IMG/VR virus record: IMGVR_UViG_3300021963_000081
Coordinates: 1 to 64,000 of that record
Origin: a virus
Strand: one strand, 5' to 3'
Length of the DNA stretch: 64,000 bases
In this document: positions 1 through 64,000 of the stretch, piece by piece
How positions within the stretch are numbered: position 1 is the first letter of the stretch
Layout: every line of letters starts with the position of its first letter
Position numbers and translations under genes: made by a program
Notes under the pieces: model-generated
Databases searched by the model: none
What the model was told of the DNA's origin: nothing
What the model saw: the letters and a program-made list of their open reading frames with translations, nothing else

Positions 1-63
1 TATATCAATGATGAAATTCGTGGTGAGCGATTCAACAAATTTGAAGTGGTCGAAGATAAATAA
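1..63 (+). CDS. 3' end of a CDS entering the window (partial)
   Basis: Open frame YINDEIRGERFNKFEVVEDK* ending 6 nt before the next ATG. Confidence 0.55.
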   Translation, partial: YINDEIRGERFNKFEVVEDK

Positions 64-69
64 TATATT

Positions 70-636
70 ATGAGTCTCGTATTAGTTGTAGACAAAGGCG
101 GCATGCCCAAAGACTGGGTGAACTTCGAAATGGCAGCATGTTATTATGCCAAGAAAAAAGTTCTCTGGGAATTAGGCGCAAAAATTAAAACTATGTTCGG
201 TGGTCACAACGAACATGGTGAGCAGTCGCGCATTGATATTTCTTGTATCATTGGTGTAAGTGGTCCATTGCTTGGCGATAAGTTCTATAATTCTCAGACT
301 ATCTTCGCTGATCGTATGACGCTGTATTCTCGCGATCAGCATCTTTGCGCATATTGCGGAAATGAATTCAGCACCAGTCAATTAACGATTGACCATGTTC
401 ATCCAAAGTCGCGCGGAGGTAGCAACCAGTGGGCGAATTGTGTCACTGCTTGCCGTCCCTGTAATCACCGAAAGGGTAATCGAACTCCAGAAGAAGCCAG
501 GATGCATCTTCTCTATGTTCCATATGCTCCGACAGTTCATGAGCGTATACTACTAAAGAATCGTAAAGTTCTAGCAGACCAGATGGAGTATCTGAAAGCC
601 AGTATTCCGAAAAATTCTCGTATTTGGAGAAATTAG
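70..636 (+). CDS. HNH endonuclease (McrA-like, Zn-binding)
   Basis: RDQHLCAYCG...LTIDHVHPKSRGG...NCVTACRPCNHRKG motif. Confidence 0.9.
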   Translation: MSLVLVVDKGGMPKDWVNFEMAACYYAKKKVLWELGAKIKTMFGGHNEHGEQSRIDISCIIGVSGPLLGDKFYNSQTIFADRMTLYSRDQHLCAYCGNEFSTSQLTIDHVHPKSRGGSNQWANCVTACRPCNHRKGNRTPEEARMHLLYVPYAPTVHERILLKNRKVLADQMEYLKASIPKNSRIWRN

Positions 637-1187
637 TGGAACTGCCAACCTTTCAGCATATTCAAACGTTTGACAACTTTCTAACAGAAGAAGAATTTGT
701 TGAGTGTGAGAATCATCTTCTTCGCCCTATGTGGGAGAGAACAAACTCAAACGCTGCGATGGGCGTAGAATGTTTATTCTGGAGAATGGATTTAAAGAAA
801 GATAAGTTCTTCTCAAAACATCTGTTCACTAAAATTCAAAAAACACTCAAAAGAAAGTTTGAGATTTTTGACCTTTATGCAAATGGGTCTTCAACATCGA
901 TGGCGAGTTTTCCCCATATAGACGCCAGAGAACACGGAGTTCATGTATTTCTTCTCTATGTAAATAGAGACTGGCAAATTGAGTGGGGTGGGCATACGAC
1001 ATTCTTGAATAAATACTTCGATATTGACGAAGATACTGAGGTTGGAACTAATGAAACAATCAGTATTCTTCCTCGTCCGAACTCTGCTTTGTTCTTTCCT
1101 GGAAATATTGTACATCTTTCGGAAGCACCAAGCAGAGAGTTTAGAGGTTTAAGGCAGACTATTGCGTTTCGATTAAGAGAAGTTTAA
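624..1187 (+). CDS. 2OG-Fe(II) oxygenase
   Basis: HxD (PHID), LLYVNRDWQIEWGGHT, distal His (IVHLS) and Arg (GLRQTIAF). Confidence 0.85.
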   Translation: MEKLVELPTFQHIQTFDNFLTEEEFVECENHLLRPMWERTNSNAAMGVECLFWRMDLKKDKFFSKHLFTKIQKTLKRKFEIFDLYANGSSTSMASFPHIDAREHGVHVFLLYVNRDWQIEWGGHTTFLNKYFDIDEDTEVGTNETISILPRPNSALFFPGNIVHLSEAPSREFRGLRQTIAFRLREV

Positions 1188-1879
1188 TGCTAACAGTAAT
1201 TACACCTACAATGTGGAAACATGCTCCGTTTATTGGGATGCTCGAGCTTCTTGTGAGTGTTGCGTCAGTGGGTGAGATATTAATTATCGACAATCATCAA
1301 GAAGTGATGCCAAATGCAGATGTACTCAAGCACAGCAAAGTTCGTGTCTATAAAAGATTAAAGAACATGTATGTCTGCCCTGCATGGAATCTTGCTGTCA
1401 GTCTTGCGAAACACGATAAACTCGCGTTCCTTGCAGACGATATTGATGTAGATGTGAAAGTTTTTGATAAAGTTGATACTTTCTTGAACGACAACGTTGG
1501 TATGGTTACGGTTCTATCACCTGATAAAGAATCAGATGAATATGAAGATTTCCTAACAACCAAAACCATTAAGATCACAAAGTCTACACCAGAAGATGGT
1601 GTTGATAAACCAAATCCGATCGGGATTGGTAATCTATTCTTTATGATGAAGAAGCATTGGTTAAATATCCCAGATAAACTAAAGATCATGGGTGGTGCAA
1701 GTTATCAGTGGAATAAACAACATATCGTTAGACAAAACTATATTGTTTATGATTGTGAAATGAGCACACCACATAAAGTCACAATTGACAAACTCGAAGA
1801 GAATCCAGAAAATAAAATTTCGGAAATTCTTCGCGCTGATGAAACTTATTATAACTCTTTATTTGGAAGTAATGTATGA
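1187..1879 (+). CDS. GT-A fold (GT2-like) glycosyltransferase
   Basis: LTVITPT start, EILIIDN, NMYVCPAWN, LAFLADDID; paralogue of 2719-3417. Confidence 0.75.
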   Translation: MLTVITPTMWKHAPFIGMLELLVSVASVGEILIIDNHQEVMPNADVLKHSKVRVYKRLKNMYVCPAWNLAVSLAKHDKLAFLADDIDVDVKVFDKVDTFLNDNVGMVTVLSPDKESDEYEDFLTTKTIKITKSTPEDGVDKPNPIGIGNLFFMMKKHWLNIPDKLKIMGGASYQWNKQHIVRQNYIVYDCEMSTPHKVTIDKLEENPENKISEILRADETYYNSLFGSNV

Positions 1880-2019
1880 GCACAGGTGGAAAGGGAAGTA
1901 AGCCGAGACCATTAAGCATTCCAAGAAAACAGTTTGAAGATAACTGGAATCGTATCTTTGGTAAAAAGAAACGAATTAGTAAACCCAAAAAAGAATTAAC
2001 TGAAAGAATTGCGGAGTAG
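1876..2019 (+). CDS. Small basic phage protein (47 aa), not in ORF track
   Basis: ATG overlaps upstream stop (ATGA); MSTGGKGSKPRPLSIPRKQFEDNWNRIFGKKK...; GKGSKPRP...NWxRIF type seen in T4-like phages; stop lies within the first 10 nt of the tRNA. Confidence 0.65.
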   Translation: MSTGGKGSKPRPLSIPRKQFEDNWNRIFGKKKRISKPKKELTERIAE

Positions 2020-2085
2020 ACTAGAGGTCAAGTCACCAGACTCATAATCTGGTTTTCGTAGGTTCGAATCCTGCCTCCGCTACCA
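2010..2085 (+). tRNA. tRNA with CAT anticodon (Met, initiator-like)
   Basis: Acceptor GCGGAG/CTCCGC, D stem GACT/AGTC, anticodon stem CCAGA/TCTGG with loop CTCATAA, T arm GTAGG-TTCGAAT-CCTGC, encoded CCA. Confidence 0.92.
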
Positions 2086-2090
2086 ACTTT

Positions 2091-2717
2091 ATGAAAAAAA
2101 TACTTACAATAATTTTTTTCTGTTTAACTCCTGCTTATGCGCAGGAGGTTGAACCATTACCTGGCATGCAAGAAGTCATGGCAGAAATGGTCAAAGGAAA
2201 ATATCGCGCCAGAGAATCCAGCGCAACAGCATGGGATGAATCAGATGTTCTCGTCACATCTGCTCATATTGATGCGATTATTGAGGGTGAGATCTGCAAT
2301 AATCCTCTACGCGATGTCAAGTTCGTGGGTAAAGATAAAACCAAGCCACTTATTTGGCGTCAACCACTAGCAATGGAACCTGCTGAGTTTCAGGGTTTAC
2401 TTAGAATTTTAGATGATGAGCGAACTATGGAAATGAACGTTGAGATTAAATCTCAAGGTTTAGTATTAAGAAACACCACAATTAAAATCAACAATGAATC
2501 ATTCCCATATGTTTGGTTAGGTGCAGGAAAGGTCATCAAGGGTATGAGCGGCGGTCCTGTTGTCGCAAAGAATGATGGTGCGGTTTTAGGAATTATTATG
2601 GGTCGCCCAGTAAAAGGTCTCAAAAAGTATGAGGACGTTGAGAGCAAATATACAGATCTCAATTTGTTTATTCCATACAATGTGCTGAAGGAAGTTTGGA
2701 AAGAATGTAAGAGGTGA
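2091..2717 (+). CDS. Secreted trypsin-like serine protease
   Basis: Signal peptide MKKILTIIFFCLTPAYA; VTSAH and GMSGGPV catalytic motifs. Confidence 0.75.
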   Translation: MKKILTIIFFCLTPAYAQEVEPLPGMQEVMAEMVKGKYRARESSATAWDESDVLVTSAHIDAIIEGEICNNPLRDVKFVGKDKTKPLIWRQPLAMEPAEFQGLLRILDDERTMEMNVEIKSQGLVLRNTTIKINNESFPYVWLGAGKVIKGMSGGPVVAKNDGAVLGIIMGRPVKGLKKYEDVESKYTDLNLFIPYNVLKEVWKECKR

Positions 2718-2718
2718 T

Positions 2719-3417
2719 ATGCTCTCCGTAATTATGCCAACGATGTGGAAATTCCACTACACGGTGAGATTTCTAGAGCAGATTGTTAACTATGATGCCA
2801 TCGGCGAAATTATTGTCATCGACAACGAATCATCTAGCCGACCAGAATCTGCTGTATTCACTAATCCCAAAATCAGACTCATAGATTTTGGTAAAAATAT
2901 ATTTGTAAATCCTGCCTGGAATCACGGAGCATCTACTGCTCGTTACGATAATCTTTGTTTCTTGAGTGATGATGTGATTGTTGACTTGAGATCGTTTTAC
3001 GAAGCAGATAGGTATCTGACTGCCAATAAAGACAATTCAATTGGTTTACTTTGTGGATTGTGCGAGCATGAATTGCACAATCAACCAAAAATCTCAACTG
3101 GTGAGATAGAAATCTATTCCACAAACGAGAAGCCAGGAATTGGGTTTCATGGTGGGTTCTCTTACTTCTTTTGCAGAAAAGAATCTTATATGCCAATACC
3201 AGATAAACTTAAAATTGTATGTGGTGACGCTTATCTTTGGAATAAGATGAAAGAACTTGACAAAACTCATCATATGATGTATAATTACTTTTACTACAGC
3301 CCATGGAATGTTACAGTGAATTTCATCACCAAAACCGATGAGTTGGCGCAAATTTTACGCGAAGATCTAGAAAACTGGGATCGTATGATAGAAAATAAAG
3401 AGGTTATGTACTCATGA
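2719..3417 (+). CDS. GT-A fold (GT2-like) glycosyltransferase
   Basis: LSVIMPT, EIIVIDN, NIFVNPAWN, LCFLSDDV, KIVCGD. Confidence 0.8.
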   Translation: MLSVIMPTMWKFHYTVRFLEQIVNYDAIGEIIVIDNESSSRPESAVFTNPKIRLIDFGKNIFVNPAWNHGASTARYDNLCFLSDDVIVDLRSFYEADRYLTANKDNSIGLLCGLCEHELHNQPKISTGEIEIYSTNEKPGIGFHGGFSYFFCRKESYMPIPDKLKIVCGDAYLWNKMKELDKTHHMMYNYFYYSPWNVTVNFITKTDELAQILREDLENWDRMIENKEVMYS

Positions 3418-4406
3418 GAACAATTTTAGTATTTGGACTTCCTGGCTCTGGCAAGACTACATTTGCTGCTAAACTCAAAGAACTATTTGGTGATCGTGCG
3501 ATTCATTTCAATGGAGATGAATTTCGCAAGACTTATAACGATTGGGACTTCTCAGAAGAAGGTCGTCGTCGCCAAGCGGAAAGAATGCGCAATGCTGCTT
3601 TGAATGCACACGCCGAAGGTAAACATGCCATTCTAGATTTTGTTTGTCCGAAACAAGAATATCGTAATCTGATAGATGCAGACTATGAAGTCTATATGGC
3701 AATTCCTCCTGTTCGAGATTTTCCTGACACAACTGCAATGTTTGAGAAACCTGAGAGATTGTTCGTTTGGGATATTGAAAGTTATGCCGAATCTGACAAA
3801 AGTGTTGCGGATTTATATTCTCTGATTATGGATGTAAATTACGATTACAATGCACCAACTGCTTTGATGATCGGTCGCTTTCAACCATTCCATGCAGGAC
3901 ACAAAGCATTGTTCTTGAAGGCACTTGAGAAACATGGGCAAGTCTGCATTGCTGTTCGTGATATGGTACAGGATGGTAATAATCCATTCAATGCATATGA
4001 CGTCTCAGAAAATATTAAAAGAGAACTGATTGATTATGCTGGCAAATTCGAGGTTATCGTTTTGCCAAACATCGTTGATGTTGTTTATGGTCGTGATGTG
4101 GGTTGGACGGTCAGCAAAATCGATCTTCCGCCAGAAATTGAGGCAATCAGTGCTACGGAGATACGAAAGAATATGAAGCAATTGAATTTAAATTTCCCAA
4201 ATGATTTCGATGGCGCACATCAGGTTGGTGGTGTGAATGATCAAACGGCAAAGATCTACGAAAGCCCTGACAAGGGGAAAACTATATACGAGAGAGACTT
4301 TGGGTCTGCAGAGCGCACTCTTGTTAAAACATCGGTTCAACAACAGTGGAATATCACATATAACGGAACTCGTATAGATGAAGATTATCGACGCATTCAC
4401 ATTTAA
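3414..4406 (+). CDS. Adenylyl-sulfate-kinase-like P-loop kinase fused to HxGH nucleotidyltransferase
   Basis: GLPGSGKTT, NGDEFR...DWDFSEEGRRRQAERM; C-terminal IGRFQPFHAGH and AISATEIR. Confidence 0.8.
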   Translation: MRTILVFGLPGSGKTTFAAKLKELFGDRAIHFNGDEFRKTYNDWDFSEEGRRRQAERMRNAALNAHAEGKHAILDFVCPKQEYRNLIDADYEVYMAIPPVRDFPDTTAMFEKPERLFVWDIESYAESDKSVADLYSLIMDVNYDYNAPTALMIGRFQPFHAGHKALFLKALEKHGQVCIAVRDMVQDGNNPFNAYDVSENIKRELIDYAGKFEVIVLPNIVDVVYGRDVGWTVSKIDLPPEIEAISATEIRKNMKQLNLNFPNDFDGAHQVGGVNDQTAKIYESPDKGKTIYERDFGSAERTLVKTSVQQQWNITYNGTRIDEDYRRIHI

Positions 4407-5154
4407 TAATGAGATCGATATCGTAAAGGCACGACTCGAATACCTTTACGACCATGTTGATCAATTCCTGATTATTGAGAGTAATTACACTCACACAGGA
4501 ACTGAGAAGCCACTAAACTTTGCAAACAATCTTTCTCAGTTTGCGAAGTATAGAAATAAGATCAGTCTACGTTGTCTTTCCGTCGATAAAGAATACGATT
4601 TTACAGACTCTTGGAAACTCGAGAATGCACAACGAAATTTTATCGGTATGTGCGTCGACGAGTATTCAAACGACGATATTATTATGGTGAGTGATGCGGA
4701 CGAAATTCCAGATCGCTCAGTTTTCTCTCAATTAAAGTTGATGATGAAGACTCACGATATTGTCAGATTTAATGAGACGATGTTTTATTATAATCTATCA
4801 ACACGACTCACATCTTTCCCATTCTGGGGTGCCAGTTACGCAGCAAAGAAAAGTTATCTAACTGCTAAAGGCGCAAACAATTTAAGAATGGGATTGCGCG
4901 AGGATAGTGATGGTGGTCTTTCTGCTGGTTGGCATCTAACATACTTCATGACACCAGTGCAAATTAAATCGAAACTAGAAAGTTTTGCACATAATATGTA
5001 CAACACAGATTACTATAAGGATCTTGAACGTCTGCAAGAATGCATCGATGAACGCAGAGACTTGTTTGATCGTGAGGACCATCACTTTGAAGAAGTAGAT
5101 CCAGAAACATATTTCCCAGAGGAATTCTTACGAATCTTTAGTAAGTGGAAATGA
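4378..5154 (+). CDS. Glycosyltransferase family 17-like (beta-1,4-GlcNAc transferase)
   Basis: KIIDAFTFNNEIDI, ESNYTHTGTEKPL, ENAQRN, SDADEIP, GWHLTYF, KLESFAH. Confidence 0.85.
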   Translation: MKIIDAFTFNNEIDIVKARLEYLYDHVDQFLIIESNYTHTGTEKPLNFANNLSQFAKYRNKISLRCLSVDKEYDFTDSWKLENAQRNFIGMCVDEYSNDDIIMVSDADEIPDRSVFSQLKLMMKTHDIVRFNETMFYYNLSTRLTSFPFWGASYAAKKSYLTAKGANNLRMGLREDSDGGLSAGWHLTYFMTPVQIKSKLESFAHNMYNTDYYKDLERLQECIDERRDLFDREDHHFEEVDPETYFPEEFLRIFSKWK

Positions 5155-5160
5155 TAATGT

Positions 5161-6159
5161 ATGAAAGTTCTTTTTCATGCAGAGCAGTTGAATTATCGCG
5201 GAACTACTAACTCGATTCTAGAGTACGCTCGCTACAATCAAGAAATTCTAGGCAACGAATCAATCGTTGTTTACTCTCAAGAAACTCCAGAAGGAGTTGA
5301 TGTTGGCTCTGTCCCTGAAGTGGTTGATCAAGTTAAATCTCAATATAAGACTCTTACTTACGAAAGTAATGATCATCTAAATCGTCTTGCTGCTGACTAT
5401 GATTTCTTTTATAGTCAACGCGCAGGTGAGAAAGTCGACTCTCACACTCAGCGCAAAAACGCAATCATCGATACTACAAAGTTTGGCGTGCATTGCGTCT
5501 TTCAGTGGTACGATCCACACGGTGATGTTTATGCGTATATCTCAGAGTGGATGTCAAAAAAGATTGCAGAAAATTATGGTGTAGAGAAACCCATTCCATG
5601 GGTCCCTTATGTTGTTAAGATGCCTGAGCCAAACTTTGACACAAGAGCATTTTTTAATATTCCGAAAGACAAATTTGTAGTAGGTCGCCACGGTGGATAC
5701 AATACACTGGATATTAAACAAACCATCGATGCAATCATTAAAATCGTAGAAACTCGAGATGACATTGTCTTTCTTTTAGCGAATACGAAGCCATTCTACG
5801 AGCATCGAAATATCATCTATGCTCCTCCATTCTTTGGACAGCAACAAAAAGCGAACTACATTGGTGCATGTGATATGATGCTGCATGGTCGATTCTTGGG
5901 AGAATCATTTGGTCTTTCTATCGCAGAGTTTCTTTATCAGAACAAGCCAGTGTTAGCATGGAACGGTGGATTTGATCAGAACCATGTTCAAACACTTAAA
6001 CCGTTTGATCTTCTTTATAGTCCAGATGTAGATGAGATTTGCCAACGAATCATTAATCTTAAAGAAAATCCCAGGAAGTTGTATTACAAGGGTGCCGTTG
6101 ATCGCTACTCACCATACAATGTCATGCAGCAATTCAAGAGAGTATTCCTAGATGCTTAA
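5161..6159 (+). CDS. GT-B fold glycosyltransferase (GT4-like)
   Basis: CDMMLHGRFLGESFGLSIAE..KPVL motif. Confidence 0.8.
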   Translation: MKVLFHAEQLNYRGTTNSILEYARYNQEILGNESIVVYSQETPEGVDVGSVPEVVDQVKSQYKTLTYESNDHLNRLAADYDFFYSQRAGEKVDSHTQRKNAIIDTTKFGVHCVFQWYDPHGDVYAYISEWMSKKIAENYGVEKPIPWVPYVVKMPEPNFDTRAFFNIPKDKFVVGRHGGYNTLDIKQTIDAIIKIVETRDDIVFLLANTKPFYEHRNIIYAPPFFGQQQKANYIGACDMMLHGRFLGESFGLSIAEFLYQNKPVLAWNGGFDQNHVQTLKPFDLLYSPDVDEICQRIINLKENPRKLYYKGAVDRYSPYNVMQQFKRVFLDA

Positions 6160-7114
6160 TGTTTTATTTCATGCATTTAATCTGGGGCATCGTGGGGGAA
6201 CAAACTCTCTACGAGATTATGCGATTTACAACGAAACAATTCTAGGAAATCGCAGCACCATTCTATATCACACCGAAGGTCATCAGCGTTCTGAGCCTGA
6301 TGTGATAGAATCGTTGTCTAAAAGATTCGAATTAATTCCTGTATCAACAAACAGAGAAGTTGATGCTCTCGTAAAACCATTTGATGTTGTCTACAGTCAG
6401 CGCAGCGGATATGACGAAGAACCGAGCATTCGTTCTGCTCCATTTTTACTGCACGGAGTGTTTTGTAACTATACTGATCAGTGCACTCGGTTTGCATATG
6501 TGTCAAAGTATCTTTCTGATCGTATGAAATTTAATGTTGGCAAAGATGTCGCTTATGTTCCACATATGATTGATCTACCACAGCCGAATGATAATCTCAG
6601 AAAACAATTAAACATTTCTGATGATCAATTTGTGTTTGGAAGAATCGGTGGTTGGTTAGAGTTTGACATTCCATTTGTTCATGACGCCATTTCTAAAATT
6701 CTATCTGTTCGTAAAGATCTTGTTTTCTTATTTGTAAATACTAAACCATTCATAGAACACGAGAATGTAATCTATCTTCCAAAGTCATTTGATCAGCAGT
6801 TTAAAAGTAACTTTATTAATACATGCGATGCGATGATTCATGCAAGAGAGATGGGTGAGACATTTGGTATTGCGATGATGGAGTTCTTACAATTCAATAA
6901 ACCTGTACTTGCATGGGAGAAGGGCAACGATTTAAATCACGTCGAAACTCTTCAGCCATTTAATCTGCTATATAATTCAGAGGACATAGTCCAGAAAATT
7001 TGCGATTTGGCAGACAATCGAAAGCGATATGATTTCTCTAATGTTGTTGCTGAGTATACTCCAGCAATTGTGATGAAAAAATTTGATGAGGTGTTTCTTC
7101 ATGGCATTAAATAA
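6152..7114 (+). CDS. GT-B fold glycosyltransferase, paralogue of 5161-6159
   Basis: CDAMIHAREMGETFGIAMME..KPVL; colinear similarity to the preceding gene. Confidence 0.8.
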   Translation: MLNVLFHAFNLGHRGGTNSLRDYAIYNETILGNRSTILYHTEGHQRSEPDVIESLSKRFELIPVSTNREVDALVKPFDVVYSQRSGYDEEPSIRSAPFLLHGVFCNYTDQCTRFAYVSKYLSDRMKFNVGKDVAYVPHMIDLPQPNDNLRKQLNISDDQFVFGRIGGWLEFDIPFVHDAISKILSVRKDLVFLFVNTKPFIEHENVIYLPKSFDQQFKSNFINTCDAMIHAREMGETFGIAMMEFLQFNKPVLAWEKGNDLNHVETLQPFNLLYNSEDIVQKICDLADNRKRYDFSNVVAEYTPAIVMKKFDEVFLHGIK

Positions 7115-7757
7115 ATTTCTCTTTAATACAAGAGCAAAGGGTTTACCTATTGACGTTGTTTACGACGTTGGTGCATTTCGTGGTCAATGGAGTATGGATC
7201 TGAAGTATAACGTTCTTCAGAATGCTCGATTCTATCTTTTTGAAGGAAACAAAGAATGTGAGGAAAGTTTGAAGGAAAAGAAGTTGATGTACTTCATGGA
7301 CGTTCTTGCTGATCCAGGTCGCGGTGAAGTTGACTTCTATAATGGTACAAACACTGGCGACTCATACTATCAAGAGACGACCAAAATCTATGAGAACTTT
7401 CAACCCATTCGAGTTCCAACAACAACGTTGGATGAGTTGATTGACAAACATAATTTGCCGATTCCAGATTTCATCAAACTCGACACTCAAGGTTCTGAGT
7501 TAGATATCCTCAAAGGCGCAACAAAGATCGTCGGTAAGACTCCATTGATCTTCACAGAAATGCCAATCATTGAGTATAACAAAGGCGCACCGAAATTTTC
7601 AGAATACATGGATTTCTTCAAAGCGCATGATTACATTCCAATTGATATTTTTGATATTCATCGCGCCGAAGAGACTCTGATGCAGGTTGATATCATGTTC
7701 ATGCTCCGCAAAGAGAAGTATAGAATTCTTGGCGAGAACGACGTAATCAGAGTCTGA
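7101..7757 (+). CDS. FkbM-family SAM methyltransferase
   Basis: VYDVGAFRGQW, TTLDEL, FIKLDTQGSELDILKGA; ATG at 7101 after GAGG. Confidence 0.88.
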   Translation: MALNKFLFNTRAKGLPIDVVYDVGAFRGQWSMDLKYNVLQNARFYLFEGNKECEESLKEKKLMYFMDVLADPGRGEVDFYNGTNTGDSYYQETTKIYENFQPIRVPTTTLDELIDKHNLPIPDFIKLDTQGSELDILKGATKIVGKTPLIFTEMPIIEYNKGAPKFSEYMDFFKAHDYIPIDIFDIHRAEETLMQVDIMFMLRKEKYRILGENDVIRV

Positions 7758-7851
7758 GGTCGAGAGAGCCGTTCTCCCCCTCTCCCCCTACCCTCGGGAA
7801 CCCCTAAAACGACCCCTCTCCTCGGGCTTCTCGCTCGGCGAGAGAGGCTGT

Positions 7852-7913
7852 CGTAAGTTATTGATTTCCTTCAGTTTTTTACTATTGCTTTTGCAGACCG
7901 TCTGAGGCATAAT
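7852..7913 (+). promoter_or_regulatory. Sigma70-like promoter with upstream CGTAAGTTATTGATTT motif
   Basis: TTGCTT (7885) -17 nt- CATAAT (7908); the 16-nt motif recurs at 8253. Confidence 0.6.
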
Positions 7914-7963
7914 TGTCTTATCGGATGGGAAATCGTTCCCGCGAAATAGGAAGGAAGAAGATT

Positions 7964-8257
7964 ATGGGTTTCACTCTAAACGAAATGAAGAACACTCTCG
8001 TGCGTGAGCGTGAGGTTGTGCGTGATATGCTCGCTGATATGAAGCGCATGCGTGCAGCGATTCGAGAATCGCGAAAGTTGCAGCGCGTTTTGCGCACCGA
8101 TATCCGTCGTGAGCAGCAGATCAATCGTGTCGTGAAGGCTGATGCTCGTGCGGCTGCGAAGGCTGCGCGGATTCTGGCTCGAAACCAGCGAGCGCATGCG
8201 CGTATCGCGAAGTTGGAGGCTCGTATCGAGGCTATGCGTCTGAAGGCAGCAGCGTAA
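7964..8257 (+). CDS. Small Arg/Ala-rich coiled-coil protein
   Basis: ATG after AGGAAGGAAG; ends ARIAKLEARIEAMRLKAAA. Confidence 0.7.
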   Translation: MGFTLNEMKNTLVREREVVRDMLADMKRMRAAIRESRKLQRVLRTDIRREQQINRVVKADARAAAKAARILARNQRAHARIAKLEARIEAMRLKAAA

Positions 8258-8313
8258 GTTGTTGATTTGTAAAGGTTTTTTCCTGTTGCGTTTTTCTTGC
8301 AAAAAGGTATAAT
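8253..8313 (+). promoter_or_regulatory. Sigma70-like promoter with upstream CGTAAGTTGTTGATTT motif
   Basis: TTGCGT (8286) -16 nt- TATAAT (8308). Confidence 0.6.
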
Positions 8314-8319
8314 TGTATT

Positions 8320-8640
8320 ATGATGAATGAAACGAAAACCCAAGCCGCGCTGGGCATTGCGCGTCAGGAACTCAAGGACACTCTTGAGCGTGTAAAGGAA
8401 CTCCGTGTGAAGATTGCGAATCTGCGTCTTGACGTGGCTGCTGAGCGTGAGGCGCGCAAGGTTGCGCGTGTCGAGAAACGTGCGGCGAAGATTGCTGCAA
8501 TGGAGGCGCGAGTTGCCGAGATGCGTCTGAAGGCAAACGCACCGAAGCAGATTCGTAAGAACTATCGTAAGGCGAGTGATGCTGTGGTTTATACTGCCGA
8601 GCAGATCGCCGCGCTCAATGCTGAGCGAGGTCTTGCCTAA
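8320..8640 (+). CDS. Small basic coiled-coil protein, related to 7964-8257
   Basis: Shares AKIAAMEARVAEMRLKA segment; ATG 6 nt after the -10 box. Confidence 0.7.
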   Translation: MMNETKTQAALGIARQELKDTLERVKELRVKIANLRLDVAAEREARKVARVEKRAAKIAAMEARVAEMRLKANAPKQIRKNYRKASDAVVYTAEQIAALNAERGLA

Positions 8641-8849
8641 TGAATACTGCGAATCCTCTTGCGCTGGCGAGTGCCAGCGATATCAAGACTCTGGTCTCGA
8701 CTGGTGCAGTGGCTCACGCTGATGCGATTGCTCGTGTGGATTCGGTTCTGACTCGCAAGAGTCTGACCGATGGCAAGAAGGCGCGATGGACTCGTCTCCG
8801 CGAGTGGCTCGTGCGAGAGCAAGCCCAGACTGAGGCTGTGATTGCGTAA
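8640..8849 (+). CDS. Hypothetical protein (69 aa)
   Basis: TAATG coupling to upstream gene. Confidence 0.65.
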   Translation: MNTANPLALASASDIKTLVSTGAVAHADAIARVDSVLTRKSLTDGKKARWTRLREWLVREQAQTEAVIA

Positions 8850-8859
8850 TTCTTGCTGG

Positions 8860-8888
8860 TTTACTTTTGCTTTGATTTGTTTTATACT
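8860..8888 (+). promoter_or_regulatory. Sigma70-like promoter
   Basis: TTTACT -17 nt- TATACT; near copy at 12880. Confidence 0.65.
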
Positions 8889-8926
8889 ATTGTTGTCCGT
8901 TGTTATTGTTATGGAGATTTTTTATT

Positions 8927-9355
8927 ATGGCTAATCCTACTCGAAAGATGATTGAAGTGTATGAGATGTTGAAGGACGGCAAGCCGCTGAAGTTCGATAC
9001 TCTCGTTTCGCGACTCGGCTGCAAGCCTGTGACTGCGATGGTCTTGATTTGTGCGTTGAAGCGTGACTGCAATGCTGATATTGAGACGATCCGCGATGGT
9101 CGTAAGGTTGACTCATATCAGTTGCATAATGCTGCTGCGATTGCCAGCAAGATGATTGGTAAGGCGAAGACCATCAAGGCACCGAAGGCTGCGAAGGTTG
9201 CTGTGCTGAAGACCAAGATTGCGGTTGGTCGTAAGCCGAAGGCTGTTGCGGTTGATGATGGTTCAGTTCCAACCGTCGAGGTTGAGGAAGTTGGTTTCGA
9301 CGAACTTGCCTCGCTGAAGGCTGAGTTGGGTCTGAGTGACTCTTATTCTGAGTAA
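8927..9355 (+). CDS. Hypothetical protein, possible winged-HTH with Lys/Ala-rich tail
   Basis: GGAG upstream of ATG 8927; helix pattern EVYEMLKDGKPL...LVSRLGCKPVTAMVLICALK. Confidence 0.6.
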   Translation: MANPTRKMIEVYEMLKDGKPLKFDTLVSRLGCKPVTAMVLICALKRDCNADIETIRDGRKVDSYQLHNAAAIASKMIGKAKTIKAPKAAKVAVLKTKIAVGRKPKAVAVDDGSVPTVEVEEVGFDELASLKAELGLSDSYSE

Positions 9356-9371
9356 GAATCTCTCGGAAATT

Positions 9372-9398
9372 GGGGGACGCAAGTCCCCCTTTTTCTTT
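9372..9398 (+). terminator. Rho-independent terminator
   Basis: GGGGGAC-GCAA-GTCCCCC followed by T tract. Confidence 0.85.
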
Positions 9399-9409
9399 AC
9401 AGGTGAATT

Positions 9410-9655
9410 ATGAATAAGACTACAGATGATGATTTGATGGCGGTTGAGATTGCATATAGTGAACTCACTCGTAAACTCGCAGAGAACGGTGTAAATCTTT
9501 TTGCTTGTTCTGCTGTTATGACAAAGTTGGCATTTATGATCTACAAAACATCACTCAATGCTGAAGACTATGAAATGATGATCAATAGCATTTCAGATAG
9601 TCGTAATCAAATCATGTCATTTGACGAAATTGCAAGTATTGGTCGATTGAACTAA
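9410..9655 (+). CDS. Hypothetical protein (81 aa)
   Basis: AGGTG RBS, coupled to next ORF. Confidence 0.65.
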   Translation: MNKTTDDDLMAVEIAYSELTRKLAENGVNLFACSAVMTKLAFMIYKTSLNAEDYEMMINSISDSRNQIMSFDEIASIGRLN

Positions 9656-9912
9656 TGAATCGTCAATGGCGTCTTGCCGATAAAAACAATCACTACTATC
9701 ATCAATCACATAATGGGTTGATTGTAGGTCATGCGTACAATGTTGTTCATACGATTGTTTGGGGTGCGAAAATTCCAATCAATGCTGCTGAGGAATTGAT
9801 CCTCGGTCAGTATGTTGAACTTGAATACGCTAAACGAGCGATTGAAGAATATTGGGAAAAGGATGACAAAACATTTGAGGCGGTGCATGAACATCTTTTA
9901 TCTAAATCGTGA
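9655..9912 (+). CDS. Hypothetical protein (85 aa)
   Basis: TAATG coupling. Confidence 0.65.
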   Translation: MNRQWRLADKNNHYYHQSHNGLIVGHAYNVVHTIVWGAKIPINAAEELILGQYVELEYAKRAIEEYWEKDDKTFEAVHEHLLSKS

Positions 9913-10435
9913 TACGAAAATCTGCGCTCAAGAGCATTGCGACAAACATGTCGTCAAGATGATCGTTGAGTATGCGCAATTGATGTCGACTGCTCATCGC
10001 ATTCTCGATGGCAATCACTATTTCGACAAGAGTAAAAACAATCGCAAGATTCATCGTTGGAAGTTAGATCAGTATCGTGAAGATACGATGTATCATGCAG
10101 TGAGTTGGAATCATCCTTCTGCTATTTGGGTTCGTGAGTCTTTCGATCACTACCAGTGGCTCTGGAATATGGCTTCTGAACTCTGTCAGGAATATCGCCA
10201 CCGCTATGGCGGCGCGAATGATAAGCAGCACAAGTCGTCGTTGGTCATTCAGAAACTCAGTTTCGCTCCTGATAATATCCCCCGAACAGGAGTCTTTTCC
10301 GAGCCGCCACAAGCCATGCCAGAGGATGTGAAGGTTCCTGGAAACTCGATCGCTGCTTATCATAACTATTATCGAGTCTACAAGAAACGTTTTGCGCGAT
10401 GGACTAATCGTGAGGTTCCTTCGTGGTATAAATAA
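9887..10435 (+). CDS. Pyrimidine-dimer DNA glycosylase-like protein
   Basis: MNIFYL...HCDKHVVKMIVEYAQLMSTAHR, NHPSAIWVRES, PPQAMP, AYHNYY; start moved to ATG 9887 after GAGG. Confidence 0.75.
   Translation: MNIFYLNRDTKICAQEHCDKHVVKMIVEYAQLMSTAHRILDGNHYFDKSKNNRKIHRWKLDQYREDTMYHAVSWNHPSAIWVRESFDHYQWLWNMASELCQEYRHRYGGANDKQHKSSLVIQKLSFAPDNIPRTGVFSEPPQAMPEDVKVPGNSIAAYHNYYRVYKKRFARWTNREVPSWYK
10427..10434 (+). promoter_or_regulatory. T4-type late promoter
   Basis: TATAAATA just upstream of GAGG-ATG 10440. Confidence 0.7.
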
Positions 10436-10439
10436 GAGG

Positions 10440-11057
10440 ATGAAGAAATTCCTCGATTATCTACAAGAAGAAGCCGCAAAAACCCATGGGCTCCACGTAT
10501 TCGACGTGGATGATACTCTCTTTCACACGACTGCCAAGATCCGTGTAATGAAGGGGAAGAAACAAGTCGCTTCTCTTTCCAACTCAGAGTATAACACGCA
10601 CAAACTTCCTGCAGGACACCATTACGATTATTCTGAGTTTCGTTCTGCAGAAAAGTTTGACACTGAATCAAAGCCAAATCAGCGTATGATTCAGAAGATG
10701 AAACAGTTACACGATAAGACCAAGAAGGGTGGTGGTAAGGTTATCATCAATACTGCTCGCGCAGACTTTGATGATAAGGATCGTTTTCTTGATGCGTTTC
10801 GTAAACAAAAAGTCGACATTGATAACATTCATGTTCATCGTGCAGGCAATTTAGATACTCAAGGTACTGTTGCTGATAAGAAAGCATCAATCATTCGCAA
10901 TCAGATTCAAAAGGGAAATTACAAACATGTTTCTCTTTATGATGACAGCGAACAAAATCTAAAGTCATTCTTAGAATTGAAGAAAGAATTTCCGCACATT
11001 AATTTTAATGCGCATCACGTGAAACCAGACGGAAAATCAAAACGATACACTGGGTGA
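10440..11057 (+). CDS. HAD-superfamily phosphatase-like protein
   Basis: VFDVDDTLF, INTAR, LYDDSEQNL. Confidence 0.7.
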   Translation: MKKFLDYLQEEAAKTHGLHVFDVDDTLFHTTAKIRVMKGKKQVASLSNSEYNTHKLPAGHHYDYSEFRSAEKFDTESKPNQRMIQKMKQLHDKTKKGGGKVIINTARADFDDKDRFLDAFRKQKVDIDNIHVHRAGNLDTQGTVADKKASIIRNQIQKGNYKHVSLYDDSEQNLKSFLELKKEFPHINFNAHHVKPDGKSKRYTG

Positions 11058-11060
11058 TAT

Positions 11061-11390
11061 ATGCCAACATATGAGTTTGTGAATACAAAGACTGGCAAGA
11101 TTGAAGAACATATGATGTCTGTTTCTGCCTATGATCAATTCAAGGCAGACAATCCGCATTTAGAAAGATACTATAGCGATGCACCGCTATTCAGTTACAG
11201 CGGAACAAAAGATTTTTCAAGTGGAAAAACAGATAACACATTTAAAGAAGTTATGCAAAAGATTGCTGAGAAACACCCAGCAAGTCCACTAGCACAAAAA
11301 GTTTTAAAGAAATCGACGAAGGAAATTAAAACTCGTCAGGCTCTTGAAAAACACCGTAAGAGGCAAGCCGCTGCTCAAGCAGGGAAGTGA
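11061..11390 (+). CDS. Conserved T4-like phage protein (FmdB-like N-terminus)
   Basis: MPTYEFVNTKTG...NPHLE...FKEVMQKIAEKHP, in its usual position upstream of phoH. Confidence 0.7.
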   Translation: MPTYEFVNTKTGKIEEHMMSVSAYDQFKADNPHLERYYSDAPLFSYSGTKDFSSGKTDNTFKEVMQKIAEKHPASPLAQKVLKKSTKEIKTRQALEKHRKRQAAAQAGK

Positions 11391-12153
11391 GGGAGTTTTG
11401 AGTAAGAAGAAAAATGGAAACACTAACACTTACATCGAAATAACATCGGAAAATACGGAGAAGAAGCCACCGCGAATCAAAGCAGCGGAACTGAAAAAAT
11501 TTGAACCACTCACACCCAATCAAGCAAAGTTCTTTGAAACTTATGCGCGTGGTGACTACTTTACCATGCTCTGTGGTTCAGCAGGTACTGGTAAATCATT
11601 CATTGCTTGTTACAAAGCAATTGAAGAAGTCCTCGATCGTTCATCACCATTTCATCGTGTAGTCATTGTTCGCTCTGCTGTTCAGTCTCGTGATCTTGGA
11701 TTCACTCCAGGATCTGTTGAAGAAAAAATGAGTTTGTATGAACAGCCATATATGCAGATCTGTCATACGTTGTTTGGTCGTCGTGATGCATATGATGCGA
11801 TGAAGGAATGTGGTCGTATTGAATTCATCTCCACGAGTTTCATTCGCGGTATGAGTTTCGATGATGCTGTAATCATCGTCGACGAATGCCAGAATATGAC
11901 TTGGGAAGAGTTGACTACAATTATGACTCGTGTGGGTTATCGCTCCAAGATCATCTTCTGCGGCGACTACAAACAGACAGATCTTTATCGCAGCAACAAA
12001 GACAAGAGTGGACTTCGCAAGTTCCACGAGGTTGCCAAGACTATGCAGTCGTTTACCAATATCGAGTTTACGACAGAAGATATCGTTCGCAGTAGTCTTG
12101 TCAAGGACTTCTTGGTGGCTGTTGAGAAGTATGAAAGGCAAGAAAATACTTGA
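11344..12153 (+). CDS. phoH: PhoH-like ATPase (start uncertain, possibly TTG 11398)
   Basis: GSAGTGKS, RDLGFTPG, FIRGMSFDDAVIIVDECQN, GDYKQTDL, EDIVRS. Confidence 0.93.
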   Translation: MKNTVRGKPLLKQGSEGVLSKKKNGNTNTYIEITSENTEKKPPRIKAAELKKFEPLTPNQAKFFETYARGDYFTMLCGSAGTGKSFIACYKAIEEVLDRSSPFHRVVIVRSAVQSRDLGFTPGSVEEKMSLYEQPYMQICHTLFGRRDAYDAMKECGRIEFISTSFIRGMSFDDAVIIVDECQNMTWEELTTIMTRVGYRSKIIFCGDYKQTDLYRSNKDKSGLRKFHEVAKTMQSFTNIEFTTEDIVRSSLVKDFLVAVEKYERQENT

Positions 12154-12178
12154 CTTTTACTTGACTTTGGTATAGAAT
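12150..12178 (+). promoter_or_regulatory. Sigma70-like promoter
   Basis: TTGACT -17 nt- TAGAAT. Confidence 0.65.
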
Positions 12179-12210
12179 AACTATGTCTGGTTTCATTGAG
12201 TATCTACATC

Positions 12211-12894
12211 ATGTTTAATCGTATTCGTCATGACTTTCCCAAACTCTTGCAAGAGAACGTTGATGGGACTCGGCACTATGTCACTCCGACTGGTGAGAAG
12301 TATCCGTCTGTCACCACAGTTCTTTCTGATTATGGGAAAGAAGCAATTCTAGAATGGCGCAAGAGAGTCGGCGAGGAAAAAGCCAACGAAGTCTCTCGCA
12401 AAGCCACTACTCGTGGAACCAGTGTCCATAAAGCATTGGAAATGTATCTCAGCAATGAGGATGTTTCTTCTCTCGAGATGCTACCGAACGTCAAGTCTTT
12501 GTTCGTTCGAATGAAGCAAGAAATAGATGCCAAGGTCAACAACATTCATTGTCTTGAAGATCGTCTATTCTCTCATGAACTACAACTTGCTGGAACAGTC
12601 GACTGTATTGCTGAGCATAACGGCATTCTCTCTGTGATCGACTTTAAGACTTCTGTAAGATTAAAGAAAAAAGAGAACATCGGCAATTACTTTATGCAAG
12701 CCGCTGCCTATCGCCAGATGTTCTACGAGATGACTGGTCTAGATGCCAAACAGGTCATTATCCTTATCGGTGTCGATACTGCTAACTTCTGCCAAACTCT
12801 TGTAGTCAAAGAGGATGAATTGGAACTACACAAGCAAGAATTGCTTAAATATATCGAAGCCTACAGAACCAAGAATAACTTGCCTTTGCTTTGA
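12211..12894 (+). CDS. PD-(D/E)xK exonuclease (T4-like phage, Cas4-related fold)
   Basis: YPSVTTVL, EWRKRVG, RGTSVH, AGTVDCI, IDFKTS, YFMQAAAY. Confidence 0.88.
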   Translation: MFNRIRHDFPKLLQENVDGTRHYVTPTGEKYPSVTTVLSDYGKEAILEWRKRVGEEKANEVSRKATTRGTSVHKALEMYLSNEDVSSLEMLPNVKSLFVRMKQEIDAKVNNIHCLEDRLFSHELQLAGTVDCIAEHNGILSVIDFKTSVRLKKKENIGNYFMQAAAYRQMFYEMTGLDAKQVIILIGVDTANFCQTLVVKEDELELHKQELLKYIEAYRTKNNLPLL

Positions 12895-12908
12895 TTCTGT
12901 AGTATACT
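12880..12908 (+). promoter_or_regulatory. Sigma70-like promoter
   Basis: TTGCCT -17 nt- TATACT. Confidence 0.65.
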
Positions 12909-12924
12909 ATATCTGTCCGTTACG

Positions 12925-13338
12925 ATGGAGAAGCAAATGAAATGCATATCTTTAGTTGCTATGAGTGCAGTCCTCCTGATTGGCTCGCAAAATGCCGCCG
13001 CTCAGAGTCAGGACGATATCGACGTGTTGTTAGGTGCCGCTGCTGGAGCCGCACTTGGTTCAACAATCGGCGACGGTGATGGTCGCAAGGTTGCCACTGT
13101 TCTTGGTGGATTGATTGGCGCAAACATGGCGCGGAATCGTCATGAGGAACGTCATGGCTATCGTTATGTCGGTCAGCGTTTCGAATCAATCTGCAAAGAT
13201 CGTGTTCCTGCACAGTATCGCAATAATGTCGGCGTTGCGCGTTCTTGGGTGCAAGGTTGTGTTGCTCGCCTTGAGCAACGTCAGGCTGAACTTGAACAAC
13301 AAGCATTTGAGGAGGCATTGAATGGATCTGCCAATTAA
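12925..13338 (+). CDS. Secreted/membrane glycine-zipper 2TM protein (start may be 12937)
   Basis: Signal-like N-terminus; LLGAAAGAALGSTIGDGDGRKVATVLGGLIGA. Confidence 0.75.
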   Translation: MEKQMKCISLVAMSAVLLIGSQNAAAQSQDDIDVLLGAAAGAALGSTIGDGDGRKVATVLGGLIGANMARNRHEERHGYRYVGQRFESICKDRVPAQYRNNVGVARSWVQGCVARLEQRQAELEQQAFEEALNGSAN

Positions 13339-13486
13339 TGAGTATGAGTTGAGCGTGATCATTGAATGTTTACAGCGTGATGGTCGCTGGGAATTGCGCG
13401 ATCGACTTCTTCTTGTTTCAGAATTAATGAAAGACGGAAAACCTTACAAGAAGATTCTTCGAGAGGAATACAATCTCGTCGCCTGA
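13322..13486 (+). CDS. Hypothetical protein (54 aa), not in ORF track
   Basis: GAGGAGG RBS; MDLPINEYELSVIIECLQRDGRWELRDRLLLVSELMKDGKPYKKILREEYNLVA*. Confidence 0.6.
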   Translation: MDLPINEYELSVIIECLQRDGRWELRDRLLLVSELMKDGKPYKKILREEYNLVA

Positions 13487-13522
13487 TAGTCTAAGACTAT
13501 TATAACCATTGAATCAATTTAT
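13486..13522. promoter_or_regulatory. OxyR-type operator upstream of ahpC
   Basis: ATAG-N7-CTAT-N7-ATTG-N7-TTAT, 14/16 match to ATAG-N7-CTAT-N7-ATAG-N7-CTAT. Confidence 0.7.
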
Positions 13523-13597
13523 CGGTAGAATGACGTAAAATTGAATTTTTACGTTCTATATAATCACGAACATTTCTTTTATAACAGGAGTTTGGAA

Positions 13598-14182
13598 ATG
13601 AGAATGAAGACAGTTGGAGATAAGTTAAAGAATTTTGCAATCACTGGCGTGAAGCCTGGTGCTCTTACACCTGATAACGCATTTGAAACAATTACGAATG
13701 AATCTTTCGCAGGTAAGTGGAAGGTCATTGTATTCTATCCAAAGGACTTCACCTTCGTTTGCCCAACGGAAATCGTTGCTTATGATAAGTTGAACAAAGA
13801 TTTTGCTGACCGCGATGCGGTTCTTTTGATCGGTTCAACAGACAACGAGTTCTGTAAGTTGGCGTGGAAGAATGCTCATGAAGGTCTCAAGGCAACAACC
13901 TCTTGGTTCTTTGCTGACACTGCTCGTGATCTTGAAGATGTCTGGGATGAAGATACAAACAGCCTCGTTCAGCAACTCGGCGTATTCTACAAGCCAGCAG
14001 GTGCAGCACTACGCGCAACATTTATTGTTGACCCAGAAAATGTCATTCAGCACGTTACAGTAAACAATCTTAATGTCGGTCGCAATGCTGATGAAACACT
14101 TCGTGTTCTCGATGCACTTCAGACAGGTGAACTTTGCCAATGCAATCGTAAGGTTGGTGAAGAAACATTAGTCATTGGCTAA
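13598..14182 (+). CDS. ahpC: Peroxiredoxin AhpC
   Basis: FYPKDFTFVCPTE, VGRNADETLRVLDALQTGELCQCN; AGGAG before ATG 13598. Confidence 0.95.
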   Translation: MRMKTVGDKLKNFAITGVKPGALTPDNAFETITNESFAGKWKVIVFYPKDFTFVCPTEIVAYDKLNKDFADRDAVLLIGSTDNEFCKLAWKNAHEGLKATTSWFFADTARDLEDVWDEDTNSLVQQLGVFYKPAGAALRATFIVDPENVIQHVTVNNLNVGRNADETLRVLDALQTGELCQCNRKVGEETLVIG

Positions 14183-14183
14183 T

Positions 14184-14336
14184 ATGAAGAAGAAAAAGGT
14201 TCACGTTTGCCTCGGGTGTGGTTACCAATACGACGAAAAGAAGTATGGTAAGTTTGAAGATCTAGATGAAGATTTTCTCTGCCCCGATTGCAAATGCGAA
14301 AAAGATATGTTCGAAGAAAGGGAGATTGAACAATGA
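14184..14336 (+). CDS. Rubredoxin-like protein (50 aa), not in ORF track
   Basis: VCLGCGYQYD...FEDLDEDFLCPDC; stop overlaps ahpD ATG. Confidence 0.8.
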   Translation: MKKKKVHVCLGCGYQYDEKKYGKFEDLDEDFLCPDCKCEKDMFEEREIEQ

Positions 14337-14842
14337 GTTGGGTTGATGAAATCAAGGATTGGATTCCAGAGTACGCAAAGGACATTCGTCTCAATCTGGA
14401 TAACGTCATCAATCGCAGCACATTAGATCCTGTTGTGGTCAATGGTGTTGCGCTGGCTGCTGCTTTTGCATCTAATAATGATACACTAGTGAATCTGATC
14501 AAGCCAAGAATGCTTGAGCAAGATAGCAATGCAGCACTCAGCGCAGCATCAATCATGGCGATGACAAATGTGTGGTATCCATATTTGGAAATGACAGGTG
14601 ACGCTGCAATTAAAGGATTGCCAGCACAACTTCGTATGAATGTGATTATGAGTCATGGTGGAACAACAAAGGCGAATTTCGAGGCATATTCTCTCGCCGC
14701 TTCTATCGTCGGCAGATGCCACTTCTGTGTCAAGGCTCACTATGACACACTCAAGAAAGAAGGGTTTACCGTTGAACAACTTCGCGACGTCGGTCGTATC
14801 GCTGCGGTTGTCGCTGCTGTTGCAAAAGTCTATCGCGGCTAA
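14333..14842 (+). CDS. ahpD: Alkylhydroperoxidase AhpD
   Basis: IPEYAKDIRLNL, AASIMAMTNVWY, LRMNVI, SIVGRCHFCVKAH. Confidence 0.92.
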   Translation: MSWVDEIKDWIPEYAKDIRLNLDNVINRSTLDPVVVNGVALAAAFASNNDTLVNLIKPRMLEQDSNAALSAASIMAMTNVWYPYLEMTGDAAIKGLPAQLRMNVIMSHGGTTKANFEAYSLAASIVGRCHFCVKAHYDTLKKEGFTVEQLRDVGRIAAVVAAVAKVYRG

Positions 14843-14852
14843 ATAAAATTAA

Positions 14853-15140
14853 TGGTTGTAAACTGACGACTAAAGGTGTTCTGGACTCGGGTTCGACCCC
14901 CGACATCTCCACCAAATGCCCATCACCTCTGCAGCAATGTACGTGGTGGCTATCTTATGGGGATGAATTTGGCTTCGACAGGGCAAGTAATAAACCGACA
15001 GCAACCAGTGAGGCGACTGACTTAATCAGCGCAAAAACAGTAAATGCAAACGATAGCAATTACGACGTTCGACTTGCTGCCTAATAAGCAATAGTAAGTT
15101 GTAGGGTTTGGTGGTTTTTCCTAGTAACAGAAAAACCACC
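14853..15140 (+). ncRNA. ssrA: Circularly permuted (two-piece) tmRNA
   Basis: Acceptor piece ends GGTTCGACCCCCGACATCTCCACCA (14914); 44-nt spacer; coding piece starts GGGGATG (14959), giving G3.U70; tag ANDSNYDVRLAA* at 15046-15084; TGGTTGT/GCAACCA and TGTTCTG/CAGGGCA pair the two pieces. Confidence 0.93.
15110..15140. terminator. Hairpin at tmRNA 3' end, between convergent transcripts
   Basis: GGTGGTTTTTC-CTAGTAACA-GAAAAACCACC. Confidence 0.6.
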
Positions 15141-15481
15141 TATATTTGAGGGTAGACCCAAGTCCAAGAACCATCAGGTAAATATGACTTTCTTCTACCA
15201 GTTGCAGTTTTTGAGAGAGCAATTGCACCTTTTTTACCGTTTTGAGCGGCTAACGGATTATGAATTCCTTTGTTCCACGCCTCACAGCCTTTTAGTTTTT
15301 CGCTTATGGCGATTTTATGCTCTTCGCTAATCGTTCCACCCTTATTTGTAAACTGCCATTTGTCAAATTTTATAGCGTCCTCTGGAATCAACTCTAATTG
15401 TTGATCAGAGGGTAATTGTGTTGGATCGAACTCTGTGTTGAGAATTTCGCAGAGTCGTTTAGAGAAATTATAAGTATACAT
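15140..15481 (-). CDS. NUMOD3-like DNA-binding-motif protein (homing-endonuclease-related, no visible catalytic domain)
   Basis: ISEEHKIAISEKLKG, AWNKG, DGSWTW; AGGAG before ATG 15481. Confidence 0.6.
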   Translation of the reverse strand: MYTYNFSKRLCEILNTEFDPTQLPSDQQLELIPEDAIKFDKWQFTNKGGTISEEHKIAISEKLKGCEAWNKGIHNPLAAQNGKKGAIALSKTATGRRKSYLPDGSWTWVYPQI

Positions 15482-15549
15482 GCTGGCACTCCTTACAGTG
15501 TTAGAGTCGGTGGATACTGGTAATATCGCGACCGACACCTTTATTTATA
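15482..15549 (-). promoter_or_regulatory. Late promoter plus two-hairpin leader occluding the RBS
   Basis: Minus strand: TATAAATA, GTCGGT...ACCGAC stem, then CACT-GTAAGG-AGTG covering AGGAG. Confidence 0.65.
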
Positions 15550-15582
15550 TAATTTTTTGTGTGAAAAGTGTCTGGAGATCAT

Positions 15583-16200
15583 TTAAATTGAATCATCAAA
15601 GTGTGTTGAATATTCGAGTAATGAGAAATCTCTAAGGTACAAAGACTTTACTAATCCAATATTTTCTTTATTGTAAGTCTGCACATACTCATTATCAATA
15701 TATGTGCTTTTATTTCTATGTGAAATCTTTGTATTAAAATCATCTTCAAATTCTTTTAAGTTCTCAAATCTATAGACTTTATCTAGTTTTATTTCTCCAC
15801 AATCATCCAACAAAAAGAATGATTGATCGAATAGACTAAAATTATTTCTATTGAGTGTGATTGGTGAGAACAGAGCGTCACCCATTGTCCTCTTATACTT
15901 CAAGAAATCATTAAATGTAAATGTTTCAGAAAGGCTAGACAAAGAGTTGTATTTGAGTTTTAGTAGAAATGCTTTATAATGACTATACGCTCTCTGATAT
16001 GGATTTCTCACCACAGCAAATTTGAAGAACTCTGAGGGGTTATTTGCAAGAACTAAAGAATAGTATGGATCGTGATTACTATATGATGGATTTCTTCTGG
16101 GCGAATGTTCTCTTGAATATTTTTGTCTTAAGAAATCATTTATGGAAGTTCCAGCAGTTCTTGGCACATGAACGAACATCACTCTACTTTTATCTTGCAT
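15583..16200 (-). CDS. Sulfotransferase (Sulfotransfer_2-like)
   Basis: FVHVPRTAGTS (5'-PSB), FAVVRNPYQRAYSHY (3'-PB), YRFENL, Y.RDF.LLEY. Confidence 0.85.
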   Translation of the reverse strand: MQDKSRVMFVHVPRTAGTSINDFLRQKYSREHSPRRNPSYSNHDPYYSLVLANNPSEFFKFAVVRNPYQRAYSHYKAFLLKLKYNSLSSLSETFTFNDFLKYKRTMGDALFSPITLNRNNFSLFDQSFFLLDDCGEIKLDKVYRFENLKEFEDDFNTKISHRNKSTYIDNEYVQTYNKENIGLVKSLYLRDFSLLEYSTHFDDSI

Positions 16201-16246
16201 AAAAATACCTTATAATATATGCCTAAATATTTATTCACTGCAAAAA

Positions 16247-16891
16247 ATGGAGGCAACTAACATGGATGCAGTCGCAATTTTGACTAAGATCGAACAATAT
16301 TTTGACCGTAATCATAATCTATTTATGAGGTTTGGTGGACTGTTTGCTATGATCTTTTTCATGATGTATGTGCCATACAACATGGTATCTCGCGTAACAG
16401 ATAAACTAGAAGCGCAACAAAATGTCTCTATTGCGCTTGCTTATGAACTTCAACACATGTCTTCAAAAATGCAGTTTCTAGAACTCTCATATGACGATAA
16501 GAAAAGGGTCATGAGAGAGGTTGAATGTCTGGCGCAAAACATTTACTTTGAAGCAGGGTCAGAACCAACTGCAGGCAAGATTGCGGTTGCAACTGTGACG
16601 CTCAATCGGTTTCGAGAGGGATATGCTAAAAGTATCTGTGGTGTTGTGAAACAAAAGTATAATGGAGTATGTCAATTCTCATGGGTTTGTGAGAAGAACA
16701 AGACCATTCGATCTAGATCTAGTTACAGAGAAGCAATTATAATTGCTGAGAATATGTTGATTTCTAAACGAAATTACGGTACAATGGATAATGCTTTGTA
16801 CTTCCATGCAGACTACGTTAATCCTTCGTGGGCAAAAACAAAAGATTTTGTGAGGAAGATTGGGCGACATCTCTTCTATAAAGAGGGCTGA
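16247..16891 (+). CDS. SleB-like cell-wall hydrolase with N-terminal TM anchor
   Basis: [45 protein letters not shown]. Confidence 0.9.
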
Positions 16892-16892
16892 T

Positions 16893-17918
16893 ATGCGAAT
16901 TATTGATGATGTGAAACTTGACTATAAAGATGTTCTTATAATCCCCAAGAGATCTGCTCTGGCATCAAGAAGTCAAGTAAATCTTGAGAGAAAGTTTACT
17001 TTCCGTAGTGGAAATAGTTGGGTTGGTATTCCAGTTATTGCTGCAAATATGGATGGCGTTGGAACACTAATGATGGATGATGCGATGAACAATCATAAGT
17101 GTATGGTTGCTCTCACAAAGCATTATTCAAAAGAGGATCTTACTGAACAGTTTACTAAACGATTAAACAGCAGTGTTTATTCTTTAGGTATCTCAGATTC
17201 TGATTTGCAGAAATTTGATAGTGTATTCCATTCTGCAGCATATAACCAAAACATGCGTGTTTGTATTGACGTTGCGAATGGCTATACGCAATCGTTCGTT
17301 GATTTCATTCAAAGATTTCGCGAAAAGTATCCATATGTGGTACTGATGGCAGGTAATGTTGTTACACCAGAGATGACAGAGGAATTAATTCTCAGCGGTG
17401 TTGACATTGTGAAGGTTGGTATTGGTCCTGGCTCAGTTTGCACCACTCGCAAGATGACAGGCATCGGCTTCCCGCAGTTAAGTGCAGTTATAGAGTGCGC
17501 TGATGCTGCACATGGTCTCAAGGGTCACATCATAGCGGATGGAGGGTGTTCCGTTCCTGGAGACGTTGTGAAAGCATTTGCTGCGGGAGCCGATTTCGTG
17601 ATGCTTGGTGGTATGTTGGCTGGTCACAAAGAAGGTGGTGCATCAGCAGTTGGTGGTAATCAATTCTATGGTATGAGTTCTGACACTGCCATGGATTTAC
17701 ATAATGGTGGTGTGGCAAACTATCGTGCCTCTGAAGGCAAGACTGTAGAGATCCCATACCGTGGTGAGGTGAGTAGAACGCTGCAAGAAATCTTTGGTGG
17801 TCTACGCTCAGCATGTACATATGTTGGAGCAAGTGAATTGAAGGAGTTGAGTAAGCGAACCACTTTTGTTCGTGTGACTCAGCAGTTGAACAATTCCTTG
17901 AGTGCATATGAGATCTAA
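16893..17918 (+). CDS. guaC: GMP reductase
   Basis: [50 protein letters not shown]. Confidence 0.95.
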
Positions 17919-17919
17919 T

Positions 17920-18141
17920 ATGGCAAGTCGAGAAGAAAAAAATAACTTTTCTATGATGATCATGGAAATGGCAATGAAAGAAAAGATTGATCATATGGAT
18001 GCAATCACTTCATACTGTGAGCGTAATAATCTTGAGATTGAAGTTGCTGCAAGTTTGATCAATGACTCGTTGAAGAGCATCATTGAGGGTGAAGCAATGG
18101 AGTTGAGGTTCTTACCGCGAGGAAGTCGACTGCCTCTATGA
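17920..18141 (+). CDS. gp33: Late-promoter transcription co-activator
   Basis: DAITSYCERNNLEIE...LKSIIEGEAMELRFLP; position before gp59-gp32. Confidence 0.85.
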   Translation: MASREEKNNFSMMIMEMAMKEKIDHMDAITSYCERNNLEIEVAASLINDSLKSIIEGEAMELRFLPRGSRLPL

Positions 18142-18746
18142 ATGGATACGATCTTTATTGCATCTATCAAGCCATCAAGTTGCACTTCACGTCAGAGAGT
18201 TATAACTTCTTTCAATATGATGGCAAAACTCGAGTATCGGTAGATGCATTTCAAAAACGTCGTGACAAGTTTCTATTCCATCGCCTTGCGCGCAAGTATC
18301 GCGACGATGAGATGGTTCCATTTCTGGTTGCTAATTTTGTACACAGTGATGATAACTGGACCAAGTCATTGCTTGAAGACCAGGCTGAAGAAACTTATCG
18401 GGATTGGAAACGAACCACCGATTCCATGAGCAAGGTTTATGTGGAAGATCTACAGAAGATTTGCCCAGACCCTAAAGAATTTAATAATTTATTTAAAGTT
18501 GAAGATGGACAGTTTCCAAAACTGTTAGTAGCATTTCTCCAAAAAGATGTTACGATTGAGACTCTTGTGATTCTTAATAACATCTTCAACTTTATTCAAA
18601 TTTGGGACAAGAAGATTTCAGATGATATCATCTACCCCAAAGTGTCAAGAAAGGTGCGCAAGTATGGTGCCTTTCTTGCGGTGAACGTTGACAAGTATAA
18701 GCAACTGACAAAGGAAACTTTACTTGCTAACGAAAATGCTATATAA
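18138..18746 (+). CDS. gp59: Helicase loader
   Basis: YQAIKLHFTSESYNFFQYDGK, FQKRRDK, TIETLVIL. Confidence 0.9.
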   Translation: MNGYDLYCIYQAIKLHFTSESYNFFQYDGKTRVSVDAFQKRRDKFLFHRLARKYRDDEMVPFLVANFVHSDDNWTKSLLEDQAEETYRDWKRTTDSMSKVYVEDLQKICPDPKEFNNLFKVEDGQFPKLLVAFLQKDVTIETLVILNNIFNFIQIWDKKISDDIIYPKVSRKVRKYGAFLAVNVDKYKQLTKETLLANENAI

Positions 18747-18747
18747 T
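18719..18747 (+). promoter_or_regulatory. Sigma70-like promoter for gp32
   Basis: TTTACT -17 nt- TATAAT. Confidence 0.65.
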
Positions 18748-18815
18748 GTTGTTGTGATGATGATAATGTGGACAAGTCGATATACACTTAATACTACGCT
18801 ATACGGAGAATACAA

Positions 18816-19712
18816 ATGAGTCTATCAAGTCTAAAGAAGGGTTCATCCCTTGATAAGTTGAAGAAGGCAGTTGAGCAATCTTCTGCTGGTAACACTGGTG
18901 GCAAGAACGTTGATGATCGTTTTTGGCAACCAGAAGTTGACGCTGCTGGCAACGGATACGCAGTTATCCGCTTCCTCGATACGCCAGCCGTTGACGGTGA
19001 GGATGGTCTACCGTGGGTTCAAATCTGGTCACACGGTTTCCAAGGTCCAGGTGGTTGGTACATTGAGAATTCTCTCACAACACTTGGCAAGACCGATCCT
19101 GTTTCTGAGTACAACACTGTTCTGTGGAACTCAGGTATCGAAGCAAACAAAGAAATTGCTCGTAAGCAGAAGCGCAAGTTGACTTACATCGCTAATATTC
19201 TTGTTGTGTCTGATGCAAAGCGTCCGCAAAATGAAGGTAAGGTGTTCTTGTTCAAGTTCGGAAAGAAGATTTTCGACAAGATCAAGGAGCAACTTGAACC
19301 GCAGTTTGCTGATGAGACTCCAATGAATCCGTTTGACTTTTGGAAGGGTGCTAACTTCAAGGTCAAGATTCGTAATGTCGAAGGCTATCGCAACTATGAT
19401 AAGTCGGAGTTTGAGGCTCCTGCTGCATTGCTCAGTGGCGACGACGATAAGATCGAAAAGGTCTGGAAGTCTGCATACTCACTCAAGGAATTCCTGAAGC
19501 CAGAAAACTTCAAGTCCTATGATGAACTCAAGGCGAAGTTGGATAAGGTTCTTGGTGCTGGTGGGGCAACTGCTGCCGCTGCAAAGAAGATCGAGGATGA
19601 AGAGGCACCAGCCCCTGTAGTCCGTTCGGCTCCTGCAAAGAAAGTAACTGCTGAAGATGTTAGCGTCGATGATGACGATATGGCATTCTTCGAGAAACTT
19701 GCTGCTGAGTAA
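18816..19712 (+). CDS. gp32: Single-stranded DNA-binding protein
   Basis: DDRFWQP...GNGYAVIRFL, WYIENSLTTLG, NPFDFWKGANFKVKIR, acidic tail. Confidence 0.96.
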   Translation: MSLSSLKKGSSLDKLKKAVEQSSAGNTGGKNVDDRFWQPEVDAAGNGYAVIRFLDTPAVDGEDGLPWVQIWSHGFQGPGGWYIENSLTTLGKTDPVSEYNTVLWNSGIEANKEIARKQKRKLTYIANILVVSDAKRPQNEGKVFLFKFGKKIFDKIKEQLEPQFADETPMNPFDFWKGANFKVKIRNVEGYRNYDKSEFEAPAALLSGDDDKIEKVWKSAYSLKEFLKPENFKSYDELKAKLDKVLGAGGATAAAAKKIEDEEAPAPVVRSAPAKKVTAEDVSVDDDDMAFFEKLAAE

Positions 19713-19741
19713 TTTTGATTAGAAAACCGTAGATGTTTTCA

Positions 19742-19766
19742 GGGGGACTTCGGTCCCCCTTTTTTT
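19742..19766 (+). terminator. Rho-independent terminator
   Basis: GGGGGAC-TTCG-GTCCCCC plus T7, between convergent genes. Confidence 0.9.
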
Positions 19767-22344
19767 ATGCCAAAGAAACTGACGTAAACGATGTTGGATG
19801 TTCGAAATCGTTTGATATGATTCTATTGAAAGTGTCATCAGCGAATCTAGGCTGTGCTTTTACAACACCACCATTATTTGGTTGTGGTGGTTGCGATCCT
19901 GATCTTTGACCACCACCAGATGGCACTGGTACTGGTACAACACTTGGAGCACTGGATGCTGCTGAATTATCTGCACTTTGTTGTGCTAATTGTTCACCAG
20001 AAACTGCCTTACTGACTGCTGTAACTGCTTGCTTAGATTGATATGATTGACCATCAAGTGGAACGATGGCTTCAGTCCCGTGAAGTGTTGCTGGATAACC
20101 AGACTTTGGACCAGAGGCAACACCACCTGCTGCAGCATACATTGGACCGCCTTGTGATGGCTGACCTGTGCCACCTGCAGGTGTATATTTTGTTGAATAC
20201 TTGTCAACTTTGGCGAGAATCTCAGCACCATAACCTTTATCAAGACCTAACCCAGCACCACCAATTGTTTGAGTGACTGCACGATTGGCTGATTTTTGAT
20301 CTGGAAAATCTTGTTTGCCTTTTAAACCAGTCATAACGAATGCTGCAGCAAGTTTAGCAGCAATTGATGGATCGTTTGCTTGATCAGGATTGCCGATCAG
20401 ATCTACACCAATCATTTTTCCATATTTGGCGTAATTGTTCTTGCCAGTAATTTGAATGAATCCACGACCGCGATACTTCCATCCATCTCCAGGCTCATTG
20501 TTTCCCATGCTTTGACCAATTCTATCATTCATTCCATAAACAAGTTCTGCCATTCCCTCTGGGTTTTTTACTGCCTTTGCTTGTAATTCTTCGTCAGAAT
20601 ACTTTTTAAGTCGAGTGAATACTGTTCTGATTCTTTCAATAGATGTATAGTTTAGATTTTCAGATTTTGGTTTGAATCCAGATTCTTTTTCAATGTTTGC
20701 GAGCAGCGCTGCTTGAGCATATGGATTCTTAAGTCCATATTCAGCCATAGCACCCTTAACAATACCAACTACGGCACCTCCAGCACCTCCGCCGCCTCCA
20801 CCTGCTGGCGCAGCACCTCCTGGCATGTTTGATCCAGAAGGAGTAGCCGTTGGAGCGCCACCACTAGATGCTGGTGCACCACCTCCACCACCTGTCGCAG
20901 CTCCACCGCCGCCACCACCACTTGGCACGACCTTATTTTGATATTGATCGTACTGACCACCGCCTCCACCACCACCTCCACCACTTGGAGCTGGTGCTGG
21001 CGCACCGCCACCACCTCTTGGTGCTGGTGCTACTTCTCTGCGCTTCTCGGCTTCTCCCTTTGATACTGGCGTTACTTGTTCTGGACCCTCAACTGGTTTC
21101 TTTAAAAACTTAAATGGTTCGAATGTGAAACCACCAATTGGACCAAGTGTAAATGGATCAAATCCTGGTAGATCAACTTCAACAGGACCCATTATTTCTG
21201 GAATATCTAATCTAACATCTGCTAAAAACTGTTTAAGTTTTTCCCACATTGGAGTTACGATTTCCATAACCCACTTAACACCTTTACTGCCGATATTCCA
21301 AATGAATCCGATTGCTTCTTTTAGAAATGGAATAGCAAATCCGATTGCACCACCAATGAGTTTATAAAAACTCTTGAGTGAGAAAATGTCAAGAATATCA
21401 TTAATGCCGTCATCTAGTTTCTTGACGTCTTTAGTGAGTTTATCAAGTTTCTCGCCAGTATCGTCTTTCTTTTCTTCTGGTGCTTCGGTTTCTTTTAATG
21501 TTTGGCTTTTTAGATCGGCATCAACTTCTTTAGTTGCGGTTGGTGATGGTGCCATTGCTGCACCTGCTGCCCCAGCAATTGGCGCAGCAGATTTTGCTTG
21601 GACCTTACTTGCAGAAGCCGTTGGAGCAATATTCATTCTCTGACGAGCAGTTTCTTTACTTACAAACTTACCAGTTTTTTCGTCTCGATATCTACTTGCT
21701 TCTTTTGAATACTTGAGACCTGCTTGTTTCTCAAGTTTTCGCATTTCTTTTTTGGATTTCGGTGCTTCTTTCGCAGGGCTGGCGCGAAGTTTATTCGCAA
21801 CACCATCAACTGATGATTTGATTCCAGCAACGATCTCCTCTATCTTTTGAGAGAGCTCATAGATCTTTGTAATCTGTTCATCACGCTGTTTAGATTTTTC
21901 AGACTGCTCTTTTTTGACCTTTGGTTTCTTTTCTTTTGTTTCTTCTTTCTCGTCTTTCTCGTCTTTAATCTTATACTTTTCGCGCATTTTCTTGAGTTCC
22001 TCTTCAGGAACTTTCTTGCCGAAAAGTTTATCAATCATTGCCGCTTGTTTCTCATCAGCAAGACCGAATGCCTTTGCAAACTTACCATAGCGTGATTGAA
22101 CGCCTGATTTGGCGACTTTATATTCTTCTTGAAGATTGTATGCTTCTTGTAGCCCTTTTAGACCACCAACACTTTGACTTATGATGCCGCCACCAGCCTC
22201 GCCCATTTTTTGTTGGACGGCTTCGCGTTGCATCTCGAGTAAGTTTTGAACTTCCTCTTCTGACCCTTTCGGTTTTGTACGACGTTTCTCGCGGTTCTTT
22301 TTCGTCAACCCCGATAAACTTTTTGCGTCGGTTTTTATCTTCAT
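19765..22344 (-). CDS. Tape-measure/hub-like virion protein (gp29 position) with GH19-like lysozyme domain
   Basis: Charged helical N-terminus, hydrophobic segment, Gly-rich linker, then LANIEKESGFKPKSENLNY...DGWKYRGRGFIQITGKNNY. Confidence 0.7.
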   Translation of the reverse strand: MKIKTDAKSLSGLTKKNREKRRTKPKGSEEEVQNLLEMQREAVQQKMGEAGGGIISQSVGGLKGLQEAYNLQEEYKVAKSGVQSRYGKFAKAFGLADEKQAAMIDKLFGKKVPEEELKKMREKYKIKDEKDEKEETKEKKPKVKKEQSEKSKQRDEQITKIYELSQKIEEIVAGIKSSVDGVANKLRASPAKEAPKSKKEMRKLEKQAGLKYSKEASRYRDEKTGKFVSKETARQRMNIAPTASASKVQAKSAAPIAGAAGAAMAPSPTATKEVDADLKSQTLKETEAPEEKKDDTGEKLDKLTKDVKKLDDGINDILDIFSLKSFYKLIGGAIGFAIPFLKEAIGFIWNIGSKGVKWVMEIVTPMWEKLKQFLADVRLDIPEIMGPVEVDLPGFDPFTLGPIGGFTFEPFKFLKKPVEGPEQVTPVSKGEAEKRREVAPAPRGGGGAPAPAPSGGGGGGGGGQYDQYQNKVVPSGGGGGGAATGGGGGAPASSGGAPTATPSGSNMPGGAAPAGGGGGGAGGAVVGIVKGAMAEYGLKNPYAQAALLANIEKESGFKPKSENLNYTSIERIRTVFTRLKKYSDEELQAKAVKNPEGMAELVYGMNDRIGQSMGNNEPGDGWKYRGRGFIQITGKNNYAKYGKMIGVDLIGNPDQANDPSIAAKLAAAFVMTGLKGKQDFPDQKSANRAVTQTIGGAGLGLDKGYGAEILAKVDKYSTKYTPAGGTGQPSQGGPMYAAAGGVASGPKSGYPATLHGTEAIVPLDGQSYQSKQAVTAVSKAVSGEQLAQQSADNSAASSAPSVVPVPVPSGGGQRSGSQPPQPNNGGVVKAQPRFADDTFNRIISNDFEHPTSFTSVSLA

Positions 22345-22571
22345 CTTCTTTTTCTAGCCGTTCGTGTAACTTTTGCAAAATCAGATTTTCGTTGCAACTC
22401 TTGCAACTTAATCCTTTCCTTTTCCTCTTTCAACCAATTCATAAGCATGTTCACGTAGGTCTGACGTTCCCACGGCAACATATTCTCAATGTCGCTCAAT
22501 GAATACTTATGGTGCTGAATCAAGCCAAAGTTACAATTAAAATAATTCGCCAAATTGTCATAACCAAACAT
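22341..22571 (-). CDS. gp51: Baseplate hub assembly protein
   Basis: NFGLIQHHKYSLSDIENMLPWERQTYV. Confidence 0.85.
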   Translation of the reverse strand: MFGYDNLANYFNCNFGLIQHHKYSLSDIENMLPWERQTYVNMLMNWLKEEKERIKLQELQRKSDFAKVTRTARKRR

Positions 22572-23296
22572 TAACCGAAAAAATCGTCGATTCCTTTTAC
22601 AACGATCATATGGTTAAAAGAACACTTGTTACATATAACTTCTTTTGATGTCTGCACATAAGGTAGAGTTGAAAAGAAATTCTTAAACACTTCAAGTTGA
22701 TCTAAACTTAAAGAACCCAAGAACTCATAAAACTCTTCTTTCGTGAACGTTTCAGACTCATATTTCGAATCTTCATCAAAAACATAATCTAAGTGTTCAT
22801 AAATCAGATCTAAAATATTTTCTAAACCTTCTACTTTATTCGCAATAGAAGTTGAGATATTGATTGAAGGATACTTGAGTACCATTCCAATACTTTCAGA
22901 AATCATAACTTTATTAGAATGATTTTCTGGAACTACAACCTCAACCTTATTCAGATCAACGTCAAACACCATACTGTTTCCGCATCGCTCGTTTTCGACA
23001 ACATTCTCGCACTTGTATGTAAGTTCTAATGTTTCTCCAACTGAGCGAAGTCGAAGGTGAATGAAGATCATTTCGAGATCGAATAATGGCAAATCCTCAA
23101 TATCTACGTTTTCGTCAAGACAGCAGTTATTGATAATTTGCTTTACGGTATCAAGCAACGAAGGAAGATCTTCAGCTTCCTTCGCCATCAAAAGTAATTT
23201 TTCTTCTTTCACTAGAAACGGTCGAAACTTTACCTTTTTATTCAGTGATGTCAAATGCACATCAAATGTAGGATAACTAATTTTCGGTAATGCCAT
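22571..23296 (-). CDS. gp26: Baseplate hub subunit
   Basis: MALPKI, KFRPFLVKEEKLLL, LRLRSVGE, GIDDFF. Confidence 0.9.
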   Translation of the reverse strand: MALPKISYPTFDVHLTSLNKKVKFRPFLVKEEKLLLMAKEAEDLPSLLDTVKQIINNCCLDENVDIEDLPLFDLEMIFIHLRLRSVGETLELTYKCENVVENERCGNSMVFDVDLNKVEVVVPENHSNKVMISESIGMVLKYPSINISTSIANKVEGLENILDLIYEHLDYVFDEDSKYESETFTKEEFYEFLGSLSLDQLEVFKNFFSTLPYVQTSKEVICNKCSFNHMIVVKGIDDFFG

Positions 23297-23309
23297 AATT
23301 TACTCCATG

Positions 23310-24146
23310 TTATATTCTTGTTCCAAATGCTGGTTGAGATCTCAACAATGAATCAACAGCACCATTTGTTGGTCGTGTTCTCATTGGTCCCATCGGCGTA
23401 TTAATTAATGAACCTTGTGACTGCGATGTGCGCTCATTATCACCAAGATTTGGTGCTGATTGTACTGGTGTCACATCACCTAATGAATTTGTTTCAAGTG
23501 GTAACCAACGATCGAACTTAAATGCAACTGTTAATCGATGAATATCGTCAGTTCCCCAGTTTAGATTTAATGCGTTAACTGTAACTGGGAATGCATTAAT
23601 GAGTGTGCATGCATAACTGACATGCGGTTTATTAAATCGTTCTGGATCTAATGGTGTCATAGTTGCGACTGTTGCAAGAGTTGGTCGTGTTTCGCCCAGC
23701 TGAGTTTTATCTTGTCGCAATGCCTCTTCTCGCATAAGTTCAAATTTATCGAGTGGCATAAATTCGCTATATTGGCGAATTACAATATCGGTCACATAGT
23801 TCATCTTGTAGTTTACAAGATAGGTTTGTTTTGGAATGATGTAATTTAACCACGCATCGAAAAACTTCTTTTCCCAAAGATCGCCAGCACAGATAAAGGT
23901 AAACGAAACATCTCCGAATGAAGGAGTGCCTGCGAGTGGCGTCGCTGCTCCGAAGATTTTGTTTTCAATCGTGTTAAGTGTATAACCTGGAAGTTCTGCT
24001 GTTTCACACTGCAGCGATAATTGTTCGGATGTCGCCATACCCATTAAAACGGATGGTACATTGATTAGAACGTCGAACTTCGATGATTTAGCAAATCCAG
24101 CGTGAGAATCGAAGTGCGCGATAAATTTGTTTACATTAAATGCCAT
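23310..24146 (-). CDS. Tail-tube initiator / gp19-fold baseplate protein (gp54-like)
   Basis: CETAELPG, KKFFDAW, LINAFPVTV...RLTVAF. Confidence 0.7.
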   Translation of the reverse strand: MAFNVNKFIAHFDSHAGFAKSSKFDVLINVPSVLMGMATSEQLSLQCETAELPGYTLNTIENKIFGAATPLAGTPSFGDVSFTFICAGDLWEKKFFDAWLNYIIPKQTYLVNYKMNYVTDIVIRQYSEFMPLDKFELMREEALRQDKTQLGETRPTLATVATMTPLDPERFNKPHVSYACTLINAFPVTVNALNLNWGTDDIHRLTVAFKFDRWLPLETNSLGDVTPVQSAPNLGDNERTSQSQGSLINTPMGPMRTRPTNGAVDSLLRSQPAFGTRI

Positions 24147-24694
24147 TACCTTTTATACACCATCTTTTGCGTTGGTAAGAAGATCGCAGTTTCCCAATTA
24201 TTCGGCTCAATGTAAATCATAGAAGAAACGATATGATTCAATAGATATCTTTTTAGACAGTCTTGAATCATTTTATATCTGCGCGATTTCGCGAGCAAAT
24301 CATACGATAAACGAAACTTTGTTGTATCGTCATATTTATCGTTGTTTATAAAATCGTGCAAGCGATCTAAAAGAGCGAGTCGACTGTATGGATCGAGATA
24401 ATGTAGGTTTAACCCTAAGAATCCGTTTGGGTACATTTCTATGGGAATGACTAGAGGAAACTTATCCCAAACTGGGAGAACATCTTTAAGTTTCGGGTCG
24501 TACTGATAGGTGTACATACGACCTATAAATGCTCTCGGAGAAATTCTTCTAGCGTCATTTAGCACATTCGAACGATCGGCTGGCATTCGAAGTGCCATTA
24601 GTTTATTGCCAAGCCATGTTCTGGCTTCTGCGCTTCGTGGTCGAATACCAGCAGCGGTCATTTCTCGACTTAATTTATCGAATAGTGATGGCAT
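24146..24694 (-). CDS. gp2: DNA end protector protein
   Basis: GRMYTYQYDPK...LPVWDKFPLV, GFLGLNLHYL, KRYLLNH, AIFLP. Confidence 0.9.
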   Translation of the reverse strand: MPSLFDKLSREMTAAGIRPRSAEARTWLGNKLMALRMPADRSNVLNDARRISPRAFIGRMYTYQYDPKLKDVLPVWDKFPLVIPIEMYPNGFLGLNLHYLDPYSRLALLDRLHDFINNDKYDDTTKFRLSYDLLAKSRRYKMIQDCLKRYLLNHIVSSMIYIEPNNWETAIFLPTQKMVYKR

Positions 24695-25128
24695 TAGATT
24701 CCGAGATCTTCCTCTGTAATAACTTTAAAAGTCCATTGCTTATTCTTGCAATACTCTGTCGCAGCCTTCCATTTCGCTTCATTGACGCCCCAAGTCATCA
24801 CTTCATTGATGTATCTTCGTGTAATCTTCGACTTCTTCTGTGGAGGAACAGATTGGCTTTTAGGTTTCACCTCTAGGATGAGAGACTCAACCACACCAAT
24901 CCTATTCTGTACTTTCACAAAAAAGTCAGGAAAATAACGATGCCAACGATTATCTACAGGCGATAAATATGGAATAATGATTTCCTCGTTAGACCACTGA
25001 ATAACACTTGGGTTAGAGTCAAGGTGCACCATAACTCGGCGCTCCCACAACGATCTGTACCAGATGTTTGTCGGATCACCTAAATATTTATTGGTATTTT
25101 TCGGACTGTATCTACCTGAATAAGCCAT
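24694..25128 (-). CDS. gp4: Head completion nuclease
   Basis: MAYSGRYSPKNTNKYLGDP, YRSLWER, HRYFPDF, EVKP, NEAKWKAA; start at ATG 25128. Confidence 0.92.
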   Translation of the reverse strand: MAYSGRYSPKNTNKYLGDPTNIWYRSLWERRVMVHLDSNPSVIQWSNEEIIIPYLSPVDNRWHRYFPDFFVKVQNRIGVVESLILEVKPKSQSVPPQKKSKITRRYINEVMTWGVNEAKWKAATEYCKNKQWTFKVITEEDLGI

Positions 25129-25157
25129 AGATTTATTTAGACCCCTCGGAACAATTA

Positions 25158-26354
25158 ATGTCAACACCATTAAGCATCAATAGTGTATCTAGAAGTTTAG
25201 ATCCAAACGAGGCAAAGGGACCACTTGCTGCCCTTGCTAAAAATTCATTCTCTACCACCGATTTACGCTATCCGATTAATCTTGGAACTAATAATTTTGA
25301 GGGATTGCATTACATAACCTTCTATGTAAACGTGCAAGAAAAATCCAAATATAACGTTTCGCAAAGAACAGAAATAGGTCCTGTTGCGAATCAAAATCGT
25401 GCCAATGATGCCTCAGCAGGATTCGCTCAGATTTCATCTGGTAATTCTATTATCAGCGACAATAAAATGGGGCAACTCTTTGCCGAAGGCACAGGCGGTA
25501 TGTTCGGTGCCGCTATCGGTGGTGCTGTGGGAAGTATTGCTGGTGAGTTGGGTGGTCCAGTCGCAGGAGTGGGTGGTGCAGTTATCGGTGGTGCAGTTGG
25601 CGGACTTATTGGTTCTTCAATTGTAAGTGCTATCGATCTTTCTCGTAAGACTAAACGAATTAAGTCTACGATTTCAATGTATATGCCAGATACGATAAAC
25701 CAACAAATCGTTCACGAGTATGGTGAAGTTTCTATGACTGACGCTCTCGGAATGGTTGGTGCCATTGGTCAAGGTGCGGCTGGCGTTGGATCTTCTATTG
25801 AAGGTTATTTTAGCGATACATTTGGCTCTGGTGCAAAAGCAGATCTAAAGGGTGCTGGAGCAGGTTCAATGGCTGAACTTGCAGGAACATTAGCTGAAAA
25901 GTCTGGAGCGTTTGGTGGTGGAATTAAAGAGGCACTTTTATTCTCAGCAGGTTTGGCGTTAAATCCTCAAGTAGAAGTTCTCTATCAAAAAACAGGTCAT
26001 CGTGAGTTTCTATTTGATTTTAAGATGTCACCAAGAAGCCAAGCCGAAGCCGATGCAATTCGCAAAATTATCAAAGAATTTAAGTTTCACTCAGCACCAG
26101 AATTATTAAAAGGTGCTTCTGGACGCTTCTTTGTTCCACCTGCTGAGTTTGATATTAAGTTTTTCTATAATGGAAAAGAAAATCTAAACATTCATAAAAT
26201 TTCCTCGTGTGTTTTAGTTGGTATTGATGTAAACTATGCTGCAGCAGGACAATGGACTACGTTCGACGACGGTATGCCTGTTGACATTGCAATGCAATTA
26301 AGATTTAAAGAACTCGAACTTATGCACAAGGGTCGCATTGAGGAAGGTTATTAA
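25158..26354 (+). CDS. gp48: Baseplate tail-tube cap
   Basis: LRYP, ISMYMP, LNPQVEVLY, REFLFDFKMSPRS, LRFKELE. Confidence 0.8.
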   Translation: MSTPLSINSVSRSLDPNEAKGPLAALAKNSFSTTDLRYPINLGTNNFEGLHYITFYVNVQEKSKYNVSQRTEIGPVANQNRANDASAGFAQISSGNSIISDNKMGQLFAEGTGGMFGAAIGGAVGSIAGELGGPVAGVGGAVIGGAVGGLIGSSIVSAIDLSRKTKRIKSTISMYMPDTINQQIVHEYGEVSMTDALGMVGAIGQGAAGVGSSIEGYFSDTFGSGAKADLKGAGAGSMAELAGTLAEKSGAFGGGIKEALLFSAGLALNPQVEVLYQKTGHREFLFDFKMSPRSQAEADAIRKIIKEFKFHSAPELLKGASGRFFVPPAEFDIKFFYNGKENLNIHKISSCVLVGIDVNYAAAGQWTTFDDGMPVDIAMQLRFKELELMHKGRIEEGY

Positions 26355-27040
26355 TGGCTGCTCTAGGTTATTTCAATTATTTTCCGAAAATAAGTTACAC
26401 ATTTGACAAGAACTCGATCAATCAGCAAGCCGTTACAAACATCTTTGCTCGTTCGACGTTTTTAAAAGAAGTATCAAATAACTCATCTGTGTATTTTGAG
26501 TATCAGGTTCAAGATTCTGATTCACCTGAGATTATCGCACATAAAATTTATGGCGACTCATACAGATCATGGCTTGTATTGTTATTCAATAAACTAATCA
26601 ATCCTTCTTATGATTTTCCTCTTAAAACAGAAGTTTTAGATGAGTATATTCAAAACAAATACGATCAGACTTTGATCGCCGCGCAAACACAAATACATCA
26701 TTACGAACAAGAGGTGACAACAACCATCACATTTAATGGCGTGCAGTTTTATCAAACAGTCACAACTTCTATCATCTCGGACAAAGAATACAATTTTGTG
26801 ACTGGAACTTTGGTTGATAGAACAGTTCCATCAATTGCTGATACATCATTAGTTGTAAGCACAGAGCAAAAGACACTAGAGAATAATCAAGTTGCAACCA
26901 TCGTAACAAGAAATAAGGCAGTATCAAATTATCAGTATGAAATTAATGAAAATGAAAAACGTCGTAAAATTAAACTTCTTGACCCTGCGTATGTCGCTCA
27001 GGTCGAGCAAGAATTTAAGCAGTTGATGAGCAATGGCTGA
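26354..27040 (+). CDS. gp53: Baseplate wedge subunit
   Basis: YFNYFP, PEIIAHKIYGD...WLVLLFN, NEKRRKIKLL. Confidence 0.88.
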   Translation: MAALGYFNYFPKISYTFDKNSINQQAVTNIFARSTFLKEVSNNSSVYFEYQVQDSDSPEIIAHKIYGDSYRSWLVLLFNKLINPSYDFPLKTEVLDEYIQNKYDQTLIAAQTQIHHYEQEVTTTITFNGVQFYQTVTTSIISDKEYNFVTGTLVDRTVPSIADTSLVVSTEQKTLENNQVATIVTRNKAVSNYQYEINENEKRRKIKLLDPAYVAQVEQEFKQLMSNG

Positions 27041-28340
27041 AGACGTTGGTATAACTAATTCTAAGAATTTTGATGTAAAGATCCTGGATTTGATAAATTC
27101 GGGAGGTCAGGTTGTTGACTTAAGAAAGATATTCATGGAAATTCAATTATTCCAGGACATCTATTCTCCTGTAATGACAGGAACTATTCTACTTCAAGAC
27201 GGTCATGACATCTTTAATAATTTTTATTTTTGCGGAAACGAGTATTTAAAACTTTCTATTGATAAACCATCGCTCGGAAAACCTATTCAAAAAATCTTTA
27301 GAGTATATAAAACTGGTGGAAGAAAACCAGGCTCTGACTCAGGGCAAATTTTTACGCTTTATTTTTGCTCAGAAGAACTCGTGTTCTCAAATCAAAAACG
27401 TGTGAGTAAGGCATATAAAAGTCAAAAGACTGTCGACATTATTAAAGACATTCTTAAGAATGAATTAAAAGTCGATGATTCTAAGATTGGAAAATTAGAA
27501 GGCACTTCTGGTGTATATGATTTAGTCGTTCCAGGAATGACTCCGATTGAAGTTATACAGTGGGCAGCATCACGCTCCTACGACGCAAGTAAGAAATTTT
27601 GTTATTTCTTTTATGAAGACCGCGATGCATTTCAGTTTAAATCATATAACACATTAATTAAGCAAAAGCCACTTAAAACGTTAAAATACGAAATTAAGAC
27701 TGTAGAGCAAGATCCTGCAAATAATAAAGATTCAATTGATAAATTTGAGATTAGAGGTGAATTTGATACTCTAAAGATGATGTCTCATGGTGGTTATGCC
27801 TCTAAGTTATTGTCCGTTGATATCTTTAATCAGTCCTTCAAGTATAATAATTATTCAATAGAAATTGCAGAAGCACAGGGTAATCTTCTGAATAAATTTA
27901 AACCAATTAACGGACTTAAAAATCTAGACAAAGTCCCTATAACGCAAACTTATGATTCTTTATTCTTAACAAATATTGCAATAAATGATACCGCATCAGA
28001 AAAAGAAAGCGATCGCGATAAGTGGATGATGAATCGTGCATTACACATGATGGCAATGCACAATACAAAAATTAACATTATTATTCCTGGTGATATTTTC
28101 TTAAGAGCAGGTGACGTTGTCAAGTATGAGTTTCCCAAATTTGAAGGTGCTGATAAATCTGGAAAAACATTAGATGAATATCGCACTGGCAATTATCTTG
28201 TTTCTGCCATTTGCCATAAATTCTCTGGTGCTGATAAGGGAGATTTTGAGAGTATTGTGGAACTCGTTTCCGATTCATTCTCAAAACAGATTCCTGCAGC
28301 AAAAGAGGGTCTTGAAAAAGTGACGAGTAAATATACATGA
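27033..28340 (+). CDS. Baseplate hub protein (gp27-like)
   Basis: Lies between gp53 and gp5; FQDIYSPVMTG, IPGD...AGDVV...TGNYLVSAICHKF. Confidence 0.7.
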   Translation: MAEDVGITNSKNFDVKILDLINSGGQVVDLRKIFMEIQLFQDIYSPVMTGTILLQDGHDIFNNFYFCGNEYLKLSIDKPSLGKPIQKIFRVYKTGGRKPGSDSGQIFTLYFCSEELVFSNQKRVSKAYKSQKTVDIIKDILKNELKVDDSKIGKLEGTSGVYDLVVPGMTPIEVIQWAASRSYDASKKFCYFFYEDRDAFQFKSYNTLIKQKPLKTLKYEIKTVEQDPANNKDSIDKFEIRGEFDTLKMMSHGGYASKLLSVDIFNQSFKYNNYSIEIAEAQGNLLNKFKPINGLKNLDKVPITQTYDSLFLTNIAINDTASEKESDRDKWMMNRALHMMAMHNTKINIIIPGDIFLRAGDVVKYEFPKFEGADKSGKTLDEYRTGNYLVSAICHKFSGADKGDFESIVELVSDSFSKQIPAAKEGLEKVTSKYT

Positions 28341-30019
28341 AAGCGCGCAAAAATTTTATAGGTCTTGAGGGGTTCGTTTGGTGGGTTGGTGTTGTTGAAG
28401 ACCGCCAAGATCCAGAACAACTCGGTCGTGTTCGTGTTCGCTGTTTTGGTTGGCACACTGAAGATAAGAAAAAGATTCCAACAAATGTTCTTCCTTGGGC
28501 GCATCCAGTTGTCCCAGTAAATCATCCTGCTGTATACACCCCAAAAGAGGGTGATATGGTTTTCGGTTTCTTCATGGATGGCAACTCTGCGCAGAATCCA
28601 GTCATTATGGGTGTTCTGCCAGGAAAGCCGCAGCAAAAGCCAAGATATGAAGATGGATTTAACGATCCAAGAAAAAGTTTTGGTGATGCGCCAAAGAGAC
28701 CAGATGATAATGCTGAGGCATATCCAAAGTCAAAGTATCTCAAAGAAGCAACGACAAATCGCCTTTCTCGCGGAAAGGCAGACAGTACAATTATTGCTAC
28801 ACGAAAAAAGAATCTAAAGAAAAGTATAAAGTCTGCAGGTGGAGTAACTTGGTCAGAACCAGCTCCAGCATTTGCACCAAAGTATCCTTACAACTATGCA
28901 CTTGAGACTGAATCAGGTCATGCCTTTGAATTAGATGATACTCCAGGAAAAGAGCGCGTTCATTTGGCTCATCGAAATGGATCGTACTTCGAAGTCGATA
29001 AAGACGGAAATAAAGTCGAGCGCGTACAAAAAGACAATTATGAAGTGATCATGGGCGATGATTTTATCTACGTCAAAGGTAAGGCAGTCATTACAGTCGA
29101 AGGTAATTTTAATCTTAAGACCGCAACTGTAAACATAGAAGCAGCTGCAATTAATATGGCTGCAGACGGAGCAATCAAAATTAAGGGAAGCTCGGTCAAT
29201 ATTGAATCAACAGGTTCCATGGACCTAAAAGCAGGTGGGGCTGGCAAATTTACTGCTGGTGGACGTCTTGATCTCAAGGGAGCAACAGCTGGTCTTGGTG
29301 GCGCAACAGTCGACATTCCTGCGGCAAAGGTCAATCTGCAAAGTGGTTCTGTTGGGTCTGCATCTGGAGCAGGAATCACTGGTGGCGGCACACAGGCTGC
29401 GGCAGGTGAAGCAGCTGCAAATTCAGCTGCGCAAAGTGCGGCAACTCAAGCGGCGGCAACAGCTGCAGGAAGTAATGCAGTTTCAACTCTTGGTTCTACC
29501 TTTACTGCTGCAGCAAATGCGGCAACAGGTGCCGTTTCTTCGGCAGTGAGTGCAGTGACTTCCGCTGTAGGTGCAGCAACATCAGGTGGTGCTCTTGGTG
29601 GCACTTTAGGAAGTGCACTCGGAAAAACAGTAAGTGGTTTGACTTCTTCTATTTCTGGCGTTGTTGGGGATCTAAAGGGTACACTCGACTCAACGATCAA
29701 AGATCTTGCCTCACCACTACCGATTGGTGAAATTGCAGCGAAGGTCGCTGGCGCTGAATCGTCAATTAATAACTCTCGCGGAGATATTTTATCCCTTGTT
29801 GGTGCATCTAAATCTGAAATTCTCGGAAAGATCGATACGATTGCACAAGGCGCATTTTCGAAGAATATAGACTTTAATGTTGACTCTGATATTCAAAAAG
29901 AAATCGATAAAACTAAAAATAATGGTCTCGTTCAAATCGTAACAGTCACGGCTAAGAAACTTTATCCTAAAACTGAAACGGTAAATATTGCTGTGACCTC
30001 AGCAAATACGGGAGGATAA
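28337..30019 (+). CDS. gp5: Baseplate central spike (OB-fold plus beta-helix, no T4-lysozyme domain, Ala/Gly-rich extension)
   Basis: WWVGVVEDRQDPEQLGRVRVRCFG, LPWA, YPYN..ETESGH.FELDDTPG.ER. Confidence 0.9.
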   Translation: MKARKNFIGLEGFVWWVGVVEDRQDPEQLGRVRVRCFGWHTEDKKKIPTNVLPWAHPVVPVNHPAVYTPKEGDMVFGFFMDGNSAQNPVIMGVLPGKPQQKPRYEDGFNDPRKSFGDAPKRPDDNAEAYPKSKYLKEATTNRLSRGKADSTIIATRKKNLKKSIKSAGGVTWSEPAPAFAPKYPYNYALETESGHAFELDDTPGKERVHLAHRNGSYFEVDKDGNKVERVQKDNYEVIMGDDFIYVKGKAVITVEGNFNLKTATVNIEAAAINMAADGAIKIKGSSVNIESTGSMDLKAGGAGKFTAGGRLDLKGATAGLGGATVDIPAAKVNLQSGSVGSASGAGITGGGTQAAAGEAAANSAAQSAATQAAATAAGSNAVSTLGSTFTAAANAATGAVSSAVSAVTSAVGAATSGGALGGTLGSALGKTVSGLTSSISGVVGDLKGTLDSTIKDLASPLPIGEIAAKVAGAESSINNSRGDILSLVGASKSEILGKIDTIAQGAFSKNIDFNVDSDIQKEIDKTKNNGLVQIVTVTAKKLYPKTETVNIAVTSANTGG

Positions 30020-30020
30020 A

Positions 30021-30902
30021 ATGGGACTCGTAACCAAAGCAGAAGCATATATTATTTCAGAACTCAAATCTACGGTTATGGATCGTCTCCACATGGGTGG
30101 TTCGTTCTTACAGCAAACATCAACCACAACAATCGGTGGAATTCCTGTTGCAATTAAGGCTGGTGGTCTTGGCGCCATAGGTGGTCAACTTGGAGGAATA
30201 ATCTCTCAGGTTCAGGCTGCAGCTGGAGCGATCACCACTCTTACACAAAATCCTATGTCTGCATTAGAAGGTGCTCTTGGGTCTCAGATCTCAGGTGTAA
30301 CAAGTCAAATTTCTGCTGTCACATCGAAACTTTCTGGTGGGCAATTGAGTGCATTGACTAACGGAATTACTGGTATACAGAATGCTCTTACTGATTTTCA
30401 GGCTCACACTCAATTACTTTCAGGTCAAGCGACCTCTATCTCTGACGCTATTCCTGATTTTAACAAAATTAAAGATGCAGGAAACACTCTAAAGGGTCTT
30501 ACTGGAGAAGATGCTGCAGATTTTATTTCAAACACTGCTTCGGCTCTGTTTTCGGACACTAAACTATCAAATATCACTAACTCACTGCAATACGTTGTAA
30601 ATGATAAGTTGGCTCGAATCTCTAGACTCGATTCTGTGGCTAATTCGGCTGAAATTTCTAGTCTTGTTTCCGATTGCCAACTCCTTATAAATAATCATGC
30701 AAATACAATGAACGTTGTTGTTGACTCTGATACACATGCATTCAATGAAGCGAGCAATACCTTAACTGCTGCAACGACGGTGGTGGGTGTGGCTTCTCAA
30801 TTTTCAGACACAAGTAGCGTTGGGTATGCACTTTTTAATAGAATCGGGACGAGCAGCGCGAAAAGCGCATTCAGTTCAGCAATTTCGGCGACAGAAACCT
30901 GA
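30021..30902 (+). CDS. Hypothetical Ala/Ser/Gly-rich helical virion protein
   Basis: GGAGG RBS; between gp5 and gp25. Confidence 0.7.
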   Translation: MGLVTKAEAYIISELKSTVMDRLHMGGSFLQQTSTTTIGGIPVAIKAGGLGAIGGQLGGIISQVQAAAGAITTLTQNPMSALEGALGSQISGVTSQISAVTSKLSGGQLSALTNGITGIQNALTDFQAHTQLLSGQATSISDAIPDFNKIKDAGNTLKGLTGEDAADFISNTASALFSDTKLSNITNSLQYVVNDKLARISRLDSVANSAEISSLVSDCQLLINNHANTMNVVVDSDTHAFNEASNTLTAATTVVGVASQFSDTSSVGYALFNRIGTSSAKSAFSSAISATET

Positions 30903-30909
30903 GTAAAAA

Positions 30910-31302
30910 ATGGCATTAGCATCTAGAACATTTAGCGATATCGATATGGATTTTATGCCAAATCCAATTACTGAGGATATCTTGAAGAAAACGAACGAAA
31001 GCGCAATCGCTCAATCGATCGGTAATCTTCTTCAGACGGCACATTATGAAAGACTATTTCGTCCAGAGATTGGATGTAATTTGAAGAAATATTTGTTTGA
31101 ACCAATTGACAATATTACTACGAATAACATAACTGAAGAAATTATCAGAACAATTACAAATTATGAGCCTCGTGTTCAATTGCTTGACGTTGTTGTAATT
31201 CCTGATTATGATAAGAATGGATATGATGTTTCTGTTAAATTTATAGTTAGAAACGACCCACAACCTATAACAATCACATTCTTCCTAGAACGAGTAAGAT
31301 AA
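30910..31302 (+). CDS. gp25: Baseplate wedge subunit
   Basis: FSDIDMDF, ERLFRPEIG, LFEP, NYEPRV, FLERVR. Confidence 0.92.
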   Translation: MALASRTFSDIDMDFMPNPITEDILKKTNESAIAQSIGNLLQTAHYERLFRPEIGCNLKKYLFEPIDNITTNNITEEIIRTITNYEPRVQLLDVVVIPDYDKNGYDVSVKFIVRNDPQPITITFFLERVR

Positions 31303-31303
31303 C

Positions 31304-33370
31304 ATGGCAAATATTGACGCAAAACTTCAAGTTGCTGAACTAGACTTCGATACAATCAAAACAAATTTGAAGGAGTTTATGCAGGCTCAGACCGAGTTTA
31401 GCGATTACAATTTCGAAGGTTCTGGTTTATCTACGCTTCTAGATGTTCTTGCATATAACACGCATTACATGGGCTACTATTTAAATATGGTATCTAATGA
31501 AATGTTTATCGATACTGCACTTACTCGTGGTGCAGTGGTATCGCACGCAAAACTTCTTGGTTACACGCCACGTTCTCGCGTCTCTTCAAAAGCAGCGATC
31601 GATCTAACTATCACACCAGTTGCAAACGATTCAAATAGTTCTGTTGTAATCCCTCGTTTTACAAGATTTGTTTCTGAAACGAAGGACGGAGTTAATTATA
31701 TTTTTGTGACTCCTTCTGCTCGTATTGTTTCTAAAAATACAACAACTGGCTTGTTTAATGTAGAAAATCTAGAGATTAAAGAAGGTCAGCCAGTTACATT
31801 TACATACACTTATACATCCGATACAAATCCTAAACAAGTATTTGAACTTCAAGATGTTGGAATTGATACTTCAACTTTAGTAGTTGCAGTTCAAAAGTCA
31901 GCTCAAAACGCAAACTTAGAAACTTACATTCTAGCCGAAGATGCGACTGATGTTGATGAGAATGCACTCGTATATTATCTCGAAGAAAATAAAAATGGAA
32001 GATACCAAATTTATTTTGGTGATGGAGTAATTGGAAAACAATTACAAGATGGAAATATCGTTATCGTTTCTTATGTTGTTACGACTGGTATTAATGCCAA
32101 TGGATTAAAATCTTTTAGATTACTCGATAATGTATTAAATGGCTCAACAATTACAGTTACTCTTCGAAGCGAATCTACATCTGGTGCACCAGAAGAAACT
32201 ATCGATCAAATTAAGTTTACTGCGCCAAAATCATATATTGCTCAAAATCGCGCTGTGACAAAGAACGATTATATCGCACTTATTAATCGCGATTATCCAT
32301 ACTTCGAAGCAGTGAATGTGTGGGGTGGAGAGGATAATGTTCCTCCTGTTTATGGCAAGGTATTCTTTACGGCTAAACCACTTGGTGGTTATGAAATTAC
32401 TGTAACAGAAATTGAGTATGTAAAGAATAATGTTATTCGTCCATTCTCAGTACTTACTGTGACTCCAGAATACGTTGCTGCCGACTATAACTATTTAAAT
32501 CTAGTTGTGGACGTAAACTTCGACCCAACTAAAACAAATAGAACTGGTGAAGAAGTTAAGAGTGTTATTACTGCTGCGATTAGAAATTTTGCAAATACAA
32601 ATCTAGATACTTTTAATAACTCATTTAAAGTTTCTCAGTTGTCTAGAGCAATTGATGACTCTGAGAATTCAATCATGAGTAATGACATTAAGGTCTATAT
32701 TGAGAAAAGATTTGCTCCAGACACAACTCGCTCTCAGAGTTATGAGATTAACTTCGGAACAGAACTTCAACAGGGTACAACTTTACAGCGCATAACAACA
32801 ACTCCATCATTTACCTATTTGGATAGTTCGAACATTGATCGTGAGTGTTTTATTGAAGAAGTCTTGCAGTCTTATACAGGCATTGAAGAAATTGAAGTGA
32901 CTGCAGCAGGTAGTGGTTATACATCTACACCATCAGTTTATATTGATGGTGATGGAACAGGTGCCGCAGCTCAAGCACTCATTGTAAACGGAACGCTTCG
33001 TAAAGTTATTATTACAAATCCAGGAAGTGGATATACTTCTGCCATTGCTCGAATTGAGGGTGGTGGTGGTGTTAACGCCACAGTAAGACCAATTCTTCAG
33101 GGTCGTGTGGGTCAGTTAAAGATCTTCACCATTATTAATTCAATTAAGAAAACAGTTGTTGAGAATATCGGAACTGTTGACTATAAAACTGGAACTATAA
33201 CGCTAAACAATTTTTTCCCAACTGCGATCTCAGATCCATTTGGAACGATTGTAATAATAGCCACTCCTGTTAAGAAAATATTCTCTTCCGAAAGAAATAG
33301 AATTATTACACTTGATCAGTCAGATCCAGCCGCACTATCAGTAACTGTAAACGCTATTGTCGAGTCATAA
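31304..33370 (+). CDS. gp6: Baseplate wedge subunit
   Basis: ELDFDTIK, FSDYNFEGSGLS.LLDVLAYNTHY, AQNRAVTKNDY, VWGGEDN.PP.YGKVF. Confidence 0.95.
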   Translation: MANIDAKLQVAELDFDTIKTNLKEFMQAQTEFSDYNFEGSGLSTLLDVLAYNTHYMGYYLNMVSNEMFIDTALTRGAVVSHAKLLGYTPRSRVSSKAAIDLTITPVANDSNSSVVIPRFTRFVSETKDGVNYIFVTPSARIVSKNTTTGLFNVENLEIKEGQPVTFTYTYTSDTNPKQVFELQDVGIDTSTLVVAVQKSAQNANLETYILAEDATDVDENALVYYLEENKNGRYQIYFGDGVIGKQLQDGNIVIVSYVVTTGINANGLKSFRLLDNVLNGSTITVTLRSESTSGAPEETIDQIKFTAPKSYIAQNRAVTKNDYIALINRDYPYFEAVNVWGGEDNVPPVYGKVFFTAKPLGGYEITVTEIEYVKNNVIRPFSVLTVTPEYVAADYNYLNLVVDVNFDPTKTNRTGEEVKSVITAAIRNFANTNLDTFNNSFKVSQLSRAIDDSENSIMSNDIKVYIEKRFAPDTTRSQSYEINFGTELQQGTTLQRITTTPSFTYLDSSNIDRECFIEEVLQSYTGIEEIEVTAAGSGYTSTPSVYIDGDGTGAAAQALIVNGTLRKVIITNPGSGYTSAIARIEGGGGVNATVRPILQGRVGQLKIFTIINSIKKTVVENIGTVDYKTGTITLNNFFPTAISDPFGTIVIIATPVKKIFSSERNRIITLDQSDPAALSVTVNAIVES

Positions 33371-33371
33371 T

Positions 33372-36300
33372 ATGGCAGCAGCTGAAAAAACTATATCAGC
33401 ACTTGTTCAGACGCAGTTACCAGACTTCGTCAAAGCAAACCATCCACAATTCAAAAGATTTATTGAATTGTACTATCAATGGTTGGAACAAAATGCTGCA
33501 GCTGGAATATCTAACACTGCAGGCAATACAATCTATCATGCTATGCAGATTGGTGATTATCGTGACATTGACGAAACCCCAGATGAGTTTGTTCGTTATT
33601 TTAAAGATGAATTGTTACCATATTTCCCAGAGAATCCATCACTCGATATTAAAAAGATTCTCAAAAGTGCAAGAGAATATTACAGCAAGAAAGGTAGCGA
33701 AGAATCACTCAAGTGGCTCTTTAAGGCACTTTACGATACTGACCTAGAAATCAACTATCCAAAAGAGCAAATTCTTATTGCTTCTGACGGTAAGTGGAAG
33801 AAGCCAAGAGCATTTCGAATTACTGTCGGTGAATCAAACAAGAACGTTGATGTTAATCTTCTAGAAAAGAAACTCGTTGTCGGTTCGGTTTCAGGCGCAA
33901 CTTGTATTATTGAGTCGGCAAATCGTACGATCGATGAAACAAATGGTAGAGAAATTATTGAGATTTATATCTCAAACATCACAAAATACTTTAATAACGG
34001 CGAAGATATTATCGTAAATTATGTCGATGTAAATGGTATCGATCGCGTTTTCCGCGAACGTATCATCGGAACATTGTCGAATGTTAGAGTTGATTCAAAT
34101 ATTCGCACAGATCCGCGTCAGCGTCGTCGCGGTTTGCTTTATAACGTAGGTGATCCTGTTGTTATTACTGGAGGTCTTGGTACTTCTGCTGAAGCAAACG
34201 ATGCAGCAGCACTCGTTGGTAACGTGACGCGTGGATCTATTGAAGCTGTTACTCCAATCTTTTTTGGCTACGGATATAGAGAACATTATAACACTCAAGT
34301 CGTTGTATTAAGAACGTTAGGTGTTGATGATGATGACGCAAATTCATCCACTGATTTGCGCGTCATTGGTTTAAACACGTCTGCGTGCACATCAAATAGC
34401 CAACGAAATTTCTTAGAAACGATTAATTATGATTTAACATCAATCGAGTTCCTTGGAGATACACTCATTGGATCAGCAAATTTTGCTCCAATGACTCCAA
34501 ATAATGTTAATCTTGTTCTCAATGTTACTGAAGAAGATTACACTGATTATTTCGAAAACTTTGAAACTGTTTGGGCAAATGGTAACAATCAATTCGACGC
34601 ATTGTTTGTCGGTAAGGTTGCAACACCAAATGGCAACACACGAATTAGCGGCACGGTAAATGTTTACAGCACCAATGGAACGGTTTGGGGAGCAGGAACT
34701 CAGTTTTCGTATGAGTTAAAGACTGGTCAAACTCTAAGAGTTGGTGGTGCATATCAAACGATTTCTTCTATTACGAACAACGAACATCTTGTTGTAACAT
34801 CAGCATACTCTTCCACATTAACCAATCAAAATGCTTACAGAATAGGCGTGTTTGCAAATTCAGTCGGTCCTGATGCGACTGGTGGACTTCTCATCTATGA
34901 TGCACAATACTCTGGCACTTTAGCAAACATTTTCTTGGGTTCTGGTTCGCAACTTATTGCAGCAAATAGCGGAAAGACTTGGAACTATAATTCTATAACT
35001 AGTTCTTCTCTTAATGCAAACGCAAATGCAATGATTATCCAGTGTCTAGATTTCACATCAGTTAACACTGGCGGAATCGCTGCAATTTCAGTGATTGATG
35101 GTGGCTACGGATTCCGCGCTGAACCATCATTAGACATTACATCGCATTATGATACGAATTGGTCAGAAGATTATGATTATAATAATTCAACAGAGAAACA
35201 AGACAAATTAGATACTTGGCAAACATTTAAAGATCTTGGATTAATTGCTCACGTTTATATCGATAGCCCAGGAACAAACTATTCAGCTGGCGACGGATTA
35301 GTTTTTGTTGGTAGAGGATATGGGGCAAACGGATATGTGCAGTCTGTAAATGCTACTGGCGCCATTCAGTCTATTATTCTCGACAATCGCGGCGAAGGGT
35401 ATCTTGCAAGACCAGAAGTTTATGTGGAAAGAGCAACAAAAACATATCAAACTTTGACAGGTACTGCAACTGTTAATAATGAAAGCAGAATAGTTGTTGG
35501 TTCTGGTACTTCTTTCTTAACTGCTGTGTCTCCAAGAAACATAATTAAAATCAACGATGAGATTCGTCGCGTTACGACGATCACGAATTCAACTCACTTA
35601 CTAGTAAATACTGCATTTACTGCAAATGCAACATCACAAACAATTTATGAGCAAGATGGAGAAGAAGCCACACTCACTGGATATTTGTTTGGCGATGGAT
35701 TTGTTGAGACAATAGACACCTCTGCTATTGGTCGTGTTCAAGATATTCGACTACTCTATCGTGGTTATGATTATGTCAGCACACCAACGGTTTCTCTCAA
35801 GGTTGTGGATACAGTCGTCAGCCCAATTCCAGATTCTGAGACTCTATACGAACAAGAATACATCTACCAGGGAACTTCACTTCAAACATCTACGTTTAGA
35901 GCAAATGTGAAGTCATATAATCGTACATCAAACCTTCTTCGTTTGTATAATTACTCTGGAACAATTGACACCACGCAGTTATTGAAGACTGCAAACAATG
36001 TTCTTATCAGCGTTGATACTGGTGAAAGAGTTCCAGTTCCTGCTCGCGGAATATTAGTTGGAACTGGACCGTCAACGTTCTATCCACAATCAGTCGCTGA
36101 TCTTCCAAATCCAATGTATTACGGTAATGGTCGCGCGCGAGCCAATGCTCAATTTGCTAATGGTCTAATTGAATTCAATGGGTTCTTCTTAAACACAGAT
36201 GGATTCCCAAGTGCTGATAAGGTTTTGCAAGACGATACGATTTATCACAACTTCTCATACATCATCCAAGCTGAAAAAGATCTAATCGAATATGAAACTA

Positions 36301-38207
36301 CACTAAAGAACATTTCACATCCAGCTGGTCTCATACTTTCTGCAAAGAGAATTGTTTTAAGTGGCGATAATATGGGCGTTGACACTAAATCGAACGCTGA
36401 CGTATTCTTGTCAAAATACGATAGTTCTAGAGTCGGTGTACTAAATTCTCGTTCAAATGTAATCACTGGATACGGAACCGATTTCACGAATAGTATTGGT
36501 GGCGGTTTAGCCAACACCAAAGTCAACGTTGGTGACTTGTTTATTCTAAGTTATAGTGGTGCGTTCTCTGAAAATTCTATTGCAAATGATAGTTCACTTA
36601 GAACTCAAACGAAACTTATTACCGCAGTCAATTCAAACACTGAACTTGCACTTGAAAGTAATTTCATTATTACTGGTCAAGGTCGTATGAACAGTAACGT
36701 AGCATATGCATCGATTACAGGAACTGTTGCAACAAATCCTGCAGTAACTGGAACAGTAACAATTAATCCTGCTCTCACAGGAAATGTTAACGTAAATCCA
36801 TACTTGACAGGAACGGTAAATGTTCTAACGTCGAATGTGGTTGTGGGTAATAATACCATATTCACAACTGAACTTGTTGCAAACGACATTATCACGATTA
36901 ATAATCAAACAAAACGTGTGACGTCGATTACTAACAATCAACATCTTTTTGTTAATTCAGTATTCTCACAGTCAGGTACAGGTAATACAGCAGTTCTTTC
37001 CTCTGCTGTTATCAGTGGTAACGGTACATACTTTATCGGAAACTTAACTATTGGTGATCTTGTTACTGTAAATAACGAAATTAGATCTGTTGTTCTCGTC
37101 GATAGCAATACTTCAGTAGAAGTTAATGCAGCATTCACATATCATGCAGAAACAACACCAATCTATACTCAATCAAACGTTGTAATTGGATCAGGAACAA
37201 ACTTTGATCCACAAATTAACGTTGGTGATATTATCACAATCAATAATGAAATTCGTCGAGTAACAGTTCGTGCAAATGATACCTATCTCGAAACGAATAC
37301 CAAATTTACAAATGCTGGAAACACATTACCGCTTTATAAAGCAAATTCAATCATTCTAGGTTCGGGAACTACATTTACAACACAACTTGCCGCGAATGAT
37401 GTAATTAAAGTCAATAACGAAATTAGAGAAGTTATTGCAATCACTGATAACACGCATCTCACAGTCAATACTCCATTCACATATCGCGAAAGCGGAAATG
37501 CAGTGGTGAAACTATCCAATACTGTGTTTACGATTGCAGGAAATGTTAATACTCTTGCGCAAATGATTGTGGCTGGAGATAATGTGACCTTTAATATCGC
37601 AACCTCGAATGTGTATAAAGCACAAACTGGTAGCGTCCAAGTCTTTACTCAGAACGGTAAGATTGTTGGAACCTCAACTAACTTTAGTACTGGTTTGCTC
37701 GTGGGCGACTTGATTAAGGTGAATAACGAAATTAAACAAATTGTCAATATCTCTAGCGCGACTGTTATGAATGTAAACTCTTCATTCTTGAACGAAGCGA
37801 CTGGAAATCTCCTTTACAAGAGAGCGACCACACAAAATGCGAACGTCATTTCAGTTGGATCAAAGACTATTACAACAAATGTCGCACTTCAAGCGAATAC
37901 TTCGGGTCTTGTGTATTTGATTGTGCCAAACTATAATAAACCAGTCACTATCGCTGGAACTGTTAATGCCAGCGGAATTTATGTAACAGGAAACACCACA
38001 ACACCAAATGTTACCTATTTTGTGGGTAACGTTGCGATTGGAATGAATATTACTGTCAATAATGAAATTCGACAGGTTGTTGCAATTGATAACAACGCTA
38101 ACCTAACTGTAAACCTAGCATTCACGAATGCAGCAGGAGATAAATACCTCTATGCAGTTGAATCATATGACTATAGAGTTCTAACTCTCACCAAAGATCT
38201 CGGATAA
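33372..38207 (+). CDS. gp7: Baseplate wedge initiator with many inserted beta-domains
   Basis: QLPDFV...FIELYYQWLE, YYSKKGSEES, LQDDTIYHNFSYII...HPAG; between gp6 and gp8; ATG 33372. Confidence 0.8.
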   Translation: MAAAEKTISALVQTQLPDFVKANHPQFKRFIELYYQWLEQNAAAGISNTAGNTIYHAMQIGDYRDIDETPDEFVRYFKDELLPYFPENPSLDIKKILKSAREYYSKKGSEESLKWLFKALYDTDLEINYPKEQILIASDGKWKKPRAFRITVGESNKNVDVNLLEKKLVVGSVSGATCIIESANRTIDETNGREIIEIYISNITKYFNNGEDIIVNYVDVNGIDRVFRERIIGTLSNVRVDSNIRTDPRQRRRGLLYNVGDPVVITGGLGTSAEANDAAALVGNVTRGSIEAVTPIFFGYGYREHYNTQVVVLRTLGVDDDDANSSTDLRVIGLNTSACTSNSQRNFLETINYDLTSIEFLGDTLIGSANFAPMTPNNVNLVLNVTEEDYTDYFENFETVWANGNNQFDALFVGKVATPNGNTRISGTVNVYSTNGTVWGAGTQFSYELKTGQTLRVGGAYQTISSITNNEHLVVTSAYSSTLTNQNAYRIGVFANSVGPDATGGLLIYDAQYSGTLANIFLGSGSQLIAANSGKTWNYNSITSSSLNANANAMIIQCLDFTSVNTGGIAAISVIDGGYGFRAEPSLDITSHYDTNWSEDYDYNNSTEKQDKLDTWQTFKDLGLIAHVYIDSPGTNYSAGDGLVFVGRGYGANGYVQSVNATGAIQSIILDNRGEGYLARPEVYVERATKTYQTLTGTATVNNESRIVVGSGTSFLTAVSPRNIIKINDEIRRVTTITNSTHLLVNTAFTANATSQTIYEQDGEEATLTGYLFGDGFVETIDTSAIGRVQDIRLLYRGYDYVSTPTVSLKVVDTVVSPIPDSETLYEQEYIYQGTSLQTSTFRANVKSYNRTSNLLRLYNYSGTIDTTQLLKTANNVLISVDTGERVPVPARGILVGTGPSTFYPQSVADLPNPMYYGNGRARANAQFANGLIEFNGFFLNTDGFPSADKVLQDDTIYHNFSYIIQAEKDLIEYETTLKNISHPAGLILSAKRIVLSGDNMGVDTKSNADVFLSKYDSSRVGVLNSRSNVITGYGTDFTNSIGGGLANTKVNVGDLFILSYSGAFSENSIANDSSLRTQTKLITAVNSNTELALESNFIITGQGRMNSNVAYASITGTVATNPAVTGTVTINPALTGNVNVNPYLTGTVNVLTSNVVVGNNTIFTTELVANDIITINNQTKRVTSITNNQHLFVNSVFSQSGTGNTAVLSSAVISGNGTYFIGNLTIGDLVTVNNEIRSVVLVDSNTSVEVNAAFTYHAETTPIYTQSNVVIGSGTNFDPQINVGDIITINNEIRRVTVRANDTYLETNTKFTNAGNTLPLYKANSIILGSGTTFTTQLAANDVIKVNNEIREVIAITDNTHLTVNTPFTYRESGNAVVKLSNTVFTIAGNVNTLAQMIVAGDNVTFNIATSNVYKAQTGSVQVFTQNGKIVGTSTNFSTGLLVGDLIKVNNEIKQIVNISSATVMNVNSSFLNEATGNLLYKRATTQNANVISVGSKTITTNVALQANTSGLVYLIVPNYNKPVTIAGTVNASGIYVTGNTTTPNVTYFVGNVAIGMNITVNNEIRQVVAIDNNANLTVNLAFTNAAGDKYLYAVESYDYRVLTLTKDLG

Positions 38208-38210
38208 AAA

Positions 38211-40226
38211 ATGAAAGCATCTATATCTCCATTTTTCGGTAAATTTATTGCTGAGGACGTGAAAGATCACTTTTCAGTAGACTCAAATGCATATATCGGA
38301 ATCGGTCGTTCTTTAGACTTTGGTTCTTCAGTCACGGATGTCGATGAAGTTGTATTTTCAACAGTTGATGAGAACTCAATCTACAGAAACTTAATCGGGT
38401 TAAAAAAGATTCAGCCAAGCGATATGCAGCTCGTCGTTGCTCGCGTAGACTGGACTTCTGGCATCTCATATGATCAATATGAAGACCATATCAATATCTT
38501 CACATACACTGATGTTAATGCTATTGGAACTGCAAACGCTAACGCTAATACAACTCTCGCAGGAACGGCTAACATCGCAGCCTCAAATGTCGCTATTGGA
38601 AATGGAACATCATTCACGAATTATATCTTTCCTGGAGATCAAATCGCTGTAAACTTGGCAGTTAAGACGGTCGTTTCGGTAACAAATAATACACATTTGA
38701 TTGTCAATAGTGCATATGCAAATACTAATACAGGCGGATCAGTCGTATTAGTTCGAAATAATAAGACTGTTGTTGCTAATTCCGCTGACTTTAGTGCGCG
38801 CACCGTTGGCGATGTTATTAGGATTAATACAGATGACAGAGAAATCGTAGCCATTCGAAGCAGCAAAGTCATTTCTCTCAACTCTGGGCTTACTTACTCC
38901 AATTCCAATATTAGTGTCTCAACAGTTTCAAACACATATCCTCTTTACGCAAATAATTTCTATGTAAGAAATAGTCGCGATCAAGTGTTTAAGTGTCTTT
39001 ATGATAACAACGATGCTGTTTCTACTATAGAACCAACCATCGACATTGATGGTCAGCTGCCAGAAAGTCCATTTATTCAAACTGGCGACGGTTATAAGTG
39101 GAAATACATGTACACTATTCCAGCAGGTTTAAAGCAAAAATTCTTTAATACTAAATGGATGCCTGTTCTTACAGATCAAGCTGTTGTGGCTGGAACTACG
39201 CAGGGCGCGATTGATATTATTGAAGTGCTTTGGGGTGGTTCAGGTCATATCGACGGCGGCAATTCTAACACTGCTCGTATCCTCGAGATTACTGGAGCAG
39301 ACGGCGCGAATGCAAATCTTGTCGCGACCGTTTCTGGTGGTGTTATCGCTGGAGTAACGATTCTCAACGGTGGCAACAATTATACTCTTGGAACTGTTAC
39401 TGTTACAGATACGGATAAACTAGGTGCTGTGACTCTTCCTGGAACGGTGAACGTCACGGGAACTACGGTGTATGCAAATACCGCAAACAATCCATATTTT
39501 GTGGGTAATGTCTTTGTAAACGATATCGTCACAATTAATGGCGAGAGCAGAAATGTGGTTACTGTATCTACCACTCAACTCTCCCTAAATGCGGCTGTTA
39601 ATACACCTACGAACACACAAATCGCAACGATCGTACGATCAAATGCTGCTTTTAATATTCAGTTCTCTCCATCCTCTGGTGGGCATGGATCTAATCCTCC
39701 AGAAGAACTCGGCGCTCACACTGTTATGATCTCAACAGAGTTGGTTCAAACTGAGAACGAGACGATTCCTGTAAGCCAGGTTGCTCAATTATTTGACTTC
39801 AATCAGGTCTCGATTATTCAAGATCCACTGTATCAATATGCTAATAATACAACTTATTATGCAAATGGTAACAATCTTCGCGCGACGACAAGACTATTCG
39901 TTTCTGACCCTGGAACATCTAATTTCGTCCAAGACGAAACTGTATTTGTTGGTTCTACGGTAGACGATGCAAATACAACAGGGGTTGCGAACGTCGCTCA
40001 CTGGGATCCGAACGATAACTATCTGTATATAAATAATATCACTGGTGTATTTAATGTGCAGGATCCAGTTAAGGGGTTATCTTCAGGGGTAACAGTTCCT
40101 ATTTTAGAGATCGCAAATTCTGAGATTAAGCCATTTAGTGGAACAATGTTGTATACAGAAAACCGTAAAAACGTTGTTCGATTAGACAATCAAATAGATC
40201 AGATTAAGATCGTTCTATCATTCTAG
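38211..40226 (+). CDS. gp8: Baseplate wedge subunit
   Basis: ARVDWTSG, FYVRNSRDQVFKCLYDN, DGYKWKYMYTI, GHGSNPPEELG, IKIVLSF. Confidence 0.88.
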   Translation: MKASISPFFGKFIAEDVKDHFSVDSNAYIGIGRSLDFGSSVTDVDEVVFSTVDENSIYRNLIGLKKIQPSDMQLVVARVDWTSGISYDQYEDHINIFTYTDVNAIGTANANANTTLAGTANIAASNVAIGNGTSFTNYIFPGDQIAVNLAVKTVVSVTNNTHLIVNSAYANTNTGGSVVLVRNNKTVVANSADFSARTVGDVIRINTDDREIVAIRSSKVISLNSGLTYSNSNISVSTVSNTYPLYANNFYVRNSRDQVFKCLYDNNDAVSTIEPTIDIDGQLPESPFIQTGDGYKWKYMYTIPAGLKQKFFNTKWMPVLTDQAVVAGTTQGAIDIIEVLWGGSGHIDGGNSNTARILEITGADGANANLVATVSGGVIAGVTILNGGNNYTLGTVTVTDTDKLGAVTLPGTVNVTGTTVYANTANNPYFVGNVFVNDIVTINGESRNVVTVSTTQLSLNAAVNTPTNTQIATIVRSNAAFNIQFSPSSGGHGSNPPEELGAHTVMISTELVQTENETIPVSQVAQLFDFNQVSIIQDPLYQYANNTTYYANGNNLRATTRLFVSDPGTSNFVQDETVFVGSTVDDANTTGVANVAHWDPNDNYLYINNITGVFNVQDPVKGLSSGVTVPILEIANSEIKPFSGTMLYTENRKNVVRLDNQIDQIKIVLSF

Positions 40227-40236
40227 GTAAAAAGAC

Positions 40237-43200
40237 ATGGAATTTAATATTGATCCATATTATGATGATTTTGAGGATAATGCGAAAAATAATAATTACA
40301 TGCGCATTCTCTTCAAGCCAGGAAAAGCAGTCCAGGCTCGTGAATTAACTCAAATTCAATCTATTCTGCAGAATCAGATTAAGCAATTTGGCGACCATGT
40401 TTTCCAGGATGGCTCCCCAGTTATCGGTGGCAATCTAACTCTCGACAATAAAGTTCGTCACGTTAAACTTCTTGAATCTTACAATAACGTTGATATTGAA
40501 ATCGATGATTTTGATCGCAAGGTTGTTCGCAATACATCAGGTTCTGTGCAAGCAAAAGTTCTAGCAACTTACTTCCCAACGGATGGTGTCCCTACTCTTA
40601 TCGTAAAATACCTCACTGGACTTGAGTTCCAAGATGGCGACGTAATTAAAATTGCTGGAACTACAACTCAAGCCCAATTAATTGCATCCAATGCCAGTGG
40701 ACAAGCAACTGTTGTTTCTATCAACGATGGTGTTTTCTATGTTGATGGATTCTTCGTTCAGGTTTCTGATCAGACTGTTGTTGCTCAGGCTTATGGCGTA
40801 AATGCAAACGTAAAGGTTGGTCTTGAAATTACTGATACAATCGTAGACAGTGAAATTGACACCACACTTCTAGATCCAGCACAAGGATCGTTCAACTATC
40901 AAGCTCCAGGTGGTGATCGTTATCAATTCAATTTAACGCTCTCAACTCGCCCTCTTGATTCTATCGTCGACGAAGCGCAGTTCTTTGAACTAATGCGTCT
41001 TGAAAATGGAATCATTACAAAACAAGTCAAGTACCCAGTTTACGCTGAACTCGAAAAAACTCTTGCTCGCCGCACGTTCGATGAATCTGGCGATTATACA
41101 GTTCGCCCATTCCGCGCAACAGTTCTAGATGGAACTGATGCAAATAACTATACTCTTGCCATTGAGCCAGGTAAGGCATACGTCAAAGGCTTTGAATTTG
41201 AAACGCTCGGCACAATCAAAATCGATGTTGAAAAGCCAAGAAGCGCAGCAGACGTAAAACAATTATCAGATATTGATGTTGATACATCATCAGGAAATTA
41301 CTTGTATGTAACGTCTGTGGTATCACCTGGACAGGGCAATGCGTTTATCAACATTGCATCACTGGAAAAGTTGGATATTCACTGCGGACTATCATCACAA
41401 ATCAATGTTGGTTTGGGTAGTTCTGCCGCAAATGGTTTCATTTACCAGAATACTAAGATTGGTACAGCAAGAGTTCGTGACTTTATTCGTGATGATAATA
41501 GCACTGAATCTATTGTTGATGGAAATGGTGTTTATCGAATTTATCTAACTGATGTGAACATTACTCCAAAAGTTCTGAAGGCTTCTGGAACTCACACATC
41601 AACAACTCTAAACGTGGCTTCTGGGCAATTCTTACCGCGCACGAATGGATTATACACAAACGTCTCAATAACTATTCTTCCAATTAGATTAGATGCTGTT
41701 GAGAATGTTTATGCAACCGCTCTTGGAAATACTTTTACAGTCAACGCTAACAACAACGGCACATTTGCTGGTAAGGTAAGTGTTGGTGATATTGTCCGAG
41801 TTGGTAACTTTGCTAAAGAAGTTACCGCTGTAGCCACAGGTAATTTGACAGTTAACTCAGCGTTCGCATATACTATGGCGAATTCCTCATCAAATCCTGT
41901 CGTTGTTTATAAGCAGACAAATTATTCTCAAAATGTTAGCGAACAAACACGCACTATCGCAAATTCTTGGTGGCAAGCAAACTATGCAACACTTCAAGTA
42001 GATCGTGCATTTGATAATGATGGCGTTCCAGATAGCAACACAGTCTTTCAATTAAACTTTGGCGTTGATGACGCAAAATGTTTAGTTTCTGGTGTTGCAG
42101 TAGCAAACTCATTGCTTGCGAACGTAAACGTAGCAATGAATATTGCTCTCGATTCTAAGTTGATCACTGGCGACACTTATCTATCAGACCCTCAAGATAA
42201 AATCTTCATCTATCAGCTTCCTGGTTCATTCGTAAGAAGAACCTCAATCAATAATGCTGATTATGAATATGATAAGATGGTGATGAATAAGACGGTTTCT
42301 GGTACTCCAGGCGTCTTCGTGATTGGATCTGGTACTCTTGCGGCTGCAGAGTCTATTCCATGGTCTGGCACAACGAGCTCAATTAGAGATAATCTAGTTG
42401 TTTATGTTCGAGACAAGGGTGCTTCCTCAACACCAAACGGATCATTGCTCAATCTAACCTCAGCAAACGTAACAGTCACATCAAATCAGATTACGATCGA
42501 TACTGGCGACGCTGCGCTTCAGGCAATTGATGCTGTTGTTCGTGTTAAATTGAATGATACAGAAGATCTAATTCGCACAAAAACTTATTATGCTGATTCA
42601 TCATTCAGTGCTGATCCGTTTACATATCCAACATCAAATGCGACAGCAAATGTTGAGGTGTCGTTAACTAACCTCGGACATGTTGCATCACTTAATCTTG
42701 CAAACGGTTTGATTTGGCTCTCAAATCCATCGTTCAATGCTGTACGTCCTGGAGATTCAATTTCTCTATTCCTCCCAGACGTTGTGAAGGTTAACAAAGT
42801 TCTAATGGGTAATACAACACATTATCCTGATTCGAATAATGTTGAAGATATTACAGAAAGATTCGTATTTGACTATGGTCAGCGCGACGACAAATATGAT
42901 CACGCAAGAATTATTCTAAAACAGGGTTATGGTTCTCCTTCTGGAAAACTGCTCGTCCACGTTGACTTCTATCATCATATTTTCTCAACTGTTAATAAAC
43001 TATCCTTCTTTGGTCCATCATCATACAGTCAAGATCAATATGATGACAACTTAATTCCTGTTTATGCTGCACAAATAAACGGCAGAATATACAATCTCCG
43101 TGATTGTCTAGACTTCCGTCCATCAAGACCAATTGGAGATGTGTCTGACAGTTTCAATGTCCCAAATATTCCAAATCCAGACTCAACAACTGAATTGTCA

Positions 43201-44748
43201 TTTGACTATTACATGGCAAGAATTGATAAACTCGTATTGTCGAAGGATAAAGAATTCAGAATTATTAAAGGTAAGTCAGGTGTAGTCCCATCAGTCCCAC
43301 GAGACGATGATGATGCAATGACTCTATACACATTGCGCTTACCGCCATATGTTAATGACGTTCAAGCCATTCGTATGGAGTATAATGAAAACCGTCGCTT
43401 TACGATGAAAGACATTTCAAGTCTTGATAAGCGTGTTGAAAAACTTGAGTTTTTTGTTTCGTTAAACAACGTCGAAAAACTCGCAATGTCTGATAAAACA
43501 AGTTACGAAGATAATACTGAAAAAGAAAAGTATGGCATTGTTGGTGAGAATTTTCAAAACTTCTCGATTGCAGACTTTAAAGATCCAGCATTTAGTTGTG
43601 CATTAGATCAAGGATTCTTAACACCAAGAGCAGAAACAAAAGCATTGTCATTTGCAAATAAATTTTTATCAAATGCAAAACTTAATAAAAAGACAATCTC
43701 GCTAAACTTCACAGAAACACCTGCGATATCCCAAAACCTTGCTTCTGATAAGGCAGTGTCTGTACAGCCATTCCTATTCGGTCAATTCAATGGTATTGTT
43801 GAGATGTATCCAGAAACTGATTTCTGGGTTGAGAATAAACTCAAGCCAGAAGTAATCACAGTTCCTGAACGTATTATTGTTGAGCATACAACAGTCTATA
43901 AAGAAACAGTTATTGAAAGACAGCCTCAAATCACGATTGAACAAATTTTCCCAACGAGAAATGTTGAGACAATTATTATCCGTGAGCCAGCTGTTCTTCC
44001 AATCCCATCTACACCTGACGTAGTTGTTGTGGATAATCCTCAACCACCAATTATTGTTCAACCAGATGTGCCAGTTGAACCACCTCCACCTCCTGCACCA
44101 CCAGAGCCACCGCCTCTACCGTGGGAACCACCTCCTCCACCGCCAGAGCCACCAACTCCGATTGATTTGGGATCTCCAGAAGTGCCGATATGGATTCCAT
44201 ATACCCCACCTCCAACACCACCTGATCCTGAACCAGTTGTTGTTACGCAGCCAATGAGAACTGGTGGCGGTGGTGGTTGCGTTGTACTAGAAAGTTATGT
44301 TCCATTAATTGAGCAAAAACTTTACAACGGTAAACCTGTTACGCAAGCATACATGCTCATGGATGGTATGGATATTCTTCTTGCCAATGAACAGTCACTT
44401 GATACAGTAGTTGGTAAAGTCATTCATAGTGGTATTGAGTTACAACCATGCGTGCGACTCACGACTGAATGTGGAGCTTCACTAGTATGTTCAACAACCG
44501 CTCCGATCCCAACGTTAAATAATGGTGTAATGAAGGCACCAAACGTTATTGGACAGATGATTGGTGTATACAAAAATAATGAGTCGTCTTGGAGTAAAGT
44601 TGTGAGCATTGAAGATATGGGCGAAAAATTTGTTCGCGGTATAGATACTGGCGACAATAGTTTCTGGGCGGGAGAAACAGAAGGCGCATATATTCTTCAC
44701 CACAATATGCGTATGGATAGAGACACTTACGACTATGAGAAGCATTGA
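40237..44748 (+). CDS. VrlC-like virion structural protein (N-terminal part) with Pro-rich linker and C-terminal Hint domain
   Basis: FNIDPYYDDF, ILFKPGKAVQARELTQIQSILQ, LARRTFDESGDY, DCLDFRP, RRFTMKDI. Confidence 0.82.
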   Translation: MEFNIDPYYDDFEDNAKNNNYMRILFKPGKAVQARELTQIQSILQNQIKQFGDHVFQDGSPVIGGNLTLDNKVRHVKLLESYNNVDIEIDDFDRKVVRNTSGSVQAKVLATYFPTDGVPTLIVKYLTGLEFQDGDVIKIAGTTTQAQLIASNASGQATVVSINDGVFYVDGFFVQVSDQTVVAQAYGVNANVKVGLEITDTIVDSEIDTTLLDPAQGSFNYQAPGGDRYQFNLTLSTRPLDSIVDEAQFFELMRLENGIITKQVKYPVYAELEKTLARRTFDESGDYTVRPFRATVLDGTDANNYTLAIEPGKAYVKGFEFETLGTIKIDVEKPRSAADVKQLSDIDVDTSSGNYLYVTSVVSPGQGNAFINIASLEKLDIHCGLSSQINVGLGSSAANGFIYQNTKIGTARVRDFIRDDNSTESIVDGNGVYRIYLTDVNITPKVLKASGTHTSTTLNVASGQFLPRTNGLYTNVSITILPIRLDAVENVYATALGNTFTVNANNNGTFAGKVSVGDIVRVGNFAKEVTAVATGNLTVNSAFAYTMANSSSNPVVVYKQTNYSQNVSEQTRTIANSWWQANYATLQVDRAFDNDGVPDSNTVFQLNFGVDDAKCLVSGVAVANSLLANVNVAMNIALDSKLITGDTYLSDPQDKIFIYQLPGSFVRRTSINNADYEYDKMVMNKTVSGTPGVFVIGSGTLAAAESIPWSGTTSSIRDNLVVYVRDKGASSTPNGSLLNLTSANVTVTSNQITIDTGDAALQAIDAVVRVKLNDTEDLIRTKTYYADSSFSADPFTYPTSNATANVEVSLTNLGHVASLNLANGLIWLSNPSFNAVRPGDSISLFLPDVVKVNKVLMGNTTHYPDSNNVEDITERFVFDYGQRDDKYDHARIILKQGYGSPSGKLLVHVDFYHHIFSTVNKLSFFGPSSYSQDQYDDNLIPVYAAQINGRIYNLRDCLDFRPSRPIGDVSDSFNVPNIPNPDSTTELSFDYYMARIDKLVLSKDKEFRIIKGKSGVVPSVPRDDDDAMTLYTLRLPPYVNDVQAIRMEYNENRRFTMKDISSLDKRVEKLEFFVSLNNVEKLAMSDKTSYEDNTEKEKYGIVGENFQNFSIADFKDPAFSCALDQGFLTPRAETKALSFANKFLSNAKLNKKTISLNFTETPAISQNLASDKAVSVQPFLFGQFNGIVEMYPETDFWVENKLKPEVITVPERIIVEHTTVYKETVIERQPQITIEQIFPTRNVETIIIREPAVLPIPSTPDVVVVDNPQPPIIVQPDVPVEPPPPPAPPEPPPLPWEPPPPPPEPPTPIDLGSPEVPIWIPYTPPPTPPDPEPVVVTQPMRTGGGGGCVVLESYVPLIEQKLYNGKPVTQAYMLMDGMDILLANEQSLDTVVGKVIHSGIELQPCVRLTTECGASLVCSTTAPIPTLNNGVMKAPNVIGQMIGVYKNNESSWSKVVSIEDMGEKFVRGIDTGDNSFWAGETEGAYILHHNMRMDRDTYDYEKH
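44278..44706 (+). other. Hint (intein-like / BIL-type) domain
   Basis: GGGGG|CVVLESYV start, block-B-like LVCSTTAP, ends VRGIDTGDNSFWAG...ILHHN; about 143 aa; next residue is Met. Confidence 0.75.
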
Positions 44749-44764
44749 TTTCTAGGAAAAAAAC

Positions 44765-47700
44765 ATGGCAATTAAAACAGAATACGGAACAGTAGTTGTT
44801 GACACAAATCTAGTTCCTTATATGAGACCTATAGATATCGAGTTTACTGCTCGAAATCTCAAGCCATATAAAATCGGTAGTGTCTTTTTCGACGACATCG
44901 CCGTTAATCGCTTTTGTCAAGTTGGCAATAAAGTAGAAATTGATGCAAAGAAAGTTATTGCAATTACTTCAAATACGGCAACAGCACCAACCTCTGGTCA
45001 ATTAGTATACCAAGGATCGTCAAACGAAGCCGCATCATTTACCGCAACTGTTGATGCATATTATTCTGGTAACACAACGGTAATCCTTCGTTCGTTATCT
45101 GGAAATTTTGATGATACAGCTTCGTTGTTTATTGAAAATGGTTCTGGTGCAACTTATGCAAATGCAAGAATTGTCACTGTAAACGATTTCAATACATCAG
45201 ATTCTTTCTATGCTGGAGAAGGTGTTATTTCTCCACAATCAAATACGTTTGCGACAGTTATCGCAACGACTGGTGATGATGTTGTTTATCTAAATCAAAA
45301 TTATCATAATATTAATGTTGTTGCAACCAGCGGTTCTACGCTTGCCGATTATACTAGTAAGTTTAAGGTTGGTGATCTTGTATTCCAAACTGCAGATGGT
45401 CAAAACAGATATGACCTTGCAGCATTCCGCGGACATGTTGAATACATTAACACGACTGGTGGAGCAATTGCAATTCGTCCAATCGACGGAACATTAGTTG
45501 CTAATGCCACAAGCACTTCGACGAATGCAAACGCCAGACTCTGGTGTGTTACCGATACATCTTCGCCTAAACCACTCCACCTAAACTCATTTAATCTTTC
45601 TGGTTTTCCAGTAGATTCTTATCTTAAGAGCGTCGCAAACTCTGCAAACATTAAGATTATGGCATACACACATACATCAGGTGTGCTTGCAAATACATTA
45701 AATTCTGGATTGACACAAGTATTGCTTCCAACCAGTGCAAACACCTCAGGTGCTGCTGGCAATTTGATTTACTTTACTTCTGGAACATCAGCTGGATCTT
45801 TAAAACTAATTACAGCTGTAAGTGGAAGAACTGTAACTCTTGATTCAGCACTTGACCTAGATTACTCTTCAAATACAACATATTCTATTGGTAATTTTAT
45901 TGTTGATGATACTGGTTGCCTTGCTGGTGTGTTCAGCGTTCCAGCATATCCTGGATTTAAGTTTAAAACTGGTAATCGTGTATTAACAATCACTGACACT
46001 TCAACTGTAAGCGATCCAGATTACGCAATGCGCGCAGCTGGTTCATTTGTTGCAAGTGGCATATTAAAGACAACTCAAAGAATTCAAACAACACCAACAC
46101 TTCCACCTCTCCCTGAAGTGGATTCTGATGCGCTTGTTCGTCCAATTTCTCCAGCTGATAGATCGTATAATGCGGATGCAGTTAAAAATCCATCAACATC
46201 TTCTACTGGCTCAACGACACCAAGAATCAGCCTCGGAGATGGTTTGTCTCAAACATTCTTTACACCACGTCCAAAATCAAGCGCAAACAAGCAAGATTAT
46301 GGTATGTTCGTAAGTTCTGTTGATCTATTCTTTAAGAGTAAGCCATCAACATCTCTTGGTGCGATGCAGCTTCCAATCACATTGAAGATTGCAGAAGTTC
46401 AAAATGGTTATCCAACAAAGAACTATCTTGCTGCTAAGACAATTCAATGTAAGGATGTTAAGATTTCTACAGTTCCAAGCACGTCAAATACTTCAACTGT
46501 CACAAAGTTTACATTTGATGATCCAGTATTCTTAGAACCAGCTCGCGAATATGCGCTTGTTCTCGGATCTGACTCTCCAGATTATGAAGTATTCGTTGCA
46601 GAACTAGGTGCAGATGTTCTTGGTGCTACACCAACTCGTCGTATTTCCGAGCAGCCATACGCTGGTTCATTCTTCCGCTCACAAAACTCATCAACCTGGA
46701 CACCATATCAGAATCAAGATTTGATGTTTGTGATTAATAAAGCAGTGTTTTTTAATTCTGGAGACGGCACTGCAAGATTTACACTCGATGAAGCACCAGA
46801 AGCAAATAACTTTGTTGATAAAGTTATCTTGATGGCTTCTGATCTTGACTTCCCAGTGACTGACCTTTCTTACAGCCTTCGTGGTGTTTACGCAAACGGA
46901 TCTGGTCAAACTCAAGAAAGTGTCAGCGGTGTTGAATTGACTAAATTCTCGCCAGTTGAATATGGAACTATTCTTGATAAGTCAAATAAAACATCTATCA
47001 ATCGTCGTAAATTGCTCAAAGGCAACGCAAACAGCTTTATTTTAACAGTAACTATGTCAACAGGCGATGCTGATATTTCTCCAGTAGTAAATATCGAAAG
47101 ACTTGGTCTTACTGCATCTCGCTTCTTGATTAATAATGCTGGCATTCCAAATACTCAAATTTCTCTTTTGAGTTATGGTAGTGGATATAACGCAACGATC
47201 ACTTCTGCTAATGTTTCAAATGCTCAAGAAAATGTATTTGGAACTTCAGTTTCGACGTTAGTCGCAAATGCTGCGCTATATCGCCAATATATCTTTGCTA
47301 ATAACGCAAATATTGGTTTCTATGCAATCAATATTGCTGGTGGCGGTGGCTCTGGTGCAACTGGTTTCGCTGTTGCAAATACTGACGGTCAAAATACTGT
47401 CAACTACGTTGTTATTACCGATCCAGGCAGCGGATATCTAACCACTCCAACGATTCGAATCGTTTCTGGTAATGCAACACCAAATTCGAATGCAACAGCA
47501 GTAGTCGCTGGAGAAACAGGCAAATCTGGTGGTAATATCCAGGCGAAGTATGTAACTCGAGAAATTGTTCTAGAAGATGGCTTCGAGTCTGGTGATATTC
47601 GTGTGTTTATGGACGCGATCCGCCCAACTGGAACAGATGTCAATGTTTACTATAAAGTTAAATCAGTAGACGATAATGATCGCTTTAGCGATAAAAGCTG

Positions 47701-47935
47701 GCAGTTAATGTTCAAATATAAGGACATTTACTCTAAGAGTCCTAGATCTCTTATTGGTTTAGAGTTTAGACCAGACTTATTAGAAAACAGACTTTCATAT
47801 GTTGAAAATGGAGTTACTTACCCTATTGGCGGTAAATTTAAGTCCTTTGCGATTAAGGTTGTATTGACCTCTTCTGATCCATCATTAGTACCTAAAGTTA
47901 GAAATCTTCGTATTATTGCGACCCCAGAAGGTTAA
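44765..47935 (+). CDS. VrlC-like virion structural protein (C-terminal part)
   Basis: VPYMRPIDIEF.ARNLKP, LSQTFF, VSSVDLFFKSK, TKFTFDDPVFL, GSFFRSQNSSTWTP.Q..DL.F, PKVRNLRIIA. Confidence 0.82.
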   Translation: MAIKTEYGTVVVDTNLVPYMRPIDIEFTARNLKPYKIGSVFFDDIAVNRFCQVGNKVEIDAKKVIAITSNTATAPTSGQLVYQGSSNEAASFTATVDAYYSGNTTVILRSLSGNFDDTASLFIENGSGATYANARIVTVNDFNTSDSFYAGEGVISPQSNTFATVIATTGDDVVYLNQNYHNINVVATSGSTLADYTSKFKVGDLVFQTADGQNRYDLAAFRGHVEYINTTGGAIAIRPIDGTLVANATSTSTNANARLWCVTDTSSPKPLHLNSFNLSGFPVDSYLKSVANSANIKIMAYTHTSGVLANTLNSGLTQVLLPTSANTSGAAGNLIYFTSGTSAGSLKLITAVSGRTVTLDSALDLDYSSNTTYSIGNFIVDDTGCLAGVFSVPAYPGFKFKTGNRVLTITDTSTVSDPDYAMRAAGSFVASGILKTTQRIQTTPTLPPLPEVDSDALVRPISPADRSYNADAVKNPSTSSTGSTTPRISLGDGLSQTFFTPRPKSSANKQDYGMFVSSVDLFFKSKPSTSLGAMQLPITLKIAEVQNGYPTKNYLAAKTIQCKDVKISTVPSTSNTSTVTKFTFDDPVFLEPAREYALVLGSDSPDYEVFVAELGADVLGATPTRRISEQPYAGSFFRSQNSSTWTPYQNQDLMFVINKAVFFNSGDGTARFTLDEAPEANNFVDKVILMASDLDFPVTDLSYSLRGVYANGSGQTQESVSGVELTKFSPVEYGTILDKSNKTSINRRKLLKGNANSFILTVTMSTGDADISPVVNIERLGLTASRFLINNAGIPNTQISLLSYGSGYNATITSANVSNAQENVFGTSVSTLVANAALYRQYIFANNANIGFYAINIAGGGGSGATGFAVANTDGQNTVNYVVITDPGSGYLTTPTIRIVSGNATPNSNATAVVAGETGKSGGNIQAKYVTREIVLEDGFESGDIRVFMDAIRPTGTDVNVYYKVKSVDDNDRFSDKSWQLMFKYKDIYSKSPRSLIGLEFRPDLLENRLSYVENGVTYPIGGKFKSFAIKVVLTSSDPSLVPKVRNLRIIATPEG

Positions 47936-47937
47936 TT

Positions 47938-48162
47938 ATGTCGAAAGCAAGGATTGAAGGAAGCCCTAATTTCATAAAAGACGAAAGAAACATTGCTGTG
48001 TTAAATACGAATAAAGCCGTTATTGCTAAACATGAGCAAAAAATGGCTGAACTTCGTAGAAATAAGCAGGTTGACGACGACATAAATAATCTGAAATCTG
48101 AAGTTTCAGACATAAAAGATATGCTTTCCCAAATTTTAAAAGCCGTTAGTGGCGAGAAGTAG
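47938..48162 (+). CDS. Small coiled-coil protein
   Basis: AVLNTN...INNLKSEVSDIKDMLSQIL, a type usually found after VrlC-like genes. Confidence 0.75.
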   Translation: MSKARIEGSPNFIKDERNIAVLNTNKAVIAKHEQKMAELRRNKQVDDDINNLKSEVSDIKDMLSQILKAVSGEK

Positions 48163-48164
48163 AC

Positions 48165-50954
48165 ATGGCAAATACAGTTAATGTAGGCATTACAACAACA
48201 GCCTGTACTTTCAATCAGTGGCGTATCACCGACAATCTCATGGCGAACGACGTCAACGAGATTGCTCGTGGCAATTTCGTGAAGGCGACTGGAAATGTTA
48301 CCATTTCTAATGGATTCCTTCTTCTTGCAAACTCCTCTGGTGGCGTTATTCTAGATGTTCGTGATGATACGAACATCGACGGAACACTTACCGTAAAAGA
48401 TATCGAAGTTGATAACTCAACTGGTCACGTCTATGTTGATGCTGGCGATATCTGGTTCCGTCGTATGGGCTCGGCAGATCGTTTCTGGAGCAACACGAAC
48501 ACAACATTCTTCTGTTCTAATGTTTCTGTAACAAACGCAGAAGTCGGAACTTTGAATGTAAACAATCAGATGGTGACGGTAAATACCTCCATCTTTAATG
48601 TTGCAAATACTAATCTTGCAGCAACGATGAACGTCCACCCAGCCAATGTTTGGGTATTTGGCGCAAACTTAACTATTCAGAATACTTCTTCTGGATCTTT
48701 AAATGTCTTTAATAGACTATTGCACGTTAACTCTGGTAATTCGTTCTTCGGAAATACTTCTGCGCTTGCAACATTCAATGTCCATCCAGCAAATGTCAAT
48801 TTCTTCGGCACGAATGTAACCGTATCGAATACAACTGCTGGATCACTAAACGTTGATAATCGTCTTGTGATGGTTACAACGCCAAATATTTTCTTCTCAA
48901 ATACTCACTCATCAGCCAGATTTAATGTAAATCCAAATACTTACTTCCATGGCGGTGAGGTAAATGTTGCAAATACTGCGCTTACTTCTACTGTAAACGT
49001 CCATACTGGTAATGTATTCTTCTTCAGCGGAAATGTTACAGTATCAAATACAACTGGTGGCTCTCTAAATGTCGACAATAGACTTGTTATGGTGACAACA
49101 CCTAACATCTATTTCTCGAATACACATTCTTCTGCTCGCTTCAATGTAAATCCAAACACCTTCTTTACTGGTGGCGAAGTCAACGTATCAAATACGGCAT
49201 TGACTTCTACAATGAACGTTCACCCTGCAAATGTTTGGTTCTTTGGTGCAAATGTAACAGTATCAAACACCAGCGATGGTTCATTTAATGTTGATAATCG
49301 TTTGGTCAGAGTAACATCACCAAATGTGATCTATGCAAACACTCATGCTTCCGCAAGATTCAATGTATTCCCAAATACATTCTTCCATGGTGGATTAGTA
49401 AACGTTGCAAACACTTCACAATTTGCTACCGTTAACATTACACCAAACACTTGGATTTTTGCAAACCTAAACGTTGGATCAAACCTTGAAGTCACTGCAA
49501 ACACTTTCTTGTATTCGAACCTAGCGGTATCTAAGAATACACTAATTTCTCAAAATGCAAACGTCGTTGGAACATTCAATGTAACTTCTACTGCTGAAGT
49601 AACTGGAAACACTTCGCTCTATTCAAACCTCGCTGTATCTAAGAATACAACGATGTCGCAAAACGCGAATGTATCTGGTACGATGAATGTTGGTTCAATA
49701 CTAGCAGTCACTGGCAACACTGAACTTCTATCCAACCTTGCGGTTTCTAAGAATACGACGTTGAGCCAAAACGCTAATGTCCTAGGAACTCTCAATGTAA
49801 CATCTTTCCTCGATGTTGGTGCAAATACAGCGATTGCTGGCAATTTAGCGGTATCACGGAACACCTCTACTGGTAACTTGAGTGTTACACAAAATGTCGC
49901 TGCTGGAAATATTGCTGCAGCAAATGCTGTTTTTACAAATAATCTAGCAGCAGGAAATCTTTCTGTTTCTGGTCTATCTAACTCTACTTGCGCAAACATT
50001 ACTACGCTTTGGGTTCAAGACCTAACAGTACAGAATGCCATTGCTGCTCCTGCAACAACGACAGGTTCTGAATATAGATTGCGCGTTAGCCAAGGTTCAC
50101 GCCAAGATGGTTTCTTTGGCGTTGGACTTGGAACTACTGCAAATGGTAATGCATGGTTAAGATTTGATACTTCAGCTGGCAATGTTTGGCGTGCAACGGC
50201 AAATAGCACTGAAGGAACTTACTATACGATTATTACGCGCCAAAATGTATCTGATGATGTTGCAACAACTGATTCATCAAATGTTGCATCACTCACTGCA
50301 GTTAGAATCGCGAATGCAAATGCTCTTGCTGCGTTGGCTGCGGCAAACTCAGGAGCCAATTCTGTTTGGGTCTATGCTTACGGTGGTTCTGTTCTTTCGA
50401 ACGCAAATCTAAACTTCATCAATACTGCTTCTGTGAATGCATTTGCTGCTGCAAATGGTTCAACTCAAGCCAACGTATCGTTTGCAATGAACACTGCAAA
50501 CATTGTGGCAATTGGTACTGGCGCAGCTGCTCTTACGATTTCGCCAAACACTACGATTTCTCAAAATCTAACTGTAAGCGGTAATCTAACTGTCACAGGA
50601 AATATTACTGGTACATTGAAGTCGACAAAAGACTCGCTCACAACTGCTACGGTTTCAGGTGCGACGACTGTTAACTTGAATAACGGTAACTGGTTTAGAT
50701 ATACATTGACAGGAACTCCAACGTTTACATTCGCGAATGCTCCAGCCTCTGGAAATGCAATGACAGTAACGTTGTTAGTATTGCAAAACGGAACAGGAGG
50801 ATATACGCCAGCTTGGGGTAATACAATCTACTGGGCAGGTGGTCAAGTGCCTCCTGCATCTACTGGAGCGAATAAACTTGATATGTGGACATTCACAACA
50901 ACAGATGGTGGAAGTACGTTTATCGGAACATTGGCTGTTAAAGACGCGAGATAA
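48165..50954 (+). CDS. Tail-fibre-like protein with beta-repeats and C-terminal fibre-tip domain
   Basis: TFNQWR N-terminus; ~65-aa and ~40-aa Asn/Val/Thr repeats; C-terminal VNLNNGNWF..TLTG..TFTF.N.P...W...I.WAGG..P...DMWTF.T.DGG. Confidence 0.75.
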   Translation: MANTVNVGITTTACTFNQWRITDNLMANDVNEIARGNFVKATGNVTISNGFLLLANSSGGVILDVRDDTNIDGTLTVKDIEVDNSTGHVYVDAGDIWFRRMGSADRFWSNTNTTFFCSNVSVTNAEVGTLNVNNQMVTVNTSIFNVANTNLAATMNVHPANVWVFGANLTIQNTSSGSLNVFNRLLHVNSGNSFFGNTSALATFNVHPANVNFFGTNVTVSNTTAGSLNVDNRLVMVTTPNIFFSNTHSSARFNVNPNTYFHGGEVNVANTALTSTVNVHTGNVFFFSGNVTVSNTTGGSLNVDNRLVMVTTPNIYFSNTHSSARFNVNPNTFFTGGEVNVSNTALTSTMNVHPANVWFFGANVTVSNTSDGSFNVDNRLVRVTSPNVIYANTHASARFNVFPNTFFHGGLVNVANTSQFATVNITPNTWIFANLNVGSNLEVTANTFLYSNLAVSKNTLISQNANVVGTFNVTSTAEVTGNTSLYSNLAVSKNTTMSQNANVSGTMNVGSILAVTGNTELLSNLAVSKNTTLSQNANVLGTLNVTSFLDVGANTAIAGNLAVSRNTSTGNLSVTQNVAAGNIAAANAVFTNNLAAGNLSVSGLSNSTCANITTLWVQDLTVQNAIAAPATTTGSEYRLRVSQGSRQDGFFGVGLGTTANGNAWLRFDTSAGNVWRATANSTEGTYYTIITRQNVSDDVATTDSSNVASLTAVRIANANALAALAAANSGANSVWVYAYGGSVLSNANLNFINTASVNAFAAANGSTQANVSFAMNTANIVAIGTGAAALTISPNTTISQNLTVSGNLTVTGNITGTLKSTKDSLTTATVSGATTVNLNNGNWFRYTLTGTPTFTFANAPASGNAMTVTLLVLQNGTGGYTPAWGNTIYWAGGQVPPASTGANKLDMWTFTTTDGGSTFIGTLAVKDAR

Positions 50955-50959
50955 TCGCC

Positions 50960-53041
50960 ATGCCAAGACCGTTTGAATTAAATAAAACGTGGATAGTTGG
51001 ACCATCTAGAGGCACAACCTCATTCAATGCACCAAGCAGCATCACCATTGATTATGGTCGTCATGTTGCTTCAGTCTCAGGTCGCGGTGGGTCAGGAAAT
51101 GCGCCTGCAGCTGCCACTTGGGTGACGAATTATAATACCAATTATAACGTTGCATATCCAATTGCAAATCAACCAGCTGTTGCTTGGACCATCAATTATA
51201 GTAGCAATTATAATGTTGCGTATCCGATTGCGACTCAGCCAGAAGCAGCACGTCCAGGTACAGCATGGACAATTAACTATAATGCTGCTGTGTATCCAAT
51301 CGCTAATCAACCAGAAGCAGCTCGACCAGCAGCTGCTTGGACGATTAACTACACTTCAAATTATAATATTGCTTATCCAGAAGCAGGTCGCCCTGTCACT
51401 GCATGGGTAATTAATTATAATTCAAATTACAACGTTGCTTATCCAGAAGCAGCAAGACCTGTTACTGCTTGGACGATCAATTACAACACTAACTACAATG
51501 TTGCTTATCCGATTGCGGCGCAACCAGAAGTTGCTAGACCATCAACTGCTTGGACCATCAATTATAATGTTGCATATCCAGAAGCCGCTAGACCAGTAAC
51601 TGCTTGGACAATCAATTACAATGCTGCTGTGTATCCGATTGCAAATAGACCAGAGGCTGCTCGACCAGCAACAGCATGGACAATTAACTATAACGTAGCA
51701 TACCCAGAGGCAGGTCGACCACCAACAGCTTGGGTTATTAATTATAACACAAATTACAACGTTGCATATCCAGAAGCTGCTCGTCCTGTAAGTGCATGGA
51801 CGATCAATTATAACACCAACTATAATGTCGCATATCCGATTGCGAACCAACCTGTTGCTGGTGTTGATTGGTTTAGAACATGGTCGGTTAATGGGTTTCC
51901 ATATGTATTTTCTGTAGAACCAATTGAAGTTGGGAATTCGCAAAATGCACTCACTCCACTTCCTGCATATGGAAGTAGCCCTAATCTTCCAGGAAGCCCA
52001 GAAACCATCGGAAACTTTAATTTTATGCCTGATGGTCAATTTGGTGAGTTGAGTGCTCAATATTCTTTACTTGGCACAAATTACAATACCAACTATAACG
52101 TAGCATATCCAGTGGCTACCAGACCAGAAGCTGCTCGACCAGCAACTGCTTGGACGATTAACTATAATACTGCTGTGTATCCGATTGCAACTAGACCAGA
52201 AGCCAACCGCCCAGTTACTGCATGGACGATCACTTATAACACAGTAAGACCAGAAGCAACTCGTCCTGCAACTGCTTGGACTATCAATTACAATACCAAC
52301 TATAATGTTGCCTATCCAGAAGCAACTAGACCAGCGACTGCTTGGACTATTAACTATAACGTAGTATATCCAGAAGCAACTCGACCAGCGACTGCTTGGA
52401 CAATTAACTACAATACCAATTACAACGTCGCATACCCAATCGCAACACAACCAGAAGCTGCGCGTCCAGCCACTGCTTGGACTATCAACTACAATACAGT
52501 ATATCCAATCGCAACACAACCAGAGGCGGCTCGTCCAGGAACTGCGTGGACAATTACTTACAATGCTGCTGTATATCCAATTGCCAATCAACCAGAAGCA
52601 ACAAGACCAGTGACTGCCTGGACGATCAATTATAACACGAATTATAATGTGGCATACCCAGAAGCTGCTCGCCCAGCGACTGCTTGGACCATTAATTACA
52701 ATACAAACTATAATGTTGCATATCCGATCGCCAATCAACCAGAAGCGGCTCGACCAGCGACAGTATACAACACCAATTATAATATCGCATATCCAATTGC
52801 CAGTCAGCCGATCGCCAATCAACCGATCACATCTTATGCACCAGGAAATGTGGGAACACCAACTAATGTTCTTGGCGTTTACTTCCCAGGTGGTCCAATA
52901 GATCTTTCAGGATTTGGTGGTCCTTCAGGAACTGCTCCTTATGTTCCGTCAACTGAAGTAGTCTACTGGAGTTTCCCAGACTTCCAAAATCATCCAGTTA
53001 GTGTTCCTCCAGGTGGGTCAATCGACGTTAACATTGAATAA
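50960..53041 (+). CDS. Self-complementary repeat protein A (base - 11 repeats - knob - 11 repeats - base)
   Basis: 693-aa ORF made of TINY/NTNY/NVAY and PIANQ/PEAAR/PATAW units; unique centre at about 51863-52072. Confidence 0.9.
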   Translation: MPRPFELNKTWIVGPSRGTTSFNAPSSITIDYGRHVASVSGRGGSGNAPAAATWVTNYNTNYNVAYPIANQPAVAWTINYSSNYNVAYPIATQPEAARPGTAWTINYNAAVYPIANQPEAARPAAAWTINYTSNYNIAYPEAGRPVTAWVINYNSNYNVAYPEAARPVTAWTINYNTNYNVAYPIAAQPEVARPSTAWTINYNVAYPEAARPVTAWTINYNAAVYPIANRPEAARPATAWTINYNVAYPEAGRPPTAWVINYNTNYNVAYPEAARPVSAWTINYNTNYNVAYPIANQPVAGVDWFRTWSVNGFPYVFSVEPIEVGNSQNALTPLPAYGSSPNLPGSPETIGNFNFMPDGQFGELSAQYSLLGTNYNTNYNVAYPVATRPEAARPATAWTINYNTAVYPIATRPEANRPVTAWTITYNTVRPEATRPATAWTINYNTNYNVAYPEATRPATAWTINYNVVYPEATRPATAWTINYNTNYNVAYPIATQPEAARPATAWTINYNTVYPIATQPEAARPGTAWTITYNAAVYPIANQPEATRPVTAWTINYNTNYNVAYPEAARPATAWTINYNTNYNVAYPIANQPEAARPATVYNTNYNIAYPIASQPIANQPITSYAPGNVGTPTNVLGVYFPGGPIDLSGFGGPSGTAPYVPSTEVVYWSFPDFQNHPVSVPPGGSIDVNIE

Positions 53042-55062
53042 TAGAAACGAATAAATAAGTACAATGCCTTTGGGTATTGGTGCCCATTTCTGGAAAAATA
53101 ATGCCAAAAAGTTCCGATTTAAGTAAAAGCTGGCTGGGCGGAAGTTCTCGTGGAACACAAACGTTTAATGCGCCTTCGTCTCTAACGATTCCATACGGTC
53201 GTTACATTGGTAACGTCACAGGTCGTGGTGGATCTGGCAATGCACCAACAGCTTCTGCGTGGACGATCAACTATAATACAAATTATAACGTAGCATATCC
53301 GATTGCGAATCAACCAGAGGCAGCGAGACCACCAACTGCTTGGACGATTAATTATAATACTAACTATAATGTTGCATACCCAGAAGCTGCACGTCCAGTA
53401 ACTGCTTGGACGATCAATTACAATACGAATTACAACGTCGCTTATCCATTAGCGAATCAGCCAGAAGCCGCTAGACCAGCGACTGCTTGGACAATTAATT
53501 ATAATACTAACTATAACGTTGCTTACCCAATCGCCAATAGACCAGAAGCGGCTAGACCAGCAACAACATGGTCAGTGAACTACAACGTTGCTTATCCGAT
53601 TGCGACACAACCAGAAGCGACTCGACCTGTAACCGCATATACTTCTAACTACAACGTTGCATATCCAATTGCTAACCAGCCAGCAAATGCTTGGACGATT
53701 AATTATAATACTAACTACAACGTTGCATATCCAATTGCTAACCAGCCAGCAAATGCTTGGACGATTAATTATAATACTAACTACAACGTTGCATATCCAA
53801 TAGCAAATAGACCAGAAGCTGCACGACCAGCAACAGCGTGGGTGATCAATTACAACACAAACTACAACGTTGCATATCCAATTGCGAATAGACCAGAAGC
53901 CGCAAGACCAGTGACTGCTTGGTCAACTAACTACAACGTCGCATATCCAGTTGCGAATCAGCCAGAAGCCGCAAGACCTGTGACTGCATATTCAACGAAT
54001 TATAATGTCGCGTATCCAGTGGCTAATCAGCCGATTGCCAATCAGCCAGTTGCCAACTATAATCCACCGAACGCTTATTTCTCCAATTACGTGGTGAACG
54101 CTACCGTATACGGTCCGTACGGTTACAACACGTTTTATGATTATGGATACTATGGTCCTGGATGTCCATCAGCGACATACGAAACGTATTATGATCCTTA
54201 TTTTAATTATTATATAACAGTATACACAACTTTTCCATGCACTGGTTCAGGAAATAGCGCAAATTATAACACAAACTATAACACCAACTACAACGTTGCA
54301 TACCCGATTGCCAATCAACCAGCCAATGCATGGGTGATCAATTACAATACTAATTACAACGTTGCATATCCAATCTCGACGCAGCCAGCCAATGCTTGGG
54401 TAATTAATTATAACACCAACTATAACGTTGCGTATCCGATTGCCAATCAGCCAGAAGCAGCAAGACCTGTTACTGCATGGGTAATTAATTACAATACCAA
54501 TTATAATGTCGCGTACCCAATTGCGACCCAACCAGAAGCTGCTCGTCCCGTTACAGCATGGTCAACAAATTATAACGTTGCGTACCCAATCGCCAATAGA
54601 CCAGAAGCAGCTCGACCAGTCACTGCTTGGTCAACTAACTACAACGTTGCTTATCCGCTCGCAAATCAACCAGCGACTGCATGGACTATCAACTATAATA
54701 CAAATTATAACGTAGCATACCCAGAAGCAAATCGTCCTGTTAATGCTTGGACAATTAACTACAATACCAATTACAACGTCGCTTATCCATTAGCGAATCA
54801 GCCAGAAGCCGCTAGACCTGCTACCGCATGGACCATCAATTATAATTCAAACTATAACGTGGCGTACCCAATCGCAACACAACCAGAAGCAGCAAGACCT
54901 GCTACCACTTGGACTATCAACTACAATACAGTATATCCAATCGCCACGCAGCCAGAAGCTGCCAGACCACCAACTGCTTGGACCATCAATTATAACACCA
55001 ATTACAACGTTGCTTACCCAATTGCCAATCAACCAGAAGCAGCAAGACCAGTGACAACATAT
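51122..55062 (+). repeat. 44 degenerate coding repeats (18-27 aa) in four arms
   Basis: Arms at about 51122-51862, 52073-52837, 53263-54060 and 54259-55062; heavy synonymous divergence. Confidence 0.9.
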
Positions 55063-55266
55063 TCTCCAGGAAACACTGGATCGCCAACCAATGTTCTTGG
55101 TGTCACTTTCCCAGGTGGACCAATTGATCTCTCAGGCTTTGCTGGTCCTCCAGGAACTGCTCCTACTGTTGGTCCAACACAAGTAAGTTATTACAGTTAT
55201 CCTGACGGCGCAAATTATCCTGTTTCTGTTCCTCCAGGTGGACAAATAGTTGTAACACTCGCATAA
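53101..55266 (+). CDS. Self-complementary repeat protein B, paralogue of A
   Basis: ATG 53101 aligns with the start of A (MPKSS/MPRPF); same units; Tyr-rich centre with two Cys at about 54061-54258. Confidence 0.9.
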   Translation: MPKSSDLSKSWLGGSSRGTQTFNAPSSLTIPYGRYIGNVTGRGGSGNAPTASAWTINYNTNYNVAYPIANQPEAARPPTAWTINYNTNYNVAYPEAARPVTAWTINYNTNYNVAYPLANQPEAARPATAWTINYNTNYNVAYPIANRPEAARPATTWSVNYNVAYPIATQPEATRPVTAYTSNYNVAYPIANQPANAWTINYNTNYNVAYPIANQPANAWTINYNTNYNVAYPIANRPEAARPATAWVINYNTNYNVAYPIANRPEAARPVTAWSTNYNVAYPVANQPEAARPVTAYSTNYNVAYPVANQPIANQPVANYNPPNAYFSNYVVNATVYGPYGYNTFYDYGYYGPGCPSATYETYYDPYFNYYITVYTTFPCTGSGNSANYNTNYNTNYNVAYPIANQPANAWVINYNTNYNVAYPISTQPANAWVINYNTNYNVAYPIANQPEAARPVTAWVINYNTNYNVAYPIATQPEAARPVTAWSTNYNVAYPIANRPEAARPVTAWSTNYNVAYPLANQPATAWTINYNTNYNVAYPEANRPVNAWTINYNTNYNVAYPLANQPEAARPATAWTINYNSNYNVAYPIATQPEAARPATTWTINYNTVYPIATQPEAARPPTAWTINYNTNYNVAYPIANQPEAARPVTTYSPGNTGSPTNVLGVTFPGGPIDLSGFAGPPGTAPTVGPTQVSYYSYPDGANYPVSVPPGGQIVVTLA

Positions 55267-55316
55267 ATAGTTTATAATATAATTTTGTTTTCGCAATAAC
55301 ATTTGAGGTGGTCATT

Positions 55317-55919
55317 ATGCCGTATCCTATTCCTCAGTATAACAAAATGCTGAATGAGTTCTGTGTTGCCAATGGAGCATTCACAGAAGAAGAAGTTGAT
55401 AAAATTGTTGATTTAGAAGATTTGCAAAAGTTTCAGCGCGGAGGAATTGGCGGAACTGGCGGTCCTGGGTCGGTCGACAAAAAAGTCCGCGACAGTGATG
55501 TGCAGTGGATAATGCACGACCAACATTCAGATTGGTTATTCCAAAAATTTGCTTATCTGACCTCAATGGTCAATTACGATCACTTCATGTATAATATTGA
55601 CGGTTTTGATAATTTTCAATACACTGTTTATCGCGCAAAAACAAAACAACATTATGATTGGCATATGGATGCTGGTGGACCATGGACACCGTATGTCAGA
55701 AAACTCAGTGCAGTAATTATTCTTTCAGATCCAGATGATTATGAAGGTGGAGAATTCCAGTGTGTTCTTAATGGTCAAGTAGAAAATCTAATGACAGTTA
55801 AGCCACCTCGTGGTGACGCAATCTTTTTCCCAGCTTGGATGCCCCATAGAGTAACACCAGTAACAAAAGGTGTTCGCAAATCATTGGTCTCTTGGGTGAT
55901 GGGTAAAAGAGAAAAATAA
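55317..55919 (+). CDS. 2OG-Fe(II) oxygenase (prolyl-hydroxylase-like)
   Basis: QYTVY, HYDWHMD, RKLSAVIILSDPDDYEGGEF, FFPAWMPHRVTPVTKGVRKSLVSW. Confidence 0.9.
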   Translation: MPYPIPQYNKMLNEFCVANGAFTEEEVDKIVDLEDLQKFQRGGIGGTGGPGSVDKKVRDSDVQWIMHDQHSDWLFQKFAYLTSMVNYDHFMYNIDGFDNFQYTVYRAKTKQHYDWHMDAGGPWTPYVRKLSAVIILSDPDDYEGGEFQCVLNGQVENLMTVKPPRGDAIFFPAWMPHRVTPVTKGVRKSLVSWVMGKREK

Positions 55920-55931
55920 TTGGTTATTAAT

Positions 55932-56675
55932 ATGAATTTTAAAAAATTGGTGAAGTTCTGGGGTAATGATATCATTGAGTTTTATACAACACCAGATTTA
56001 ATTGAGGTCATTCCTGAACCGAGATCAGCAGTCAAAAATCTTCCAGAATGGTTTAAAGATTTAAGTCCTGCTTATGGGGCTGCAGATAATCAAAGAGATC
56101 AATTTGGCAATAAAAATATGACGGCAAAAAAGTGTTTGCCAATGCTAGATGCAATGTCTCTTGGATACACAATTCCCCTTGCAGCAGACCTTCATATCAT
56201 GAGCAACCACGATAATACTCAAATACATGTAACCAATCCTCCAGGATTAAAAGTTTGCGAGTTTCATGATGCAATGCAACTTGGTGGAAATAATAAACTC
56301 GGATTTAAACATGGAAACGCATTAAAATTTATAAATTATTGGCATATAAAGACAGCACCAGGTTGGTCTATTCTATTCACACCTCCATTCAATCATTTTG
56401 CACAACCATTTACTTGTTTAAGTGGATTTGTTGACACTGACGTTTATAGCAACGTTGTGAATTTTCCTGCTGTATTGAACATCTATGATGCAGATATACA
56501 TATACCTGCAGGCACTCCTATGGTCACAGCAATACCTGTAAAAAGAAATTCTTTTCCGAAAAAACCGCCTATTCGTAAGATGACGAAAAAAGAAGCCATG
56601 GAATTGCAAAAATTGCGAAGACGACAAGATACTAGAACTCATCACTATACCTATGAGTTGAGAAAGAGGGATTAA
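55932..56675 (+). CDS. Conserved phage protein of unknown function (possibly dUTPase-like beta fold)
   Basis: LPEWFK, TAKKCLPMLDAMSLGYTIP, WHIKTAPGWSILF, GFVDTD, IPAGTPMV.AIP. Confidence 0.7.
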   Translation: MNFKKLVKFWGNDIIEFYTTPDLIEVIPEPRSAVKNLPEWFKDLSPAYGAADNQRDQFGNKNMTAKKCLPMLDAMSLGYTIPLAADLHIMSNHDNTQIHVTNPPGLKVCEFHDAMQLGGNNKLGFKHGNALKFINYWHIKTAPGWSILFTPPFNHFAQPFTCLSGFVDTDVYSNVVNFPAVLNIYDADIHIPAGTPMVTAIPVKRNSFPKKPPIRKMTKKEAMELQKLRRRQDTRTHHYTYELRKRD

Positions 56676-56677
56676 TC

Positions 56678-57418
56678 ATGTTTAATTGGTTTAAGAAAGA
56701 TGATATTGATTTTAAATTTCTTGATGTTGCAGAAGGAATTGTATATCCACATTATCCACCAGTATTAGCAAAAGATATCAAGCCTCTTAAAGAATTTCAA
56801 GAAAACAAATATGGAGAATATAAATTTCCTGGTTGTCCAGGAATGCATGATTATGCTCGTTTAGGTTATATTATTCCTGCATGGAGCAATATTCATATCA
56901 AAGCAAACAAAGCTGGATTTATGGGAGTTGTAGGTTCTGTTGGTGAAGACAATCAAAAAAGGGGCACACAACTAAAACAACCCCAAAATATGGATACTGC
57001 TATTACAGATGGTCTTTTTGAAATCAATGGTGGAGTTAAATATAGTGTCTTAAATTTTCCTGGTCCATGGAAAATTAATTCTAATAAAAACGTCTCTTGT
57101 TTGTTGCTCCCTGCATACTTCCATAGCAATTTTCTAGACGATTTATATGTGTATCCAGGAATAGTAGACTATAAAGGATTTGGTACAGTAAATTTCATTT
57201 GCGCCCCAAAACGTCCATGTGAAATAGAAATTAAGGCTGGTGACCCTCTTTTGCATGTCATTCCATTTATAACAAATAAAGACATTGTTGCTTCTTATGG
57301 TCCTGCGACAAGAGAAGAAAATGATTACAATAAGATATTAAAGTGGTTTCATGAAAAGAATTTCTACAGAAAGTATTACATGATCCGTAAAAAATTTAAA
57401 CTGGTAAAAGATGTATGA
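56678..57418 (+). CDS. Paralogue of 55932-56675
   Basis: CPGMHDYARLGYIIPAW, PWKI, PGIVD, IKAGDPLLHVIP. Confidence 0.7.
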   Translation: MFNWFKKDDIDFKFLDVAEGIVYPHYPPVLAKDIKPLKEFQENKYGEYKFPGCPGMHDYARLGYIIPAWSNIHIKANKAGFMGVVGSVGEDNQKRGTQLKQPQNMDTAITDGLFEINGGVKYSVLNFPGPWKINSNKNVSCLLLPAYFHSNFLDDLYVYPGIVDYKGFGTVNFICAPKRPCEIEIKAGDPLLHVIPFITNKDIVASYGPATREENDYNKILKWFHEKNFYRKYYMIRKKFKLVKDV

Positions 57419-58368
57419 AAAAGATATTTGTAAACGTTTGCTCATATAGAGATAAACTTCTATTGCCTACAATCGAAAGTCTGATTGAAAATGAGTCAGG
57501 CAGAAATGAGATTGTCTATGGTGTTTTTGAGCAAACATCTCTTGCAGATAGTTTACAAACCAAAGCACCAGATCTGGTAAAAAAGACAAACATTCGATAT
57601 AAAAGAATTGATCCAGAATTTTCTGATGGTGTTGTTTGGGCGCGTTCTATTAATTCAATGCAGATCTATGAAGAAGAGTTTCAGTATCAAATCGACTCTC
57701 ACATGCTCTTTGATAAGGGGTGGGATCATTATCTAATTCTAGATTATTTGCATGCGTGTAAAGTTGCAGGACATGATCGAGTTCTTCTAACATGTGGAAC
57801 TAAAAACTTTGATCTTGATGGTGATCGAATTACCAAGCATACATTGACCGATGACATCTCAGTGAATCTTGGATATTATCAGTTTGATAAAAACATGAGA
57901 CTACACGCTCATGGTCCATGGGTTCCTGCTCGAGATGTAGTAAGTCCCTCTCGCCATATCTGCGCTGGTAACTTCTTTGCTCCAGCAAAATGGGTGAAGG
58001 AAGTTGGGTATAATACAAATATCTTCTTCGAAGGCGAAGAACAGATGTTTGCTCTTACTTCCTTCCTCAAGGGGTATAGCATTTATCATATGAGACGCGC
58101 GAAGGTTTATCATTATCTTCGTTCTGCGAATCACGAGACTAAACAGACCGTCAATCCAGTGGTCGATGCAAGACGATTGGATATGAATAAGAAACGATCT
58201 GAGAAAGAACTCAGTAACTTTATCTATTCTGTCGACGAAGCCAAGCTGGAAGAGTTTCGAAAACACACGGGAGTCGATTATATAAATAGGAAATTAGAGG
58301 AACGCGCAATTTCTCGCCATATTAAACCAGACGTAGAGATCGATTGGGAAATCCCGAATAAAGAGTAA
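57415..58368 (+). CDS. GT60-like (Skp1-hydroxyproline-type) GlcNAc transferase
   Basis: KIFVNVCSYRD, GVFEQ, GVVWAR, YQIDSHMLFDKGWD, AGNFF, FFEGEEQ, YHYL. Confidence 0.8.
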   Translation: MKKIFVNVCSYRDKLLLPTIESLIENESGRNEIVYGVFEQTSLADSLQTKAPDLVKKTNIRYKRIDPEFSDGVVWARSINSMQIYEEEFQYQIDSHMLFDKGWDHYLILDYLHACKVAGHDRVLLTCGTKNFDLDGDRITKHTLTDDISVNLGYYQFDKNMRLHAHGPWVPARDVVSPSRHICAGNFFAPAKWVKEVGYNTNIFFEGEEQMFALTSFLKGYSIYHMRRAKVYHYLRSANHETKQTVNPVVDARRLDMNKKRSEKELSNFIYSVDEAKLEEFRKHTGVDYINRKLEERAISRHIKPDVEIDWEIPNKE

Positions 58369-58369
58369 A

Positions 58370-58927
58370 ATGGCATCTAATACAAAAATATCTTTTTCAA
58401 AATATACTAAAGGTGTTGGTTGCCCGAACGAAGGGTGTCTAATTCCTCTGAGTGGAACTTCTGGTTTGTGGCAGCATTTTCCTTCAAATACAAACCATTT
58501 ATTTCTCGTTATCAATGGTAATATAAGAACAGAGTACCAAGATGGTGCAGTTCAAACGCACACCAATCCATACTCAAATACATGGAGTTCTTATGTCGAT
58601 CCATGGATCTATGATAAACCTGTGCAGGCTTATACGCGCTCCGATGATGATATCTTTGTAAGAGTTTCTCTAATTAATACGACCTTTTCTCAGATTACCT
58701 TTAGTGCTGCGAAGATCGTTAACGAAGAAATCACAAAAACGACTAACAAACGATCCTTTTTGTATGTTTGTGGATCAGAGTTTTCCTACAAAAAAGATAA
58801 CGTCGAAATCACTCCTGAAACTTCTGGAATGAGTTTTGGGTATGGTCAAATGGCTGGGAACACCATAACACATTCGATTACCGCCAACTCCAGCCCAGTA
58901 ACAGTGATCTTTATCGAAGAGAATTAG
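58370..58927 (+). CDS. Hypothetical beta-rich protein
   Basis: 185-aa ORF; TATAAATA at 58281 upstream. Confidence 0.65.
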   Translation: MASNTKISFSKYTKGVGCPNEGCLIPLSGTSGLWQHFPSNTNHLFLVINGNIRTEYQDGAVQTHTNPYSNTWSSYVDPWIYDKPVQAYTRSDDDIFVRVSLINTTFSQITFSAAKIVNEEITKTTNKRSFLYVCGSEFSYKKDNVEITPETSGMSFGYGQMAGNTITHSITANSSPVTVIFIEEN

Positions 58928-58965
58928 TATTAAATATTACTCTGCTCTGGTGTGGATTTCTATTT

Positions 58966-58973
58966 TATAAATA
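58966..58973 (+). promoter_or_regulatory. T4-type late promoter (further copies at 30686, 40028, 58281)
   Basis: TATAAATA 24 nt upstream of ATG 58998. Confidence 0.7.
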
Positions 58974-58997
58974 GAGCAATAATAATAGGATATCCCA

Positions 58998-59333
58998 ATG
59001 GCTCAATTTATAGAATTAGACCTGGATCAAGGAACTGATTTCAATTTTGATTTAGACTTGACTCAAGATGACGGATCAGTCATAAACGTGACGAATTACA
59101 CGTTTTCTTCGTCCATACGAAAATCCTTTTATTCATCTGGCGTCACAGCAAATCTAACTGTGACGATACTCGACGCTGCAAATGGGAACGTTTTTCTAAA
59201 CCTCAATGCGGCAACAACCTCGAATATTAAAGCAGGTCGTTATTTGTTTGATGTCAAACAAATCGATAATGCTAATGTCACAACAAGACTTGTTGAGGGC
59301 ATCATCACAGTTAATCCGCAGGTAACTAAATGA
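58998..59333 (+). CDS. Small Ig-like/BppU-N-like structural adaptor
   Basis: [30 protein letters not shown]; precedes the fibre gene. Confidence 0.75.
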
Positions 59334-62300
59334 CAACAGTTAGAGTTTCGACAGGTCGTGGTTCTCAAGGATTAAGAGGTCCACAGGGTCCACAGGGTCC
59401 ACAAGGACCAACTGGTGCACAAGGTATACAGGGTCAGGCTGGTGGTCCACAAGGTCCTCAGGGCGCTGCTGGTGCAGCAGGTCCTCAGGGTCCTCAGGGT
59501 CCGCAGGGCGCAGCAGGTCCACAAGGACCACAAGGTGCTGGTCCTCAAGGTCCACAAGGACCACAAGGTTCTACTGGTCCTCAAGGACCACAAGGACCAC
59601 AAGGTGCTGGTCCTCAAGGTCCACAAGGACCACAAGGTTCTACTGGTCCTCAAGGACCACAAGGACCACAAGGTGCTGGTCCTCAAGGACCACAAGGACC
59701 ACAAGGACCACAAGGACCACAAGGTGCTGGTCCTCAAGGTCCACAAGGACCACAAGGACCACAAGGACCACAAGGTGCTGGTCCTCAAGGTCCACAGGGT
59801 CCATCTGGTCCACAAGGTCCACAAGGACCAAGTGGTCCAAATGCTGATGCTGCATATGATCAGGCTAATGCTGCTTATAGTCAGGCTAACTCAGCATATA
59901 ATGCTGCGAATAATGCTCAGACATCTGCTAATACAGCAAATACGAATGCATTGAATGCGTATGGTTCAGCTAACTCTTCAGCCAATACAGTAAGAGTTTC
60001 GCAAAATGGATCATCAACTCTAAGTAGTAAGCAATTAAACTTTATTAATACTTCAACGATTACTGTTACAGTAGCCTCTGCTGGTGATGGAACGAATGCG
60101 AATATTTCCTTCACAGCAGTTGGTGGTGCTGCTTATGATCAAGCAAATCTTGCATACACAGCTGCTAACTCTGCTCAGACTGCAGCCAATACTGCTAATA
60201 CTAATGCATTGAATGCTTATGGACAGGCTAATCTATCTTATACAGCTGCTAACTCTGCTCAGACTGCAGCCAATACTGCTAATACGAATGCACTGAATGC
60301 ATACAGTTCAGCCAACCTTGCTTATACGGCTGCTAACTCAGCACAAACTGCAGCAAATACAGCTAATACCAATGCTCTAAACGCTTATGGTGCTGCGAAT
60401 ACTGCTAATACCAATGCACTAAATGCTTATGGGAAAGCAAATAACTCGGCTAATACTGTTTGGGTTTATGCTAATGGATCTTCTATCCTTTCTAACGGCA
60501 ATCTGAATTTTAATAATACTGCAACCATTAATGTTTCTGCATCAGCAAATGGTTCTGGACAATCTAATGTAGAATTTTCTGTTAATGCTAATTCATTTAC
60601 CTTAATTGGGCGTCCAACTTCTGCATTAACTCTTGCATCTAATGTAACTGTTTCGCAAGATATGACAGTTACTGGGAATCTTTTTGTTCAGGGTGATAGC
60701 GTAACATTTAATGTCTCAACACTCAAAGTTGAAGACAATGAAATTATTTTAAACTCTAGTAACACTGGAATTGCTCCTGCTGTTGATGCATTAATTACTG
60801 TAGAAAGAGGAACTTCAACTGATACATATTTAAAATGGAACGAGACAACGGATAAATGGACTTGGAGTGACGATGGAACAACAGCTTATAACTTCAGCAC
60901 CTCACTGAGTGCATATGCTCAAGCGAATTCTGCTTACGGACAAGCAAATCTAGCATACACAGCAGCTAACACTGCTCAAACTTCTTCTAATACAGTTTAT
61001 GCTCAAGCAAATCTAGCATATACCGCCGCAAATTCTGCTCAGACTGCAGCGAATACAGCAAATACGAATGCATTGAATGCATATGGTGCTGCAAACTCTG
61101 CTGCGAATACTGTAAGAGTTTCTTCAAATGGAGGCTCGACGCTTTCTGGCAAGCAACTAAACTTTATCAACACATCAACTATTACTGTTACAGTGGCTTC
61201 TGCTGGTGATGGAACTAATGCAAATATTTCGTTTACAGCAGTAGGTGGTGCTGCTTACGATCAGGCTAATGCTGCTTATGGTCAGGCTAATTTAGCCTAC
61301 ACTCAAGCAAACACTGCTCGATCCGATGCTAATACAACATTCGCTACCATCAACACAACCTTTGGTACGACAAATACAACCTTTGGTACTATTAACACTA
61401 ATTACCAAGCAGCATATTCTCAAGCAAATCTAGCGGCTAACACTGTTGCTGTTTATGCCAATGGTACATTGACTTATGCTAACTCTAACGTAAACTTTAA
61501 CAACACTGCAACAGTCAACGTTTCCACATCAGCAAATACAACTAATAAGTTTACTAACGTTGCATTCAGTGTAAATGTTTCTTCCAGTGACTGGGCAAGT
61601 TCTGCTAATGGTGTTGCGCAATCGGCTTATGCTAAAGCAAATTCTGCTGCAAATAATGTTGCAATTTTTGCTAATGGTACAGTTGTTCTATCAAATGCTA
61701 ATGTAAACTTTAACAATACTGCAACTATTAACGTTGCTGCAACTGCTAATGGTACTGGACAAGTTAACGTAGCATTTTCGATGAACACTTCTTCAATTAG
61801 CGCAGGTCCTTCTGGTCCATCTGGTCCATCTGGTCCACAAGGACCAACTGGCGACACTGGACCTCAAGGTCCACAAGGTCCTCAAGGTGTTGCTGGACCA
61901 CAAGGATCTACTGGTCCTCAAGGACCACAAGGTCCACAAGGTCCGCAAGGTATTGTTGGTCCTCAAGGTCCTCAAGGTCCACAAGGTGCTGGTCCACAAG
62001 GACCACAAGGTCCGCAAGGTATTGTTGGTCCTCAAGGTCCTCAAGGTCCACAAGGTGCTGGTCCACAAGGACCACAAGGTCCGCAAGGTGTCACTGGTGC
62101 ACAAGGTCCACAAGGACCACAAGGACCATCTGGTGCACAAGGTGATGCATCAAATGTTGCAGGTCCACAAGGACCACAAGGACCACAAGGACCGCAGGGA
62201 AATTCAGTTACTGGTCCACAAGGTCCACAGGGACCACAAGGTCCACTTGGCAGTTTAGGTCCTCAAGGTCCTCAGGGTTCAATTGGTCCACAGGGTCCGA

Positions 62301-64000
62301 AGGGTGATACAGGTGATACTGGTCCTCAAGGTCCTCAAGGTTCTCAGGGGGCAACTGGTTCAGCTGGTCCTCAAGGTCCACAAGGCGTTACTGGTCCACA
62401 AGGTCCGCAGGGTGCGATTGGTCCGCAAGGTCCAAAGGGTGATAAAGGCGATAATGGTCCGCAGGGTCCACAGGGTGCTCTTGGTCCACAGGGTCCACAG
62501 GGTCCTCAAGGACCACAAGGACCACAAGGTCCTCAAGGTCCACAAGGCGTAATTGGTCCGCAAGGACCATCTGGTCCATCTGGCGCGCAAGGTTCTGGCA
62601 TCACAGTTCTTGGTACAGTTGCTACAGTTGGAAATCTTCCTGGTGGTGCAAGTGATGGTGATGCTTATATTGTAACAGCTGACGGTCACTTATATGTTTG
62701 GAATGGTTCAAGTTGGATCGATGCTGGTCTGATTGTTGGTCCTCAAGGTCCACAAGGCACTCAAGGCAATACTGGTCCACAGGGTCCAACTGGTCCACAC
62801 GGTCCTCAAGGTTCAACTGGTCCAACTGGTCCACAAGGTAATGCTGGACCACAAGGACCACAAGGACCACAAGGTCCACAAGGTGTCACAGGTCCACAGG
62901 GTCCACAGGGTCCGCAAGGTGTAACTGGTCCTCAAGGTCCACAGGGTCCTCAAGGTGTGACTGGTCCACAAGGTCCTCAAGGTCCACAAGGTATCACTGG
63001 TCCTCAAGGTCCGCAAGGTCCGCAAGGTCCTCAAGGTCCACAAGGTCCACAAGGTCCTCAAGGCGATACTGGTCCACAAGGACCGCAAGGACCACAAGGA
63101 CCACAAGGTGTCGTCGGTCCACAAGGACCACAAGGTGTCACAGGTCCTCAAGGACCACAAGGTCCGCAAGGTGTCGTCGGTCCACAGGGTCCACAAGGTT
63201 CAACTGGCGACACTGGACCACAAGGTCCACAAGGACCTTCTGGCGTGTCAAATGTTCCTGGTCCACAGGGTCCACAGGGTCCACAAGGTCCACAAGGTCC
63301 ACAAGGTCCACAGGGTGTAACTGGTCCTCAAGGACCACAAGGACCGCAAGGTGATCGAGGACCACAAGGTCCGCAAGGCAATACAGGTCCACAAGGTCCA
63401 AAGGGTGATACAGGCGATACTGGTCCTCAGGGTCCACAAGGCGCAACTGGTCCTCAAGGACCACAAGGCGTGGTTGGTAACACTGGTCCACAAGGACCGC
63501 AAGGTCCTCAAGGAAACTCAGTGACTGGTCCTCAAGGTCCTCAAGGTCCACAAGGACCGCAAGGTCCTCAAGGAAACTCAGTGACTGGTCCTCAAGGTCC
63601 TCAAGGTCCACAAGGACCGCAAGGTCCTCAAGGACCACAAGGACCACAAGGTGTGACTGGACCGCAAGGACCACAAGGTCCACAAGGTGTGACTGGTCCA
63701 CAAGGACCACAAGGCTCAACAGGTTCTACTGGCGAAGTCGGTCCTCAAGGTCCACAGGGTCCACAAGGACCGCAAGGTGCAACAGGTCCACAGGGTCCTC
63801 AAGGTCCGCAGGGTGTTACTGGTCCACAGGGTCCAACTGGTCCTGTTGCTGGATCTGATACGCAAGTCATATTTAATGATGGCGGTAGTGTAGGCGCAAG
63901 TTCTAATTTGACGTTTGCGAAATCAACAAGCACGTTGAAATCAAATACGATACTTGCTGCAAATAATGTTGCGTATGCAAATACCACTGGAACTGTGAAG
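59330..64000 (+). CDS. Collagen-like fibre protein, >=1557 aa, runs off the window (not in ORF track)
   Basis: ATGA overlap with upstream stop; frame spot-checked at 59822, 61802, 62582 and the window end; (GPQ)n tracts, AYxQAN coiled-coil repeats, [17 protein letters not shown] knob. Confidence 0.88.
59375..63843 (+). repeat. Three Gly-Pro-Gln collagen tracts (about 59375-59838, 61805-62595, 62738-63843)
   Basis: 9-nt GGW CCN CAR tandem units. Confidence 0.92.

What the first reader, a model, noticed from the sequence alone, without database searches (positions are those of the whole stretch)
50960..55266. Two proteins that are peptide-level reverse-complement palindromes (barcoded protein hairpins)
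Seen: each repeat is a block of 2 or 3 short units (TINY/NTNY/NVAY; N) plus a block of 2 or 3 Pro-initiated 5-mers (PIANQ/PEAAR/PATAW; P). Protein A, (N,P) counts: N-arm 32 33 23 32 32 33 22 23 22 32 32; C-arm 23 23 22 32 22 33 23 23 32 33 23. Protein B: N-arm 33 32 33 33 23 22 32 33 33 23 23; C-arm 32 32 33 33 23 22 32 33 33 23 33. In both, the C-arm digit string is the exact reverse of the N-arm, so every N block faces an equal-sized P block (22/22 each; the innermost block needs a boundary choice). Random-order odds are 1/C(22,11) = 1/705432 and 1/C(22,7) = 1/170544. The two barcodes differ and the DNA is not an inverted repeat. Inference: each chain folds back as a ~250-265-residue-per-arm antiparallel hairpin, tens of nm long, whose aperiodic pattern fixes the register and discourages A/B cross-pairing. 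I know of no described protein family with this grammar.
Basis: partly seen in the sequence, partly recalled or inferred. Interest (0 to 1): 0.97.

Follow-up and report, generated by a model that had tools for sequence, protein, structure and literature searches.

The report
Fold-back phage fibres with mirror-coded arms
Two neighbouring tail-fibre genes of an uncultured T4-like phage encode proteins whose first and second halves match block for block when one is read backwards, so each chain most likely runs out, turns at a swappable tip domain and runs back.

Summary
In protein A (50960-53041) and protein B (53077/53101-55266), block sizes in the C-terminal arm are the reverse of those in the N-terminal arm, so Asn/Tyr blocks face Pro blocks of equal unit count. 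The only deviation is one extra unit in the innermost C-arm block, which recurs in relatives.

Evidence from relatives:
- Over 51 distinct barcodes, 383 of 398 digits obey the mirror. Shuffled repeat order gives 250±9, and a direct-repeat reading gives 203.
- Relatives differ by compensating indels in both arms.
- Arm lengths stay equal from 248 to 871 aa (r=0.986).
- A second rule peaks only in the exact mirror register. Ile/Val at N-block residue 2 faces a P block holding a PE..R unit: 403/428 pairs, against 261/372 and 255/371 one repeat off.

The centre is a swappable cassette. In two AlphaFold models the termini seem to form one small sandwich. The arms themselves were not modelled.

No Pfam, PHROG, PDB or cultured-phage relative was found. 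The closest analogues are the T4 gp37 needle and streptococcal AgI/II stalks. This scan noted similar mirror-arm fibres before, in at least 47 other genomes.

The parts
50960..51121 (+). Protein A, conserved N-terminal segment (aa 1-54); modelled as part of one sandwich with the C-terminal segment
   Evidence: Coordinates. pLDDT is 83-93 for aa 21-50. VIA alignments of 84-96 residues with low-confidence stretches trimmed exceed the ~72-residue C-terminal segment.
51122..51871 (+). Protein A, N arm (aa 55-304): 11 repeats, barcode 32 33 23 32 32 33 22 23 22 32 32
51872..52072 (+). Protein A, central domain (aa 305-371), the proposed distal tip and a swappable cassette
   Evidence: 19% identity to L009_8000 here, against 91-100% in every other part. 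The same centre type sits on unrelated arms in P0002/3/8/10 and L022.
52073..52837 (+). Protein A, C arm (aa 372-626): 11 repeats, barcode [3]3 23 22 32 22 33 23 23 32 33 23
52838..53041 (+). Protein A, conserved C-terminal segment (aa 627-693) and stop codon
   Evidence: pLDDT 85-96. Conserved family-wide.
53077..53262 (+). Protein B, N-terminal segment (aa 1-62 from the TTG at 53077; likely start is the ATG at 53101)
53263..54060 (+). Protein B, N arm (aa 63-328): barcode 33 32 33 33 23 22 32 33 33 23 23
54061..54255 (+). Protein B, central domain (aa 329-393), the two-cysteine type that is the commonest in the family
54256..55062 (+). Protein B, C arm (aa 394-662): barcode [4]2 32 33 33 23 22 32 33 33 23 33
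55063..55266 (+). Protein B, conserved C-terminal segment (aa 663-729) and stop codon
55308..58368 (+). Syntenic cassette behind the fibre genes: 2OG-Fe(II) oxygenase, two DUF6065-like genes and a GlcNAc-type glycosyltransferase. Possibly modifies these proteins; this is inference.
   Evidence: Pfam hits. Found behind the family genes in 41, 41, 38 and 38 of 43 related loci.

Best explanation
A and B are paralogous fibre (stalk) proteins of the host-recognition module of a T4-like myovirus. Each chain runs out along its N arm, turns at the central domain and runs back along its C arm. Every Asn/Tyr block (4-residue units) therefore lies against a Pro block (5-residue units) of the same unit count from the other arm.

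The conserved N- and C-terminal segments meet at the base and form one small beta-sandwich. The variable, cassette-like central domain sits at the far tip and probably binds the host.

The aperiodic order of 2- and 3-unit blocks, together with a residue rule, makes one register the best fit. The rule is that Ile/Val at N-block residue 2 faces a PE..R unit, while Thr/Ser faces only PI..Q units.

Shown here: the mirror rule, its conservation through compensating changes, the register-specific residue covariation, equal arm lengths, the centre swap and the gene context.

Inferred: physical pairing, pairing within one chain, the tip function, and a length of roughly 70-80 nm if the N blocks are extended strands. 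The oligomeric state is unknown; a trimer is a guess from other phage fibres.
For: Mirror rule:
- B has 61 complementary units with no mismatch. A has 57 with one.
- 549/566 digits match over 67 proteins. Over 51 distinct barcodes 383/398 match, against 250.2±8.7 (max 278) in 2000 shuffles of C-arm repeat order. A direct-repeat reading gives 203/398 and a same-type mirror 198/398.
- Long independent barcodes are exact: L010_7949 (871 aa) 26/26, L021_241 20/20, L016_8781 18/18. L011_8000 is 22/24 by program and 24/24 by eye.

Compensating indels, read by eye:
- P0005 against P0009, P0024 against P0094, P0046 against P0109 and L011_8000 against L013_8000 each gain one repeat in both arms.
- P0020 against P0021 swap digits on both sides.
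- L029 uses 4-unit blocks, also mirrored.

Arm lengths are equal whatever the repeat grammar. In 70 proteins of 248-871 aa, r=0.986 and slope 0.988.

Residue covariation is confined to the exact mirror partner:
- Total mutual information has z=14.2. Shifted or same-strand partners give z=0.4-3.8.
- The I/V rule holds in 403/428 distinct pairs in register, 261/372 and 255/371 at ±1 repeat, and 160/295 and 151/291 at ±2. B alone scores 22/22.
- The strongest cells run loosely anti-diagonal.

Termini: both AF2 models give pLDDT 83-97 only to the N- and C-terminal segments. VIA aligns 84-97 residues of them to single jelly-roll domains.

Centre swap: A against L009_8000 is 94% and 91% identical in the arms and 19% in the centre.

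Context: the genes lie downstream of gp48-, gp5-, gp6-, gp7- and gp8/10-like baseplate genes and a 929-aa fibre gene. The upstream fibre is conserved in 39/43 loci.
Against: - No structure supports the model. AF2 had the whole chain and still left the arms unstructured, at pLDDT about 30-45.
- Five database proteins have unequal arms by eye: P0001, P0034, P0075, P0077 and P0079.
- 12 of 67 proteins have at least one mismatched digit, and 25 of 428 code pairs are discordant.
- Length outliers exist: P0079, P0059, P0077 and P0093.
- The strongest covarying residues (N positions 2-3 with P positions 7-10) sit about one unit away from the naive in-line partner.
- A 4-residue unit facing a 5-residue unit needs a geometry I cannot specify.
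- The fold matches of the terminal sandwich are weak, Z at most 5.1.
- All database homologues come from metagenome assemblies, which can collapse repeats. P0089 equals L021_241 residues 1-65 plus 560-661 at 100% identity.
Confidence: 0.78

Rival explanations
1. The arms pair antiparallel but between chains. The N arm of one molecule lies on the C arm of another, giving head-to-tail dimers or longer assemblies with the central domains in the middle.
For: Every sequence rule found here would be satisfied equally: the mirror block sizes, the compensating indels and the register-specific I/V-PE rule. Naturally split forms exist in which one ORF carries the N-terminal domain and the next ORF carries the C-terminal domain. 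So pairing in trans is conceivable in this family.
Against: AF2 places the N- and C-terminal segments of one chain in one small domain. The centre behaves as a swappable cassette, as expected of a free tip. Phage fibres are anchored at one end; that last point is established knowledge and was not tested here.
Confidence: 0.12
2. There is no pairing. The mirror pattern is a by-product of how the repeat arrays were duplicated, and the arms are flexible or fold locally.
For: B consists of four copies of a ~300-nt module at 73-80% identity. By my reading the module's barcode is self-complementary, so duplication alone spreads mirror symmetry. AF2 models the arms as unstructured.
Against: A, L010_7949 and L011_8000 are aperiodic yet exact. 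The direct-repeat reading fits only 203/398 digits. Residue covariation is absent for partners one or two repeats away and for same-strand neighbours, which duplication history does not predict. The DNA has no inverted repeat.
Confidence: 0.03
3. Both arms wrap a third partner that has two-fold or antiparallel symmetry. The partner might be the upstream 929-aa fibre or the downstream collagen-like protein. The mirror would then reflect the partner and not arm-arm contact.
For: The family genes are flanked by a fibre gene in 39/43 loci. A collagen-like gene lies downstream in 24/43 loci.
Against: The barcodes differ between A and B and among 51 variants, while the neighbouring genes are conserved. 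The I/V-PE rule links residues of the two arms to each other.
Confidence: 0.03
4. Assembly artefact in the window.
For: Repeat arrays are collapsed in some short metagenome contigs.
Against: Repeat copies in the window are only 60-85% identical in DNA. An independent record, L009, gives the same two barcodes.
Confidence: 0.01

Closest known systems
Receptor-binding tip of the phage T4 long tail fibre protein gp37 (PDB 2XGF) and like tips in lambda Stf and Bas63
   Same: The chain doubles back at a small head domain and returns to a collar, so the needle is made of out-and-back strands with the receptor-binding part at the turn (passages read in PMC12609058, and PMC7291167). Here too, the conserved ends appear to meet and a variable domain sits mid-sequence.
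   Different: The gp37 needle is held by HxH motifs that bind iron (PMC6957217 passage; PMC12609058). A and B have no His in the arms and no HxH. There is no sequence relation to any PDB chain (best E 0.086). Here the whole protein folds back, not only a C-terminal tip. The arms are 250-375 residues long and are built of alternating Asn/Tyr and Pro blocks with a size barcode.
Streptococcal antigen I/II adhesins (SpaP, BspA)
   Same: A fold-back stalk is made by pairing a non-proline repeat region with a proline-rich repeat region of the same chain, and it lifts a variable domain more than 50 nm. [quoted passage not shown] Tyr/Asn blocks facing Pro blocks is the same idea.
   Different: In AgI/II one arm is all A repeats and the other all P repeats. 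That the A repeats are alpha-helical and the P repeats polyproline II is recalled, not read. Here each arm alternates both block types, which is what creates the barcode. The units are 4 and 5 residues, there are no heptads and no LPxTG anchor, and the context is a phage. No sequence relation was found.
SMC/Rad50/MukB arms (recalled from my own knowledge; not tested here)
   Same: A head formed from the N- and C-terminal ends, a long antiparallel intramolecular arm, and a central domain at the apex. Arm lengths co-vary.
   Different: Those arms are alpha-helical coiled coils in ATPases that act on DNA. Here the arms are proline-punctuated, non-helical by composition, and the genes lie in a virion fibre module.

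Membership tests
T4 gp37-type receptor-binding tip | HxH motifs along the needle that coordinate iron | tested here: not met
   There are 0 His residues in the arms of A and B and 0 HxH in either protein.
T4 gp37-type receptor-binding tip | Sequence or profile similarity to solved gp37-like tips | tested here: not met
   The profile of 45 family members against all PDB sequences gave a best E of 0.086, to unrelated enzymes. No Pfam or PHROG family was found.
T4 gp37-type receptor-binding tip | The chain doubles back at a head domain, and the collar holds both ends | tested here: inconclusive
   The mirror rules and equal arms imply it, and AF2 co-folds the ends. The arms themselves were not modelled.
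Antigen I/II adhesins | One arm of alanine-rich heptad repeats paired with one arm of proline-rich repeats | tested here: not met
   Both arms alternate 4-residue Asn/Tyr units and 5-residue Pro units. No heptad pattern is visible in the sequence.
Antigen I/II adhesins | LPxTG cell-wall anchor and signal peptide | tested here: not met
   There is no LPxTG in A or B. The genes lie in a phage baseplate and fibre module. The signal peptide was not tested.
Collagen-like or polyglycine-II fibres (collagen; S16 gp38-type adhesins, recalled) | Glycine at every third residue, or glycine-rich motifs | tested here: not met
   Gly is 6 of 505 arm residues in A and 0 of 535 in B, and there are no GXY runs.
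Pfam Phage-MuB_C (PF09077) | A match to the domain that passes as a stretch of its own | tested here: not met
   B scores E 1.7e-11 for the whole protein, but 0 stretches pass. The best stretch covers 29 residues of a 78-position profile, inside the repeats. I read this as a repeat-composition match.
TNF/C1q-like jelly-roll domains (for the terminal sandwich only) | Fold similarity well above background | tested here: inconclusive
   The best Z is 4.9 and 5.1, with 85-97 residues aligned at rmsd 3.1-3.9 Å. This is within the range the tool calls common.

The most novel reading that the evidence does not exclude
These proteins are a peptide analogue of a nucleic-acid hairpin. Two strand types must face each other. 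A block-length barcode and a residue rule (Ile/Val opposite Glu..Arg, Thr/Ser opposite Ile..Gln) set one register over some 55-60 units. The fibre lengthens or shortens in evolution only by compensating changes in both arms. The tip in the middle of the gene is exchanged as a cassette. If so, this is a new, programmable principle for building self-registering protein rods. It may also depend on the hydroxylase and GlcNAc-transferase cassette that follows the genes in 41 and 38 of 43 loci.
Probability: 0.4. Interest if true: 0.92.

Novelty: new variant of a known kind. Interest (0 to 1): 0.82.

Why it matters
If the model holds, it describes a fibre architecture with no solved example and no named family, and it occurs across uncultured T4-like aquatic phages.

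- **Host range.** The host-binding part sits in the middle of the gene, not at the C-terminus. That changes how host-range determinants should be sought and engineered in these phages.
- **Methods.** Indel and residue covariation between two halves of one protein can reveal long-range topology where AlphaFold fails.
- **Design.** The barcode suggests a natural route to rods of set length that find their own register.
- **Assembly caution.** Short metagenome contigs collapse these arrays, so 'exceptions' need long reads before they are believed.

Tried and rejected
Searches for relatives that found nothing:
- Megablast of the region and tblastn of A against 50,697 phage records gave no match. 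The BLAST low-complexity filter was on.
- Pfam and PHROGs gave no family for A or B beyond a repeat-composition hit to Phage-MuB_C.
- The PDB sequence profile search found nothing below E 0.086. The ESM Atlas gave no usable hit.

Structure prediction:
- AlphaFold2 was run on A with 39 sequences and on P0078 with 45. Mean pLDDT was 43.6 and 63.4, and the arms and centres stayed below 50. No contact pattern could be read.
- The VIA wide search of both models gave only weak jelly-roll matches, Z at most 5.1.

Analyses that did not hold:
- My first unit-code test asked whether the type of a 2-unit P block tracks the last unit of the facing N block. It was significant in A+B ([[6,0],[2,6]], p=0.0097) but not family-wide (105/196 concordant against 101±3.8 shuffled). 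I dropped that feature for the I/V-PE rule.
- The DNA inverted-repeat explanation is rejected.
- The T4 late-promoter motif TATAAATA occurs 6 times against 3.0 expected, with none just upstream of A or B.
- My parsers do not read the other repeat grammars of the family (P0002-like 8-mers, P0026-like, L033, L036, L038, L049, L041_5798). Those proteins, together with fragments, were dropped before the counts. They enter only the arm-length test and by-eye notes.

Literature:
- Searches for a prior description: 'cyanophage' + 'tail fiber' + 'folds back' returned 0 papers. 'tail fiber' + 'doubles back' + 'phage' returned 1 paper, on Bas63. The prolyl hydroxylase, cyanophage, tail fiber and glycosyltransferase search returned 35 papers, of which 12 were listed; none concerns this by title.
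- In PMC7029224 I read passages only. It describes the host-recognition cluster of pelagimyophages but not these proteins.
- The PMC3004832 passages did not describe the gp37 tip.
- Supplementary files were not opened.

Full report
**What is there.** The window is the first 64 kb of an 86,279-bp IMG/VR virus record. Upstream lie T4-type baseplate genes: tube cap, hub-lysozyme and wedge subunits. By the gp6-like protein, the nearest cultured relatives are Methylophilales phage Melnitz and Pelagibacter phage HTVC008M, at 34-41% identity. Two giant proteins and a 929-aa fibre protein follow. Next come A (50960-53041, 693 aa) and B (53077-55266; the likely start is the ATG at 53101). Each protein has five parts: a conserved N-terminal segment of about 55 aa, an arm of 11 repeats, a central domain of 65-67 aa, a second arm of 11 repeats, and a conserved C-terminal segment of 67 aa. 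A repeat is a block of 2-3 four-residue Asn/Tyr units followed by a block of 2-3 five-residue Pro-initiated units. The arms contain no His and almost no Gly.

**Checking the observation.** Read from the outer ends inward, each N block of one arm equals in unit count the P block it would face in the other arm. The one deviation is an extra unit in the innermost C-arm N block, and it recurs throughout the family. Two mechanical parsers agree. One gives B 22/22 digits and A 16/16 over the repeats it could parse. The other gives B 61 complementary units without a mismatch and A 57 with one. The DNA holds only 14-24-nt imperfect inverted repeats. B's odds are inflated, because B is four copies of a module at 73-80% DNA identity whose barcode, by my reading, is itself self-complementary. 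A is aperiodic.

**The family.** It is rare and unnamed:
- 48 representatives at E≤1e-3 among 1.84 billion proteins.
- 31 and 76 clusters in two word-index searches.
- 43 IMG/VR loci. In 17 of the 42 loci that hold family ORFs there are two or three adjacent paralogues, as in the window.
- No Pfam, PHROG, PDB or cultured-phage match.

Of the proteins my parser could read, 55 of 67 match at every compared digit, 549/566 in all. Over 51 distinct barcodes 383/398 match. That compares with 250.2±8.7 (max 278) when C-arm repeat order is shuffled, 203/398 for a direct-repeat reading and 198/398 for a same-type mirror. Long, unrelated barcodes are exact, for example 26/26 in an 871-aa protein.

Relatives differ by compensating changes, read by eye:
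- One extra repeat in both arms: P0005/P0009, P0024/P0094, P0046/P0109 and L011_8000/L013_8000.
- Digit swaps on both sides: P0020/P0021.
- A 22-residue variant P block in L010_5585 faces 3-unit blocks, so it behaves as a 3 with a loop.
- L029 uses 4-unit blocks, also mirrored.

Independently of any grammar, the distance from the N-terminal domain to the first centre cysteine tracks the distance from the second cysteine to the C-terminal domain. This holds in 70 proteins of 248-871 aa, with r=0.986 and slope 0.988.

**A second, independent signal.** For 245 distinct pairs of 12-residue N blocks and 15-residue P blocks, I computed mutual information between a block and its exact mirror partner. 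It exceeds within-protein partner shuffles by z=14.2. For partners one or two repeats off, and for the P block next to it in the chain, z is 0.4-3.8. The rule is simple. Ile/Val at N-block residue 2 goes with a PE..R unit in the facing P block. Thr/Ser goes with PI..Q units only. The counts:
- Exact mirror register: 403/428 distinct pairs concordant.
- One repeat off: 261/372 and 255/371.
- Two repeats off: 160/295 and 151/291.
- P block of the same repeat: 344/523.
- B alone: 22/22 in register, 14/20 at ±1 and 9/18 at ±2.
- A has too few Thr/Ser blocks to be informative.

The strongest cells run loosely anti-diagonal (N1-P13, N2/3-P7-10, N5-P8, N6-P2). They are offset by about one unit from a naive in-line pairing.

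**Topology.** AlphaFold2 left the arms unstructured in both runs. It gave pLDDT 83-97 to the two terminal segments. Structural alignments of 84-97 residues to single jelly-roll domains need both segments, because the C-terminal one is only about 72 residues. So the models place the two ends in one domain. The matches themselves are weak, Z at most 5.1. The centre is a cassette. A and its relative L009_8000 are 100%, 94%, 91% and 96% identical in the N-term, N arm, C arm and C-term, but 19% identical in the centre. A's centre type also occurs on unrelated arms. I read this as a distal, host-binding tip.

**Against the model.**
- Five database proteins have unequal arms: P0001, P0034, P0075, P0077 and P0079.
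- One search shows a few length outliers.
- At least some short forms are collapsed arrays. P0089, from a 969-bp contig, equals residues 1-65 plus 560-661 of L021_241 at 100% identity. That the five exceptions are such artefacts is unproven.
- Pairing between chains fits every sequence rule equally well.

**Comparison with what is known.** The gp37 tip doubles back at its head to give a six-stranded needle (PMC12609058 and PMC7291167, passages read). It relies on HxH-iron sites, which are absent here. AgI/II adhesins pair a Tyr/Asn-bearing repeat arm with a Pro-rich arm, carry a variable domain at the tip and lock their termini (PMC7732690, passages read). There each arm is of one type only. 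I found no paper on this family. Earlier notes of this scan describe similar mirror-arm fibres in at least 47 other genomes.

**Verdict.** Antiparallel pairing of the arms is very likely, and an intra-chain fold-back is the best reading at 0.78. It is a new variant of the fold-back stalk kind.

Noticed in passing
window 55308-58368: A 2OG-Fe(II) oxygenase (PF13640), two DUF6065-like genes and a GlcNAc-type glycosyltransferase (PF11397) directly follow the fibre genes. They do so in 41, 41, 38 and 38 of 43 related loci. This may mean hydroxyproline-GlcNAc modification of the Pro blocks, by analogy with Skp1; the analogy is recalled and untested.
   Followed up: partly
window 59330-64000 (runs off the end): A giant ORF with collagen triple-helix repeats (Pfam E 1.3e-97) and 209 GXY triplets in runs of 10 or more. 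A like gene lies downstream in 24 of 43 related loci. It is an alternative substrate for the hydroxylase.
   Followed up: partly
L037, L041, L044, L045, L046 (e.g. L041:241-2568 and 2553-4184): Split forms of the family. One ORF has the N-terminal domain, arms and a centre, but ends in a Hint-like module (Pfam AXH 1.4e-10, Hint 1.2e-5). The next, overlapping ORF has arms, centres and the C-terminal domain only. This may be a protein-ligation or cleavage device; I could not tell.
   Followed up: partly
window 48165-50954: A 929-aa repeat protein with a weak bactofilin-like match and a tail-fibre-like C-terminus. It ends 5 nt before A's start codon and lies upstream of the family genes in 39 of 43 loci.
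   Followed up: partly
window 51542-52060 and 52067-52822, minus strand: Two long open frames (172 and 251 aa) run antisense through gene A. They are probably a by-product of the repeat's codon make-up; this was not examined.
   Followed up: no
L033, L036, L038, L049, L041:5799-8450: Family members with the same termini and centre but quite different arm repeats: 14- and 19-residue periods, and Gly/Asn/Tyr-rich or Cys-rich units. L033, L036, L038 and L049 keep equal arm lengths; L041:5799-8450 was not in that test. Their own pairing grammar was not worked out.
   Followed up: partly
window 53328-54968: Gene B holds four copies of a ~300-nt module at 73-80% identity, spaced 351, 639 and 351 nt apart (family D5). 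The module's barcode, 32 33 33 23, reads as self-complementary. This suggests the arms grow by duplicating palindromic modules.
   Followed up: partly
P0089, P0103, P0096, P0090 (database proteins of 166-193 aa): 'Centre-less' short forms are the two ends of 554-672-aa proteins joined across the repeats. Identity over the aligned parts is 83-100%, and P0089 is 100%. They come from ~1-kb contigs, so they are most likely collapsed assemblies.
   Followed up: yes
window 40237-47935: Two giant proteins (1503 and 1056 aa) match phrog_358, of unknown function, and the first also matches DUF4815. They sit between the baseplate wedge genes and the fibre genes.
   Followed up: no

What the first reader, a model, noticed from the sequence alone, without database searches (positions are those of the whole stretch)
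51122..55062. A four-letter pairing code between peptide units, with compensatory covariation
With NVAY-type and PxTAW-type units as self-opposed nodes, the remaining units follow one rule across the hairpin: x[I/V]xY faces PE-x-x-R, and x[T/S]NY faces P[I/L/V]-x-x-[Q/R]. Hand check: 33 pairs in A and 37 in B, no violation. Rare cases obey it: SVNY/PEANR, TSNY/PLANQ, STNY/PISTQ, NTNY-NTNY/PVANQ-PIANQ, VTNY-NTNY/PIASQ-PIANQ. The only two PEAGR units in A face the only two TITY units. Inference: side-chain complementarity acting like base pairs, with 4-mer against 5-mer imposing a regular bulge or twist; potentially a programmable peptide-pairing system.
Basis: partly seen in the sequence, partly recalled or inferred. 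Interest (0 to 1): 0.92.

Follow-up and report, generated by a model that had tools for sequence, protein, structure and literature searches.

The report
Phage fibre proteins with self-pairing arms
Two neighbouring phage proteins appear to fold back on themselves so that short tyrosine-ending units in one half lie opposite matching proline-starting units in the other half, a protein analogue of a base-paired hairpin that also holds in their relatives.

Summary
Genes A (50960-53041) and B (53101-55266) each encode a base segment, repeat arm 1, a unique tip, repeat arm 2 and a second base segment. Read backwards with the swaps x[IV]xY<->PExxR and x[TS]NY<->P[ILV]xx[QR], arm 2 equals arm 1: 54 of 54 units in A and 58 of 58 in B. 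Shuffling the order of periods reached this in 0 and 6 of 200,000 trials.

The rule holds in 21 distinct proteins from the window and 16 IMG/VR loci although their unit patterns differ: 1,056 of 1,099 aligned unit pairs conform. It also holds in most of 10 further parsed database proteins.

Residues co-vary across the arms (4-mer position 3 with 5-mer position 4, z 14), and the couplings run antiparallel. Each arm 1 fits its own arm 2, not the paralogue's.

The N and C ends fold confidently as one domain. The tip is swapped between relatives. The genes lie in the baseplate and fibre module of an uncultured T4-like phage.

Best reading: an out-and-back fibre stalk with compensated, heterotypic repeats. 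No structure supports the pairing yet. The "programmable" claim is untested. No known family matches. Other first-stage notes of this scan describe the same stretch, and one describes a look-alike on other DNA.

The parts
50960..51121 (+). Protein A, N-terminal half of the split base domain (aa 1-54)
   Evidence: ORF; coordinates. The homologous segment of L012 was modelled at high confidence together with the C-terminal segment. Invariant K9, W11, R17, Y32, G33, G41, G46, N47 in the alignments.
51122..51850 (+). Protein A, repeat arm 1 (aa 55-297; 54 units in 11 periods)
   Evidence: Unit table; coordinates. Tandem repeat periods of 54 and 66 nt in this stretch correspond to 18- and 22-residue periods.
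51851..52072 (+). Protein A, unique tip domain (aa 298-371)
   Evidence: Not repetitive. Identity to L001 A falls to 23% here while the ends are 100%. The tip is 59 of 76 residues identical to the tip of P0013, whose arms use other units.
52073..52837 (+). Protein A, repeat arm 2 (aa 372-626; 56 units), unit-wise complement of arm 1 read backwards
   Evidence: 54 of 54 units; 0 of 200,000 period shuffles matched as many periods.
52838..53041 (+). Protein A, C-terminal half of the split base domain (aa 627-693) and stop codon
   Evidence: Conserved LGV.FPGG and VP.GG motifs in the alignments. The homologous segment of L012 had block-mean pLDDT of 85-96.
53101..53262 (+). Protein B, N-terminal half of the split base domain. 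The likely start is the ATG at 53101, not the TTG at 53077 listed by the ORF finder.
   Evidence: From the ATG, the N terminus (MPKSSDLSKSW) aligns with that of A and of all homologues. AlphaFold2 block-mean pLDDT of 71-86 for residues 11-50.
53263..54060 (+). Protein B, repeat arm 1 (59 units in 11 periods)
   Evidence: Tandem repeat periods of 66, 69 and 81 nt correspond to 22-, 23- and 27-residue periods.
54061..54267 (+). Protein B, Tyr-rich tip domain with two Cys (aa 363 and 388 of the 729-aa frame)
   Evidence: It is the most divergent part against L001 B (66-76% against 90-100% elsewhere).
54268..55062 (+). Protein B, repeat arm 2 (59 units), unit-wise complement of arm 1 read backwards
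   Evidence: 58 of 58 units; 6 of 200,000 period shuffles matched as many periods.
55063..55266 (+). Protein B, C-terminal half of the split base domain and stop codon
   Evidence: AlphaFold2 block-mean pLDDT of 63-87 for residues 651-721.

Best explanation
A and B are paralogous fibre-type proteins of an uncultured T4-like myophage. They are probably receptor-binding or other surface fibres.

Topology. Each chain starts in a small beta-sandwich base and runs outward through repeat arm 1. It forms a unique, exchangeable tip domain, returns through repeat arm 2 and ends in the same base. The base is therefore built from the N- and C-terminal segments together. The two arms lie antiparallel and in register, as a long stalk.

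Grammar. Along the stalk each arm alternates between two kinds of stretch. One is W-(x[IV]xY)-(x[TS]NY)-(NVAY). Trp, Ile, Tyr, Thr, Tyr, Val and Tyr occupy every second position, and mostly Asn the positions between, which is an amphipathic strand pattern. The other is a Pro-punctuated stretch, (P[ILV]xx[QR])-(PExxR)-(PxxxW). At every level a Tyr-ending 4-mer of one arm lies against a Pro-starting 5-mer of the other.

Rung types. There are two. In I.R the 4-mer carries Ile or Val at position 2 and the 5-mer carries Glu there. In T.Q the 4-mer carries Thr or Ser and the 5-mer carries Ile, Leu or Val. Each rung thus has a large aliphatic residue (Ile, Leu or Val) at position 2 on exactly one side. 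NVAY-type and PxxxW-type units face their own kind.

Evolution. Because the arms must stay in register, a unit gained, lost or switched in one arm is matched by the partner unit in the other arm. The number of periods (about 1.5 to 14 in relatives) sets the stalk length. The irregular order of rung types may fix the register.

Shown: the grammar, its significance, its conservation with compensation, the residue couplings, the split base model, the tip exchange and the gene context. Inferred: physical contact of the arms, the strand and Pro-segment conformations, the fibre function, the register role, and any oligomeric state (unknown).
For: 1. Mirror complementarity is exact in A (54 of 54 units) and B (58 of 58). 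Period shuffles matched as many periods in 0 and 6 of 200,000 trials. Parallel and no-swap readings score lower: 11 to 21 of 54 units in A and 19 to 47 of 58 in B.

2. The rule generalises.
- One search found 16 IMG/VR loci. They and the window hold 22 distinct proteins of 282 to 871 residues as open frames.
- In the 21 that were parsed, 1,056 of 1,099 aligned unit pairs conform. These are TQ 210, QT 193, IR 128, RI 121, VV 206 and WW 198.
- Unusual orders are mirrored as well. T-I faces R-Q in the A-type proteins of L003, L004 and L005. R-R faces I-I in L002 A.
- In 10 of 13 non-redundant proteins, 0 of 1,000 period shuffles reached the observed alignment score.

3. A second set from other databases was parsed: P0001 26 of 27 units, P0002 21 of 22, P0004 20 of 21, P0025 15 of 16, P0026 16 of 20, P0029 10 of 11, P0031 8 of 9.

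4. Compensation between close relatives. L003 A and L004 A differ by 3 class switches in 31 rungs, and all 3 occur on both arms. One example is STNY facing PIANR against SINY facing PEANR. Over all pairwise comparisons, which are not independent, 665 of 716 switches are on both arms.

5. Residue couplings after within-protein shuffles.
- I position 3 with R position 4: 1.12 bits, z 14.3, 0 of 1,000 shuffles.
- I position 3 with R position 3: z 7.9.
- T position 2 with Q position 2: z 11.9, 0 of 1,000.
- Raw counts: I position 3 = N goes with AA, AN, AT or QA at R positions 3-4 (162 of 179); T goes with xG (29 of 32); L goes with AS (31 of 36).

6. Over 100 half-periods the couplings fall roughly on an anti-diagonal: 2-16, 6-16/17, 8-12/13, 10-12 and 11-6. 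That is the pattern of antiparallel neighbours.

7. Each arm 1 fits its own arm 2 best in 12 of 13 proteins. Window A against B scores 0.46, against 0.93 and 0.95 for self.

8. Base domain. In the AlphaFold2 model of the 279-aa relative L012, the block-mean pLDDT is 85-94 for residues 21-50 and 85-96 for residues 221-279. Structural alignments span both ends of the model, with 80 to 100 aligned residues.

9. Tip exchange.

10. Context. The genes lie among baseplate wedge and tail fibre genes. Gene order is conserved in 16 of 16 loci.

11. It is not a nucleic-acid palindrome. Only imperfect inverted repeats of 24 nt or less were found, and they are not arranged arm to arm.
Against: - No structural support for arm contact. 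AlphaFold2 left the arms below pLDDT 50 in B (mean 45.2) and in L012.
- Exceptions exist.
  - There are 5 clean class clashes: TINY or SVNY facing a Q-type unit four times, and NTNY facing PEGNR once.
  - P0003 has about 3 periods in arm 1 against 8 in arm 2 (9 of 38 units).
  - P0030 seems by eye to have one extra outer period (sequence).
  - The distant relative P0047 has arms that are direct, not mirrored, repeats (79 of 99 identical).
- How 4 residues span the same distance as 5 is unexplained.
- All sequences are metagenome assemblies of a repetitive gene. Short-read contigs break up inside the arms.
- Counts over homologues include close relatives and are not independent events.
- The fibre function rests on gene neighbourhood and tip exchange only. 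PHROGs, Pfam, the PDB and 50,697 phage records give no match.
Confidence: 0.75

Rival explanations
1. The same pairing occurs between chains rather than within one chain. Arm 1 of one copy lies against arm 2 of another copy, as a domain-swapped or antiparallel homo-oligomer.
For: Covariation cannot tell contacts within a chain from contacts between identical chains. Phage fibres are usually oligomers (general knowledge, recalled). Self-specificity fits both readings.
Against: The N- and C-terminal segments of one chain are modelled confidently as one compact domain, which favours closure within the chain. A monomer model cannot exclude a swap.
Confidence: 0.12
2. The two arms do not touch. Both lie on a third periodic partner, for example another fibre or the collagen-like protein encoded nearby, and that partner imposes the same register on both.
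For: Large fibrous proteins are encoded next to A and B: 48165-50954 and a collagen-repeat protein from 59330.
Against: The complement rule is heterotypic and specific at residue level: N goes with A, T with G, L with S. This is simplest with direct contact. Patterns differ freely between relatives while the neighbouring genes stay conserved. A fixed third partner would not allow that.
Confidence: 0.05
3. The mirror pattern comes from how the DNA evolves or was assembled (nested duplication, gene conversion, assembly artefact). It carries no structural meaning.
For: The genes are highly repetitive and come from metagenome assemblies that fragment here. One homologue, P0003, looks like a mosaic.
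Against: The paired unit classes differ in sequence and in length (4 against 5 residues). Duplication or conversion therefore cannot create the partner. There is no arm-to-arm DNA inverted repeat. Misassembly would break the mirror rather than create it, yet the mirror is seen in independent assemblies from several collections.
Confidence: 0.02
4. It is chance, or a trivial consequence of the repeat grammar W-[I]-[T]-V-[Q]-[R].
For: The swap I<->R, T<->Q maps the period grammar onto itself when reversed, so some matches are expected. Shuffled periods still match 2.3 (A) and 4.1 (B) of 11 periods on average.
Against: 0 and 6 of 200,000 shuffles matched as many periods as observed. In 10 of 13 relatives, 0 of 1,000 shuffles reached the observed score. 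Only L013, whose periods are nearly all alike, is uninformative (166 of 1,000).
Confidence: 0.01

Closest known systems
Receptor-binding tip of the phage T4 long tail fibre protein gp37 (needle and head domains)
   Same: Out-and-back architecture. A passage in PMC9659904, citing Bartual et al. [quoted passage not shown] Passages in PMC6957217 describe seven iron atoms along the needle, bound by histidines. Here too a distal, exchangeable domain sits at the turn of two antiparallel arms, in a T4-like phage fibre module.
   Different: There is no sequence similarity to any solved chain. Neither A nor B has an HxH motif. The stalk is several times longer and is built from modular repeats of two unlike classes. 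The trimeric state is not shown here.
Antiparallel coiled-coil arms that fold back on themselves (SMC and Rad50 type).
   Same: Two distant segments of one chain pair antiparallel over a long distance and carry a functional domain at the turn. The lengths of the two arms must match.
   Different: Those arms are alpha-helical, and both strands use the same heptad unit. Here the partners are unlike units of 4 and 5 residues, rich in Tyr, Asn and Pro, and not helical by prediction.
Glycine-rich polyproline II helix bundles, such as the gp38 adhesin at the tip of the Salmonella phage S16 long tail fibre
   Same: A non-alpha, non-classical-beta building principle found in phage fibre tips, with a strong preference for antiparallel neighbours (passages of bioRxiv 10.1101/2023.11.25.568672). 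Distant relatives of A and B have arms of xPGN 10-mers and xGGN 11-mers that resemble such sequences.
   Different: Gly is not among the ten commonest residues of the window's arms, so it makes up at most 3.8% in A and 3.2% in B. The bundles are compact domains, not long two-arm stalks. No pairing of unlike unit classes is described in the passages read.
Stems of RNA or DNA hairpins with compensatory base changes
   Same: Formal analogy only. One arm equals the reversed other arm under a complement table. Changes are compensated, and the loop carries the variable function.
   Different: The pairing is at protein level. The DNA of the two arms is not complementary. The 'letters' are 4- and 5-residue peptides.

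Membership tests
T4 gp37-type receptor-binding tip (needle and head) | The chain runs out to a distal head and returns, so that N-side and C-side segments lie antiparallel | tested here: met
   Inferred from sequence, not from a structure. The evidence is the mirrored unit grammar, the antiparallel couplings and the N and C ends modelled as one domain.
T4 gp37-type receptor-binding tip (needle and head) | HxH motifs along the needle that bind iron | tested here: not met
   No HxH motif in A (2 His in all) or in B (0 His).
T4 gp37-type receptor-binding tip (needle and head) | Sequence similarity to the solved gp37 tip | tested here: not met
   phmmer of A against all PDB chain sequences found 0 matches at E up to 1.
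T4 gp37-type receptor-binding tip (needle and head) | Homotrimer | not testable with these tools
Phage tail fibre or receptor-binding protein (functional class) | Encoded in the tail, baseplate or fibre gene module | tested here: met
   PHROGs give baseplate wedge subunits at 31304-33370 and 38211-40226, and a tail fibre C-terminal match in 48165-50954, directly upstream of A. The order is the same in the related loci.
Phage tail fibre or receptor-binding protein (functional class) | The distal domain is exchanged between relatives while the rest is conserved | tested here: met
   Window A against L001 A is 100% identical at the ends and 23% at the tip. The window A tip is 59 of 76 identical to the tip of P0013, whose arms use other units.
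Phage tail fibre or receptor-binding protein (functional class) | Homology to a named tail fibre family | tested here: not met
   0 PHROG families for A and B. No Pfam family with a matched stretch of its own; the only one above the cut-off, Phage-MuB_C on B, is summed over repeats. No tblastn match for B in 50,697 phage records; BLAST's low-complexity filter was on.
Phage tail fibre or receptor-binding protein (functional class) | Present in the virion and needed for adsorption | not testable with these tools
   The phage is uncultured (an IMG/VR record of 86,279 bases, about 50% complete).
Glycine-rich polyproline II helix bundle | Segments with a third or more glycine | tested here: not met
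   Arm composition is led by A, N, T, Y and P. Gly is not among the ten commonest residues, so it is at most 3.8% (A) and 3.2% (B).
Collagen triple helix and other Pfam repeat families | Match to the Pfam model above its cut-off, with at least one matched stretch | tested here: not met
   Pfam scan of A and B at E up to 0.1 lists only Phage-MuB_C, DUF7372 and BAHCC1-like Tudor. All have 0 stretches that pass on their own. Phage-MuB_C on B scores 44.3 bits against a cut-off of 25, summed over repeats.
Phage 'glycine-rich domain' proteins (for the split base domain) | Structural or sequence match of the base domain | tested here: inconclusive
   BFVD gave only local matches of 31 to 50 columns at E 0.6 to 2.4. 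A Pfam scan of the four base segments alone found 0 families at E up to 10. The best PDB matches have Z 4 to 5.2, to generic beta-sandwiches.

The most novel reading that the evidence does not exclude
These proteins define a new fibrous fold held together by a natural, evolvable peptide-pairing code.

Tyr-ending 4-mers on one strand pair specifically with Pro-starting 5-mers on the antiparallel strand. There are two mutually exclusive rung types, xIxY with PExxR and xTNY with P[ILV]xxQ. Finer sub-rules sit within them: Asn with Ala, Thr with Gly, Leu with Ser, and Ser with Leu.

The irregular order of rungs acts as a barcode. It sets the register and keeps paralogues A and B from mispairing. 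Nature has already written dozens of different 'sequences' in this code, so it could be transplanted to designed protein rods of chosen length.
Probability: 0.35. Interest if true: 0.92.

Novelty: new variant of a known kind. Interest (0 to 1): 0.8.

Why it matters
If the arms pair as inferred, this is a long protein stalk whose two strands recognise each other through unlike, modular peptide units, with compensation that can be read directly from sequence. That is something normally seen in RNA stems.

It would give structural biology a new fibrous architecture. It would give phage biology a new class of length-adjustable stalks carrying exchangeable tip domains. Short-read contigs of estuary, marine, freshwater and lake metagenomes from 19 DNA studies hold 34 to 94% of the sampled words of this stretch. 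It would also give protein design a ready-made set of orthogonal rungs with natural examples of what is tolerated.

Even without a structure, the family is a clean test case for contact prediction in repeat proteins. Ordinary alignments fail there, and a unit-aware reading succeeds.

Tried and rejected
AlphaFold2.
- Window B with a 20-sequence alignment gave mean pLDDT 45.2, with the arms below 50.
- The 279-aa relative L012 with 34 sequences gave a good base domain, but arms and tip below 50.
- Neither model tells how the arms sit.

Fold searches with the L012 model.
- BFVD gave nothing at E 0.001 or better.
- VIA-align against 48,161 PDB chains gave a best Z of 5.2, generic beta-sandwiches.

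Atlas and literature.
- ESM Atlas: no usable hit and no model.
- Three literal full-text searches found no description of these repeats or of such a stalk. The repeat motif gave 0 papers, a tail-fibre 'folds back' query gave 0 papers, and a polyproline/tyrosine/tail-fibre query gave 6 papers, none about this. These searches cannot show that nothing is in print.

Second repeat dialect.
- A crude automatic split of P0001 to P0024 into arms, to correlate arm lengths, misplaced the tips (for example 14 against 233 residues in P0022) and gave r = -0.25. I discard it as unreliable.
- A wider tokeniser for that dialect (PxxY-NxxY 8-mers) gave strings too irregular to score. I read them only by eye, so the rule is tested there only in part.

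Rows dropped or failed.
- L006 A (identical in L007 and L010) was dropped because my arm split failed. By eye its sequence obeys the rule once the 5-mers without Pro (VEGNR, GTGNR) are read as units. The exceptions are TVNY and SVNY facing Q-type units.
- P0028, P0030 and P0043 failed to parse.
- P0035 (4 of 14) and P0039 (8 of 13) were parsed badly at their ends.

Other attempts.
- Laying contigs of four runs on the stretch gave only short pieces and many repeat-induced joints. There was nothing usable on natural variants.
- The Phage-MuB_C Pfam rows are repeat artefacts with 0 matched stretches.
- The long antisense ORFs at 51542-52060 and 52067-52822 are by-products of the repeat composition.

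Full report
WHAT IS THERE. The stretch holds two adjacent ORFs on the + strand. A is 50960-53041 (693 aa). B is listed from a TTG at 53077 (729 aa), but it most likely starts at the ATG at 53101 (721 aa), because from there its N terminus aligns with A and with all relatives. Both have the same plan: a conserved N-terminal segment of about 55 aa, a repeat arm of 243 to 266 aa, a unique middle of 69 to 74 aa, a second repeat arm of 255 to 265 aa, and a conserved C-terminal segment of about 67 aa. Tandem Repeats Finder sees periods of 54, 66, 69 and 81 nt, that is 18, 22, 23 and 27 residues. The repeat period is therefore not constant.

THE OBSERVATION.
- Arm 2 read backwards, with I<->R and T<->Q exchanged, is identical to arm 1 in 54 of 54 units in A and 58 of 58 in B.
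- The grammar maps onto itself under this operation, so some agreement is expected. Shuffled period orders still match 2.3 (A) and 4.1 (B) of 11 periods on average.
- The observed number of matching periods was reached in 0 of 200,000 shuffles for A and in 6 of 200,000 for B.
- Parallel or no-swap readings give only 11 to 21 of 54 units in A, and 19 to 47 of 58 in B.
- The DNA of the arms is not complementary. Only imperfect inverted repeats of 24 nt or less were found, and they are not arranged arm to arm.

DOES IT HOLD IN RELATIVES. A scan of IMG/VR found 16 loci. Most carry an A-type and a B-type gene side by side.
- Together with the window they give 22 distinct proteins of 282 to 871 residues as open frames. 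Their unit patterns differ widely, yet in each the two arms mirror each other.
- One protein (L006 A) was dropped because my automatic arm split failed. In the other 21, 1,056 of 1,099 aligned unit pairs conform: TQ 210, QT 193, IR 128, RI 121, VV 206, WW 198.
- Five pairs are clean class clashes: TINY or SVNY facing a Q-type unit four times, and NTNY facing PEGNR once. The remaining non-conforming pairs involve units my tokeniser could not parse, or the ragged ends.
- Unusual orders are mirrored too. T-I in one arm faces R-Q in the other (A-type proteins of L003, L004, L005), and R-R faces I-I (L002 A).
- In 10 of 13 non-redundant proteins, 0 of 1,000 period shuffles reached the observed score. 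The others gave 3, 2 and 166 of 1,000; the last is L013, whose periods are nearly all alike.
- Each arm 1 fits its own arm 2 best in 12 of 13 proteins. The exception is an orthologue with the same pattern. Window A against window B scores 0.46, against 0.93 and 0.95 for self. The pairing is therefore self-specific and not between A and B.

A SECOND, SEPARATE SET. Two protein searches gave 24 proteins and 88 proteins at E 0.001 or better among 1.84 billion representatives. The family is therefore rare.
- Of 13 proteins from these searches put through the tokeniser, 10 were parsed: P0001 26 of 27 units, P0002 21 of 22, P0004 20 of 21, P0025 15 of 16, P0026 16 of 20, P0029 10 of 11, P0031 8 of 9, P0039 8 of 13, P0035 4 of 14 and P0003 9 of 38. 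Three failed to parse.
- P0003 is a true exception. It has about three periods before the tip and eight after it, and it looks like a mosaic of A-type arms with a B-type tip. Whether it is a real recombinant or a chimeric assembly could not be checked.
- P0030 seems by eye to carry one extra outer period.

COMPENSATION AND RESIDUE COUPLINGS.
- L003 A and L004 A differ by three class switches in 31 comparable rungs, and all three are switched on both arms. In one, STNY facing PIANR becomes SINY facing PEANR. That is one residue changed on each side: Thr to Ile in the 4-mer and Ile to Glu in the 5-mer.
- Over all pairwise comparisons, which are not independent, 665 of 716 switches are on both arms. 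The one-sided ones cluster in L006 B, L008 B and L009 B.
- Within the I.R rungs, position 3 of the 4-mer goes with positions 3-4 of the 5-mer. Asn goes with AA, AN, AT or QA (162 of 179), Thr with xG (29 of 32), and Leu with AS (31 of 36).
- Within the T.Q rungs, TSNY and NSNY go with PLANQ (14 of 18), and TTFY goes with PIAAQ or PIAAR (4 of 4).
- Against shuffles that keep each protein's own units, I position 3 with R position 4 carries 1.12 bits (z 14.3, 0 of 1,000 shuffles). I position 3 with R position 3 has z 7.9. T position 2 with Q position 2 has z 11.9 (0 of 1,000).
- A map over 100 complete half-periods from 13 proteins places the strongest couplings roughly on an anti-diagonal: positions 2-16, 6-16/17, 8-12/13, 10-12 and 11-6. 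That is what antiparallel neighbours give.
- The new protein P0026 follows the sub-rules in its four I.R rungs by eye: SITY-PETGR, PEASR-TILY and PESGR-NITY twice (sequence).

TOPOLOGY AND CONTEXT.
- AlphaFold2 did not resolve the arms. Window B had mean pLDDT 45.2 with the arms below 50.
- In the 279-aa relative L012, block-mean pLDDT is 85-94 for residues 21-50 and 85-96 for residues 221-279. Structural alignments cover both ends together as one beta-sandwich. It resembles only generic jelly-roll, TNF/C1q-like and phage baseplate domains at Z 4 to 5.2.
- The chain ends therefore meet, as an out-and-back topology requires.
- The middle domain is exchanged between relatives. Window A and L001 A are 100% identical at both ends and 23% identical at the tip. 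The window A tip is 59 of 76 identical to that of P0013, a protein whose arms use other units.
- The genes lie behind baseplate wedge genes and a protein with a tail-fibre C terminus.
- The nearest cultured phages by the gp6-like wedge protein are Methylophilales phage Melnitz (34%) and Pelagibacter phage HTVC008M (41%).
- The window is part of an 86,279-base IMG/VR record, about half complete.
- Contigs of estuary, marine, freshwater and lake metagenomes from 19 DNA studies hold 34 to 94% of the sampled words of this stretch.
- A and B match no PHROG, have no Pfam match with a stretch of its own, and match no PDB sequence. B has no tblastn match in the cultured phage records.

HOW IT MOST LIKELY WORKS. 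This part is inference, except where a call is cited.
- Each chain leaves the base, runs out along arm 1, forms the tip and returns along arm 2, antiparallel and in register.
- In the stretch W-I-T-V, every second residue is Trp, Ile, Tyr, Thr, Tyr, Val or Tyr, and the residues between are mostly Asn. This is the pattern of an amphipathic strand. In the low-confidence model of B, strand assignments recur roughly once per period while long stretches are assigned no regular structure.
- At each level one arm supplies a Tyr-ending 4-mer and the other a Pro-starting 5-mer.
- The two rung types differ in which side carries the large aliphatic residue at position 2. It is either Ile or Val in the 4-mer with Glu opposite, or Thr or Ser in the 4-mer with Ile, Leu or Val opposite. 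I read this as constant packing of a narrow core.
- The number of periods, about 1.5 to 14 in relatives, would set the stalk length. I estimate up to about 80 nm for A and B if fully extended.
- The irregular rung order may fix the register.
- The stalk would present a variable tip, as receptor-binding fibres do.

COMPARISON WITH WHAT IS KNOWN.
- The closest architecture is the T4 gp37 tip. A passage of PMC9659904 describes it as a six-stranded antiparallel needle with a head domain at the turn. Passages of PMC6957217 describe iron atoms along the needle, bound by histidines. A and B share the out-and-back plan but have no HxH motif and no sequence similarity to any solved chain. They are not members of that family.
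- Fold-back coiled-coil arms (recalled, not looked up) share the matched-arm logic but use one helical unit on both strands.
- Glycine-rich polyproline II bundles of fibre tips (passages of bioRxiv 10.1101/2023.11.25.568672) share the antiparallel preference but need glycine, which is scarce in these arms.
- Three literal literature searches found no description of these repeats.
- I therefore rate it a new variant of a known kind, an out-and-back phage fibre. The pairing of unlike units is the new element.

VERDICT. The pairing interpretation is well supported by covariation but lacks structural proof. The twist and the programmability claims are open. My confidence in the antiparallel, in-register stalk reading is about 0.75. 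Interest is 0.8.

Noticed in passing
window 55308-58368, and L001-L016 downstream of the hairpin genes: A 2OG-Fe(II) oxygenase (PF13640), two DUF6065-like paralogues and a GlcNAc glycosyltransferase (PF11397) directly follow the hairpin gene or genes in 16 of 16 related loci. This includes the loci with a single short hairpin gene. They might modify the Pro-rich arms, but see the next item.
   Followed up: partly
window 59330-64000 (runs off the window end): A very large ORF with collagen triple-helix repeats (PF01391, E 1.3e-97, 11 stretches). It is an equally good or better candidate substrate for the neighbouring oxygenase and transferase than A and B.
   Followed up: no
window 51851-52072 and 54061-54267; L001; P0013, P0019: The tip domains are exchangeable cassettes. 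The tips of A and B are unrelated to each other. The A tip recurs (59 of 76 and 46 of 71 identical) in proteins whose arms use a different repeat dialect.
   Followed up: yes
P0005-P0024; P0051, P0053, P0063: The same split base and tip plan carries other repeat 'dialects'. One has PxxY-NxxY 8-mers on both arms. Another has xPGN 10-mers on one arm and xGGN 11-mers on the other. In P0063 there are 6 xPGN units at period 10, then 5 xGGN units at period 11. In P0053 the two kinds swap arms. Pairing of unlike units may be general in this superfamily.
   Followed up: partly
P0003 and P0047: Two relatives break the mirror rule. P0003 has about 3 periods in arm 1 against 8 in arm 2. P0047 has arms that are direct repeats of each other (79 of 99 identical). 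Neither is explained. P0003 may be a chimeric assembly.
   Followed up: partly
window 48165-50954: The 929-aa protein just upstream has its own repeats (108-nt period). It has a Bactofilin-like Pfam match just below the cut-off and a tail-fibre-type C terminus (PHROGs). It is probably another fibre of the same module.
   Followed up: no
window 51542-52060 and 52067-52822, minus strand: Long antisense ORFs of 172 and 251 aa lie inside gene A. They are most likely a by-product of the repetitive codon composition and not genes.
   Followed up: no
window 50960-55266 in public runs: Short-read contigs of four metagenome runs break into pieces of a few hundred bases inside the arms and show many repeat-induced joints. 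Assemblies of these genes need care.
   Followed up: partly

What the first reader, a model, noticed from the sequence alone, without database searches (positions are those of the whole stretch)
51863..54258. Unrelated ~65-70-aa knobs at the hairpin apex on a shared split base domain: stalk-and-knob adhesins?
A and B share N-terminal (RGTxxFNAPSSxTIxYGR...V(S/T)GRGGSGNAP) and C-terminal (PGNxGxPTNVLGVxFPGGPIDLSGF...PVSVPPGGxIxV) segments that look like two halves of one Gly-rich-type phage domain. Their centres are unrelated: A is aromatic/Pro-rich (51863-52072); B is very Tyr-rich with a Cys pair (54061-54258). They directly follow a fibre gene, as gp38 adhesins follow gp37 in T2-type phages. 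Inference: alternative receptor-binding tips on long stalks, like bovine ultralong CDR-H3, swappable by recombination in the flanking repeats.
Basis: partly seen in the sequence, partly recalled or inferred. Interest (0 to 1): 0.75.

Follow-up and report, generated by a model that had tools for sequence, protein, structure and literature searches.

The report
Hairpin-stalk phage fibres with swappable tips
Two neighbouring genes of an uncultured aquatic T4-like phage encode proteins that appear to fold back on themselves into a long two-armed stalk carrying an exchangeable tip, which is probably the part that recognises the host cell.

Summary
Gene A (50960-53041) and gene B (53101-55266) share a conserved N-terminal piece (31 of 50 residues identical) and C-terminal piece (47 of 69). 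Each has two long repeat arms around a central ~70-aa knob, and the two knobs show no detectable similarity.

The chain most likely runs out and back. In 70 relatives the two arm lengths scale 1:1 from about 0 to 340 aa (r=0.99). In A and B, long or short Tyr/Asn strands of one arm face long or short Pro-rich linkers of the other in mirror order (20 of 22).

The knobs are exchangeable cassettes. A relative that is 95-98% identical differs only by replacement of window 51853-52101. Other pairs keep 97-100% identical flanks around 20-41% identical centres.

Receptor binding is inferred from hypervariability and from the position just after a tail-fibre gene; it is not shown. The family has no Pfam, PHROG or PDB match and is absent from 50,697 phage records. 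The Gly-rich-domain and gp38 memberships fail. The closest known design is the T4 gp37 needle. First-stage notes of this scan record a similar out-and-back protein on another genome.

The parts
48165..50954 (+). Upstream fibre gene (929 aa) with a repeat shaft and a C-terminal tail-fibre-like domain. It ends 6 nt before gene A.
   Evidence: PHROG tail-fibre families phrog_9017 and phrog_7760 match aa 800-925, and there is a bactofilin-like repeat hit. A homologue lies upstream of the hairpin genes in 21 of 25 loci.
50960..53041 (+). Gene A, a hairpin-stalk protein of 693 aa (base type IDYGRH).
   Evidence: No Pfam or PHROG family above cut-off.
50960..51109 (+). A N-terminal half of the base (aa 1-50, ...RGTTSFNAPSSITIDYGR...GRGGSGN).
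   Evidence: 31/50 identical to B. The motif is conserved across the family.
51110..51844 (+). A arm 1 (aa 51-295, 11 units of 18-27 aa).
   Evidence: Unit listing; strand and linker lengths; mirror tests.
51845..52075 (+). A knob (aa 296-372), the non-Cys type.
   Evidence: Knob cluster 1, 10 of 54 proteins. It is 75-80% identical to the knob of P0002, which sits on a 49-55% identical scaffold. No Pfam or PDB hit.
51853..52101 (+). Segment replaced by an unrelated 207-nt Cys-type knob in the otherwise 95-98% identical relative L009.
   Evidence: blastn blocks 44001-51852 (97.95%) and 52102-59830 (94.8%) flank the break. Identity falls gradually through the arms toward it.
52076..52831 (+). 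A arm 2 (aa 373-624, 11 units), in mirror order to arm 1.
52832..53038 (+). A C-terminal half of the base (aa 625-693, PGNxGxPTNVLGVxFPGG...PVSVPPGG).
   Evidence: 47/69 identical to B. A profile of this part finds 143 clusters in 1.84 billion representatives.
53101..55266 (+). Gene B, a hairpin-stalk protein of 721 aa counted from ATG 53101 (base type IPYGRY). The ORF list starts it at TTG 53077.
   Evidence: The ATG start mirrors the A N-terminus and those of relatives.
53101..53250 (+). B N-terminal half of the base (aa 1-50).
53251..54051 (+). B arm 1 (aa 51-317, 11 units, with a higher-order 117-aa period).
54052..54258 (+). B knob (aa 318-386), the Tyr-rich Cys-pair type (CPxP ... C).
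   Evidence: Knob cluster 0, 29 of 54 proteins. The Cys pair is conserved in 70 family proteins, with a median spacing of 26 aa. Against L009, dN is 0.167 and dS 0.115 in the knob, while the arms have dN/dS of 0.05-0.2.
54259..55056 (+). B arm 2 (aa 387-652, 11 units).
55057..55263 (+). B C-terminal half of the base (aa 653-721).

Best explanation
A and B are paralogous fibre-like structural proteins of an uncultured aquatic T4-like myophage. They are encoded at the start of the host-recognition cluster, directly after a tail-fibre gene.

Proposed structure:
- The chain leaves a conserved base made from its own N- and C-terminal pieces.
- It runs out along arm 1, forms a ~70-aa knob at the far end, and returns along arm 2, antiparallel and in register.
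- The register is set by a simple length rule. Each amphipathic Tyr/Asn strand (aromatic residue every 4th position; 13 or 9-10 aa) lies beside a Pro-rich linker of the other arm (Pro every 5th position; 14 or 9 aa).
- Removing one NTNY turn in one arm is therefore matched by removing one xxxxP turn in the other.
- Stalk length is adjustable, from 0 to ~340 aa per arm across the family.

Proposed function:
- The knob is the exposed, host-specific tip.
- It diversifies by point substitution and by whole-cassette exchange, using recombination within the conserved arm repeats.

Shown here: the architecture, the arm-length law, the mirror compensation, the cassette exchange and the synteny.

Inferred: that the pairing is within one chain, that the base is one domain docked on the virion, that the knob binds a receptor, and the oligomeric state (possibly a trimer, as in other fibres).
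For: 1. Arm lengths. In 70 non-identical proteins with both base motifs and exactly two Cys, the distance from N-base to Cys1 tracks the distance from Cys2 to C-base. Pearson r is 0.990, slope 1.03 and residual SD 12.9 aa, over 23-376 and 11-339 aa. An independent knob-finding method on 54 proteins gave r=0.95.
2. Minimal members. P0104 (170 aa) and P0096 (194 aa) have the base plus a Cys-pair knob and no arms. The arms are therefore paired insertions on either side of the knob.
3. Mirror order by YP-landmark spacing.
   - A: mirror 39, direct 93, shuffle mean 66.6, p=0.015.
   - B: mirror 12, shuffle mean 42, p=0.011.
   - Family: mirror fits better than direct in 35 of 38 proteins. Mirror p<0.05 in 20 of 38; direct p<0.05 in 2 of 38.
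   - Best-match position between the arms is negatively correlated in 41 of 53 proteins.
4. Strand-versus-linker compensation.
   - A is 20/22 concordant in the mirror register. Other mirror registers give 6-13 of 18-21 and direct order gives 5-14 of 20-22. Permutation P=1.5e-4.
   - B is 20/22, P=7.5e-4.
   - A different 14-unit code in L010, L011, L012 and L020 gives 0.93-0.96 in mirror against 0.62-0.65 direct.
   - By eye, all 21 pairs fit in both A and B.
5. Unit consensus from 105 distinct 27-mers: aromatic at positions 2, 6, 10 and 14, Asn at 7, 9 and 11, Pro at 15, 20 and 25. Some of these positions were fixed by the search pattern.
6. Cassette exchange.
   - L009 is collinear at 97.95% and 94.8% except for window 51853-52101.
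   - Flank / centre / flank identities are 99/21/97 (A versus L009), 99/41/99, 99/21/98, 100/20/98, 99/29/99 and 97/23/97.
   - Conversely, the A knob is 76% identical to P0002 on flanks that are 55% and 49% identical.
7. Selection. The B knob has dN/dS of about 1.45, against 0.05-0.2 in the arms.
8. Context. The order VrlC-like, p74, fibre, hairpin gene(s), 2OG oxygenase is conserved in 25 loci. This region is described as the host recognition cluster of pelagi- and cyanomyophages (PMC7029224, passages read).
9. Precedent. T4 gp37 has a stem-plus-tip domain inserted into a split collar domain (PMC6957217, passages read).
Against: - No structure prediction could be run, so no fold, oligomer or base association has been seen.
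- Nothing shows that A or B is in virions or binds anything.
- In B, direct order fits as well as mirror order (20/22 both ways), because its 5-unit super-repeat is nearly palindromic.
- The long/short classifier is significant in only 8 of 35 family proteins at p<0.01 (11 of 35 at p<0.05). Direct order scores higher in 11 of 35. These are mostly clades whose units the classifier does not parse.
- By the best-match method, A itself shows no mirror signal (rho +0.12).
- P0001 is asymmetric (arms 66 versus 199 aa).
- A distant variant (L028/L029) has three knobs and a Hint domain splitting the gene, and does not fit a single hairpin.
- The relatives are phylogenetically related, so the counts are not independent.
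- Short-read contigs break inside the arms, so unit numbers in metagenome assemblies could be wrong, although L009 reproduces them.
Confidence: 0.6

Rival explanations
1. The arms pair between chains, not within one chain. Two or more copies lie antiparallel, so arm 1 of one chain zips to arm 2 of another. This gives a rod with a base at each end and the knobs in the middle.
For: Every sequence signal found here is equally expected for an antiparallel homodimer. This applies to equal arm lengths, mirror order, strand-linker compensation and co-conserved termini. The L028/L029 variant is split into two polypeptide-coding ORFs inside an arm, which shows that the pairing could work between chains.
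Against: A hypervariable, cassette-swapped element is more plausible at an exposed tip than buried mid-rod. Armless 170-190 aa members are complete proteins of base plus knob. The known precedent, gp37, is intramolecular. None of this is decisive.
Confidence: 0.1
2. The hairpin stalk is real, but the proteins are not primary receptor binders. They could be accessory whiskers or sensors, decoration fibres or assembly factors, with the knob varying for other reasons such as escape from host or grazer recognition.
For: No receptor-binding domain family is detected in either knob. The upstream fibre has its own tail-fibre-like C-terminal domain. Two paralogues per genome is the rule.
Against: Variation is localised at the distal apex, dN/dS is raised there, and whole cassettes move between scaffolds. 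That is the pattern usually seen in phage host-range determinants (general knowledge). The genes sit in the region called the host recognition cluster.
Confidence: 0.15
3. The arms are unpaired, extended spacers of the mucin or extensin type, rich in Pro. The neighbouring 2OG oxygenase and GlcNAc-transferase-like enzymes would hydroxylate and glycosylate them. Arm symmetry would then be a by-product of how the repeats expand.
For: A PF13640 oxygenase and a PF11397 transferase lie just downstream. The oxygenase follows the hairpin genes in 22 of 25 loci, and extra copies sit next to extra hairpin genes in L025, L029 and L030. Pro is invariant at three positions per unit.
Against: Unpaired spacers give no reason for a 1:1 arm-length law. 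They also give no reason for long strands to face long linkers in mirror order with P~1e-4. Repeat expansion alone produces direct order, not mirror order. Modification and pairing are not mutually exclusive.
Confidence: 0.07
4. The repeat architecture is an assembly artefact of short-read metagenomes.
For: Logan contigs of three DNA runs break repeatedly inside the arms and show many repeat-to-repeat joints.
Against: The unit pattern is identical in an independent assembly from another sample (L009). The same architecture recurs in 27 viral contigs and in more than 100 protein clusters from several sources. The repeats are only 71-97% identical at DNA level. Contigs in two other runs span the A knob plus adjoining arm with 0 differences over 877 nt.
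Confidence: 0.03

Closest known systems
T4 gp37 distal tip (collar domain D10 with the inserted needle D11: stem plus tip)
   Same: The topological logic is the same. The base domain is made of two separated chain segments (811-881 and 1010-1026). An elongated insertion has a stem with an outgoing half (882-931) and a returning half (960-1009), and a small receptor-contacting tip (932-959) sits at the apex (PMC6957217, passages read). Both belong to the distal part of a T4-like fibre system.
   Different: There is no sequence relation: no Pfam or PDB hit. The gp37 stem arms are ~50 aa and fixed, whereas here they are 0-340 aa and built of modular repeats with compensating indels. The gp37 needle is held by His-coordinated iron ions, and the arms here show no such motif in the listed sequences. 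gp37 is the fibre itself, whereas here these are separate genes after the fibre gene. A trimeric state is not shown here.
T2/T6/S16-type gp38 adhesins
   Same: Each is a separate gene immediately downstream of the distal fibre gene. Each has a conserved scaffold with hypervariable parts at the distal end that determine host range (recalled knowledge; PMC12892980 seen only as a search listing and abstract).
   Different: No Pfam family was hit, including any gp38 family. The A and B arms contain essentially no Gly, so the gp38 Gly-rich motifs and polyglycine-II sandwich (recalled) are not present. Here the whole knob is swapped, rather than loops between conserved motifs.
Bovine ultralong CDR-H3 (stalk and knob)
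   Same: It has an ascending and descending two-strand stalk carrying a small, hypervariable knob with Cys residues that does the binding (recalled). The B-type knob has a conserved Cys pair.
   Different: This is an analogy only. The protein class and organism are unrelated. The stalk here is 10-20 times longer and made of repeats. The A-type knob has no Cys. Diversification is by recombination between phages, not somatic mutation.
Pfam Gly_rich_2 (PF21722) phage glycine-rich domain
   Same: The N-terminal motif (TFNAP...IPYGR...VSGRGGSGN) and the C-terminal PVSVPPGGQIVV resemble, by eye, the strand and Gly-loop pattern of that domain (recalled pattern).
   Different: The HMM finds nothing in the record at E<=10. 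Pfam finds nothing in either half, or in armless family members, at E<=1-10.
Mosaic tail-fibre genes of tailed phages (host-range cassettes exchanged by recombination)
   Same: Near-identical phages differ by a replaced receptor-tip segment, and the same tip is found on divergent scaffolds. This is the general pattern known for phage fibres (general knowledge; PMC10579305 seen as an abstract only).
   Different: The exchanged unit here is an internal ~70-aa apex flanked on both sides by the protein's own repeat arms. In known cases it is a C-terminal domain.

Membership tests
T4 gp37-type needle tip | An elongated stem made of an outgoing and a returning segment of the same chain, with the tip at the apex. 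| tested here: met
   Met by sequence covariation only: the 1:1 arm law (r=0.99), the mirror order (35 of 38) and the strand-linker compensation (20/22, P=1.5e-4). No structure is available.
T4 gp37-type needle tip | A base (collar) domain formed from the two chain segments that flank the insertion. | tested here: inconclusive
   The N- and C-terminal pieces co-occur. At least 84 of 143 C-base hits carry the N-base motif by a strict pattern, and most of the rest are fragments or variants of the motif as judged by eye.
T4 gp37-type needle tip | Sequence homology to the gp37/gp12 collar or needle, with a His-x-His iron-binding ladder. | tested here: not met
   No Pfam or PDB sequence match. No His ladder is visible in the arm units listed.
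T4 gp37-type needle tip | A homotrimer. | not testable with these tools
gp38 adhesin (T2/S16 type) | A gene directly downstream of the distal fibre gene. | tested here: met
   A starts 6 nt after the fibre gene's stop. A fibre homologue lies upstream in 21 of 25 loci.
gp38 adhesin (T2/S16 type) | Sequence membership, with Gly-rich motifs alternating with hypervariable segments. | tested here: not met
   No Pfam family at E<=0.1 for the whole proteins, or at E<=10 for the parts. The arms and knobs lack Gly-rich motifs.
Pfam Gly_rich_2 (PF21722) | A match to the family HMM. | tested here: not met
   No match in the 86-kb record at E<=10. No hit for the base halves or for armless members.
Diversity-generating retroelement target protein | A nearby reverse transcriptase and template repeat that drive variation. 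| tested here: not met
   PF00078 finds nothing in the record at E<=0.01 (the record is about 50% complete). The only other matches to A in the record lie in B.
Phage receptor-binding protein (functional class) | It is present in the virion and binds a host surface receptor. | not testable with these tools
   Inferred only, from position and from the hypervariable apex.

The most novel reading that the evidence does not exclude
The arms are a previously undescribed self-complementary protein zipper. Tyr/Asn beta-strands of one arm grip polyproline-like linkers of the returning arm, one aromatic rung per proline rung. The register is written as a mirror-image code of long and short modules. This lets evolution lengthen a receptor-binding fibre from 0 to roughly 100 nm by paired insertions while keeping a plug-in tip. 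The adjacent prolyl-hydroxylase-like and GlcNAc-transferase-like enzymes may modify the same prolines.
Probability: 0.3. Interest if true: 0.88.

Novelty: new variant of a known kind. Interest (0 to 1): 0.72.

Why it matters
The receptor-binding proteins of the abundant aquatic T4-like myophages (relatives of pelagi-, methylophilales- and cyanomyophages) are largely unidentified. PMC7029224 states that the tail-fibre proteins could not be identified (passages read).

This family offers a concrete candidate whose host-range cassette can be read directly from metagenomes. The conserved base and arms flank a ~70-aa knob that is swapped between near-identical phages. That makes knob typing, host linking and knob-swap experiments possible.

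The arms are also of interest for protein architecture. A single chain appears to specify its own antiparallel register through a mirror code of module lengths, and it tolerates stalk lengths from zero to ~340 residues per arm.

Tried and rejected
**Structure tools.** Structure prediction, complex prediction and the look-up of encoding contigs were closed or unavailable. No fold, no fold search, no test that the termini associate and no trimer test could be run. The ESM Atlas holds A letter for letter, but has no model and gave no usable hit.

**Family assignment.**
- Pfam hits to Phage-MuB_C (B: 44 bits, with no single stretch passing), DUF7372 and a Tudor domain are repeat or composition artefacts and were rejected.
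- The PDB profile hit 8ri0 (E=0.75) and Crov539 (E=2.8) were rejected as chance.
- PHROGs found nothing for A, B or 10 short members.
- INPHARED phages gave no match for the A-B DNA by megablast. tblastn also found none for A, for the C-base or for P0104.

**Knob relationship.** hhalign of 7 non-Cys knobs against 14 Cys-type knobs gave 6.7% probability. Only a short G-S-x-P-x-x-P-x-P stretch aligned. This is a hint, not evidence of common origin.

**A-knob search.** The search restricted to the A knob found only the P0002 cluster, and only proteins of 381-1213 aa were searched.

**Reads.**
- 24 runs were listed and 4 were laid (X4, X5, X8, X19).
- In freshwater run X8 the bins over the A knob (51956-52112) and part of the B knob had little or no cover while the arms were covered. 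No contig bridges these gaps, so this is not evidence of another knob.
- RNA run X19 gave five short contigs with 1-15 differences each. This does not show transcription.
- The many joints are repeat-to-repeat and uninformative.

**Host.** Pfam on 10 other window ORFs showed T4-like genes (gp32, PhoH, GMP reductase-like) and no host marker.

**Armless forms.** The search for related loci with P0104 returned only L036, an arm-bearing relative on a 272-kb contig without the oxygenase neighbours. The genomic context of armless forms therefore remains unseen.

**Literature.** Searches found no description of this family. I claim no more than that for these four searches. Supplementary files were not opened; Table S4 of PMC7029224 (protein clusters) might list these genes.

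**Promoters and terminators.** The consensus scan gave counts near the shuffle expectation and was not used.

Full report
**What is there**

The window belongs to an 86,279-nt IMG/VR virus record of a T4-like myophage. It carries gp32, PhoH, tail tube, baseplate hub and wedge genes. Its gp6-like wedge protein is 34-41% identical to those of the Methylophilales phage Melnitz, Pelagibacter phage HTVC008M and Synechococcus myophages.

After a split VrlC-like protein, a 74-aa virion protein and a 929-aa fibre gene with a tail-fibre-like C-terminus come two tandem paralogues:
- A, 50960-53041, 693 aa.
- B, best started at ATG 53101, 721 aa.

Each has the same five parts:
- an N-terminal piece of ~50 aa (31/50 identical between A and B);
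- an arm of about 11 repeat units of 18-27 aa;
- a unique centre of ~70-77 aa;
- a second arm of about 11 units;
- a C-terminal piece of ~69 aa (47/69 identical).

They are not detectably related:
- The alignment score lies inside the shuffle distribution.
- There is no BLASTP link.
- Profile-profile probability is 6.7%.

The B knob has 17 Tyr in 69 aa and a Cys pair. The A knob is rich in Pro, Phe and Trp.

**The family**

A word-indexed search found 31 relatives of 381-537 aa with the same layout. A scan of IMG/VR gave 27 loci, most with two tandem paralogues (base types IDYGRH and IPYGRY) of 282-854 aa.

A profile of the C-terminal piece, searched against 1.84 billion cluster representatives, found only 143 clusters at E<=1e-3 and 49 at E<=1e-10. 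Members run from 170 aa upward.

The shortest (P0104, 170 aa; P0096, 194 aa) are just N-base, a Cys-pair knob and C-base, with no arms. More distant members keep the base but build their arms from other Asn/Pro/Gly/Tyr-rich repeats.

Nothing in Pfam, PHROGs or PDB sequences matches any part. The Gly_rich_2 HMM finds nothing in the record at E<=10. No GenBank phage in the 50,697-record collection matches A, its C-base or an armless member. The ESM Atlas has the sequence but no model.

**Does the chain go out and back?**

No structure tool was open, so the test had to be by sequence. Three results agree.

1. *The arms scale 1:1.* I used the two conserved Cys as objective landmarks in 70 non-identical proteins. 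The distance from N-base to Cys1 against the distance from Cys2 to C-base gives r=0.990, slope 1.03 and residual SD 12.9 aa, over 23-376 and 11-339 aa. The Cys-Cys spacing stays near 26 aa. A landmark-free method on 54 proteins gave r=0.95, with one clear outlier, P0001, at 66 versus 199 aa.

2. *The order of unit types is mirrored, not repeated.*
   - With the YP dipeptide as landmark, the mirror arrangement of A scores 39, direct order 93 and shuffles 66.6 (p=0.015).
   - B scores 12, against 18 and 42 (p=0.011).
   - Over 38 testable proteins, mirror beats direct in 35. Mirror is significant in 20 and direct in 2.
   - Best-match positions between arms are negatively correlated in 41 of 53 proteins, although A itself shows no signal by that cruder measure.

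3. *There is length compensation at the module level.*
   - The 27-aa unit is A-[W/Y]-T-I-N-Y-N-T-N-Y-N-V-A-Y-P-I-A-N-Q-P-E-A-x-R-P-x-T.
   - It is an amphipathic strand with an aromatic residue every fourth position and an Asn face, followed by a linker with Pro every fifth position.
   - Strands are 13 aa or 9-10 aa (losing NTNY). Linkers are 14 aa or 9 aa (losing one xxxxP).
   - An ungapped antiparallel alignment anchored at the base puts each strand opposite a linker of the other arm.
   - In that register, long faces long and short faces short in 20 of 22 positions in A. Other mirror registers give 6-13 of 18-21 and direct order gives 5-14 of 20-22. P=1.5e-4 from 20,000 shuffles.
   - B also gives 20 of 22 (P=7.5e-4).
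   - By eye, all 21 pairs fit in both proteins; the two automated misses are parsing errors at the ends.
   - A different 14-unit code in the B-type proteins of L010, L011, L012 and L020 gives 0.93-0.96 in mirror against 0.62-0.65 direct.

There are caveats:
- B's super-repeat is nearly palindromic, so direct order fits it equally well.
- My long/short classifier is informative only in the window's clade. It reaches p<0.01 in 8 of 35 proteins, and direct order scores better in 11 of 35.
- The relatives are not independent samples.
- All of these signals would also arise from an antiparallel pairing between two chains.

**Are the knobs swappable?**

Yes.
- Locus L009 comes from another sample. 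It is collinear with the window at 97.95% over 44001-51852 and at 94.8% over 52102-59830. Only 51853-52101, the A knob, is replaced, by an unrelated 207-nt Cys-type knob.
- Identity is 0.99-1.00 in the neighbouring genes and the base. It declines through the arms to 0.73-0.82 at the knob edges. That is what recombination breakpoints scattered in the arms would give.
- In other lineages, pairs keep 97-100% identical 150-aa flanks around centres that are 20-41% identical: P0002/P0008, P0002/P0019, P0008/P0019, P0003/P0010 and L011/L020.
- Conversely, the A knob is 76% identical to that of P0002 on flanks only 49-55% identical.
- Knob cores fall into a Cys-pair class (29 of 54, including B), a non-Cys class (10, including A), smaller groups of 3 and 2, and 10 singletons. 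Both main classes occur on both base types.
- Between the window and L009, the B knob has 24.2 non-synonymous and 4.8 synonymous differences (dN 0.167, dS 0.115). The arms have dN/dS of 0.05-0.2.
- No reverse transcriptase is present. No silent knob copies are present either: the only other matches to A in the record lie in B. Exchange between phages, not an in-genome diversifier, is therefore the likely source.
- Contigs from two further runs carry the A knob and adjoining arm with 0 differences over 877 nt.

**How it most likely works**

The base (N plus C termini) anchors the protein. This may be on the preceding fibre or on the baseplate, but that is not tested. The paired arms form a thin stalk whose length is set by the number of paired units. 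The knob at the far end is the variable, host-facing element.

If the arms are largely extended, 250-340 residues per arm would mean several tens of nanometres. That figure is my inference and was not measured.

The loss of one Tyr-bearing turn in one arm matches the loss of one Pro-bearing turn in the other. This suggests aromatic-proline packing between strand and linker, which is also inference.

Receptor binding is inferred from three things: the location in the region called the host recognition cluster in pelagi- and cyanomyophages (PMC7029224, passages read), the position directly after a fibre gene (21 of 25 loci have the fibre homologue upstream), and the apex-localised variation.

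**Comparison with known systems**

The closest known design is the T4 gp37 tip. Its collar domain D10 is made of residues 811-881 plus 1010-1026. Domain D11 is inserted into it, with a stem (882-931 and 960-1009) and a tip (932-959) (PMC6957217, passages read).

The present family shares that logic, but nothing else:
- There is no sequence similarity.
- The iron-binding His ladder is absent.
- The stems are repeat-built and of variable length.
- The proteins are encoded as separate genes.

The gp38 comparison holds only for gene position. The Gly-rich-domain idea fails the HMM test. The ultralong CDR-H3 comparison is an analogy.

I therefore class this as a new variant of a known kind of device: a phage fibre tip with an out-and-back stem and an exchangeable apex. 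It is carried by a protein family that is so far undescribed in the four literature searches I ran.

First-stage notes of this scan on the same stretch describe the mirror code and the neighbouring enzymes. A note on another genome describes a similar out-and-back repeat protein. My tests of arm symmetry were begun before I read them.

**Limits**
- There is no fold, no oligomeric state and no virion or binding evidence.
- Metagenome assemblies of repeats can be wrong, although L009 reproduces both unit patterns.
- One family member is asymmetric (P0001).
- One distant variant, L028/L029, has three knobs and a Hint domain splitting the gene. It does not fit the simple picture.

Noticed in passing
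window 55308-58368: Directly behind B lie four genes: a PF13640 2OG-Fe(II) oxygenase (55308-55919), a DUF6065 protein (55920-56675), a 246-aa protein with no family (56678-57418) and a PF11397 GlcNAc-type glycosyltransferase (57415-58368). The oxygenase follows the hairpin gene(s) in 22 of 25 related loci. Extra oxygenase copies sit beside extra hairpin genes in L025, L029 and L030. The arms have three invariant Pro per unit, so they are an obvious candidate substrate. This was not tested.
   Followed up: partly
L028:10001-13602 and L029:10001-13599: This is a distant family member with three knobs (Cys type, non-Cys type, Cys type). Its first ORF ends in a Gly run followed by a Hint/intein-like domain (CCFVAGTLV...). 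The next ORF, overlapping by about 15 nt, continues with arm repeats and carries the C-base. The arm lengths do not close as a single hairpin.
   Followed up: partly
window 40237-47935: The large VrlC-like virion protein (phrog_358) is split into two ORFs of 1503 and 1056 aa. First-stage notes place a Hint domain at the split. This is the same kind of split as in the L028 hairpin gene.
   Followed up: no
window 59330-64000 (runs off the end): A giant ORF (>1557 aa) has an internal repeat region at about 59360-59840 that matches many places in its L009 homologue at 68-78%. GC rises to 0.545 in the last 2 kb of the window.
   Followed up: no
window 51542-52822 and 54247-55032, minus strand: Long antisense ORFs (172, 251 and 94 aa) lie inside the arm repeats. 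They are most likely by-products of the repeat codon pattern, not genes.
   Followed up: no
L031, L032, L036 (contigs of 226-272 kb): Short family members (296-361 aa, with NPGN/YNP-type arms) occur on jumbo-sized viral contigs without the oxygenase or transferase neighbours. In L036 a collagen-like fibre gene lies 2 kb downstream.
   Followed up: partly
window 53041-53101: The A-B intergenic spacer contains AATAAATA, one base away from the T4 late-promoter core TATAAATA (the consensus is recalled).
   Followed up: no
A and B genes across loci: Within one phage, the B-type arms are usually 30-50 aa longer than the A-type arms (for example 252/282, 206/250, 202/241, 159/199). The two lengths rise and fall together between phages, as if both fibres had to reach a related distance.
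   Followed up: no
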